Shown here: in pieces, positions 1 to 32,000 of the stretch | Layout: each line of letters starts with the position of its first letter | Position numbering within the stretch: position 1 is the first letter of the stretch | Assembly (NCBI RefSeq): GCF_000010625.1 | Contig: NC_010296.1 | Location: 2,670,001-2,702,000 of the forward strand | Origin: Microcystis aeruginosa NIES-843 | Lineage (GTDB): Bacteria; Cyanobacteriota; Cyanobacteriia; Cyanobacteriales; Microcystaceae | Length of the DNA stretch: 32,000 nt | Direction of reading: 5' to 3' | Program-made: the position numbers and the translations under genes | The notes under the pieces: model-generated | What the model was told of the DNA's origin: nothing | The model's input: only the letters and a program-made list of their open reading frames with translations | Database searches by the model: none

Positions 1-303
1 TTTCGGGATGTTGGCTTCTAGCTTAGAGCGAACTTCACTGGAAAGGTCACTGTTGGCGCGATCCGCATCTCCTCCAGTTAGATTGTTGCGTTGCTCACGA
101 GCGCGAATATCAGAATTGAGTTGATTTCGGCGCACTTGACTAGACGCATCGCTTTGGTTCTTTTGGACTGTTTTAGTATCAGGAACTTGCCCCGTTTCCT
201 CTGTGGAAGAAGGGGCGTTGGTGCTAGTTTTAGCGTTGTTCTCACAAGCCACAGTTCCAATCAGTAGAAGGCTGCTGAGGATTAAAGTTGTGATCTTTTT
301 CAT
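1..303 (-). CDS. Putative lipoprotein, N-terminal part (gene runs off the window start)
   Basis: ATG at 303-301 lies 8 nt after AAGGA. The reverse frame is open to position 1. It translates MKKITTLILSSLLLIGTVACENNAK..., a signal peptide ending in a lipobox-like Cys, followed by a low-complexity polar region. It is absent from the ORF track because there is no stop in the window. Confidence 0.55.
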   Translation of the reverse strand, partial: MKKITTLILSSLLLIGTVACENNAKTSTNAPSSTEETGQVPDTKTVQKNQSDASSQVRRNQLNSDIRAREQRNNLTGGDADRANSDLSSEVRSKLEANIPK

Positions 304-331
304 GATGCAAATCCTTTAATAATTTCCGATT

Positions 332-934
332 TTACAAACGAGAAGCAGGAGGATCGACATAGCCTTCAATTGCTAGGGCATTGTAAATTTCCCACTCGCG
401 AATCCCTCGGCGCTTTAGAATTGTTTCAGCCTGAAGGATGTCAGCATCTGCACCGTCCACGATCAACAGGTAGTCTCCACGAACCACATAATCGTGATAG
501 ACTCGTGCCCGATCTTCTGGAATTCCTAGACCAATTAGACCACCTACCAAACCTCCGGTAGCCGTCCCGATTGCACCGCCAGCTAACGTGGTAGCGATCG
601 CAGTTGCAGCCGCCCCTGCCAACATGACGGGGCCCACTCCAGGAATTGCCAATATGCCCAACCCAACCAGCAAGCCTGTCAGTCCTCCGATGGCTCCGCC
701 TGCAGCTGCCCCGGTCTTTGCTCCTTCGTCAATATGAGTTGTTTTTGTTTCGGTAAGCTCTTGAACTCGTGTCTCACCAATCCGGTTGCTCTGCTCCAGT
801 CGTTCAGGCTCTTTGGCAATGATTGATACCTCATTCATGGCAAATCCGTCATCTCGTAATCCATTCAGTGCCTTCTCTGCCTCTTGATAGCTAGAGAAGA
901 TTCCCACGGCTCGTTTACGGTTAGTTAAAGTCAT
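332..934 (-). CDS. Glycine-zipper membrane protein, general-stress-protein-like (DUF1269-like)
   Basis: ORF 332..946. The ATG at 934 lies just downstream of GGAGGG (the listed 946 start is a TTG inside that RBS). The central region is Gly/Ala-rich (GAAAGGAIGGLTGLLVGLG...GGLVGGLIGLG), flanked by small soluble domains. Confidence 0.7.
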   Translation of the reverse strand: MTLTNRKRAVGIFSSYQEAEKALNGLRDDGFAMNEVSIIAKEPERLEQSNRIGETRVQELTETKTTHIDEGAKTGAAAGGAIGGLTGLLVGLGILAIPGVGPVMLAGAAATAIATTLAGGAIGTATGGLVGGLIGLGIPEDRARVYHDYVVRGDYLLIVDGADADILQAETILKRRGIREWEIYNALAIEGYVDPPASRL

Positions 935-995
935 TTTTCCCTCCAACGCTATGCGGTAAAAGCTTTGTAAATCCTATAGTATGGCGAACTATAGC

Positions 996-1168
996 GATTG
1001 AATTTCCTGATTCGAGTTGATAATTCTGCTCTTGGCATTACTGTAACAGGCGGTTGCTTGATTTACTGTATGAATTGATTGAGTCTGTATGAATTGCTTG
1101 AATACGACACAAAATGTAACGGGCGATGCACTAGAACTACCTTTTTTTATTAATAAATAGCGCCGCCC
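996..1168 (-). repeat. Leader/promoter-like repeat, copy A (upstream of the 332..934 gene, downstream of higA)
   Basis: Shares the core ...aattctgct..ggttg.ttgattt..tgaattgatt...ctgtatgaattgcttgaatacgacacaaaa.gtaacgggcgatgcac... with copies at 5283-5472, 10921-11031 and 12714-12879. Confidence 0.7.
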
Positions 1169-1208
1169 TTAACAGACGGTAAGGCCACTCTTTTTGTCTC
1201 TGCTGCTC

Positions 1209-1538
1209 TTATTGCACTGCTAGAACAGAAATATGTCCGACCTCTTTTGTATCGCTACGAGGCCGGATGACGATCTCTACGTCTTGATTCAATGCCGTGA
1301 GAAATTCCATCAATCGTTCAACTGAAAATTGATCGAGCCGATAGTTTTTTAGTGCTGAAACCTTGGGCTGCGGGATATTAAGCAGTATGGCAATCTCCCT
1401 CTGTTTCAGCTTGCGACTTTTCAGAAGTTCGTTAACGGCCAGGGCTAGGCGTGTTTTCGTTTGCCGTTCGGTTGCGTCTGGATAACCAAGGTCAGCGAAA
1501 ACGTTTGTGGTGCCACGAGTAATTTCCAAATAGCTCAT
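1209..1538 (-). CDS. higA: HigA-like XRE-family HTH antitoxin
   Basis: 109 aa with an HTH segment (KLKQREIAILLNIPQPKVSALKN). There is a 4-nt ATGA overlap with the upstream toxin gene. Confidence 0.8.
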   Translation of the reverse strand: MSYLEITRGTTNVFADLGYPDATERQTKTRLALAVNELLKSRKLKQREIAILLNIPQPKVSALKNYRLDQFSVERLMEFLTALNQDVEIVIRPRSDTKEVGHISVLAVQ

Positions 1539-1894
1539 TTTGTCCCTCTACTTTCATAATCCGCTTGTGCGCGTTTCATCCGTTCAACAATAAGCTTTAC
1601 ATCCTCTTGAGGTGTCTTGATTCCAGACTTCGACTTTTTCTGGAATGCGTGCAGAACGTAAACAACTTCAGCGAAGCGCACAGTATAGACCGCTCGATAA
1701 GTGTCGCCTCGATGATCTTCGACGATCTCAAATACTCCTGCCCCTTCACCCTTCCAAGGTTTAGCCTTTGGATGTTTACCCCCCAACTGCGCTAGACCAA
1801 GGGCATAGCCCATATCGTCCTGCACCTCGGCAGGGAAAGTCAGGTAGTCCTTTTTCGCAGAGGCCACCCAATACAAGGGTTTTTCCCGCGACAT
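1535..1894 (-). CDS. higB: HigB/RelE-superfamily toxin (phage Gp49-like, DUF891-type)
   Basis: 119 aa (KPLYWVASAKKDYLTFPAEVQ...YRAVYTVRFAEVVYVLHAFQKKS), typical of the Gp49-like toxin family. It is translationally coupled to higA. Confidence 0.8.
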   Translation of the reverse strand: MSREKPLYWVASAKKDYLTFPAEVQDDMGYALGLAQLGGKHPKAKPWKGEGAGVFEIVEDHRGDTYRAVYTVRFAEVVYVLHAFQKKSKSGIKTPQEDVKLIVERMKRAQADYESRGTK

Positions 1895-2020
1895 ACTTTT
1901 AGAAATTTATATCACTCAACAATATACCCAAACTGGAATAATCAGTCAAGGAATTAACAGAGCGGCGGTATCGCTTGAAGTTGCATTGCGGGGTCAATAT
2001 CAACATTCGATTCAGGCTGA

Positions 2021-2057
2021 GGCAATAATAAACCCCTTCATTTTCTTATTGAAGGGG
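2021..2057 (-). terminator. Rho-independent terminator after PEP-CTERM gene 1
   Basis: Perfect 8-bp stem CCCCTTCA (2033-2040) / TGAAGGGG (2050-2057). On the minus strand it is followed by TTTATTATT. It lies 23 nt downstream of the stop at 2080. Confidence 0.55.
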
Positions 2058-2079
2058 CGTTTGTGGGGTTTTCTGATTG

Positions 2080-3198
2080 TTAGGAATCTTTTTCTAGTTC
2101 TTTTCCAGTGGATTTAGATGGTTTAATTTTGCGCGTGAGGACTGCACCTGCTCCTAAAGTGCCGAAGGCAAGAAGCCCAAGAACAGAGGAGGGTTCGGGA
2201 ACTGAACTGGAAACAGGGGCAAGTTGAAAAAGTTGCTGGTATGCCCTTCCCTGTGATCCATCACCAAGGTATCCCAATTGGGCAAAACCAACATCATAAT
2301 CAGACAAAATATCAATACTTGTATCTACCCAAAAACGGTTCTTCGGTTTGTGTTATGCAATGGACGGGAGTTATAAGGAGTGAAACCCTTATATAGAAAG
2401 ACATTGCTTCGATTTTTGCCAATTGTTTTCAATCTAGAACGAGCTAATCAATTAAGTCTTTTGCCAGATAAGGATTTAGCCGATTTCTGCCCCCTGATCG
2501 AACCATACCAAGTAACGAAGAACCCCAAAAACTAGATAGGTTAGGAATAGCTACAGGAGGTCCATTGATGACTTGAGAGAAGGAATATATTGAAGTAGCA
2601 CTACCAATGTTGTTACTTCCTTGTGTAGTTCCCACGTCAATAGTCCCTGTTAAAAAAGGTGAGAAACCATTGAGAGAACGATATCGCAGAGGCGATGTTA
2701 TCTCAGTGATATCGTTCTCTAGGCTTGTAACCTTGAAATTGTAACTGAAGCTTTTCGTCCCTGCACCAAAAACACTCAGTTCCTGATTGTTAGCATAATA
2801 GGCTACTCCATGACCAAAGGCTATCGGGTCTTCTTCTTGTACTACAATATTATTGAAGTCAAAGCTGGTAGCTGTCCCAGTTATACTACTATTTACCAAA
2901 GACCAGTTACTTAGAATTTCTTGTCCTAAGCTAAACGGCGCTTAACCTGCATGATCCAACAGCTATAACCCTTTTGGAGTCTATATCGGTGATCCGAAGT
3001 AAAAGCCGTTTAGCTTACCTGAATAGAACCACCATTAAAAAGCTCAGTTAGAGTACACGAATCCGTTGCAGCACATCCGACAGTGACTGTAGCGGCTAAC
3101 ATTGGATTAGCCACAATTATCAATCCACCGAAGAGAATTCCGCTACTTAAAGTACCTTTGATCACAAATTTAGCACCAGTTTTCATCAATCTCATCAT
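2080..3198 (-). pseudogene. PEP-CTERM secreted protein 1, fragmented into three ORFs
   Basis: The N-terminus MMRLMKTGAKFVIKGTLSSGILFGGLIIVANPMLA is a signal peptide (ATG at 3198). The C-terminus is VPEPSSVLGLLAFGTLGAGAVLTRK (PEP-CTERM). The gene is broken by the 87-bp MITE at 2929-3015 and by a second frame break between about 2310 and 2445. Confidence 0.7.
2929..3015. mobile_element. 87-bp MITE with TA target duplication and IS630-like termini
   Basis: TIRs are AGCTAAACGGCG (2929-) and AGCCGTTTAGCT (-3015), flanked by TA at 2927-2928 and 3016-3017. Removing the element plus one TA restores the frame ...GGSIQVGQEILSNWSLVNSS... Confidence 0.65.
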
Positions 3199-5281
3199 GT
3201 ACCCCACATTCCGCACCCTAAGTGTCACAACGTCTCAAAAGAGGAAGGGGCGCGAGTCAAAATACTTATCTAGAGGAGTGAGTTGGCGGCAAGCTGCCGG
3301 CAACTAAGCCGAAAATTTCAGAGTTCCCCCGGTCATTCTCAATAAACAGTGCTTGTTGAGAATGACTAGGCAATCAGACTTAACATCTAGGGGGAGATGT
3401 TCCAGTTGCTCGCTTTGTTTTGTCACCCCTTGAAGTCAATCCATCTGGTCAAGATAAGAGATAATATTCCTGGCAAGGTTTGGGAAAAAATCTCAAAATG
3501 TTGCGCCTCTCATCCGTTAAGTTGCTAATCTTTTGATTGTCTTGAATACGGACGAGATGAATCCCTTGAAAGCACTGAAATATCCAGCGTAACGTCGGTC
3601 GGTCAGTTAACTTACCCAACGGATTTTTCAGTCCCGTCTCCTGCTGTTTTAAACTTAAACGAAGTTGTCTTTGACCAATAGTATAAACCAGCAGGCACAA
3701 GCCCATGAGCATGGCCATGACCTCGATTCTATGGGGAGATTTGAGAAAGACACTGTGGGCAAAAAAGCAGGGGTCTTTGAGAAAAGAAAATCCTCTTTCC
3801 GGAGCTTGTTGCCCTTTATATTTTTTGAGTATATCCTCACTGCTTAATCGTTGTTTCTCCAAATCGTTAGTTGCTAAAACGAATCGTCCTGCTCGTTTCT
3901 TTAGCCTCTCAATGGCGGTCAAATTCAACTCTAATTCGGCTTGACTTGATAGCTTTGAGAGGGTAAATCGTCTTTTGATTTGAGTTTTGACCCCTGGGAC
4001 TCAGGCGGAATGAGATTGACTTTAATCTCCGTTAACTGATGAGATTTTAAGGAGTCAGATAATCCTTTGGCTATCGCCAACGCCACCGCTCTATTCTCAA
4101 ATTCTCTTCGGGATAGTTGCCGGATTTTTTCTTGGGCAGAATTCTTTTCCTGCTCGATTTTTTTCTCTAATTTTTTCAAGTCTGATTCTTGTCTAGCTTG
4201 ACTTTCAACTAGCAACCATCTTTGTTCTATCCCCCCATAGTTAGAGATGGTTTCCCGCCAGGAATAACCCGGTATTTCTGAATCGGTTAACTCTTTTTCT
4301 GAGATGCTATCAACCAACTCTTGAGCCTCTTTAATGCTTAATGGTACTCGAGACAACCAACGCATTTCTTTCATTAGTTTTAAATTCTCTTTGCTATAGA
4401 GGGCGCTATCGCCGACTATTAAACTGTCAAAGTCAACTTGTTTTTTAAATTCTCGGGCGATTTGACCAAAAACCGCTTTGTCCGCTTCATTTCCGTCCCC
4501 TACTTTCAGGAATAAAGGTACATCTCCATCCCCACTTACGATTAAGTCAATCATAAATTGTTTTAAGTCAGGTCTTCGGTCGCGGGAGTATCCGTAGGTA
4601 ATTTTTATTGGCTGTTGTCTGGTTTCAATTTCTTCTCCCACTGCTCCTGATTTCAGGATTTCTACTGTTGGGTATTCCTTGTTATATTCTCCTTCTACTG
4701 ATAGAGAAGTCGAATCTAAATGGGAGTTCTCGGTTGCTACACCAAATTTTTTCACGGCCGCTAAACTAATCAGTAGGAAAATGACCGAAACATTAAGTTG
4801 ATAAAGTTTGTCCATTACTCGACCAATTTTATCATCATTCAGGTGTTTTGGTTCGATGCCCTCTCCCAGCAGATGTTCGGTTGCTTTATCTTCAAAAAAT
4901 TGAGGAAATAAATACAAGGCTCGGGAGACAAATCCCAATCCATTCAGGATAATTGCTTTCACGACTTGCCCAGCTGTGACAATTTCTCCTCGCTCAATTG
5001 AGACTTGTTCGTTGATAATTTCAACGATTCCTATTTCATCGATAATTCCGGCTACTAATCCCAGATGGTCTAGATTTTTGACTTCAATTTCTGTTGATTG
5101 ATTCATGGTCGAACAGTCCACTCGCCTCAGTTTTCCAACAATTCCTATTTTTTCATAATTAGGGGTCTCAAGACCCCCCTAGCGGCCACCGAGAAAACCT
5201 TCACCAGCTAGGTATTTTTACTCAAGTCTCTGGCGGGGGACAGCTTATGTGACAGTTGAGGGTGCGGAATGTGGGATGTAC
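3199..5281 (-). mobile_element. IS1634-family (IS4-like) insertion sequence
   Basis: Terminal inverted repeats: GTACCCCACATTCCGCACCCTAAGTGTCAC (3199-) versus the reverse complement of 5250-5281, GTACATCCCACATTCCGCACCCTCAACTGTCAC. I could not see a target duplication. Confidence 0.8.
3449..5121 (-). pseudogene. IS1634-family transposase split into two frames (396 aa + 159 aa)
   Basis: The N-terminus ...NLDHLGLVAGIIDEIGIVEIINE...AIILNGLGF is typical of the family. The frame changes at about 3928-3933 (TAG, then a TTG-started ORF in another frame). Confidence 0.8.
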
Positions 5282-5282
5282 G

Positions 5283-5472
5283 CTCCTTATTGAATTTGAG
5301 AACTGCTTACCTGAGTCGAGTCAACAATTCTGCTTCTGCTATTACCCTGATAGATGGTTGTTTGATTTGATGTGTGAATTGATTAAAACTGTATGAATTG
5401 CTTGAATACGACACAAAACGTAACGGGCGATGCACTAGAACTACCTTTTTTTATTAATAAATAGCGCCGCCC
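5283..5472 (-). repeat. Leader/promoter-like repeat, copy B (separated from PEP-CTERM gene 1 by the IS1634 insertion)
   Basis: Near-identical to copy C over the core and to copy A at the 5' side. On the minus strand it ends in AATAAGGAG directly at the IS end. It is followed at 5473-5500 by a 27-nt higA fragment (cttgattcaatgccgtgataaattc). Confidence 0.7.
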
Positions 5473-5711
5473 CTTGATTCAATGCCGTGATAAATTCGAT
5501 TTTTGGACTTAGGAAGACGAAAACAACCAAACGCCGATTCAAAAATGAAGTGCACCACTAGGGTAGTCTTCCAATGAGGAGGCTCATCAAGGTAACCTGA
5601 CTTGTACCACCAAGAGAGGAAACCCAAGACGAAGCTCCTCACATCAATTAGGAGTTAAATGCTACTTTGCTAATCCTTACCATTCTTGGGAGCGAGGACT
5701 CAACGAGCATA

Positions 5712-6941
5712 AGCTAAAACGCACTTAAACCACCTAAAATAGAAATAGTAATTTTAGAAAAATCCTACTTATGCCAGCAAAAGATTTCCTAGACTTAGAA
5801 GAAAAGAAAAACTTACAAAAAGCTCTTAAAGAAGAAGAAAGAGCAGAGGTTAGGGAAAGAATTTTAATGTTTCTCTTGCTAAACGACGGAAAAACTCAAC
5901 GAGAAATAGCTGACTTTATTGGCTGTTCACTCAAAACGGTCGCCCCTTGGTGTGTTCACGGTGATCCTAACAATTTAGAAAGTCTAGAAGATGGGAGAAA
6001 AAATGGAAATCATAAAAAAGCCACAGAGGAATATATTAATTTACTATTAAAAATAGTTGATGAAGACCCGAAGGAATTTGGATATGAATTCGGGAGATGG
6101 ACAGCGGCAAGATTAGCAGAGCATCTAGAAAAGGAAACAAGAATTAAACTGAGTGGCTCGCAAGTGAGAAGAATATTGAGAAGAAAAAAGTATGTGTATA
6201 TCTGGGCGAAATATAGTCTAGAAGATAAGCAAGACAAGAAATTAAGAAAAGCATTTAAAGAAAAATTAGATGAATATTTAAGGTTGGCTAAAGAAAAGCC
6301 AGAGTCAATCCAGGTATGGTTTTGGGACGGGGCTTTCAAGGTGGCGACGCAGGTTCGCCACACAGCCCCTCATGAGTGTGGATTTAGTTTGAGAGTAATA
6401 AGAAGGAGAGCTTGGACAAAAAAAGGAAAGCGAAAAAAAGTGAATGGACAAAGAAAAAGAGGAAGGGTGAATGTGATGGGAGCCTTAAGATATAATGACA
6501 AAAAACGAGTCTGTTTTATGAGCAAAAAAGGAAATTCAGAAACTTTCCATGAACAATTAAAGAAACTTCATGAAGAGATTCGTCAAGAATGGATAAACTT
6601 GGGAAATCTGCCCGAAGATTTTCGAGAAAAAGGACCGAAAATTATCATCATATTAGACAATGCTAGTTATCACAAAAAGAAAGATGTTATTGAGCAGGTG
6701 GAAAAAGAGTTGCCCAATATTAGGCTAGAGTTTTTACCAGCTTATAGTCCAGATTACAACCTAATAGAATTAGTGTGGCATTCCGCTAAAGAGTACATAG
6801 CTAATCGAGAATTTGAAAATAAAGAAGAACTGGAAAAAGTAGTCAATCAGCTTTTAAATGAAGGGGGATTGATTATTAAATGGAGTAGAAAACTTAAAAA
6901 TAAGGGTAATGCTGTCAATGTAACTTAAATGCGTAAAAGCT
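5712..6941 (+). mobile_element. IS630-family insertion sequence with TA duplication
   Basis: TIRs are AGCTAAAACGCACTTAA (5712-) and TTAAATGCGTAAAAGCT (-6941), flanked by TA at 5710-5711 and 6942-6943. Confidence 0.8.
5771..6928 (+). CDS. IS630-family (Tc1/mariner-like) DDE transposase
   Basis: 385 aa with an N-terminal HTH, ...ECGFSLRVIRRRAWTKKG..., ILDNASYHKK and LPAYSPDYNLIELVW motifs. It contains an anomalous 45-nt insert (see findings). Confidence 0.85.
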   Translation: MPAKDFLDLEEKKNLQKALKEEERAEVRERILMFLLLNDGKTQREIADFIGCSLKTVAPWCVHGDPNNLESLEDGRKNGNHKKATEEYINLLLKIVDEDPKEFGYEFGRWTAARLAEHLEKETRIKLSGSQVRRILRRKKYVYIWAKYSLEDKQDKKLRKAFKEKLDEYLRLAKEKPESIQVWFWDGAFKVATQVRHTAPHECGFSLRVIRRRAWTKKGKRKKVNGQRKRGRVNVMGALRYNDKKRVCFMSKKGNSETFHEQLKKLHEEIRQEWINLGNLPEDFREKGPKIIIILDNASYHKKKDVIEQVEKELPNIRLEFLPAYSPDYNLIELVWHSAKEYIANREFENKEELEKVVNQLLNEGGLIIKWSRKLKNKGNAVNVT

Positions 6942-7175
6942 TACTAACGGTCTCATGCGGCAGTTTTTCCCGAAAGGGACAAATTTCTCTCATCGTCAAA
7001 CAAGCTGAGGTAGACCGAGTGACAGACTTAATCAACCATCGACCCCGAAAAGCCCTTGACTATCGCACTCCATCTGAGGTATTCTTCAATCAGTCAGGTA
7101 CTGGTGCACTTCAAACTTGAATTGGCCTTTGCTAAAATCTACAATAGAAATAAATACTAACTAAACAGCTAAATT

Positions 7176-7379
7176 ATGACAACTCAGCCTAAAGACCCTG
7201 AAATAGTTTTACGCGATGGGAAACCAGTGTCGGTTATTCTCGATATTGAGGTTTATCAAGAGATGTTAGAGCAAATTGAAGCGATTGAAGATTTAAAGGC
7301 TTTAGCCGAAATGCGCCAGAAACCCCTTGAGTTTCGTTCTCTAGATGACTTTCTCAAAGATTATTCAACGGATGTATGA
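7176..7379 (+). CDS. Phd/YefM-like antitoxin
   Basis: 67 aa (VLRDGKPVSVILDIEVYQEMLE). It overlaps the downstream toxin gene by 8 nt. Confidence 0.75.
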   Translation: MTTQPKDPEIVLRDGKPVSVILDIEVYQEMLEQIEAIEDLKALAEMRQKPLEFRSLDDFLKDYSTDV

Positions 7380-7626
7380 AGTTCTTCTAGAAAAACAGGC
7401 GGAACGGGATTTAAGAAAATTACCTGCTGATTTATTTGAGCGTATTATTCCGGTCATTAGAGCCTTAAACACTAATCCTAGACCATCTGGATGTCTTAAG
7501 TTGAAAAACTCCCTACAAGATTACCGTGTTCGAGTTGGAGAGTATCGAATTATTTACGAAATTGATGATAAAAACCAAGTTGTGAAAGTGATGCGAGTTC
7601 GACACAGAAGGGAAAGTTATCGTTAG
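7372..7626 (+). CDS. RelE/ParE-family toxin
   Basis: ATG at 7372 (MYEVLLEKQAERDLRKLP...YRVRVGEYRIIYEIDDKNQVVKVMRVRHRRESY). The listed 7345 start is an upstream extension in the same frame. Confidence 0.75.
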   Translation: MYEVLLEKQAERDLRKLPADLFERIIPVIRALNTNPRPSGCLKLKNSLQDYRVRVGEYRIIYEIDDKNQVVKVMRVRHRRESYR

Positions 7627-7644
7627 AATTTGTTTAGATGATCT

Positions 7645-7684
7645 CTGTAAAAAAGCAAGGTGAGGCATTTATAGGAAATGCCTC
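7645..7684 (-). terminator. Hairpin terminator between convergent genes
   Basis: Perfect 9-bp stem GAGGCATTT (7662-7670) / AAATGCCTC (7676-7684). On the minus strand it is followed by ACCTTGCTTTTTT. Confidence 0.45.
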
Positions 7685-7695
7685 TAGCACTATCT

Positions 7696-8110
7696 TCAAG
7701 ATTTGCGTTTTAAGGCTGCACCTATTCCTAGAGTTCCGAAGGCGAGAATCCCAAGAATAGAGGAGGGTTCAGGAATTGAACTCGAAGCAGTCGGGAGTTG
7801 GATATTATCCACAATTTCAGGACAAATCGCAGCTCCACAACCAGGTGTTGTTATGCTTATTGCATCAAATGTAATATCACGAAACCCATAAAATGCTGGG
7901 TTTGCGGGGTTTGTGGTCACAGCATTGAATGACTCAACCAGGTTTCCGCCCAAGAAAGCTTGGAAAGTAGTAGTTCCATCTCCACTTTTAAAGCTAAACG
8001 CTGCCTCTGTTTGTGGTTTGGTGAAGTTGATACCTATGGGAAATCTGGCTGACCCAAAGCCGTACGGTACAAAGTTGCCGATACTGCCTCCGCCATTAGC
8101 CGCATCAAAG
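7696..8110 (-). pseudogene. PEP-CTERM secreted protein 2, C-terminal fragment
   Basis: Ends in IPEPSSILGILAFGTLGIGAALKRKS. It joins in frame to 10672-10912 when the nested IS block is removed. Confidence 0.7.
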
Positions 8111-8663
8111 GGGAGCAAGTCAGTTTTGTCAGAACATAAATACTATTCAATAGCTAAAGACTGTTATTTAGGTAAGCACAGCGGTGTTTAAGCACTTGAG
8201 GGATATTTTCTTCATTCCACTGGGCTCCAGAAATTTTCAGTCGTCGGTCAATCTGTTTAACCGTGGATTCAACGGCTCCCGAAGCAATAGAGCAAATCTC
8301 TTCTTGTTGATAGTAATTATAATTAACAATTCGATGACGATGAATCTCTAAATAACGACAGAAATTTTCAGCTCGTTCGTTTTTTAAAGGAGAGATTAAT
8401 GCTATTGTTTCCTCAATTTTGCCCTGCCATAATAAACTTGCTGCTTTTTTCAATCTCTTCACTGAACCGCCGACTTTATGAAGATTTTCTACCAAATGAA
8501 ACCAGTCAAGTATTTCTCTTTTTTCTCCTGGACAATCCCAGTTTTTCACAATTTTCCCAATACCGGGATGTCCGTCTCCCAAACAGGTAAGGGGGTCAGA
8601 TAAAGGTTGTTGATTAACCCAATATATTAACGATTCATTCTCTCCAAACCAAGCTTTTCTTAG

Positions 8664-10026
8664 TGGGACTTAAACGCCAAATAAAGATCAAATCGAGTAT
8701 AATCGTTAAAGAGTAAGCACTTTACGTTGAAAGATCAGCGATGAAAGAGACAACCCCAGCCGCGATGCCCCCATGCTTTGACCGATGGTGTCGGCGGTTT
8801 GACAATTGCTTCAAAAACGAAGCGCAAAAAAACGGCTTCAGACAATATTTAGGAGGATTATTAGGGGAAAGTGAGAGGAAAAACCTCACTCAAATTGCCA
8901 ATAATGCCGTCGGAGTAGTTTATAACCGATTACATCACTTTTTGACCGAATCTCCCTGGTCAGACCGTCAGGTGAATGAATGTCGGTTGCAAGTGATGAA
9001 CCAATGCCGCCAGACGCAAATCCCCCGAGGATTTTCCCTGATTGTCGATGACTCAGGACATCGAAAAAGTGGCAATCTGACCGCCGGAGTTGGCAGGCAG
9101 TACCTAGGAGAAATTGGCAAGACAGACAACGGAATAGTCGCCGTCACTACCCATCTCTACGACGGCAAAAAAAGTGTCCCCCTAGACATTGAAATTTATC
9201 AACCGGCTAGTTCCTTAGCCGAGGGGAAAGAAGACAAAGAATTTAAGAAGAAACCAGAGATAGCGATAGATTTAATTGACCGGAGCTTAACCAGAGGCTA
9301 TCGACCGAAAATCGTCTTAATAGATGCTGGTTATGGCAACAACACAAATTTTCTCAAAGCCCTGGAAGAAAGAAAGCTAAAATACTTAGGAGGATTGGCA
9401 AAAAATCGAAAAGTAATTATTGAAAAAGAAGGGGGTGTGGAAGAAACAATCCAGCTTGAGCAACTAGCAAAAAGCCTATCAGAAAAGGATTGGGAGAAAA
9501 TCACCCTAAATCTAGATAAAGAAAAAACGGTTTGGGTAGCGGTATTCAGAGCGAAAATATCTCAACTAGAAGGAGAAAGGAACTTGGCGATCGTCATGAA
9601 TGCAAGTTCAATGGAAAAAGCCACAGAGGTGGACTATTTCATCACCAATGTAGTTGAGGCAGATACAGTAACAGCTTCGTGGATAGTGAGGACTTACACC
9701 GAAAGAAATTGGGTGGAAGTATTCTACCGAGAAGCCAAAGGATGGTTAGGGTTAAGGGAATATCAAGTCAGGGATAAACGAAGCTTACTTCGTCATTTTA
9801 TCCTGGTGTTTTGTGCCTATACATTTATCCTGTGGCATAAGTTAACTGGGGGATTGCAAAGGCAGTGGGCGAATCGACCTTTAAACACTTTTGTGGAAGC
9901 CTTGGAAGCTTTTCGGACAGCGATGTCTTTCCGTTTCTTTGAGTGGCTGACCGAGAATCGGGATGTGTTTGCCGCTTACAAAGCCAGTTTAGGCTTTGTT
10001 TGGGCTTGAAATTTGTTTAAGTCCCA
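8664..10026 (+). mobile_element. IS701-family insertion sequence with 4-bp TTAG duplication
   Basis: TIRs are TGGGACTTAAACGCCAAAT (8664-) and the reverse complement of 10008-10026, TGGGACTTAAACAAATTTC. TTAG occurs at 8660-8663 and 10027-10030. Confidence 0.8.
8741..10009 (+). CDS. IS701-family DDE transposase
   Basis: 422 aa with LIVDDSGHRKSGNLTAGVGRQYLGEIGKTDNG and ...TERNWVEVFYREAKGWLGL motifs. Confidence 0.85.
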   Translation: MKETTPAAMPPCFDRWCRRFDNCFKNEAQKNGFRQYLGGLLGESERKNLTQIANNAVGVVYNRLHHFLTESPWSDRQVNECRLQVMNQCRQTQIPRGFSLIVDDSGHRKSGNLTAGVGRQYLGEIGKTDNGIVAVTTHLYDGKKSVPLDIEIYQPASSLAEGKEDKEFKKKPEIAIDLIDRSLTRGYRPKIVLIDAGYGNNTNFLKALEERKLKYLGGLAKNRKVIIEKEGGVEETIQLEQLAKSLSEKDWEKITLNLDKEKTVWVAVFRAKISQLEGERNLAIVMNASSMEKATEVDYFITNVVEADTVTASWIVRTYTERNWVEVFYREAKGWLGLREYQVRDKRSLLRHFILVFCAYTFILWHKLTGGLQRQWANRPLNTFVEALEAFRTAMSFRFFEWLTENRDVFAAYKASLGFVWA

Positions 10027-10671
10027 TTAGGAAAGTATCAACACAGATTGCTTGATAATCTTTCCAGATACAAGCCTCTCCCTTAGTTTCGGTTCTTAAG
10101 CGCACTTTTCCTCCATCTAGACTAATTTCTTGAACGGGGTTTCCTGATTCTTCTTCGGCAAATTGGTGGCGATGGACTAATCGTTGTTGAGTCCTAGCCG
10201 AGACCTTCATCCCTATATAAAATTGAATATCTCTGGCGGCATTTTCATAAGAAACATTGGCACTAGCTCTTAAACAACAGCGTTCTAAGTAAGGACTAAT
10301 TTGGTTATTACGAGGAATATTTAAACGGATTGCTTGTTTTTCTGTCAGGCATAATTCTCCGATGATGCTTTTTATTTTTCTCGGTCTCCCGGCTTGAGTT
10401 CCTGTCGTTTTTGTGACCAAAAAAAATCCTAGTTTCGGAGTTATATATTTTCAGGTCTGTTCTCTTATTGTCGTCTCTATTCCCTCTAAAGTTTGAATTT
10501 TTTCAGCCTCAGCTTCCTGATGAAGAATCTTGGCTATCGCTTGAATATGTTGGTTAAGTTCTTGTTGTTGCTCTGGAGTCATTTTTGTCTTTTCCCTACT
10601 CTTTTCTCTATCCCATACCCAATTGATGCTTTTGTCAAGTAGTTTATTTGTTCTTCAGCTTTGACTTGCTC

Positions 10672-10912
10672 CCGCATCAAAGTAAAGCCCATAGGGTGAG
10701 AATGTAACTCCCAAATCGGAGTATTCTGTGGTTACACGTGTCAAGAAAGGAAAAATATGCTCATCAAATGTAATCGTTGAATGGGGATTACTCAATCCGA
10801 AATTATTTTGGATAAAAGCGGCATGAGCGGCGGGGATGCCTGATAAGCTTAGCATTATGATAGAACCCACGACTGCCGAACTGACGTAATGGTTCATTTC
10901 TCTTAAATTCAT
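10672..10912 (-). pseudogene. PEP-CTERM secreted protein 2, N-terminal fragment
   Basis: MNLREMNHYVSSAVVGSIIMLSLSGIPAAHA is a signal peptide. The reconstructed junction reads ...GLYFDAANGGGSIGNF... Confidence 0.65.
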
Positions 10913-10920
10913 GACGTTTT

Positions 10921-11031
10921 ACTCCTAATCAATTCAGAAACAAATCTGCTTCCGTAATTACTCTAATAGACGGTTGTTTGATTTAATGATTGAATTGATT
11001 GAATTGATTGAATACGATACAAGACGTAACG
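10921..11031 (-). repeat. Leader/promoter-like repeat, copy D (between higA2 and PEP-CTERM gene 2)
   Basis: This is the most diverged copy. It contains three tandem GAATTGATT units. On the minus strand it ends in TAGGAG 9 nt before the ATG at 10912. Confidence 0.6.
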
Positions 11032-11041
11032 TCTGCTGCTC

Positions 11042-11371
11042 TTACTGCACTGCTAGAACAGAAATATGTCCGACCTCTTTTGTATCGCTGCGAGGCCGGA
11101 TGACGATCTCTACGTCTTGATTCAATGCCGTGAGAAATTCCATCAATCGTTCAACTGAAAATTGATCGAGCCGATAGTTTTTTAGTGCTGAAACCTTGGG
11201 CTGCGGGATATTAAGCAGTATGGCAATCTCCCTCTGTTTCAGCTTGCGACTTTTCAGAAGTTCGTTAACGGCCAGGGCTAGGCGTGTTTTCGTTTGCCGT
11301 TCGGTTGCGTCTGGATAACCAAGGTCAGCGAAAACGTTCGTGGTGCCGCGAGTGATTTCCAAATTGCTCAT
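11042..11371 (-). CDS. higA: HigA-like antitoxin, second (orphan) copy
   Basis: It differs from 1209-1538 at 6 nt, of which 5 are synonymous (the only amino-acid change is Y3N). Only the last ~20 nt of higB are retained upstream. Confidence 0.75.
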   Translation of the reverse strand: MSNLEITRGTTNVFADLGYPDATERQTKTRLALAVNELLKSRKLKQREIAILLNIPQPKVSALKNYRLDQFSVERLMEFLTALNQDVEIVIRPRSDTKEVGHISVLAVQ

Positions 11372-11390
11372 TTTGTCCCTCTACTTTCAT

Positions 11391-12712
11391 CGAAAATTTG
11401 GGTCTGAAACCCCGTCGTTCTACGACGGCTTTACCGTTAAATATTAGCGCATTTACACGATATATGCTAGAATGCGAGATATGGAAAAAGCCTATTCTTA
11501 CCGATTTTACCCCACACCAGAACAAGAGTCGCTATTGCGGCGCACTTTGGGCTGTGTAAGATTGGTTTACAATAAGGCACTCCATCTCAGAACACAAGCT
11601 TGGTATGAAAGACAAGAAAGAGTAGGATATACTGAAACTTCTTCAATGTTGACCGAGTGGAAAAAGCAAGAAGAATTAGACTTTCTCAATGAAGTAAGCT
11701 GTGTACCTTTACAACAAGGCTTAAGACATTTACAAACAGCTTTTACTAATTTCTTTGCTGGTCGTACTAAGTATCCTAACTTTAAGAAAAAACATCAGGG
11801 AGGAAGTGCCGAATTTACCAAATCTGCTTTTAAATTTAAAGACAAACAAATCTATTTAGCTAAATGCACAGAACCTTTACCTATTCGGTGGTCAAGACAA
11901 ATACCAGACGGATGTGAACCAAGCACAGTAACAGTCAGATTACATCCTTCTGGACGTTGGCATATTTCAATTAGATTTGATGACCCAACGATTAAGCCTC
12001 TACCAGTAACAGATAAAGCCATCGGAATTGACTTAGGAATTAGTAGCCTCGTGATTACCAGCGATGGCGATAAAGTATCTAATCCCAAGCATTTTAAAAA
12101 GCATTATCGGAGACTGCGAAGAGCATCTAAAAGTCTTTCTCGAAAACAGAAAGGCTCAAAGAATCGGGAAAAGGCAAAAATCAAAGTAGCCAGAATTCAC
12201 GCTCAAATCACCGATAGTAGAAAAGACCATTTACATAAGCTAACCACTCAATTAGTTCGTGAAAACCAAACGATTGTGGTTGAGAATTTAGCCGTCAAGA
12301 ATATGGTCAAAAACCCGAAATTATCTCAGGCAATATCTGATGTAAGCTGGGGAGAAATAACCCGACAATTAGCCTATAAATGCCGTTGGTATGGGAGAAA
12401 CTACATCGAAATAGATAGATGGTTTCCTAGCTCTAAAAGGTGTAGTAATTGCGGGTATATTGCCCTTGAAAATGCCGTTAAATGTTCGAGAGTGGGATTG
12501 TCCAGACTGTGGGACGCACCATGACCGAGATATTAACGCCAGTAAAAATATTTTGGCCGCAGGGCTTGCGGTGTCAGTCTGTAGAGCGACCATAAGACCA
12601 GAACAGAGTAAATCTGGGGCGGCAGGTGCGAAAAATCCTTCGGGAAAGAAGCAGAAACCCAAATCGTGAGGTTTGGGAATCGCCGTCCGTTTTACGGCGG
12701 CGAGGATGTCAA
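11391..12712 (+). mobile_element. IS200/IS605-family element, TnpB-only (copy 1)
   Basis: The left end CGAAAATTTGGGTCTGAAACCCCGTCGTTCTACGACGGCTTTAC lies directly after TTCAT. The right end is GGTTTGGGAATCGCCGTCCGTTTTACGGCGGCGAGGATGTCAA. There are no inverted repeats and no duplication, as expected for this family. Confidence 0.8.
11481..12669 (+). pseudogene. tnpB: TnpB (OrfB) RNA-guided nuclease gene with a +1 frame break in the zinc finger
   Basis: The sequence reads MEKAYSYRFYPTPEQ...GIDLG...VVENL...CSNCGYIA, then the frame shifts at about 12460-12466 to ...[28 protein letters not shown]. Confidence 0.8.
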
Positions 12713-12730
12713 GAAGTCTCCTTATTGAAT
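12530..12730 (+). ncRNA. Putative TnpB omega/reRNA (scaffold overlapping the tnpB 3' end and RE, guide from the flank)
   Basis: This is inferred only from the established TnpB architecture plus the RE hairpin TCGCCGTCCGTTTTACGGCGGCGA. The boundaries are approximate. The guide would start at about 12713 (GAAGTCTCCTTATTGA). Confidence 0.35.
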
Positions 12731-12879
12731 TTGTAGAATTTGAGAACTGCTTACCTGAGTCGAGTCAACAATTCTGCTTCTGCTATTACCCTGATAGATG
12801 GTTGTTTGATTTGATGTGTGAATTGATTAAAACTGTATGAATTGCCTGAATACGACACAAAACGTAACGGGCGATGCAC
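12714..12879 (-). repeat. Leader/promoter-like repeat, copy C (5'-truncated; abuts the hydroxylase stop and the TnpB element RE)
   Basis: Near-identical to copy B, with a 9-nt tandem duplication (gtagaattt). On the minus strand it ends in AATAAGGAGACTT at the IS boundary. Confidence 0.7.
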
Positions 12880-12882
12880 GAG

Positions 12883-13659
12883 TTAAACTCCATCGACTTT
12901 ACCCGTCAGACGCTCATCAAACTTCTGCTCATAATCGGGGTCTTGAGTTCCGAGGAGTTTGTCCCAGAACGTGAAATATAGACCGTAATGTACGGTGTAC
13001 TTGCGATGATGAATGGAATGATGGGCAGGACCAATAAACCACCGACCCAACCAATGATGGGGAAATGAGGAAGGCAAGCGATCGATCCCAAGATGATTTA
13101 ACACTGCCCAGATCGTCATCGTGGTGAGTGCCGCAATTAACGTGATGAAATGCAGGGGAAGGACAAAGACAATGCCGACCAGGAAGAGAGACTGAACGAT
13201 CGCCTCTAGTGGGTCAAAGGCAAACGAAGTCCACGGGGTAGGATAGCGCGAGCGATGATGCCCCTGGTGTAACCACCGAAAGAGTGACGGGTGGTGAAAC
13301 AAGCGATGGGTGAAATAGAAATAGGCATCCTGGAGAACCAACACAGCGCCATAACTAACCCCTAAATAACACAGCCCATACTGTTGAGGGTGGCTGTATA
13401 AGCGGGTAATGCCCCAACTGTATCCTGTCATGATGAAAGCCGCCGCCAGCGCAAACACCCCCGCCGAAAGAACCGAGAGCGTGATATCTTGTTGAATCGA
13501 TCGCCAAGAGGGAGACCAATGCCGCAGGTTGTGATTGACAAAGGACTGACTCAAGGGCGAATAGAAGAACAAATAGGTTCCCCCAGCCACGAGAAAGTAT
13601 CGCGCCAGGATGATCCCAAAGAAAGCGAACCCGTAAAATCCAAATGAGTGGTCTATCAA
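12883..13659 (-). CDS. Fatty acid hydroxylase / sterol desaturase superfamily membrane protein
   Basis: Multi-pass hydrophobic protein with His boxes HRLFHH, HQGHH, HHSIHH. I prefer the TTG at 13659, 6 nt after AGGAG and 1 nt after the NACHT stop. The alternative start at 13722 would overlap the NACHT gene by 62 nt. Confidence 0.75.
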   Translation of the reverse strand: MIDHSFGFYGFAFFGIILARYFLVAGGTYLFFYSPLSQSFVNHNLRHWSPSWRSIQQDITLSVLSAGVFALAAAFIMTGYSWGITRLYSHPQQYGLCYLGVSYGAVLVLQDAYFYFTHRLFHHPSLFRWLHQGHHRSRYPTPWTSFAFDPLEAIVQSLFLVGIVFVLPLHFITLIAALTTMTIWAVLNHLGIDRLPSSFPHHWLGRWFIGPAHHSIHHRKYTVHYGLYFTFWDKLLGTQDPDYEQKFDERLTGKVDGV

Positions 13660-13660
13660 T

Positions 13661-15970
13661 TTAATCTCCTTGCCATTCCCGATCTTCCAAGTCCTTTTGA
13701 GGTAACAGCAACGTGGCTTCAATTTCTTGCCGGATTGCGGCTGTTATTTCGCAGTTACTATTCAAACAATCGATCAGGAGTTGATTGGCCTCATAGTAGC
13801 GTTGGAGCAGCTGCTGTTGCTCAGTCGTAAACTGCCAGGGATGATGAATATTGCGATAATTGGCGATCGCACCCCGCAACTGTTCCACCCAGGCAGAATA
13901 GTTTTTCTGCCACCAGTGCTGAAGCCGTTCCGGGTTTTGACTCGGAGGTGGCAGTTGGTCTCTCAATTGTTGCAAAGACTTATAAAATCCAGCATCCAGA
14001 ACCATCACCAGAATGTTGTTGAGTGCCTCGCTACAAGCATTGACATAGGCAAAATCCTGACTGTGGTCGATGGCAAACTCTACCAGCAAGTTCTCCAACG
14101 CCGCATCTAAAAACATCCCCTGATCGAGCGTGCTGGCTAAGGCAAAGCGATCTGCCGTATGCGGGCTTTGGGCAAGGGCAAGGTAAAATGCGCGTGCGGT
14201 CGCCACTTTGGTTTCGTCTGGGAGCTGCTGGGATTTTTGGCTGGCCCAACTCAAAAACTCTTGCAGATAGGAGTCTTGCGCGACTAAGGCATCAATTTGT
14301 TGCTTCATCAACTGCACCAGCGCATCTGCACTTCGCAACATGGCAGCCGTTAACAAGAAGACTTCGCGCCAGTGGGAATCGGTGATGTGACTCACCAACC
14401 CTCCCAGTGCTTGTTCTAATGCCTGCAAATTATGGCTGGCAACTATTTTTCGAGCCGTGAAGTATTCTTGAAATGCCAGATAAGAAAATGAAAAAATGCC
14501 TCGCGCCCTTTCTGTGAGGATTCCATGCTGTGCCTCGATCGCTTTCAGCATGGCTTCGCTTTCGAGTTGGAGTTCCTCTGCTTCCAGGGTTGCACCTGGC
14601 AAATTCCGCAAATAGTCGCCAATGTATTGCTCAATCGTGCGTTGCTCAAAAAAATACTGCCCCTGTTCAAAAGTCACTGCTGCAAGCTGGCTCAACAGCC
14701 TCAATTTTTGGGGCAATAAAAACCCCCGGTAAACCTGATCGCGTTCGACTCCTCTCGCTTCATCCCATTTACCCAGCAGCAAATCCAGCCCTTGTTTATA
14801 AAACTCAGCCCGCTTGCTCGGAAATTTCCCTTGACCCTGAAACACCCAGCAGGCGAGATGCAGAAACAGAGGTGTCACCACCAGTTGCCGAAATTGCCAG
14901 TTTTCTGGCAAGTCCAACTTCTGCATAAACTGAGCCGACTGCTCCTGCCCCGCTTGAGCAGTCGTTTTGCTCAGTGCCACAAACCACTTTTGCGCGAAGG
15001 TGCTGATTTGTGCCTGGGTAAAGGGGGCAATTTCTACATCAGTGAAACCTCTAATCTGGAGTTTTTGGGCAGCGGTGCGACAGGTTACTACAAATCGATT
15101 GCGATGATACTTTTCTGAGAATTGGCGAATTTCTCTCAGAACTGCTGTAATGTCCTGGTTGAGAACTTCATCCATGCCATCGAGCAACAGCAGGACTCTG
15201 CCCGCTTGCAGTAAGGTTTCCAGCACAGACGGGTTGGAAATTCCCGAGGTGAGCAATGCCTGACGGATGTAGTTGAACAGGCTAAATTCACCACTGGGAC
15301 TGGACTCCTCGGCAAATTCTCTCAATAAGATAAAAATCGGCACTTGATTCGCAGCAAACTCGCCTTGGTTGCACTGAATCGCCAGATGTTGCAAAAAGGT
15401 AGTTTTGCCAACCCCCGGTCTCCCCAAAACTCTGAGCTTTGAGTAAGTTTCAACAGCCTGCATTCCGGGTATTTGCTTCTGCTCAACCTCTCCCAAACCG
15501 ACGCGATCGAATTCATCGGAACCCAAGTTTTGCCAATCGGCAATCTCCACCCACTGTTGACTGCCAATTTCTGCCAAAATATTGACATCCACATAGATGT
15601 CATCAATGCTGACTGGATGGCTGATATCTAGTAACTGCAAGATGCCGCACTGGTTTTGGATGGTGTCCCGGCGTCGCGCTCGCACCTCTTGCACCAGAGC
15701 ATCAATATTAGTTTTCGCCAGTTCTCCAGGTTCAGGAAATTCTGCGGGCGGAGCGAGGGCAATCTCCCGCCAATCCAAATCCAGAATCGAACAAATTTCC
15801 AGGAAAACCTGGCGATCGACGGGTTTCCCTGTGAAAAACCGCCAAATCGGCTGGCGGGTCTTTAAGTTCACTTCCCCTGCTAGATTTTCCTGAGTCCACC
15901 CCTTGAGCGCAAAGGCTCGTTTAGCCTGTTTAATTCCCGAAGGGGAAGCCTGGAGCGATCTCTTGACCAT
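13661..15970 (-). CDS. STAND NTPase with N-terminal HTH-like domain and NACHT module
   Basis: ATG at 15970, 10 nt after AAGGAGG. Walker A is GRPGVGKT (15401-15424) and Walker B is LLLLDGMDE. The C-terminal half is a long helical region without recognisable repeats. Confidence 0.85.
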   Translation of the reverse strand: MVKRSLQASPSGIKQAKRAFALKGWTQENLAGEVNLKTRQPIWRFFTGKPVDRQVFLEICSILDLDWREIALAPPAEFPEPGELAKTNIDALVQEVRARRRDTIQNQCGILQLLDISHPVSIDDIYVDVNILAEIGSQQWVEIADWQNLGSDEFDRVGLGEVEQKQIPGMQAVETYSKLRVLGRPGVGKTTFLQHLAIQCNQGEFAANQVPIFILLREFAEESSPSGEFSLFNYIRQALLTSGISNPSVLETLLQAGRVLLLLDGMDEVLNQDITAVLREIRQFSEKYHRNRFVVTCRTAAQKLQIRGFTDVEIAPFTQAQISTFAQKWFVALSKTTAQAGQEQSAQFMQKLDLPENWQFRQLVVTPLFLHLACWVFQGQGKFPSKRAEFYKQGLDLLLGKWDEARGVERDQVYRGFLLPQKLRLLSQLAAVTFEQGQYFFEQRTIEQYIGDYLRNLPGATLEAEELQLESEAMLKAIEAQHGILTERARGIFSFSYLAFQEYFTARKIVASHNLQALEQALGGLVSHITDSHWREVFLLTAAMLRSADALVQLMKQQIDALVAQDSYLQEFLSWASQKSQQLPDETKVATARAFYLALAQSPHTADRFALASTLDQGMFLDAALENLLVEFAIDHSQDFAYVNACSEALNNILVMVLDAGFYKSLQQLRDQLPPPSQNPERLQHWWQKNYSAWVEQLRGAIANYRNIHHPWQFTTEQQQLLQRYYEANQLLIDCLNSNCEITAAIRQEIEATLLLPQKDLEDREWQGD

Positions 15971-15999
15971 ACAATCCAATCCTCCTTATCGAGTCAGAA

Positions 16000-17568
16000 T
16001 CAGTTCTGGTTGGGACGACCAGAAACTTCTAAGGGATCGTAGCCTAGTTGTTGAGTAATCCGTTCTCTGGCTAAGGCCCGGTACTCCCAAAAATGTTCTC
16101 CCGCCGCGCACAGACCTAAATACAGATTGAGAACTTGGGGCTTTTTTTGCCAAATCGTCCATAATTGCCGCCAAAACTGTCCCCGAATGTTCCCTCGGCG
16201 GATACCCTGATGCCAGATTAACTGGGTAATCAGCCGTAACCCCTTCCCCACGGGAAATTGCATGGTTTGCTTGTGTTTTGACTGCAAACCCAGACCGAGA
16301 CATTGTTGGAAACAGCGTCGGAGATAGTGGCTGGGTTCGTACAGCGTCCAGAAGCCTTCGACATACTCTCTGGCAATTTCGGCAATCGGGCGGGTGGGGA
16401 TAAAATTCATCAAGCTATTCTGATCTCCCGTCGGATGGATGCTGTCACCCTCAACTAAACGCTGTTCTTGCTGGAGACGATTCCAGAGCGCCGTGTTGGG
16501 CGGAGCCTGGAGGATGCCTAACATGGGCTGAGGAATACTGGTTTCTTCCACAAAGGCTTGAATCCTTTCCCCCGCACCAGAGCGCTCTCCATCAAACCCC
16601 AAGATAAATCCAGCATAGATTAGCAAACCGGCTGCATTAATCTTGCGACAGGCTTCCACCAGTGGATTGCGAGTATTTTGCAGTTTGCGCGTCACTTGCA
16701 GACTATCTTGGTCAGGAGTTTCAATCCCCAGAAAGACAGAATAAAACCCCGCCTCAGCCATCAGGTGCAGTAATTCATCATCCTCTGCCAAATTGACCGA
16801 GGCTTCAGTAATAAAGGTGAAGGGATAGTCGTGCTGCTTCATCCAGGGAATCAAGTCTCTGAGAAAGCGTTTGACGTTGCGCTGATTGCCAATAAAGTTG
16901 TCATCGACGATGAACAACGAACCGCGCCAGCCTAGGTCGTAGAGAGTCTGCAACTCTGCTAAAGTCTGACTCGGCTCTTTAGTACGAGGTTTGCGCCCGT
17001 AGAGGGAAATAATGTCGCAAAATTCGCAGTTAAAAGGACAGCCGCGAGAGAATTGCACTGCCATCATTAAGTAATCGTCTCGCTGAAGCAGGTCGAAGCG
17101 GGGGATGGGGCTGAGGGTCACGTCTGGCTTGTCCCCAGAGCGGAAAATTCCCTGGCTTTGACCTTGAGCGATCGCCTCTAAAAACAGGGGAACGGTTAAC
17201 TCTCCCTCATCCAAAATGAGATAGTTCGCTCCAGAATCCAGGGCATCCTGGGGGACAGAGGTGGGGTAGGGACCGCCAACGGCGACTTTTTTGCCTAACT
17301 GCACGGCTTTTTGAATCAGAGCTTGAAAATCTGGCTTCTGGACCAACATGGCAGAGAGGATAACCAACTCACACCACTCCCAATCGGCTTCTGTTTCAGG
17401 ATTGACGTTGCGATCGTAAAATCGAATTTCCCAGTTTTGGGGGAGGAGGGCGGCGACAGTAATGATGCCGAGGGGTGGAATGGTGGCTTTCAGTCCCGCG
17501 ATTTCCATAAAGCGATCGTAAGACCAGAAAGACTGGGGAAACTCAGGGTAGAGTAACAGGGCTTTCAT
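16000..17568 (-). CDS. B12-binding-domain radical SAM protein (DUF4070-type C-terminus)
   Basis: 522 aa. The N-terminus MKALLLYPEFPQSFWS...PPLGIITVAA is typical of the cobalamin-binding class. The CPFNCEFC cluster motif is at 17017-17040. Confidence 0.9.
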   Translation of the reverse strand: MKALLLYPEFPQSFWSYDRFMEIAGLKATIPPLGIITVAALLPQNWEIRFYDRNVNPETEADWEWCELVILSAMLVQKPDFQALIQKAVQLGKKVAVGGPYPTSVPQDALDSGANYLILDEGELTVPLFLEAIAQGQSQGIFRSGDKPDVTLSPIPRFDLLQRDDYLMMAVQFSRGCPFNCEFCDIISLYGRKPRTKEPSQTLAELQTLYDLGWRGSLFIVDDNFIGNQRNVKRFLRDLIPWMKQHDYPFTFITEASVNLAEDDELLHLMAEAGFYSVFLGIETPDQDSLQVTRKLQNTRNPLVEACRKINAAGLLIYAGFILGFDGERSGAGERIQAFVEETSIPQPMLGILQAPPNTALWNRLQQEQRLVEGDSIHPTGDQNSLMNFIPTRPIAEIAREYVEGFWTLYEPSHYLRRCFQQCLGLGLQSKHKQTMQFPVGKGLRLITQLIWHQGIRRGNIRGQFWRQLWTIWQKKPQVLNLYLGLCAAGEHFWEYRALARERITQQLGYDPLEVSGRPNQN

Positions 17569-17627
17569 CGAAAAACTGGGTCTGAAACCCCGCCCTTTAG
17601 CGATAGCGGAGGGCGGCTTTACATAAG

Positions 17628-19062
17628 TTAGTGAGAAACAATTAAACCGTTAGAACGACGAATTAACTGAATCTTACTAACAGTTATCTGTCCCAATCGT
17701 TGACCATTGGCATCGCTTACAGATAGCTGTTTTTCGGTATCTCCACTAACATAACCAATTCCTTTGGGAGAAGAAATTAAATCTCCTTTACGGAACCCAT
17801 GTCTTGTGGTAGAGCCACCACATTTACGTCGTTTACCACCTTACAACTATGTCTGCTTCTTCATTGGAGGGGAATATACCGATGATCGAGTGAATATTTG
17901 TCATGAATTTCCTGTTTTTAGTACATAATTAGATTATATCCAACATTCCGCAGGTCAGATTCCACTTCATAAATATCCCTCTTTGGGAGTATCTCATTTA
18001 TGCAAGTGAGTAATTAGGGTTTGCTGAAAAAGTTTTTCTTGGGGGCAGGGTGTGGCCCCCCCAACCCCCCCGACATCGGGGGGGCAGTTGGGGTGTAGGG
18101 TTTTACCGATTTTGAAGGCAGGGAAAAAGTCCCTGAATTTTCCCCCCGATCACTCCCATATCTGGTACTTTTTGATTTACAAAAACTCTAAAAGTCTTAA
18201 CCAACAAGGGTTTTACCATTATTCAGCCAGCCCTAATTATACTTGTCCCTAAAACTGGTTTCTAGCAAGGCTTTCAAAATAGCTTGACATAAAACCTGAT
18301 TTAGGGGTTACAAAGGTGAGATGCTCCCTCCCTCTTAGCAATGCCATCGTTAGCATGACTTTCTGGTGATTGTTTTGCTTTATTTTTGGATTTTTCTAGT
18401 CGCAAATATTTTCTGAGATTAGAGGTTTGCCAACCAAAGCGAGTATGGACTTTTGCCAATTGAGATAGTTGCTCAATCGCCCATTTCTGTCTGACCATAA
18501 CTGGCGAAAAACCTTTTCTAGACTTAGCTCCTTTTCTACTGGAAGTTAGATCAATATCGGTTTTGACATACTCAAAGTAAATGTCAGTAATTGGATAGAT
18601 TTTGGTTAGTTCAGAAACGTCTCGAAGTTCAAGTTGACGATTAGCTCTAATTGAGGGAGCTAATTTTCCTTGTCTTCTATTTGAAAATCGTTTTTGTCGA
18701 TGCGCTCTTAGATTAAAAGAAAGTTGGCGGTTAATCCGTCTTTTTCTACGTCCTCTTCGCATTAAGCAGCGATTGTCTAGGCACTCTCTTACTCGCTTAA
18801 AAGGAAGTTCTAAGTGAGCCTTCCAAAGAGTAAAAAGGGAGGATTGAACACCAATTCCAGAGAATAATTTACCCGGGTCAATGCCAATAGCAATTGGTTG
18901 GGTTTTGCTATCGGAAGGTTCAGTGGTTAGCTGGACATAGAAAATATCTAAGTCGTTGAATTTACCGATAGCTTTTCCTTCCTTAATCCACCGCCTGGCC
19001 CGACTGGGTTTGGTGGGCATTAACGGTTTTCCGTCTTTTGAGATAACAGGAACTCTTGCTAT
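17628..19062 (-). pseudogene. isrB: IsrB (HNH-less IscB-like RuvC nickase), disrupted
   Basis: N-terminal fragment (18301-19062): VPVISKDGKPLMPTKPSRARRWIKEGKA (PLMP domain), IGIDPG (RuvC-I), an RRGRRKRRINR...RFSNRR bridge helix, FEYVK (RuvC-II) and SHANDGIA (RuvC-III). There is no CxxC/HNH segment. C-terminal fragment (17628-17840): ...RHGFRKGDLISSPKGIGYVSG... (TID-like). The two fragments are separated by about 460 bp that includes a MITE. There is no canonical start codon; an ATA at 19062 lies 8 nt after AAGGA. Confidence 0.65.
18011..18240. mobile_element. MITE (TIR ..TTAGGGYTKGCTGAA), copy 1, inside isrB
   Basis: TAATTAGGGTTTGCTGAA (18011-18028) pairs with TTCAGCCAGCCCTAATTA (18222-18239). 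The interior has long G and C homopolymer runs. About 30 bp at each end are shared with 23571-23812 in inverted orientation. Confidence 0.55.
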
Positions 19063-19296
19063 GGAGATAATCCTTAAGAGTGAAGTTAATGTCCCTTACC
19101 GCAACACAATCAAGATGTCTTGTCTAACAACGCTTTACCAATAAAGCTTAGAGAGAATCCGAACTAGGGAAGCATTCGGAAGTCTGTGCCAGATTGTGTC
19201 TCGATGCGGTAGTCTCTACTTGCGTCGCCTAAATTGGTCTAGGCAAGCCCCGTCCCTTTTAGGGCGGGGTTAGTGACGAATCAAATTATCTCAAAC
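19063..19296 (-). ncRNA. Putative IsrB omega-RNA (guide from the RE flank, scaffold between RE and the isrB start)
   Basis: About 210 nt of non-coding sequence lie between the RE (19280) and the isrB N-terminus, on the isrB strand. It begins with the hairpin CCCCGCCCTAAAAGGGACGGGG. The position matches the established IscB/IsrB architecture. The boundaries are not determined. Confidence 0.35.
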
Positions 19297-19601
19297 CCAG
19301 TCAACGCTTCGACATTTTGTCGGAAAGCGATTAAGGCATGATTAGCTTGATACTCGACGAGACCAGAGAAGATCGCCTCCGAGACTTCCTGCGAGACAAC
19401 GGTTTTGATCTCAATATTGGTGTTATAACCGACCATATCTCCCTGGCGGTTGCCGTGGCGACCTGCGCCCTGGGCTTGCGAGAGGGTATAGCCAGTTACG
19501 CCTAACTCTTGCAGCAGCTTGATCATGCGGTCTTGCAAGACGGTTTCACCAATGATGACAACCAGTACAGCCGGTTTAATGGGTAGGGATGAGGATGACA
19601 T
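19281..19601 (-). CDS. P-II-like (GlnB-superfamily) small signalling protein
   Basis: ATG at 19601, 6 nt after AGGAG. About 106 aa with the pattern ...VVIIGETVLQDRMIKLLQELGVTGYTLSQAQG.GRHG...IEIKTVV... Confidence 0.7.
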   Translation of the reverse strand: MSSSSLPIKPAVLVVIIGETVLQDRMIKLLQELGVTGYTLSQAQGAGRHGNRQGDMVGYNTNIEIKTVVSQEVSEAIFSGLVEYQANHALIAFRQNVEALTGFEII

Positions 19602-19639
19602 GGGCAACTCCTAAAATGGGTTTTTCAAAGACAATACTA

Positions 19640-19972
19640 TTGACATCCTCACCACGCCACTTTTTTTGGATGGTCGCGTCAATGGGGTTGACGCAGATAG
19701 CGAAAAACGCTTAATTGCTTAAGTCTGACACTTTCGACCCGTCCGTTTTCAGTGTCCGAATGCCGGACGGCCACTTTGAACAAGTCGAAAAAATCTCATG
19801 TTCAACCTTATTTCCTAGAAAGTTTTACTCGTTCAAGGCCGAATTTGACTTCTTTTCTGAACGAAACCCCCTACTATCTGTGGTCAGGGTTCAGTTTTTA
19901 GCTTGGTTATCGCTTTTTCCATTGTAGCTTAAAGCCGTCCTCAAAGGACGGGGTTTTCAACCCAAATTTTCG
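19640..19972 (-). mobile_element. Cargo-less IS200/IS605 derivative (PATE-like), 333 bp
   Basis: On the minus strand it starts with the LE-type CGAAAATTTGGGTTGAAAACCCCGTCCTTTGAGGACGGCTTTAAG, directly after ATTAT. It ends with the RE-type GGCGTGGTGAGGATGTCAA. There is no ORF inside. Confidence 0.6.
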
Positions 19973-19999
19973 ATAATAGAATACCTGACTGGGGTACGC

Positions 20000-20848
20000 T
20001 CAAGAGATGGCGATCGCCTCTGTTGTCGGTATCAAAATATTCTCGGAAATCGGCTTGGCATCGGGTAAGTAGTCCATAAAAAGCCTCATCTGATTCATTT
20101 GTACCGGACCAAAAATAGTGGCAAAAGAAACATCGGCTGCATCTCGTCCTGTGCCAACGCGAATTAGCCCGCTCTGAGGCACAAGGCGGGTAGGATCGAA
20201 AAGATACCAGCGACCCCCTAGATAAGCCTCAAACCAGGCATGAAAATCGGGGGGATTTAAACCATAGGCGTAGCCGGAAACAAAGCGTGCCGGAATGTTC
20301 AAAGCTCGACAAAAAGCAATACCTAAATGGGCAAAATCACGGCAAACGCCTACCCTTTCTATCGCTGTATCGCAAGCAGAAGTTAAAGAATCACTGCTAC
20401 CAGAGAGATACAAAACATTGTCATAAATCCAGTTACAGATAGCTGTCACCCTGGAATAACCAGGGACTAAATTGCCAAATTCAGCCGCGACAAAGCGCAA
20501 TAATCGATCTGACTGACAGTAACGACTCGGATAAAGATAGTACAAGATATCGAGGGGTAAATCGGCCGGCTTTACTTCAAAAATCGTACTGGGGTCTGAA
20601 TAATAAGGAGATAAGCCAACGGTTGCTCGATAGGAAATTTGCAAATTGCCAGGAGGGGCATTGAGTCGAAAGTATCGGTTTCCACTGACAGAAGTGATGT
20701 ATTCCTCAATCGACCGTTGAGAGTTAGAATGGAGGTCTTCCTGAACAATAATCTGATGGTTGTTGCTGACAATAGCAACATTAAGAATTAGAGTGCTTGC
20801 TTGCTCAATGCTGTAGGTTAATTCACAGCCAAGCTCATACTTTAGCAT
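20000..20848 (-). CDS. Transglutaminase-like cysteine protease family protein
   Basis: The start MLKYELGCELTY (ATG 20848) overlaps the upstream stop (ATATGCTAA). The catalytic context is GVCRDFAHL...DFHAWFEAYL...FDPT. The listed 21001 start is an overlapping extension. Confidence 0.8.
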   Translation of the reverse strand: MLKYELGCELTYSIEQASTLILNVAIVSNNHQIIVQEDLHSNSQRSIEEYITSVSGNRYFRLNAPPGNLQISYRATVGLSPYYSDPSTIFEVKPADLPLDILYYLYPSRYCQSDRLLRFVAAEFGNLVPGYSRVTAICNWIYDNVLYLSGSSDSLTSACDTAIERVGVCRDFAHLGIAFCRALNIPARFVSGYAYGLNPPDFHAWFEAYLGGRWYLFDPTRLVPQSGLIRVGTGRDAADVSFATIFGPVQMNQMRLFMDYLPDAKPISENILIPTTEAIAIS

Positions 20849-21348
20849 ATCGTTTTTCCCTGTCCTTTCAATACGAGCAGATGCTGGAGCCGAAGCCGAT
20901 TGTAACGCTGCACCCACAAACAAGGCAGGTTGAAGGCTGTTCCTACGGCGAGGTTTACCAGCACACCCCAGCCAGGAGTCCAGAGCATCGTCACTAACCA
21001 AAACAGCCAGATGGCGATGTGAACGTATTCCGCGCGACGGGTTTCAGCCAAAAAACGGGACATTACGGCACAGTCCCCACCGCCAACGGATGTTTTGCGA
21101 AAACCTCCTGGGAAGAAATCCCCTGCTTCTGGCAACCGATCCTTCCATCGCTTGATCCGCAGTACCCGATTGTACCATTGTCTATCTTCCCCCCAGGGTC
21201 GTGGCCGGGTCAGGCAGGTGTCCGTTTCTAGGAATTTCAGGGGAAGTCGATGACCGACAAAACCGATCAAAAGTGACCAGGCTGTCCAACCGACCACACA
21301 AAGCCCGACAATTACCCCATCCGGTAACTGTAGTATAGATAATCTCAT
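20842..21348 (-). CDS. Membrane acyltransferase of the glycosyl-4,4'-diaponeurosporenoate acyltransferase (CrtO-like) family
   Basis: 168 aa with the ETRRAEYVHIAIW and VQRYNRLRL motifs. The ATG directly follows the GT2 stop (TGAATG). Confidence 0.65.
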   Translation of the reverse strand: MRLSILQLPDGVIVGLCVVGWTAWSLLIGFVGHRLPLKFLETDTCLTRPRPWGEDRQWYNRVLRIKRWKDRLPEAGDFFPGGFRKTSVGGGDCAVMSRFLAETRRAEYVHIAIWLFWLVTMLWTPGWGVLVNLAVGTAFNLPCLWVQRYNRLRLQHLLVLKGQGKTIC

Positions 21349-22443
21349 TCATTCACCTTGCCATCGGGTACTTATCCTTCGTCCTTTCCATTCGATTTGA
21401 CCACGTTCGAGATTCAGAATTGCCAGCAGGAACACTGCAATGAAGAAGGCAACCGGAATGGGGAAGAAAAAGACGATTGCTCCGAATGAACCCACTGGCC
21501 ATACAATTATGGCTAACTGTATGGCGAAGGCAAGATAAAGCAGTACGTTATATAGTAAGGATGAATTCCCGACAATCGGCCAGCCGAATAGGGATGCGGG
21601 CAGACACCAAGCCGCCCAGAACAGCCCTGAAAGCCAGAACACAACCGCCAGCATCCGCAGCCAAGAGACTTCCCCTGCTGCCGTTGCAAAGTTTTTGTCG
21701 AAACCAACAACCAAGTCCCGCAGCCCGCCGGGGTACATCCGATAGTCCAGTTGGCCATGACCAATGTAGGCACTTGCTGGCAGTCCCGCACTCTCATAAA
21801 TATGAGCCATGAACCAGTCTTCTACAACATATCCTGCCACAGCGTCGTGGCCGCCGACCCGCTCATAGTCATGCTTGCTGGTAGCCATAGCCGGTCCAAA
21901 AGCCACACCACCTCTTGCTCCCAGTTTGACGGCCATCAAGCCGACGAGATTGAACAGAACCGCTAACAGTTCGTAGGGGCGTTCAGTGCGGTGATAGGGC
22001 TGAACTGAGACCAGACCACCTAAGTGTTGAACAGTTGCCACCAGCCTGCGGAGCAGCTCCTCCCCTGGCTCAGTGTCGGCATCGAGAAAGACGAGAATAT
22101 CGCCAGATGAGGCTGCATATCCGGTTTTGAGTGCCCAGTTTTTCCCTGTCCAACCTGTGGGCAAAGGGCTAGTCTGCACTACTTTCACCCCGGCCTGTTC
22201 GGCGATCTGTGGGGTAGCATCGGCGGACTGGTCATCGATGACAATGATTTCGTAGGGCTTGAATGTTTGCTGCTTTAAGGCTGTTAGCAAATTAGGGAGG
22301 GTACTCTCTTCATTCCTCGCCGGAATCAAGACCGAGACTTTAGGCGAACCGACGACTGAAAGGTCTGGAAGTCGCGGCAACCGCCACATCAATCCCCAGC
22401 CTATTAGCCAGCGCACCACCAGTGTGATGGACATCAGATCCAT
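21349..22443 (-). CDS. Family 2 glycosyltransferase with C-terminal membrane domain (CrtQ-like)
   Basis: Motifs are VSVLIPARNEE, IIVIDDQSAD, WTGKNWA and VFLDADT. The C-terminus has multiple transmembrane segments. Confidence 0.85.
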   Translation of the reverse strand: MDLMSITLVVRWLIGWGLMWRLPRLPDLSVVGSPKVSVLIPARNEESTLPNLLTALKQQTFKPYEIIVIDDQSADATPQIAEQAGVKVVQTSPLPTGWTGKNWALKTGYAASSGDILVFLDADTEPGEELLRRLVATVQHLGGLVSVQPYHRTERPYELLAVLFNLVGLMAVKLGARGGVAFGPAMATSKHDYERVGGHDAVAGYVVEDWFMAHIYESAGLPASAYIGHGQLDYRMYPGGLRDLVVGFDKNFATAAGEVSWLRMLAVVFWLSGLFWAAWCLPASLFGWPIVGNSSLLYNVLLYLAFAIQLAIIVWPVGSFGAIVFFFPIPVAFFIAVFLLAILNLERGQIEWKGRRISTRWQGE

Positions 22444-22478
22444 AATAATTCAACCTTTCCTTCCGTCTAGAACATCAC

Positions 22479-22670
22479 TCACCTACCGATACGAATTCCC
22501 TTGAGAAAACTCAGCAATCCGAACACCTTAAGAATCCACAAAACGAGGGCGATGACAACCACAATGTTCAGGATTTGCTTGATCTTGCTGTCCATCGGAA
22601 TGTAGTTGTTCACGAGCCACAATAGAACCCCAACCACGATGATAACTACCACAAACTGTACCAGATCCAT
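22479..22670 (-). CDS. Small two-TM hydrophobic protein
   Basis: 63 aa: MDLVQFVVVIIVVGVLLWLVNNYIPMDSKIKQILNIVVVIALVLWILKVFG. GGAGG lies upstream. It is the first gene of the GT2 operon. Confidence 0.6.
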   Translation of the reverse strand: MDLVQFVVVIIVVGVLLWLVNNYIPMDSKIKQILNIVVVIALVLWILKVFGLLSFLKGIRIGR

Positions 22671-22906
22671 GACTGACCTCCTTTCTCCGATCTAATGAGT
22701 TTCGTCAAGCATTTTATTCTCTTCATTATTATATATGCTCGTTTATATATGCTCGTTAGGTGGCCAGGGCAATCGCACACAATTCTTGAAGATACGCAAT
22801 AAATCTACAAGATATCCTCATGTAATAGCAATTAGGAGATAAATATTAAATTTTTCAAGTTAGTATACAGAATATTAACTATCTGTTTACAGGTTCGCAC
22901 AAAACA

Positions 22907-23511
22907 ATGTTAACGGACAAATGTTCATCACCAACAGCCCTGATTGAAAAACACGCACTCTAAAAGACCCTAGAGCGTTACACAACATTGAGCATTTGCT
23001 GATAGATATTATTGTGATTACTATCTGTGCAACCATTTGTGGGGCGAACAACTGGGAAGCAGTTGCTGCCTATGGTATAACCAAATATGAATGGCTAAAA
23101 ACTTTTCTAGCTCTGCCTAATGGGATTCCCTCTCATGATACATTGATCCGATTATTTGCCCGTTTAAAATCAGAAGAACTCCAGTCATGCTTTATTAGTT
23201 GGATGCAAGCAGTTCATCAGGTGACCAATGGAGAACTCTTAAATGTGGACGGGAAAACCTGACGAGGGGCAAAAGAACGAGGAAATAACCGCAGTTTAAT
23301 TCCTATGGTAAGTGTCTGGTCAGCCACTAATCATTTGGTACTTGGTCAACGAAAAGTCGCTGAAAAATCCAATGAGATTACTGCTATTCCTGAATTATTG
23401 AAGATTTGAGAAATTCGAGGTTGTTTAGTAAGTATTGATGCCATGGGATGTCAAACGGAAATTGCCTCTACAATTATTGAGCAAGGCGCTGATTATGTAT
23501 TAGCATTGTGA
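22907..23511 (+). pseudogene. ISAs1-family transposase remnant (frameshift, in-frame stops, 3' truncation)
   Basis: Motifs are LKDPRALHNIEHLLIDIIVITICATICGANNW, GIPSHDT, DGKT*RG, KSNEITAIPELL and [19 protein letters not shown]. There are stops at about 23260, 23407 and 23509. Confidence 0.7.
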
Positions 23512-23570
23512 AGCGCTGATCTGCCAAGCATTATACCCTCAGTTATCTTTTGTTATCGTTTGAGTCCCGC

Positions 23571-23812
23571 TAAATAGGGCTTGCTGAATAATGGTAAAAC
23601 CCTTTTAAAATAAGGCTTTTGACCTGTTAAAATCCGATGTTCATGCTGCGAAAATAGGATTGGGACATTCAAAAACCTTGCATTATCCTTCTTGTAGTAC
23701 ATAAACCGGTACAAAAAAAAGAGGGCAACAAAGCCTGAAACGACCGGCTACTGACGACCGACGACCGACTCCTAACCCCACCAACAAACTTTTTCAGCAA
23801 ACCCTAAATAAG
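23571..23812. mobile_element. MITE (TIR ..TAGGGYTTGCTGAA), copy 2, adjacent to the truncated ISAs1
   Basis: TAAATAGGGCTTGCTGAATAATGGTAAAACCC (23571-) pairs with TTTTTCAGCAAACCCTAAATA (-23812). The ends match copy 1 in inverted orientation, but the interior is different. Confidence 0.5.
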
Positions 23813-23870
23813 CAATTCGACTCACCACTACTTCCAGATCGCTACCCCATAGTCTATCCCTTTCCTGGCG

Positions 23871-24407
23871 TTACTGGGTTTTCTGCGTTTGCTCCAGATA
23901 CTTCCGCACACTCTGTCCCATCTGCACCAGATTCGGTTCAATCTTTTTGGCCAGAAGCTCTTCGACTAGGTGAACTAAGCGACTGAGCAAGAAGGGTGGC
24001 ACACTGTGAACTGCGCTGAGGTCAATCCTCACTTCGCCTCGGCTTTCCACCAATGTGCAATTGCCTCGATCCAGAAAGCGGTTCTTGCCAGCGCAAAACA
24101 CCGCCTCTCGGTAGGCATGGGTTTCAATTTGCCAGTCCACAGTAAACTCATTGTTGTCCCAGATATCGTATTCCGTCCAAGTGAACAGTTCTTCACTCAA
24201 AAGTGCCCGAGCAGCGGCTGGGATGTCCCCACCCCCATGCCACTCCAGCACCAGTCGCACCAGTCGCTCCGCTTCCTGGCGAGACTTGAGTTGCAGCGAT
24301 CGCACATTGGGCAGATACGGCCCCAACTCCATCAGCTTGTCCCGATAGGTGGCATAAACCAAGGATCGAGAAAACGACACCTGTGAATCAACGGAAATTT
24401 TGATCAT
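23871..24407 (-). CDS. Hypothetical protein (178 aa), function not recognised
   Basis: A clean ORF in a GC-rich host-like segment. The antisense ORFs overlapping it look like shadows. I recognised no diagnostic motif. Confidence 0.55.
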   Translation of the reverse strand: MIKISVDSQVSFSRSLVYATYRDKLMELGPYLPNVRSLQLKSRQEAERLVRLVLEWHGGGDIPAAARALLSEELFTWTEYDIWDNNEFTVDWQIETHAYREAVFCAGKNRFLDRGNCTLVESRGEVRIDLSAVHSVPPFLLSRLVHLVEELLAKKIEPNLVQMGQSVRKYLEQTQKTQ

Positions 24408-24507
24408 CTTTGGGCTCCAACGGCATGGGGCAAGATATGCAGTTTAACGCGGGTATGAAGTACTTGTACATCTTCAACCCCTATCCGCCCGAATACTCCG
24501 ACCCCGT

Positions 24508-24996
24508 TTAACTCCCCCTTCCACGGCGTTCAAACAACCGTTCGACCTTGGGAATTAAGGATAAGATTCCCAAGGCTAAGAGAGTGCTGAGAATGGCCGT
24601 CGCTTCTCGCCCCATCCCAGCCGCTACGCCGATGGCCGCCGTTAGCCATATGCCCGCCGCCGTGGTCATCCCCTTAGCCTCCTCTTGGTGCCTTCCTATA
24701 ATGATCGATCCGGCCCCAAGGAATCCCACCCCAGCGATCAAGCCCTGCAACACACGAGTTAAATCTGCGATCGATGCCCCAGATTGTTGAGGAATGAGGA
24801 CGAAGAGTGCTGCCCCGAAAGAAACCAGCATATGCGTTCGCAACCCTGCCGCCTTGCCCTTGATCTCCCGATCGTACCCCAGTAGACCACCAAGGATCGC
24901 CGCAAGCAGGAAGCGTAAAATGATGCGGATAATTTGAGCCACATCGGTGATCTCGGAGAATTCCGATAGCACAGTATTCCATATCACTTGCCACAC
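24508..24996 (-). CDS. MgtC/SapB-family membrane protein
   Basis: GTG at 24996, 8 nt after AAGGAGG. Motifs are GYDREIKGKAAGLRTHMLV, GVGFLGAGSII and GMTTAAGIWLTAAIGVAAG. Confidence 0.8.
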   Translation of the reverse strand: MWQVIWNTVLSEFSEITDVAQIIRIILRFLLAAILGGLLGYDREIKGKAAGLRTHMLVSFGAALFVLIPQQSGASIADLTRVLQGLIAGVGFLGAGSIIIGRHQEEAKGMTTAAGIWLTAAIGVAAGMGREATAILSTLLALGILSLIPKVERLFERRGRGS

Positions 24997-25094
24997 ACCC
25001 GTAGTCCCTCCTTACTTTGGCTGTACTTCATTCTACAAAGTTGGCTGTAATTTCTTTATTGATGTCCGATCGTTCTACCGATAGATTGCATCAT

Positions 25095-26416
25095 CGGAAA
25101 TTTTGGGTCTGAAACCCCGCCGTTTTACGGCGGCTTTGCTGTTAAATACTAGCGCATTTACACGATATACGCTAAAATGTGAGACATGGAAAAAGCCTAT
25201 TCTTACCGATTTTACCCCACACCAACACAAGAGTCGCTATTGCGGCGCACATTGGGCTGTGTAAGATTAGTTTACAACAAAGCTCTCCACGAACGAACAC
25301 AAGCTTGGTATGAAAGACAAGAAAGAGTAGGCTACGCTCAAGCTTCTTCAATGCTAACCGAGTGGAAAAAACAAGAAGAATTAGACTTTCTCAACGAGGT
25401 AAGCTGTGTACCTTTACAACAAGGGTTAAGACATTTACAAACAGCTTTTACTAATTTCTTTGCTGGTCGGACTAAGTATCCTAACTTTAAGAAAAAACAT
25501 CAGGGAGGAAGTGCCGAATTTACCAAGTCTGCTTTTAAATTTAAAGACAAACAAATCTATTTAGCCAAATGCACAGAACCTTTACCTATTCGATGGTCAA
25601 GAAAAATACCAGAAAGCTGTGAACCAAGCACAGTAACAGTCAGATTACATCCCTCAGGACGTTGGCATATTTCAATTAGATTTGATGACCCAACGATTAA
25701 GCCATTACCAGTAACAGATAAAGCCATCGGAATTGACTTAGGAATTAGTAGCCTAGTAATTACCAGCAATGGCGATAAAGTATCTAATCCTAAGCACTTT
25801 AAAAAGCATTATCGGAGACTGCGAAAGGACCCAAAAAGTCTTTCTCGAAAACAGAAAGGCTCAAAAAATCGGGAAAAAGCGAGAATCAAAGTAGCCAAGA
25901 TTCACGCCCAAATTACTGATAACAGAAAAGACCATTTACACAAGCTAACCACTCAATTAGTCCGTGAAAACCAAACGATTGTGGTTGAGAACTTAGCCGT
26001 CAAGAATATGGTCAAAAACCCGAAATTATCTCAGGCAATATCTGACGTTAGTTGGGGAGAAATCACTCGACAATTAGCCTATAAATGCCGTTGGTATGGG
26101 AGAAACTACATCGAAATAGATAGATGGTTTCCTAGCTCTAAAAGGTGTAGTAATTGCGGGTATATTGCCCTTGAAAATGCCGTTAAATATTCGACAGTGG
26201 GACTGTCCAATCTGTGGAACACACCATGACCGAGATATTAACGCTAGTAAAAATATTTTGGCCGCAGGGCTTGCGGTGTCAGTCTGTAGAGCGACCATAA
26301 GACCAGAACAGAGTAAATCTGTTAAGGCAGGTGCGAAAAATCCTTCGGGAAAGAAGCAGAAACCCAAATCGTGAGGTTTGGGAATCACCGTCCGTTTACG
26401 GCGGTGAGGATGTCAA
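25095..26416 (+). mobile_element. IS200/IS605-family element, TnpB-only (copy 2)
   Basis: The LE CGGAAATTTTGGGTCTGAAACCCCGCCGTTTTACGGCGGCTTTGC lies directly after ATCAT. The RE is ...GGGAATCACCGTCCGTTTACGGCGGTGAGGATGTCAA. Confidence 0.8.
25186..26374 (+). pseudogene. tnpB: TnpB gene, copy 2, with the same +1 frame break as copy 1
   Basis: A 347-aa ORF plus a 69-aa ORF. The break is at the same CCC run (26168-26170). There are many substitutions relative to copy 1. Confidence 0.8.
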
Positions 26417-26553
26417 CAATCGTGACTCGGAAAAACTCACCCTCTGACTCAAACCGCTCAGTGCCAAAGTACCATCCAATCCGCAGACGGGTCGGAATGG
26501 TATAGCCACAGAATGTGCCTTCTTCCTCTATAATTCCACCGAAGTCCACATAA
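26417..26553 (-). pseudogene. Remnant of an unknown gene split by TnpB element copy 2
   Basis: The minus-strand frame VDFGGIIEEEGTFCGYTIPTRLRIGWYFGTERFESEGEFFRVTI runs into the RE. It would continue for a few codons on the other side of the element (25052-25094) to a stop. Its 5' part is missing. Confidence 0.3.
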
Positions 26554-26789
26554 TGGGACTTAGGCGTTTTCGGTCAGCAAAAAAGGCTCAAACCATTACG
26601 GGACAAACGGTTAACCTCGATTTATGATTTTCCTTGATATATCTGAACTTCCCCCATACATATATACCATAACAGCCGAAAACCCTTATCTATCAATGGA
26701 TACACCCATTAACTTTTATTAATATACCCATGTAATTTGTAATATTTCTTAATGGACAAGAATTCTCTCCATTTGCTAAAATAGTGGTC

Positions 26790-27068
26790 ATGTATATAGA
26801 AAAAGTTCCTAACCGTAATTCCCCCCCCGCTGTTCTTCTTCGAGAGTCCTACCGAGAAGGAGAACAAGTCAAAAAAAGAACCCTTGCCAATCTCTCAAAA
26901 TTACCCGATGATATTATTGACAATCTGAAACTGGCTCTTAAAGGAGCAACACTGTCAATGACTGAAGGCATTCCCAATCATTTTGAAGTGATTAGAAGTC
27001 TTCCTCATGGTCATGTGATGGCTATTTTAGAGACGATTAAAAAATTGGGTTTAGATAAAATAATCAAT
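26790..27068 (+). pseudogene. IS1634-like transposase, N-terminal ~93 codons only
   Basis: MYIEKVPNRNSPPAVLLRESYREGEQVKKRTLANLSKLP...SLPHGHVMAILETIKKLGLD matches the N-terminus of a transposase family I recall as IS1634-type. It ends at the IS5-like insertion. Confidence 0.55.
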
Positions 27069-28287
27069 AGAACTCTTGCAAATTAATTATATGTTGTAAT
27101 GATGGGTTAACTAATTTTCCCAAAAAAAATTAGTTAATCAGTACATTCGTCCTGAATGAAAACTTGAAGTTTAACTTTTAACTCAAAACTCTTTAGAGCT
27201 GCTTTAATTTGGTTATCAAAACCTCTTTATTTAAGCGGCACAAACTATCTCAATTTTTATAATTGAGAATAAATTCTCCTTGACTTGATTAATCTTTAGG
27301 CAACTTTTAAGAAGCTGCTATACCTATCCCTAACTCACAGTTATAAATAGCCGCCAACAAGTTAACTCTTAAACTATATCTTCGACGACGATTCCGATAT
27401 TTACAGGATAAGATTTTAAAGATTTTGAGTTTCCTATTTATAGGTTCAATGATAATTCTTTCTTTGGACAAAGCCTTGTTATACTCCTTTTCTAAGTCTG
27501 TTAATTTTCCATTTTTCGGTTTCTTTTTCGGTGTATAACTATTACTATGGTATGCAGCTATTCCCTGATAACCACTGTCTTCTATGCTGGTAGTTAAAGG
27601 ATGAAAACGAACTCGACTTTTTTTAAATAAACTAAAATCATGACCTCTGCCTTTCCCACAAAAGACACAGATAATTTCCTCGGTATTTTGATCAGCTACT
27701 AATTGGGATTTTAAAGTATGATAACCTCTTTTACCCCCCAAAAAATCTTTCTGTTTCTTTTTGGGGTGTTCAATGGGAGTTTCCGTTACATCCATTACCG
27801 TTACGACCGGTATCTCTGCTTGATTTAGTAGAGCTTTTTTTCCTTTTAAACGGAAGTTTCCCGATTGTAAAAGCATTTTTTCCGTCTTATTTACAATCCG
27901 ACATATAGTTGATTCTGATAGTTCCCAGCTTGTACCAATGTGAAAATATGTTCTATATTCTCGCCAATATTCTAACGTTACTAAAACTTGTTCTTCTATA
28001 GATAGTTTAGGTTTCGGTCCCCTTTTAGATGGTGAATTAGAGTCGGCTTCAACACTTTTTACTGATTCTACCATCTTTCTATAGGTTTGTTTATACACAC
28101 CGAAACGGCGTTTGAATTGTTCATCTGATCAGTTTTGATAATCCATAATTTTGCTAATAAACATAGCAAAATTATAGATGATTTCCTGACCTAAGATCAC
28201 ATTTTATTCTTTTTTCCACTTCAATCTAAGAATTGAGAAAAAAGCAAAACCTTATATTATACCATAAAAAAATTATGCAAGAGGTCT
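27069..28287 (-). mobile_element. IS5-family (ISL2-like) insertion sequence with AAT flanks
   Basis: TIRs are AGAACTCTTGCAAATT (27069-) and the reverse complement of the right end, AGACCTCTTGCATAAT. AAT occurs at 27066-27068 and 28288-28290. Confidence 0.7.
27307..28146 (-). pseudogene. IS5-family DDE (DDE_Tnp_4/Harbinger-like) transposase with early in-frame TGA
   Basis: The gene starts at ATG 28146 (MDYQN), has a TGA at 28129-28131, then continues SDEQFKRRFGVYKQTYRKMV... A GTG restart at 28098 would give 263 aa. Confidence 0.7.
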
Positions 28288-28290
28288 AAT

Positions 28291-29100
28291 AAGTTTATCC
28301 ACATCACGGATAAAACAGGGATAGGAAAATTAAAGCTAATCGGCACTTTTAACCGTCAACTCTTAGACAAAACCACAATCAAGAGAGTCAGGCTTATTAG
28401 ACGAGCAGATGGCTTTTATTGTCAATTTGTCTTAGACATTGAGAGAAAAGAACCACTTGACTCTACAGGAAAAGAAGTAGGGATTGATTTAGGCTTAAAC
28501 CATTTCTTGACTGACTCTAATGGGGATAAAATTGATAACCCACGGTTTCTTTGTAAGTCGGAAAAAAGACTAAAAAAGGCTCAACGTAAACTCTCAAAAA
28601 AGAAAAAGGGAAGCCAAAAAAGGTTAAAGCAGAAATCTAAAGTAGCTCGCCTTCATCTAAAAGTTTCTAGACAACGCCAAGATTTTGCCGTCAAGACAGC
28701 AAAAGCGTTAATCCAATCTAACGATTTGGTAGTCTATGAGGACTTGAAGGTATCTAATATGGTGAAAAATCCTAAGCTTGCTAAATCTATTTCAGATGCA
28801 AGTTGGTCAATGTTCACCGATTGGCTAGGCTACTTTGGAAAAATACACGGGAAGTTTGTGGTAGCGGTAAATCCACGATATACTAGCCAACAATGTTCTG
28901 ATTGTGGCAATATTGTCAAGAAAACATTATCTGTAAGAACTCATGTTTGTTCTTGTGGGTGTGTCTTGGACAGGGATGAAAACGCCGCTATAAACATTCT
29001 CAATAAAGCAAATACTGTCGGGCGGACAGAAATTCAAGCCCTCGGACAGACTACCCACTGTCTATTAGGTGAAAGCCTAATAAATAAGGTAACTGGATGA
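28291..29100 (+). pseudogene. tnpB: TnpB of a second subfamily, N-terminally truncated; RE hairpin to about 29137
   Basis: The frame is open from 28291. Motifs are GIDLGLNHF (RuvC-I), VVYEDLKVSNM (RuvC-II), CSDCGN...CSCGCVLDRDENAAINI (zinc finger plus RuvC-III). About 130 N-terminal residues and the LE are missing. The RE is GGGAATCCCTCGCTTTTAGCGATGGGAGCGTCAA. Confidence 0.75.
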
Positions 29101-29203
29101 ACAGGGAATCCCTCGCTTTTAGCGATGGGAGCGTCAAATGGATGTCGGCTGTACCTCAGTGTGCCATAATGAATGTAGGAAAAGTATTGCACACTACCAA
29201 ATC

Positions 29204-32000
29204 ATGCCAAATCCCAATTTCGATTCGGTGATTGACACGTTCACAATCGACGATCTGTTTTTTCTCCGTTATCAATATCGCGTCTACAAGGAGTGGAACA
29301 ACGATCCCCGTCTCGCCGTTCTGCCTGGCTTCAGTCCGGGTGTGACGGGTGCCAGGGCCACCAGCGGCATCCGCTTTGTCGATGGCACGGATCAATTGCG
29401 TTACCAGGTGGGTGGCGGCATCACCCCCATCTCGGCACCCTACCCCTTGTCCACCACAGATCCGAAATTCATGGCCGGGGCGACAGGCACACTGTTTCGC
29501 CGTCTCACCAGCCAGAGCTTCACGCAAGCCACGGGTGGTTTCACGATCAACTTCCAGACAGGAGCAGTCGTCTACGACCAAAACTATACGCTTGATTACA
29601 GCCTTCGCGGCTCTGCCAATCCCAGCAATCCCCACATCTTCGATGCCAGCCCCAGGCTGATCAGCAATCTGGTTTCCAATCAAAGCGGCAAGACAGCGCT
29701 GCAGGTGTTGGATGATCCCTACGCCAGGGAGTGGACCCAGGCTGGCACCCAGGCTGGCAAGCGGGTGAGCCAGAAAAACAACACCCGCCATGAAACCATT
29801 CTCACCGGTGGCAATGGGGTGAATGGCTCCAATACTGGGAATCCCCTGCCGAATTCAGGCTTTTTCGCCCTGTTTGGCCAATACAACGACCACGGCATGG
29901 ATTTTCTCGCCAAGGGTAAGGATGGCAGCCTGCTGATCCCCCTGCTCCCCGGAGACAGCCTTTACACCCCTGGCTCGCCCACCAACTTCATGGCTCTCTC
30001 CCGCACCAACACCGTGCAGGTGGAGATCGGCGAGGGCAGCCGCGATGCCCTGGTGGCGGAGCTAGGCCTAGCGGGCTACAGCCGCCCCAGCCAATGGGAT
30101 GTGGACAATGAGAACGCCGCCATCGGCACCAGCTTCACTGGCACCAGTGGGGGGACCTTGGTACTCAATGAGCAGCTGATCGTGATCAGTGCGGGTGCCA
30201 CCCTCAACGATATAGTGACCACCATCAACAGCAAGGCGGCCTTCACCGGCGTGGTTGCCTCCACCACCACCAACGGCAGCAGCCAGAGCGTGCTGAAGCT
30301 CACCCCACGCAATGGCGAGAGCTTCAACCAGACCTCCGCCTTTTTTGATCTCAACCAGGTCTATGGCTCGGTGGAGAGCCATGCCATTTTCATGCGGGAA
30401 TACAAGGGCAATGGTGAACTGACGGGCCGGCTGCTCGCAGATCCGCAAAACTCCACCGCCCGCTGGTTTGACCTGAAAAAGAATGCCGAGCGCATTGGCC
30501 TGACCTTGCGTGATCGCGATGTGCTGTCTGTACCCCTAGTGGAGATCATCCCCCAGGGCCAGCCCAATGCAGGCCGCTATGCCTTTGTGGTACTCGACAA
30601 GGTGTCGGGGCAGAAGAGCTACGTCTTTGATACGGCGGATGTCACGTCCAATCAGGTGCTGGCCAAGGCGGGTTCAGCGTTTCTGATCGATCTGGCCCGT
30701 GACTGGAAAGGATCTCCCCAGCCTGCTGGTAGCGATCCCTTCAAAGCCAACGGTGATCTGAAGGATCCCTCTCGGCTGAATGAACACGCTGTGGGCGGAG
30801 ATGGGCGCCTGAATGAAAATATTGGTCTCACGGCAATGCATGAGATCTTTGTCACCACCCACAACAATATCCTGTCTCAGATCGAGGCCAATCTGGCCCA
30901 AAATGCCGGAAACAATGGTAATAACCAGGCCCTTTCCGGACAAGAGCTGTTTGAAATGGCCAAGCTGGCCAATGAAAACTTCTACCAACACCATGTGTTG
31001 CAGGAGTACGCGCGGCGCATTACCCCCAACCTGGGTGCATTCGCAGGTGCCAATGCGGGCAACAACAACAACGCCGGCTTCAATGCCAGCATCTTGGCGG
31101 AATTCGCCTCCAGCGCCTTTCGCTTCGGCCATTCCCAGCTCACCGAAACCGTGGCCCTCACCTCGGTGAACCAGCAAACGGGCCTGGCTAACCCCGGCGG
31201 GCAGATGGACATCCCGCTGCTGCAGGCCTTTCTCGCCCCCCAGATCTACACGCGCCACACAGCAGGGCAGATCGCCGCAGGGATGAGCCAGCAGGTGGGC
31301 AACGCCACCGATGAATTCATCACCAACACCCTTCAAAACGCCCTGGTGGGCCTGCCCTTGGATCTGGGTGCCCTCAACATCGCCCGCGGCCTGGATACCG
31401 GCATCACCTCCCTCAATGAAGCCCGTCGCCAGATTCAAACCTACCTTCGTGACGTGCGTACCTCTCCAGGGGGCACCACCGGGTTGGTGCAGGCCAACAA
31501 TGCCATTGACGCCAACCTGGCATCCCTGGAGGCCAACCTGCGGCCCTATATCAGCTGGAAGGATTTTGGAGCCCATCTGCTTCATCCCGAATCTTTGAAG
31601 ACGTTCATCATGGCCTACGCCCGCGATGCCATCCTCAGTGGCTATTCGGGCAATGCCAATCTCTCCTATTGGAATCAACTGCAAGCCAGTTCGGCTCCAG
31701 GCGCGGCAGCCACCTACGCCGCGGCCCTCTCCGCTGCGGCGGATTTGGCCATGGGGGATGACGCCTTCATGGGCCTGCTCTACAGCGGCAGCAGCTCCGA
31801 TGCCCTCAATCCCTCAGCGCCGGTGAACACGCCCAGCGGCAACCAGGACTTCCAAAATATCTCCCTCTGGCTGGGGGGATTGGCAGAGGCCAAAACCCCC
31901 GGCGGTATGCTTGGCCCCACCCATGATTTCATCTATGCCTACCAGATGCAGCAACTGCAGCGGGGTGATGAAACCTACTACCTGAGCAAGCTGGCTGCCA
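29204..32000 (+). CDS. Heme peroxidase (peroxidase-cyclooxygenase / animal-heme-peroxidase superfamily), 3'-partial
   Basis: The frame with codon starts at 29138, 29141... has no stop from 29123 to the window end, over 950 codons. It is not in the ORF track. Motifs are FALFGQYNDHGMDF (distal His region), FRFGHSQL (proximal His) and LDLGALNIARGLDTGI. The start could be ATG 29204 (MPNPNFDSVIDTFTIDDLFFL...) or ATG 29138. All listed minus-strand ORFs here are antisense shadows. Confidence 0.85.
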   Translation, partial: MPNPNFDSVIDTFTIDDLFFLRYQYRVYKEWNNDPRLAVLPGFSPGVTGARATSGIRFVDGTDQLRYQVGGGITPISAPYPLSTTDPKFMAGATGTLFRRLTSQSFTQATGGFTINFQTGAVVYDQNYTLDYSLRGSANPSNPHIFDASPRLISNLVSNQSGKTALQVLDDPYAREWTQAGTQAGKRVSQKNNTRHETILTGGNGVNGSNTGNPLPNSGFFALFGQYNDHGMDFLAKGKDGSLLIPLLPGDSLYTPGSPTNFMALSRTNTVQVEIGEGSRDALVAELGLAGYSRPSQWDVDNENAAIGTSFTGTSGGTLVLNEQLIVISAGATLNDIVTTINSKAAFTGVVASTTTNGSSQSVLKLTPRNGESFNQTSAFFDLNQVYGSVESHAIFMREYKGNGELTGRLLADPQNSTARWFDLKKNAERIGLTLRDRDVLSVPLVEIIPQGQPNAGRYAFVVLDKVSGQKSYVFDTADVTSNQVLAKAGSAFLIDLARDWKGSPQPAGSDPFKANGDLKDPSRLNEHAVGGDGRLNENIGLTAMHEIFVTTHNNILSQIEANLAQNAGNNGNNQALSGQELFEMAKLANENFYQHHVLQEYARRITPNLGAFAGANAGNNNNAGFNASILAEFASSAFRFGHSQLTETVALTSVNQQTGLANPGGQMDIPLLQAFLAPQIYTRHTAGQIAAGMSQQVGNATDEFITNTLQNALVGLPLDLGALNIARGLDTGITSLNEARRQIQTYLRDVRTSPGGTTGLVQANNAIDANLASLEANLRPYISWKDFGAHLLHPESLKTFIMAYARDAILSGYSGNANLSYWNQLQASSAPGAAATYAAALSAAADLAMGDDAFMGLLYSGSSSDALNPSAPVNTPSGNQDFQNISLWLGGLAEAKTPGGMLGPTHDFIYAYQMQQLQRGDETYYLSKLAA

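Follow-up and report, generated by a model that had tools for sequence, protein, structure and literature searches.

A conserved HTH-NACHT and di-iron oxygenase gene pair of cyanobacteria, joined to an HpnP-like radical SAM gene in Microcystis: a candidate non-defence module

Three minus-strand genes in the stretch of Microcystis aeruginosa NIES-843 DNA analysed here (32,000 nucleotides, contig NC_010296.1, positions 2,670,001 to 2,702,000; the window) encode a class B radical SAM (rSAM) protein, a NACHT-type STAND NTPase with an N-terminal helix-turn-helix (HTH) and a membrane di-iron oxygenase (the hydroxylase). On balance, we favour the view that this trio is the Microcystis form of an uncharacterised module with deep conservation in cyanobacteria and not a defence system, and its core unit is best explained as a bicistronic NACHT→hydroxylase pair. 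The domains, junctions, conservation and neighbourhoods described below were observed directly. The genes, with all coordinates, motifs and domain calls made by a sequence-only reading of the same DNA, were borne out by open reading frames, Pfam and motif positions. The proposal of that reading that they form a NACHT-centred defence system with enzymatic effectors found no support (no curated model reached, 73–88% identity, non-defence neighbours), whereas the alternative that it had also offered, a STAND transcription factor in charge of two lipid-modifying enzymes, fits the evidence better. No paper describing the module was found in the literature searched. The trio comprises the following features:

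16000..17568, minus strand: class B (cobalamin-type) rSAM protein, 522 aa, of the 'HpnP-like' clade with DUF4070 (Pfam and motif)
15971..15999, minus strand: rSAM-NACHT spacer, 29 nt, with Shine-Dalgarno AAGGAGG at 15981-15987, 10 nt before the ATG at 15970 (sequence)
13661..15970, minus strand: HTH-NACHT-NCH2 STAND NTPase, 769 aa (Pfam, AF2, Foldseek)
15755..15970, minus strand: N-terminal XRE/Cro-type HTH of this protein, residues 1-72 (profile against PDB, Pfam on the family, AF2)
14981..15430, minus strand: NACHT nucleotide-binding domain, Walker A and Walker B (Pfam, motifs)
13700..13984, minus strand: NCH2, NACHT C-terminal helical domain 2 (Pfam PF22727, 1.3e-36)
13657..13670, minus strand: NACHT/hydroxylase coupling junction: AGGAG, TAA, one base, TTG (conserved in 18 loci)
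12883..13659, minus strand: membrane di-iron oxygenase of the FA_hydroxylase/'sterol desaturase' family, 258 aa (Pfam, motifs, hydropathy)

The NACHT protein carries the Walker A motif GRPGVGKT (15401-15424) and the Walker B motif LLLLDGMDE (15167-15193) and matches NACHT (6.5e-19) as well as NCH2 in Pfam. Its AF2 model (pLDDT 85.7) found NLRC4 (5e-13), NLRP3 and NOD2 as best matches in Foldseek, with Avs4 among the weaker ones (3e-5). The C-terminal part, previously described as about 450 residues of helical sequence, includes the NLR-type modules HD1/WHD/HD2 as well as NCH2. Apart from the N-terminal HTH, the only domains of the protein seen by Pfam are NACHT and NCH2, and an immune effector domain (nuclease, TIR, SIR2 or protease) was not found, in agreement with the earlier remark that the protein has no recognisable effector. 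The N-terminus had been called HTH-like. When searched alone against Pfam, the window N-terminus gave no match; at the profile level, however, it is of XRE/Cro type. That is, a profile of 24 family N-termini matched HipB (1.8e-5), C.BclI and the 434 repressor in the PDB, Pfam HTH_3 was found in 16 of the 24 paralogue N-termini (best 5e-9), and the AF2 model shows five short helices in this region (pLDDT ~90). The protein may accordingly be classed, at profile level, as a STAND NTPase fused to a DNA-binding-type domain. It belongs to a large cyanobacterial family of paralogous HTH-NACHT-NCH2 proteins (2310 representatives at E<=1e-30). Its orthologues occur in 361 cyanobacterial species genomes and are 73–88% identical from end to end. 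Conservation is 69–85% in each region, the C-terminal part among them, and 75% across orders for NCH2, and the tree broadly follows taxonomy. Conservation and synteny of this NACHT clade suggest that it has a core function in the physiology of cyanobacteria, the bloom-former Microcystis among them.

The rSAM protein matches B12-binding (6.5e-11; PF02310 at residues 27-127), Radical_SAM (9.3e-14; PF04055 at residues 172-328) and DUF4070 (5.1e-49) in Pfam, and its CxxxCxxC motif CPFNCEFC occupies residues 177-184 (17017-17040). An N-terminal B12-binding domain combined with a CxxxCxxC core defines class B, and cobalamin binding is predicted; the best NCBIfam matches are B12 methylase/cyclase families. 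Although B12-binding, Radical_SAM and DUF4070 together are the architecture criterion used for HpnP (PMC10697835), assignment as a verified HpnP orthologue was rejected, as the protein is 34% identical to the bona fide HpnP of Planktothrix FACHB-1375 compared with 80–89% to its own orthologues across cyanobacteria. Calothrix NIES-4101 encodes a separate HpnP in addition to the rSAM orthologue. Likewise, an uncharacterised HpnP-like protein alongside HpnP has been described in cyanobacteria, and Hoshino et al. give HpnP of Microcystis as 'ND' (PMC10697835). Some Microcystis records name the protein 'hopanoid 2-methyltransferase'. The analogy to viperin-like defence effectors (pVips), drawn by the sequence-only reading, was also rejected: the enzyme is of class B and HpnP-like, with B12-binding and DUF4070 domains, and its PADLOC match amounts to 14.5 bits.

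The hydroxylase (Pfam FA_hydroxylase, PF04116, 6.2e-29) contains the His boxes HRLFHH (13291-13308), HQGHH (13255-13269) and HHSIHH (13006-13023) and three hydrophobic stretches, corresponding to the three His boxes and membrane segments that characterise the FA_hydroxylase superfamily. Source annotations list it as sterol C5-desaturase or lathosterol oxidase; neither an NCBIfam model nor a solved relative was matched. Orthologues are 75–87% identical, and an identical 258-aa product is found in Microcystis annotations.

The tight packing of the three genes, from which coupling had been proposed, turned out to be conserved across orders for the NACHT→hydroxylase junction, but to be Microcystis-specific for the rSAM→NACHT junction. 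In the former, AGGAG (13666-13670) lies within the final NACHT codons and is followed by TAA (13661-13663), one base and TTG (13657-13659). Eighteen loci from several cyanobacterial orders, the window among them, retain this stop/start arrangement (GGAG.. TAA A TTG, or TGA ATG); in four of these 18, TGA is followed by ATG without a gap. Spacers of 0 or 1 nt together with GGAG, retained throughout the 18 loci, are the marks of a translationally coupled operon, and co-transcription of the pair is predicted. The TTG start of the hydroxylase is backed by the same comparison, because an equivalent TTG or ATG position occurs in all of these loci. At the other junction, the rSAM stop codon TGA (16000-16002) is followed by the 29-nt spacer. 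Comparison of upstream regions found this junction in Microcystis only, where it is common to all loci and takes the place of a conserved AU-rich leader that precedes the NACHT gene in most other loci. In most lineages, this putative promoter/leader is sequence-conserved and gene-specific. By this comparison, the rSAM→NACHT junction is the derived state and NACHT→hydroxylase the conserved core. Promoter and terminator scans gave results no better than chance.

The neighbours of 80 related loci were judged by Pfam labels and our own clustering. Members of the trio recur near one another in varying arrangements, and the recurrent neighbours are stress, photoprotection and lipid genes and not defence genes. 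Of the 80 loci, 25 have the hydroxylase gene downstream of NACHT at a distance of <=3.5 kb. Nostocales and others have kept NACHT with no hydroxylase gene beside it, and there it is often divergent from a FA desaturase gene. Calothrix NIES-4101 has rSAM→hydroxylase without NACHT; locus L090 has a P-II-like gene immediately upstream of rSAM, followed by the hydroxylase gene; and in Phormidium CLA17 rSAM is 2 kb from hydroxylase←NACHT. The rSAM gene is divergent from NACHT in L026 and <=8 kb from it in L089; in L010 and L019, NACHT-hydroxylase is followed 1.7–3 kb downstream by a paralogous rSAM gene. An rSAM gene <=10 kb from NACHT was observed in 4 of ~78 lineages when sampled from the NACHT side and in 2 of 11 from the rSAM side, as compared to a roughly estimated chance expectation of about 0.4–0.8% of genomes. 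Since rSAM is also found in the vicinity of NACHT or the hydroxylase outside Microcystis, a functional link between them is likely.

Recurrent NACHT neighbours encode response regulator, phycobiliprotein-like, fasciclin, pentapeptide, FA desaturase, PRC-barrel, CsbD, OCP, P-II-like and YflT proteins, and further contexts include NblA, ClpB, PlsX/FabH, ferritin and Pmp3. The P-II-like gene is near NACHT in nine loci including the window. In Pleurocapsa PCC 7327, OCP, HCP, fasciclin and SRPBCC genes as well as a GT2 + CrtO-like pair accompany the rSAM orthologue; fasciclin proteins are capable of carotenoid binding (PMC10147662). A conserved metabolic locus had been named in advance as grounds for abandoning the defence interpretation, and this applies in spirit, the genes being found in a stress and lipid/carotenoid-associated context. 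NACHT, rSAM and hydroxylase together resemble a module of stress and lipid/carotenoid modification that carries its own DNA-binding switch. Upstream of the trio, the window contains:

17630..19020, minus strand: decayed IscB-like (RRXRR) element between the P-II-like gene and rSAM (Pfam RRXRR; frameshifted remnants)
19281..19607, minus strand: P-II-like small protein (Pfam P-II)
20000..22443, minus strand: GT2 glycosyltransferase (CruG/HpnB-like), CrtO-like acyltransferase and transglutaminase-like gene (Pfam, NCBIfam)

The decayed IscB-like element (94.5 bits against NCBIfam IscB, under the cut-off of 175) ends ~60 nt upstream of rSAM; it is outside the module, sets its present upstream boundary and, together with a TnpB gene, flanks the trio. 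The P-II-like gene beyond it is likely the ancestral first gene upstream of rSAM. The GT2 + CrtO-like pair is encoded 4 kb upstream, on the strand of the trio, the GT2 score being far under the NCBIfam cut-offs for CruG and HpnB, and both genes and the transglutaminase-like gene are possible pathway partners. Toxin-antitoxin (TA) genes and many IS elements are present in the window, as had been stated when the setting was likened to a defence or accessory island. However, the IS/TA block beside the trio is absent from another Microcystis genome and is a secondary insertion.

The best reading of these data is a MalT-like, ATP-driven STAND transcription switch that is co-produced with a membrane di-iron oxygenase modifying an isoprenoid lipid. 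From the observations above we infer DNA binding by the NACHT protein, a regulon, the substrate and chemistry of the enzymes and co-transcription of the genes, the substrate assignment (carotenoid/hopanoid) being drawn solely from the neighbourhood. In its full form, which we put forward tentatively, a bacterial NLR-type protein (XRE-HTH-NACHT-NCH2) that is deeply conserved and has no immune role would sense a ligand and, driven by ATP, switch transcription in cyanobacterial stress/photoprotection; translational coupling would tie this switch to the membrane di-iron oxygenase, and the oxygenase and the HpnP-like cobalamin rSAM would make or remove a modified carotenoid or hopanoid acting as signal or protective product. 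The hydroxylase, as second gene, would be translated via termination-reinitiation off the NACHT gene. In Microcystis, the unit would have lost its own conserved promoter/leader and would have been placed, together with a new Shine-Dalgarno site, directly behind the rSAM gene, from which the P-II-like gene would now be separated by the IscB-type insertion. Acting in a mode that we liken to MalT, AfsR and CIITA, the NACHT protein would sense a ligand or protein signal through its helical C-terminus and undergo ATP-driven oligomerisation, and its N-terminal HTH domains would switch a stress/photoprotection regulon on DNA. Hydroxylase and rSAM would modify a membrane isoprenoid lipid, most likely a carotenoid and possibly a hopanoid, which may be part of the response or whose making or removal may set the signal. 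The literature recognises STAND clades outside defence as well as STAND transcription factors (10.64898/2026.01.04.697583).

Several observations nevertheless run against this reading and may be accounted for differently. The rSAM orthologue is isolated amid housekeeping genes in three well-assembled genomes, those of Calothrix PCC 7507, Leptolyngbyaceae JSC-12 and Planktothrix, and the rSAM-linked hydroxylases are 60–67% identical to the window hydroxylase and may be a paralogue. The isolated orthologues, the restriction of the direct rSAM→NACHT junction to Microcystis and the decayed IscB element and TnpB gene that flank the trio would suit a NACHT→hydroxylase pair that alone is the functional unit, with an rSAM gene of an unrelated pathway brought upstream by a rearrangement accident in an IS-rich genome. 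We consider such an accident unlikely in view of the independent linkage, in varied order and on both strands, in L026, L085, L089, L081 and L090, the linked paralogous rSAM in L010 and L019, the linkage frequencies relative to the rough chance estimate, and the retention of the new Shine-Dalgarno site and 29-nt spacer in all Microcystis loci. Moreover, translational coupling of a regulator and an enzyme would also suit a physical NACHT-hydroxylase complex in place of a transcription factor with its target, and the window N-terminus scores just 0.019 against Pfam HTH_31. As a scaffold or chaperone driven by ATP, the NACHT protein could bind the hydroxylase, and perhaps rSAM, and exert control at the membrane, with coupling setting the stoichiometry and the HTH-like fold serving protein contacts instead of transcription. 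Protein assemblies are the usual NLR mode of action, and a conserved junction of the termination-reinitiation kind suggests that both proteins are made in a fixed ratio. We doubt this scaffold role more strongly, as the matches of the N-terminal profile are XRE proteins that bind DNA (HipB, C.BclI and 434 repressor) and as, in Nostocales and others, NACHT occurs with no hydroxylase gene beside it and is often divergent from the FA desaturase gene, a layout typical of a regulator and its target.

An antiphage or conflict system, in which NACHT senses infection and rSAM and hydroxylase are effectors producing a toxic or antiviral small molecule or membrane damage, would agree with the genuine NLR-type fold, including the Avs4 match, with the TA genes and IS elements in the window, with a weak PADLOC match of NACHT, and with the HTH-type 'adaptor' N-termini that Kibby et al. 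list for bacterial NACHT proteins. The large, paralogue-rich HTH-NACHT family likewise speaks for it and against our reading, such expansion being treated as conflict-related in the literature. The PADLOC match, from a check suggested by the sequence-only reading, is however the only one for NACHT, to the candidate PDC-S60 and at the domain level over the NTPase region (37 bits, 2.5e-10), and no curated defence model was reached; NCBIfam EruA scored 26.5 bits (cut-off 1000), and none of 10 neighbouring window proteins matched PADLOC. Neither a defence-island context nor a patchy, fast-evolving distribution was found for the NACHT homologues (80 loci, tree, identities). Instead, identity of 73–88% across orders extends to the putative sensor, and we know of no defence NLRs with such conservation. 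The orthologues adjoin stress, photoprotection and lipid genes, the class B rSAM is 80–89% conserved and often lies amid housekeeping genes, and the IS/TA block is a later arrival. We therefore regard a defence function of the trio as very improbable.

Bacterial NACHT proteins are nowadays almost automatically taken as antiphage sensors, and the clade described here appears to be a clear counter-example to this default. If our reading is true, bacteria possess a NACHT-based transcription switch that is functionally comparable to CIITA and MalT. The reading would further offer an entry point to the function of 'HpnP-like' rSAM proteins, which complicate hopanoid-biomarker genomics and are mis-annotated as hopanoid 2-methyltransferase in some Microcystis records, as well as to the cyanobacterial 'sterol desaturase' genes, whose role, to our knowledge, has long been unclear. 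It would also caution against defence calls made from domain content and mobile-element clutter.

Similar regulatory designs are known from MalT of E. coli, AfsR/SARP-STAND of Streptomyces, GutR of B. subtilis and mammalian CIITA, which combine a P-loop STAND NTPase with a DNA-targeting module and a helical sensor and are expected to switch transcription by ligand- and ATP-driven oligomerisation. The NACHT protein shares these three elements, but its NTPase is of the NACHT clade with an NLRC4/NLRP3-like fold, its XRE/Cro HTH is N-terminal in place of a C-terminal LuxR HTH or N-terminal SARP domain, and translational coupling links it to a membrane oxygenase. With bNACHT (Kibby et al. 2023) and Avs/EruA it has in common the NACHT module, an NCH-series C-terminal helical domain and the tripartite layout, whereas it lacks an enzymatic effector domain, reaches no curated model, is extremely conserved across orders and resides in a non-defence context. 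The rSAM protein has the B12-binding, Radical_SAM and DUF4070 architecture of the hopanoid C-2 methylase HpnP, but at 34% identity it falls into the uncharacterised 'HpnP-like' group. CrtG (carotenoid 2,2'-beta-hydroxylase), CrtZ, ERG3 (sterol C-5 desaturase) and ERG25 (C-4 methyl oxidase) are FA_hydroxylase superfamily enzymes acting on cyclic isoprenoids; the hydroxylase shares their three His boxes and membrane di-iron fold, the likeness being one of fold and motifs; neither an NCBIfam model nor a solved relative matches it. Finally, the carotenoid glycoside-ester genes (CrtQ/CrtO of staphyloxanthin, CruC/CruD and CruG) resemble the GT2 + CrtO-like pair near the trio and near the rSAM orthologue in Pleurocapsa, a likeness via neighbours, not via the trio, with GT2 far under the CruG/HpnB cut-offs; genes for OCP, HCP and fasciclin carotenoid-binding proteins recur around the module.

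ORF calling recovered the three minus-strand genes at the coordinates assigned to them by the sequence-only reading. Profile-HMM annotation with Pfam and the motifs agree with the proposed identities, that is a cobalamin-type radical SAM enzyme (rSAM), an HTH-NACHT-NCH2 STAND NTPase (NACHT) and an FA_hydroxylase-family membrane di-iron oxygenase (hydroxylase). The stops, the AAGGAGG and AGGAG sites and the ATG and TTG starts claimed as coupling signals are all present at both junctions, and the locus is matched at 98% by three Microcystis contigs. The features concerned are:

16000-17568, minus strand: rSAM, 522 aa; Pfam B12-binding, Radical_SAM and DUF4070; CPFNCEFC at 17017-17040
16002 to 15970, minus strand: rSAM-NACHT junction; TGA 16000-16002, 29 nt with AAGGAGG 15981-15987, ATG at 15970
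13661-15970, minus strand: NACHT, 769 aa; Pfam NACHT and NCH2; Walker A GRPGVGKT 15401-15424, Walker B LLLLDGMDE 15167-15193
13670 to 13657, minus strand: NACHT-hydroxylase junction; AGGAG 13666-13670 within the last NACHT codons, TAA 13661-13663, one base, TTG 13657-13659
start 13659, minus strand: hydroxylase, 258 aa; FA_hydroxylase 6.2e-29; His boxes HRLFHH, HQGHH and HHSIHH; three hydrophobic stretches
17630-19020, minus strand: decayed IscB-like (RRXRR / OMEGA-type) gene between the P-II-like gene and rSAM
19281-19607, minus strand: P-II-like protein, 108 aa; no NCBIfam model matched
20842-22443, minus strand (as the trio): GT2 and CrtO-like acyltransferase pair

Neither Rfam nor tRNA scanning gave a match in the window, and consensus matches to promoters and terminators in 12500-19800 were at chance level. 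PDB sequence searches returned no match for the hydroxylase and distant radical SAM matches only for rSAM.

An AlphaFold model of the NACHT protein built from 42 family members including paralogues reached a pLDDT of 85.7, as compared to only 43 for AF2 with a shallow alignment of 14 near-identical orthologues. Its top PDB matches are NLRC4, NLRP3, NOD2 and NAIP5, with Avs4 a far weaker match, which places the protein, as modelled, among genuine NLR-type NACHT proteins: the usual helical and winged-helix modules are present, and more helices and NCH2 come after them. It contains no effector-type enzymatic domain, as had been stated from the sequence. The HTH-like character claimed for the ~70-aa N-terminus holds at the level of the family, whereas the first ~72 residues alone matched no Pfam HTH model even at E<=10. 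A 24-sequence profile of family N-termini matched HipB (1.8e-5), C.BclI and the 434 repressor in the PDB, and 16 of the 24 N-termini matched Pfam HTH_3 directly (best 5e-9), identifying this region as a predicted XRE/Cro-type HTH. The large HTH-NACHT-NCH2 paralogue family to which the protein belongs has 2310 representatives at E<=1e-30, and within it the protein and its orthologues form one exceptionally conserved group. Each region of the protein, the putative C-terminal 'sensor' included, is 69-85% identical between orthologues and the window protein, and a neighbour-joining tree of orthologues broadly tracks taxonomy. Two copies are present in a few genomes, and one copy is plasmid-borne.

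Neighbourhoods were assessed by calling and clustering ORFs in 80 orthologue loci, up to 10 kb either side. The commonest neighbour of NACHT is the hydroxylase, which lies at most 3.5 kb downstream in 25 of the 80 loci. The junction ...TGGCAAGGAGAT TAA A TTG ATA... is essentially the same in 18 loci, window counted, four of which read ...GGAGAT TGA ATG ATA... These ATG-start variants confirm the hydroxylase start at 13659 and, with the junction kept in 18 loci, termination-reinitiation coupling appears to be an old and maintained feature. The other recurrent neighbours, checked by Pfam except for the pentapeptide repeat, are:

24 of 80 loci: single-domain response regulator
21 of 80 loci: phycobiliprotein-like protein
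15 of 80 loci: fasciclin
15 of 80 loci: pentapeptide repeat, read from sequence
12 of 80 loci: DesC-like fatty-acid desaturase
12 of 80 loci: PRC-barrel protein
12 of 80 loci: DUF1830
10 of 80 loci: CsbD
10 of 80 loci: orange carotenoid protein (OCP)
9 loci, window counted: P-II-like protein
9 loci, window counted: YflT-like protein

In Nostocales, the desaturase is divergent from NACHT, 400-660 bp upstream. Geminocystis has PlsX and FabH upstream of NACHT and hemerythrin, DUF2382, ferritin and Pmp3 downstream, while Leptolyngbya NIES-2104 has ClpB upstream and a phycobiliprotein-like gene, an FA desaturase, fasciclin and NblA downstream. The neighbours thus share a theme of stress, photoprotection and lipids rather than of defence.

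In most other lineages, an AU-rich conserved sequence precedes the NACHT start (TTAnCATAG ... TATAAAAT ... TTTATAAAAGTTTAAATTTTGAGTCTTAATATGAGCTTTTTATTTT ATG), and the conserved upstream sequence in other species includes TTTATAAAAGTTTAAATTTTGAGTCTTAATATGAG. This putative promoter/leader, ~90 nt upstream of the NACHT start at loci L005, L017, L029, L062 and L072 (e.g. L072:9905-10000) among others, is strongly conserved in sequence across cyanobacterial orders; 16 nt ahead of the start it has an upstream ATG that is out of frame (TATGAG). A weight-matrix scan found it at NACHT starts only and not in the window; in Microcystis, the rSAM 3' end and the Shine-Dalgarno site stand in its place, and by this comparison the Microcystis arrangement is the derived one. 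RNAalifold predicted no structure in the conserved leader, and single-sequence energies were not below those of shuffles. The sequence is more likely a promoter/operator or a leader without structure, and could serve as an operator or a translational element.

The rSAM orthologues are 80-89% identical across cyanobacteria. The enzyme has the architecture of the hopanoid C-2 methylase HpnP, yet shares 34% identity with bona fide cyanobacterial HpnP. Microcystis is listed with a squalene-hopene cyclase and without HpnP, and many cyanobacteria possess an extra uncharacterised 'HpnP-like' protein (Hoshino et al., PMC10697835). On these grounds, HpnP was rejected as the identity of rSAM, and the low identity and the listed absence indicate that the name 'hopanoid 2-methyltransferase', given to rSAM in some Microcystis records, is a mis-annotation. 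Calothrix NIES-4101 has both HpnP and an rSAM orthologue. A second 'HpnP-like' clade, 50-59% identical to the window rSAM and 40% to HpnP, comprises L010:15463-17061, L019:14065-15642 and ~35 metagenome loci (L095-L133); at least two DUF4070 rSAM clades other than HpnP, both uncharacterised, are therefore present in cyanobacteria. The rSAM relatives found in a metagenome scan were for the most part 40-59% paralogues that have neither the hydroxylase nor NACHT as a neighbour; just 8 loci were orthologues.

Of the three-gene coupled cassette proposed earlier, the NACHT-hydroxylase part is borne out by the recurring junction, whereas the direct rSAM-NACHT junction occurs, among the loci compared, in Microcystis only. 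Elsewhere, rSAM precedes the hydroxylase without NACHT (Calothrix NIES-4101), follows the P-II-like gene and precedes the hydroxylase (metagenome contig L090), or stands in the order fasciclin-rSAM-NblA-DUF3134-hydroxylase, with NACHT reading towards the latter (Phormidium CLA17). It is divergent from NACHT at a distance of 2 kb in Stenomitos and at most 8 kb from it at locus L089, and at L010 and L019 a 57-58% paralogue lies 1.7-3 kb downstream of NACHT-hydroxylase. In Pleurocapsa PCC 7327, the rSAM orthologue lies amid two OCP genes, HCP, fasciclin, NblA, Psb34 and an SRPBCC protein, and is adjoined by the GT2 and CrtO-like acyltransferase pair; in three other genomes it lies amid housekeeping genes. 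The rSAM-linked hydroxylases are 60-67% identical to the window hydroxylase and may form a second subtype. No shared promoter or leader was found upstream of the rSAM orthologues.

In the window, the IscB-like element parts rSAM from the P-II-like gene, whose product may partner the module in signalling. The N-terminal 239-aa ORF of the element is intact and its C-terminal remnants are frameshifted; it ends ~60 nt before the rSAM ATG, where a GC-rich hairpin adjoins it (~17585-17620, GCCGCCCTCC...GGGCGGGG). Further upstream (20000-22443, minus strand), the GT2 glycosyltransferase, with CruG and HpnB as best, sub-threshold NCBIfam matches, abuts the CrtO-like acyltransferase without spacer, and a transglutaminase-like ORF overlaps the latter; genes arranged in this way recall a cassette for carotenoid or hopanoid glycoside esters. 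At Microcystis locus L002, a HigB/HigA-like pair, YflT and CsbD lie just downstream of the hydroxylase, whereas an IS-rich block of ~10 kb separates hydroxylase and pair in the window. The 'accessory island' look is therefore secondary, and the comparison suggests a duplication and ~10 kb of IS insertions in the window. The claimed defence or accessory-island setting was rejected, as this clutter is secondary and ten other window proteins had no PADLOC match. The Gp49/HigB-like toxin and HTH_37 antitoxin pair is at 1209-1894 (minus), and beside a TnpB gene, at 11042-11371 (minus), there is an orphan second HTH_37 gene whose Pfam score is identical. The three TnpB/Cas12f-like (OrfB_IS605) genes, all on the plus strand, are at 11472-12669 (frameshifted into two ORFs), 25186-26229 and 28507-29100 (truncated N-terminally), with more DDE transposases at 3931-5121, 5771-6928, 8741-10009 and 27307-28098. 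A PEP-CTERM protein (7696-8118), an MgtC-family protein (24508-24996) and a YflT-like stress protein (332-946) are encoded on the minus strand.

That rSAM stands next to NACHT by accident is rather unlikely, since the linkage recurs independently in changing arrangements; a functional link of the three genes is likely but not proven. An antiphage role, which the sequence-only reading had favoured, is very improbable. The NACHT protein reached no defence model (a PADLOC match at NTPase level of 37 bits to the candidate family PDC-S60 only; NCBIfam EruA at 26.5 bits against a cut-off of 1000), and 361 species-representative genomes, almost all of them with cyanobacterial titles, encode full-length relatives at 73-88% identity, ranging from Microcystis through Nostocales to Leptolyngbya-like and Pseudanabaena-like lineages. 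Such conservation is extreme, and the gene is unlike a defence gene in its behaviour; the stress, photoprotection and lipid neighbours of its orthologues likewise speak against defence. Translational coupling would also be expected of a NACHT protein that acts as a scaffold of the hydroxylase instead of a transcription factor. However, some lineages retain NACHT without an adjacent hydroxylase, and its N-terminus matches XRE domains, which makes a scaffold improbable.

Taken together, our comparisons show an XRE-HTH-NACHT STAND NTPase that is co-encoded, and by its junction predicted to be translationally coupled, with a membrane di-iron oxygenase, a unit recurrently linked to genes for putative HpnP-like cobalamin rSAM, P-II-like, carotenoid-binding and general stress proteins. 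No paper describing this module was found in the literature searched, in line with the earlier statement that no described system is known to combine the three. The trio is very probably no new defence system as had been proposed; instead it would be a clean example of a bacterial NLR relative with a core-like, non-immune role, and the module offers a way into two cyanobacterial enzyme families that have long been without an assignment. A 'sterol C5-desaturase', MAE_29450, which may be the window hydroxylase, is upregulated under nitrogen stress in M. aeruginosa (PMC4681089). The rSAM and the hydroxylase would act on an isoprenoid lipid that bears a ring, for which the gene neighbourhood points to a carotenoid and the resemblance to the HpnP and sterol desaturase families to a hopanoid as possible substrate. 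Purely by inference, the two enzymes could offer alternative ways to the same modification, rSAM independently of O2 and the di-iron enzyme with O2, as BchE and AcsF do. The module is best classed as a STAND regulator in which a NACHT module carries an XRE HTH at its N-terminus and is linked to enzymes that modify lipids. The NACHT protein would be similar to MalT, AfsR or CIITA: its helical C-terminus would sense a signal, ATP-dependent oligomerisation would follow, and the HTH domains would switch transcription.

Follow-up and report, generated by a model that had tools for sequence, protein, structure and literature searches.

The closest described relative of the locus analysed here is ISC1-1_MA of Microcystis aeruginosa NIES-843 (Kapitonov 2016, PMC4810608). 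Its sole gene encodes an HNH-less IscB1 (now IsrB), and its 5'-GTCA...CG-3' termini and N|ATGA target, which is not duplicated, were verified with empty sites. In the same study, ISC and IS605B elements (ISC1-1_MA and IS605B-1_MA in Microcystis) were found to have common termini, with iscB and tnpB on opposite strands. The IsrB of Desulfovirgula thermocuniculi (DtIsrB; PDB 8DMB) forms with its omega RNA a nickase that nicks at NTGA (Hirano 2022, PMC9581776). The IscB element ISGst5 of Geobacillus stearothermophilus derives its omega scaffold from the transposon right end (RE) and its guide from outside the element; outside transcription is needed, the TAM is TTCAT, the donor joint is cleaved, and TnpB and IscB elements whose ends are related share a single TnpA (Meers 2023, 10.1101/2023.03.14.532601).

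In the window (the whole stretch of 32,000 nucleotides that was analysed), positions 17569-19277 of the minus strand very probably represent a relic, non-autonomous IS200/IS605-family element of the ISC1/IsrB type, with the mode of action of live copies and the history of decay proposed below. The sequence itself documents the homology, the ends, the target, the RNA structure and how the copy decayed; that such elements transpose, nick, are transcribed by read-through and are mobilised in trans is proposed by analogy with characterised relatives. The family is ISC1-1_MA; the element, the ends it has in common with TnpB elements and the reversal of its gene are already published (PMC4810608). 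As a dead copy of a family described in Microcystis in 2016, whose types of protein and RNA were worked out between 2021 and 2023, the finding itself adds little that is new.

The window element shares with ISC1-1_MA the sole HNH-less gene, the termini, the unduplicated target and a terminus common to IS605B-1_MA elements, a likeness drawn from the published description. It differs in being a pseudogene with an ATA start, 53 replaced codons and nested MITEs. The domain order is like that of DtIsrB, which also has a large upstream omega RNA with pseudoknots and whose NTGA TAM is fitted by the flanking ATGA. However, the scaffold reported for DtIsrB has ~300 nt, compared with ~215 nt to the start codon here, and the window copy cannot make a protein. 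The RE-derived scaffold, the outside guide and a co-oriented upstream gene are shared with ISGst5, whose TTCAT compares with TTTCAT (top strand) here, but GstIscB contains HNH and cuts both DNA strands, whereas IsrB only nicks.

Element ends, target and sister elements

The features of the locus and of the two sister elements in the window are as follows.

17565-17568, minus: target/TAM ATGA, which reads TCAT on the top strand of the transposon; its first three letters are the start codon of a B12-binding radical SAM gene (16000-17568)
17569-17627, minus: transposon left end (LE), with subterminal hairpin GCCGCCCT...AGGGCGGGG, terminal GGGTTTCAGACCC, a T-run and the last letters ...CG
17628-17842, minus: isrB pseudogene, C-terminal 70 codons and TAA stop; TI-domain remnant GGKRRKCGG...LIVSH, in a different frame from the N-terminal fragment
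17843-18336, minus: foreign DNA in place of 157 bp (53 codons) of isrB; 277-bp filler and nested MITE
18011-18239, no strand: nested 217-bp MITE (18017-18233) with target duplications; TIR GGGYTKGCTGAA; lies inside the 277-bp filler
18337-19062, minus: isrB pseudogene, N-terminal 242 codons, with PLMP, RuvC-I IGIDPG, Arg-rich bridge helix, RuvC-II FEYV and RuvC-III SHANDG
19060-19062, minus: mutated start codon ATA, 8 nt after AAGGA; ATG in intact copies and in one orthologue (L063)
19063-19277, minus: putative HEARO-like omega RNA scaffold of 215 nt, identical with the transposon right end; RE subterminal hairpin at 19248-19269
19233-19238 with 19137-19142, minus: predicted loop-loop pseudoknot, ACCAAT pairing with ATTGGT (87% paired vs 68% in shuffled sequences)
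19278-19297, minus: putative guide-encoding flank beyond the element, 20 nt adjoining RE; 3' end of a P-II-like gene with its TGA stop (19281-19283)
11391-12712, plus: sister element 1, IS605B-type, with TCAT target, near-identical LE and related RE hairpin; tnpB frameshifted, on the strand opposite isrB
25095-26416, plus: sister element 2, IS605B-type, with tnpB; ends and +1 frameshift as in sister element 1

The termini of the element read 5'-GTCA...CG-3' at the target N|ATGA. Among independent Microcystis copies, sequence is common only from GTCA to ...CG, with flanks diverging right up to the G and ATGA following in all. Together with the published terminus (PMC4810608), these flanks place the right end at 19277, the G of GTCA, and not at 19280 as given in the preliminary description. 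The element lacks terminal inverted repeats and a target-site duplication (neither flank, TTC or ATGA, is repeated at the other end) but has imperfect subterminal hairpins at both ends (19248-19269 and about 17590-17617). A search of metagenome contigs for the junction expected of an empty allele (...TTTGATTC joined directly to ATGAAAGCC...) gave no match; among six contigs with the 3'-end pattern of the P-II-like gene, five are occupied, and in one (L085) unrelated sequence stands where an empty junction was expected. Support for the boundary at this locus therefore comes from comparison with other copies and from published work.

ATGA directly follows ...CG or ...TG at 33/33 distinct sites with a Microcystis-type LE. 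A Microcystis IsrB element, made up of the ORF with 207 bp before it and 59 bp after it, inserted itself into phage Mic1 at ATGA. At 27 of the 33 sites, a genuine host gene starts with the ATG of this target. In M. wesenbergii (L001), for example, a cyanophycin synthetase gene lies downstream of a live copy.

That LE and RE can be aligned with the ends of both TnpB elements in the window had been noted before, and the comparison of LE (about 30/34 nt identical, including the TCAT target) and of the common RE hairpin (CCGTCC-TTTTA-GGCGG) supports it. The sister elements, which are of the IS605B-1_MA type, differ in their RE terminus (GATGTCAA vs AGTGAC) and in their cargo, a tnpB on the other strand with the guide RNA at its 3' end. 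Orientation of isrB from RE toward LE, attributed in the preliminary description to a 5' guide taken from the RE flank, follows the same logic as in Kapitonov 2016 (PMC4810608) and Meers 2023 (10.1101/2023.03.14.532601): isrB would lie on the strand opposite to tnpB because the RE flank has to supply the guide of both RNAs, which sits at the 5' end of one and at the 3' end of the other.

No Y1_Tnp domain (tnpA) was found in the 27 scanned ORFs of at least 100 aa among the 42 ORFs in the window, and a tRNA scan of the window found none. A Y1 transposase (TnpA) encoded elsewhere would recognise the subterminal hairpins of a live copy, excise one strand and re-insert it directly before ATGA (after TCAT, as read on the top strand) without target duplication.

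MC19, M131 and several metagenome contigs also carry the element at this site, each with extra insertions or deletions of its own; in many strains the relic has kept one position while decaying in different ways. Continued mobility as a passenger, with TnpA supplied in trans, would be in keeping with LE and RE that are 0-2 mismatches from intact copies and retain their hairpins, and the two TnpB sisters of the window, both frameshifted, indicate that protein-dead copies can spread. Such mobility is nevertheless unlikely, given that every copy with the 277-bp filler (L004, L063, L030 and L086-L090) adjoins the radical SAM gene, that the decayed version is found at no second site, and that the searched metagenome contigs contain no empty allele.

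The leader as an omega RNA scaffold

Directly upstream of isrB lies a structured putative omega RNA whose 5' end coincides with the transposon end. The non-coding leader of this type, which had been estimated at about 210 nt, measures 215 nt, and a covariance-model search gave a match to the full length of the Rfam model HEARO (RF02033) at the expected place and in the expected orientation, just upstream of the ORF (E 2.5e-7). The score of 44.4 bits is below the gathering score of 83; at gathering thresholds, Rfam has no match in the window, and HEARO appears only in the E-value scan. The poor fit concerns helix 5 and the 3' block of the cyanobacterial leaders. By these comparisons, the leader is homologous to HEARO but outside the curated score range, and cyanobacterial IsrB leaders are best described as a diverged HEARO branch. 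Covariation in 57 cyanobacterial loci (95.5% paired vs 69% in shuffled sequences; 38/42 pairs compensated) supports the predicted structure.

With the right end at 19277, the guide starts at 19278 and extends upward. The predicted 16-nt guide is the minus strand of 19293-19278, TGAGATAATTTGATTC; the reverse complement of 19281-19296, proposed earlier, is off by 3 nt. In a live copy, host-side transcription would read the last ~16-20 nt of the flank, then the RE-derived omega scaffold and then isrB, and IsrB with this RNA would nick DNA that pairs with the guide and precedes ATGA. Since a guide match followed by ATGA would exist only at the emptied donor site, the element may be restored there.

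The preliminary description also held that the RNA may outlive the protein. This applies to the window copy insofar as its scaffold is intact: it keeps 41/42 consensus pairs, and the start-codon change G->A is its only specific difference from four intact Microcystis copies. If the omega RNA were under selection although the protein is dead, it might be loaded in trans by the IsrB of a paralogue, which is plausible because Microcystis scaffolds are about 94-98% identical, or it might have another RNA role. Among orthologues, however, the scaffold is as diverged as the dead ORF: it differs from that of the window by 4-9/215 nt (2-4%), compared with 17-42/726 (2-6%) for the N-terminal ORF, and is more diverged than the host flanks (0-3 per ~250). 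The 5' half of the relic (19277-18337) has diverged several-fold more than the sequence on either side, for which ectopic gene conversion may be the cause. Two orthologues (L009 and L090) have an insertion of ~104 bp within the scaffold at about 19126, and the guide target (guide match plus ATGA) is absent while the element is in place. Selection on the RNA is accordingly improbable. Selective retention of the RNA is unsupported, the scaffold being no more conserved than the dead ORF among orthologues.

Host genes and start codons

The element sits between the stop codon (+3 nt) of the P-II-like gene, which has a Pfam match, and the ATG of the radical SAM gene; both genes and isrB are co-oriented. 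This copy would have landed in the 3-nt spacer between the P-II-like stop and the radical SAM ATG. Its exact position in a co-oriented array, the conservation of the locus in many strains and an intact radical SAM ORF in all strains compared would suit a relic that is kept for the host, as a transcribed leader joining the radical SAM gene to the promoter of the P-II-like gene. A host function of this kind has little probability. Unrelated insertions and deletions are tolerated at many interior positions in different strains, which speaks for neutrality and against a role tied to the sequence, and the fixation of a relic that cannot be excised requires no benefit. A consensus scan of 17300-19900 for promoters and terminators gave counts at chance level, with no promoter-like site between the P-II-like gene and the scaffold.

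A more general reading, which is plausible but falls short of probable, is that the ATGA used by cyanobacterial ISC1/IsrB elements is, for the majority of retained copies, a host start codon (ATG plus A), so that the coding sequence is spared, the host promoter makes the guide RNA and read-through keeps the host gene on, whereas TnpB sisters would silence it. If true, insertion at the start codon of a co-oriented gene would let the element avoid breaking coding sequence, the guide and omega RNA would fall in the host 5' UTR or an operon junction, and the RE-to-LE direction of isrB would leave the host gene transcribed by read-through. TnpB sisters, which have the same TCAT target but are read in the direction away from the ATG, would shut such a gene off. 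The pattern, if it holds, would explain both how the outside guide is transcribed and why iscB/isrB and tnpB lie on opposite strands.

The few TnpB sister elements seen are not at start codons, in a small control in which homologue look-ups gave one locus from many samples and added only two sites. No statement linking insertion to a start codon was found in the literature on HEARO, IsrB and IscB. The 2009 paper that first described HEARO reportedly mentions ATGA/GTGA insertion sites. The ATGA target is reported, without the words "start codon", by Kapitonov 2016 (PMC4810608).

Decay of the isrB gene

All protein motifs listed for the minus strand in the preliminary description are present, and by profile and structure comparison they are homologous, not chance matches. 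The N-terminal fragment (18337-19062) matches the entire 174-position Pfam profile RRXRR (PF14239; E 6.7e-51) across residues 4-184, from the PLMP strand on, and its best match among solved structures is the IsrB chain 8DMB (E 1.8e-29). Its motifs pair with those of 8DMB (IGIDPG/LAVDPG, FEYV/TEDV and SHANDG/THANDA), as does the PLMP strand (VPVISKDGKPLMPT with VPVVGVDGRPLMPT), and D62, E164 and D239 do not vary among 20 relatives. The C-terminal fragment (17631-17842, in another frame) matches the C-terminus of intact relatives of 365 aa, which themselves align to residues 2-361 of 8DMB (149.5 bits, E 1.2e-42). Pfam, 8DMB and the intact relatives agree with the proposed IsrB architecture of PLMP, split RuvC, bridge helix and TI-like C-terminus without HNH.

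No HNH domain was found in the window fragment by profile search or in the intact 365-aa relatives. An IscB that lost its HNH with the internal deletion, which the gene does have, can be dismissed with near certainty because the deletion lies downstream of RuvC-III, while the interval from RuvC-II to RuvC-III (the HNH site in IscB) is uninterrupted (~70 aa), the intact relatives align end to end with 8DMB, and IscB structure chains cover only the N-terminal ~115 residues. The gene thus belongs to the IsrB family, as a pseudogene and not as a working member.

A complete TAM-interacting domain and an open frame are absent. The earlier view of a decayed gene without an ATG, GTG or TTG start is confirmed by the ATA start, which aligns with ATG in paralogues and one orthologue and had rightly been taken for a mutated ATG, and by the replacement of 53 codons (LACFQ...VFSK) between RuvC-III and the TI domain, whose remnant is out of frame. 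The MITE within the ~460 bp thought to split the ORF is real, but the gene is not merely split, since 157 bp were replaced. The filler of 277 bp consists of 10 nt, a MITE of ~127 bp with the TIR GAGCATCTCA and ~140 nt of other DNA. The element would have become fixed in a Microcystis lineage and then decayed through the change of ATG to ATA, the replacement of the 53 codons and the nesting of MITEs.

For annotation, the 239-aa 'RRXRR' ORF becomes a pseudogene fragment, the leader a probable omega RNA, and 17843-18336 a nested MITE with foreign DNA. Compared across Microcystis strains, the locus shows a dated series of stages of decay, and it is also an example of a genome rearranged through recombination between element copies. 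The 217-bp MITE, flanked by the 6-bp target-site duplication TAATTA (18011-18016 and 18234-18239), occurs in the window lineage only (also in L086 and L089).

Identity and ends of the IsrB relic

The element between the P-II-like gene and the B12-binding radical SAM gene, identified as a decayed IsrB element in the preliminary description, is genuine and was correctly interpreted. The family to which this dead copy belongs has been published, as has its inverted cargo with shared ends. The features under consideration are:

17569-19277, minus strand: decayed IsrB element
19063-19277, minus strand: omega RNA leader (scaffold)
18337-19062, minus strand: N-terminal isrB fragment
17983-18326: nested MITE region of the filler, a ~127-bp MITE with a 217-bp MITE inside
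17631-17842, other frame: second isrB fragment
11481-12666, plus strand: full-length tnpB gene 1
25186-26371, plus strand: full-length tnpB gene 2

The stop-free translation of the N-terminal fragment (IARVPVISKDGKPLMPT...SHANDGIA) matches the whole Pfam profile RRXRR (PF14239; E 6.7e-51) and, only partially, the NCBIfam model 'guided_IscB' (110 bits; cut-off 175). By far its best match among solved structures is the IsrB chain 8DMB (E 1.8e-29), in an alignment that spans the PLMP strand, RuvC-I (IGIDPG/LAVDPG), the Arg-rich helix, RuvC-II (FEYV/TEDV), and RuvC-III (SHANDG/THANDA); matches to IscB chains are limited to the first ~115 residues. There are more than 2,600 relatives in the protein database, the close ones being 365-aa proteins of Microcystis and other cyanobacteria, whose C-terminus corresponds to the second fragment (GGKRRKCGG...LIVSH). 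One of them, P0003 from M. wesenbergii (93% identical), aligns with 8DMB over residues 2-361 (E 1.2e-42); a Pfam scan of P0003 yielded RRXRR as the sole domain and no HNH domain, which bears out the proposed IsrB architecture. The RRXRR and 8DMB matches, together with the C-terminal fragment, establish that the motifs originally listed for the protein are real and identify it as an IsrB.

The boundaries were determined from an alignment of the window with its orthologous counterpart in strain MC19 (L004) and with an intact copy inserted at a different, unrelated position (L001). The common sequence extends from GTCAC to ...CAGTTTTTCG and is directly followed by ATGA in both comparisons. Because the flanks of eleven Microcystis copies are dissimilar as far as the first base of GTCA, the right end (RE) is located at 19277 and not, as previously proposed, at 19280. 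All 33 distinct insertion sites with a Microcystis-type left end (LE) continue with ATGA and then diverge, which places the LE at 17569 and the target ATGA at 17565-17568. Termini and target are exactly those of ISC1-1_MA of M. aeruginosa (5'-GT(CA)...CG-3' and N|ATGA), which were verified with empty sites (Kapitonov et al., PMC4810608).

As already recognized, the TnpB elements of the window share these ends, with tnpB and isrB on opposite strands. Their LEs (starting with TTTCAT|CGAAAATTTGGGTCTGAAACCCCG and ATCAT|CGGAAATTTTGGGTCTGAAACCCCG) are identical to that of the IsrB element at ~30 of 34 nt, and the RE hairpin CCGTCC-TTTTA-GGCGG is common to both types. The same arrangement has been published for the pair ISC1-1_MA/IS605B-1_MA and generalized to nine further families (PMC4810608). 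The functional reason given is that the IscB omega scaffold is provided by the RE and the guide lies just outside, so that transcription must enter from outside (10.1101/2023.03.14.532601).

Both tnpB genes carry the identical +1 frameshift in the zinc-finger region (~codon 325-330) when compared with the intact 395-aa relative P0121, and the ends of both elements are intact; the common frameshift indicates that a protein-dead TnpB lineage has been copied. A third, distantly related TnpB fragment (28348-29100, plus strand; OrfB_IS605 and Cas12f1-like_TNB) consists of a 197-aa ORF with 39% identity to P0121. The window is also dense in DDE transposase genes (3931-5121, 5771-6928, 8741-10009, and 27307-28098) and contains a Gp49/HTH_37 (HigB/HigA-like) pair (1209-1894, minus strand). 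Another HTH_37 gene (11042-11371, minus strand), its Pfam score equal to that of the first, adjoins the LE of TnpB element 1; no partner gene was identified beside it.

Omega RNA scaffold and predicted guide

The 215-nt leader from the RE to the start codon aligns with the full-length Rfam model HEARO (E 2.5e-7), with a score of 44.4 bits that is below the gathering score of 83. Among the related loci in cyanobacteria (310 detected, 80 collected), 57 leaders were aligned. RNAalifold predicted 42 pairs in 8 helices, and compensatory changes occur in 38 of these pairs. Paired cells amount to 95.5%, compared with 69% in shuffled alignments and 30-49% with slid partners, and the covariation score is 0.69 versus at most 0.12 in the controls. 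The loops ACCAAT (19233-19238) and ATTGGT (19137-19142) form a covarying pseudoknot (pairing 87% vs. 68% shuffled and at most 55% slid; 52 compensated cells), in keeping with the pseudoknotted omega RNA of DtIsrB (PMC9581776). The window scaffold has kept 41 of the 42 pairs, as have intact copies, and the G-to-A change in the start codon is the sole change private to it in a comparison with four intact Microcystis copies.

The predicted guide comprises the 16 nt of flank that directly precede 19277 on the minus strand (TGAGATAATTTGATTC; 19293-19278), and the P-II-like gene's TGA stop lies within it. Its location in the RE flank had been correctly anticipated, but the guide string was shifted by 3 nt.

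The leader consensus contains the motif GGATTMTCTC twice in the same sense (columns ~139-152 and ~240-252 of the 57-leader alignment), with no pairing partner or covariation identified for either copy in the alignment:

~19158-19148: copy 1, inside the scaffold
~19077-19066: copy 2, directly upstream of the start codon and covering the ribosome-binding region

Target sites and proposed mobility

Of the 33 sites with a Microcystis-type LE, 27 have a target whose ATG opens an ORF of 80 codons or more, compared with 22% for ATGA taken at random from these host flanks (p ~6e-13); in other LE subfamilies, this is the case at roughly 10 of 27 sites. A Pfam domain begins within the first 14 residues in eight of ten such ORFs tested, and Pfam-supported N-termini at ATGA include those of ThiD, DapB, galactokinase (GalK), a CobA-type methylase, inositol monophosphatase, and a response regulator. 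The target also starts the radical SAM gene in the window and a cyanophycin synthetase gene in L001. The host genes starting at the target are real and co-oriented (window 17565-17568; LE flanks of L001 and L004-L083). On the RE side, 11 of 57 sites have a co-oriented ORF of 80 or more codons whose end lies no more than 105 nt from the RE (no more than 6 nt in seven), and most of the others have no such ORF ending within 250 nt upstream. Among TnpB elements with a TCAT target, a sample far too small, the two in the window and L101 lie away from start codons and L091 is ambiguous. No statement of an association of ATGA with start codons was found in the IsrB, HEARO, and IscB literature searched; the 2009 HEARO paper reportedly mentions ATGA/GTGA sites.

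Family, ends, target, RNA fold, and decay can be read directly from the sequence, and the remaining mechanism is modeled on relatives. TnpA would act in trans and move the element by single-strand 'peel and paste'; a scan of 27 ORFs of at least 100 aa, out of 42 in the window, revealed no tnpA. Guide and scaffold would be produced by read-through from the co-oriented P-II-like gene; a consensus scan detected no promoter-like site between this gene and the scaffold, with counts at chance level. The IsrB-omega RNA complex may nick the emptied donor site, where the guide match is followed by ATGA, and the occupied site would be safe because the guide match is followed by GTCA instead. The window copy cannot make IsrB. 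Activity of the family in Microcystis is documented by the jump of an element into phage Mic1, again at an ATGA.

Decay and history of the relic

The start codon is indeed mutated, being ATA in the window, MC19, and L009 where the paralogues and the orthologue L063 have ATG. The ORF contains inserted DNA with a MITE, as described, but is not merely split: 157 bp (53 codons, LACFQ...VFSK) are absent after ...NDGIA and have been replaced by a 277-bp filler. The filler is present in all orthologous copies (L004, L063, L030, and L086-L090) and absent from every paralogue; it consists of 10 nt, the ~127-bp MITE (TIRs GAGCATCTCA/TGAGATRCTC; second copy at L086:11202-11322), and ~140 nt without known origin. 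In the window lineage, the 217-bp MITE (18017-18233; TIR GGGYTKGCTGAA, TSD TAATTA) is nested in the ~127-bp MITE; a partial copy of the former is located at 23577-23620. Other strains have different extra insertions or deletions near 19126, 18635, 18395-18327, 17915, and 17752. The shared decay of start codon and filler, combined with these strain-specific changes, marks the element as an old, fixed, neutrally decaying relic.

The suggestion that the RNA may outlive the protein holds insofar as the scaffold is intact in the window, but its divergence among orthologous copies, compared with that of the dead ORF and the host flanks, gives no indication that it is under selection. Relative to the window, these copies have 4-9 changes in the 215-nt scaffold, which is interrupted in two strains, and 17-42 changes in the 726 nt of the dead N-terminal ORF, with only 0-3 per ~250 nt in the host flanks. 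Divergence between orthologues (L004, L063, and L086-L090) is 2-6% in the omega RNA and N-terminal ORF (18337-19277) and 0-3% in the host flanks, filler, and LE half. Our guess is that the unexpectedly high divergence of the entire 5' half relative to its surroundings may reflect ectopic gene conversion from paralogues.

In a metagenome contig (L085; Ga0209450_10118720), the P-II-like gene is identical to the window up to 19279 and continues with unrelated sequence (TTCATTTACG...), with neither the element nor the junction to the radical SAM gene that is predicted for an empty site. Microcystis sp. M015S2 harbors both reciprocal products of a crossover between the relic and an intact IsrB copy, one with the P-II flank, ATA start, intact center, and a foreign 3' flank (L009), the other with a foreign 5' flank, ATG start, filler, and the radical SAM flank (L030), indicating that IsrB copies are substrates for genome rearrangement. 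In this strain, a ParA-like gene now adjoins the P-II flank, and the radical SAM gene adjoins a foreign flank.
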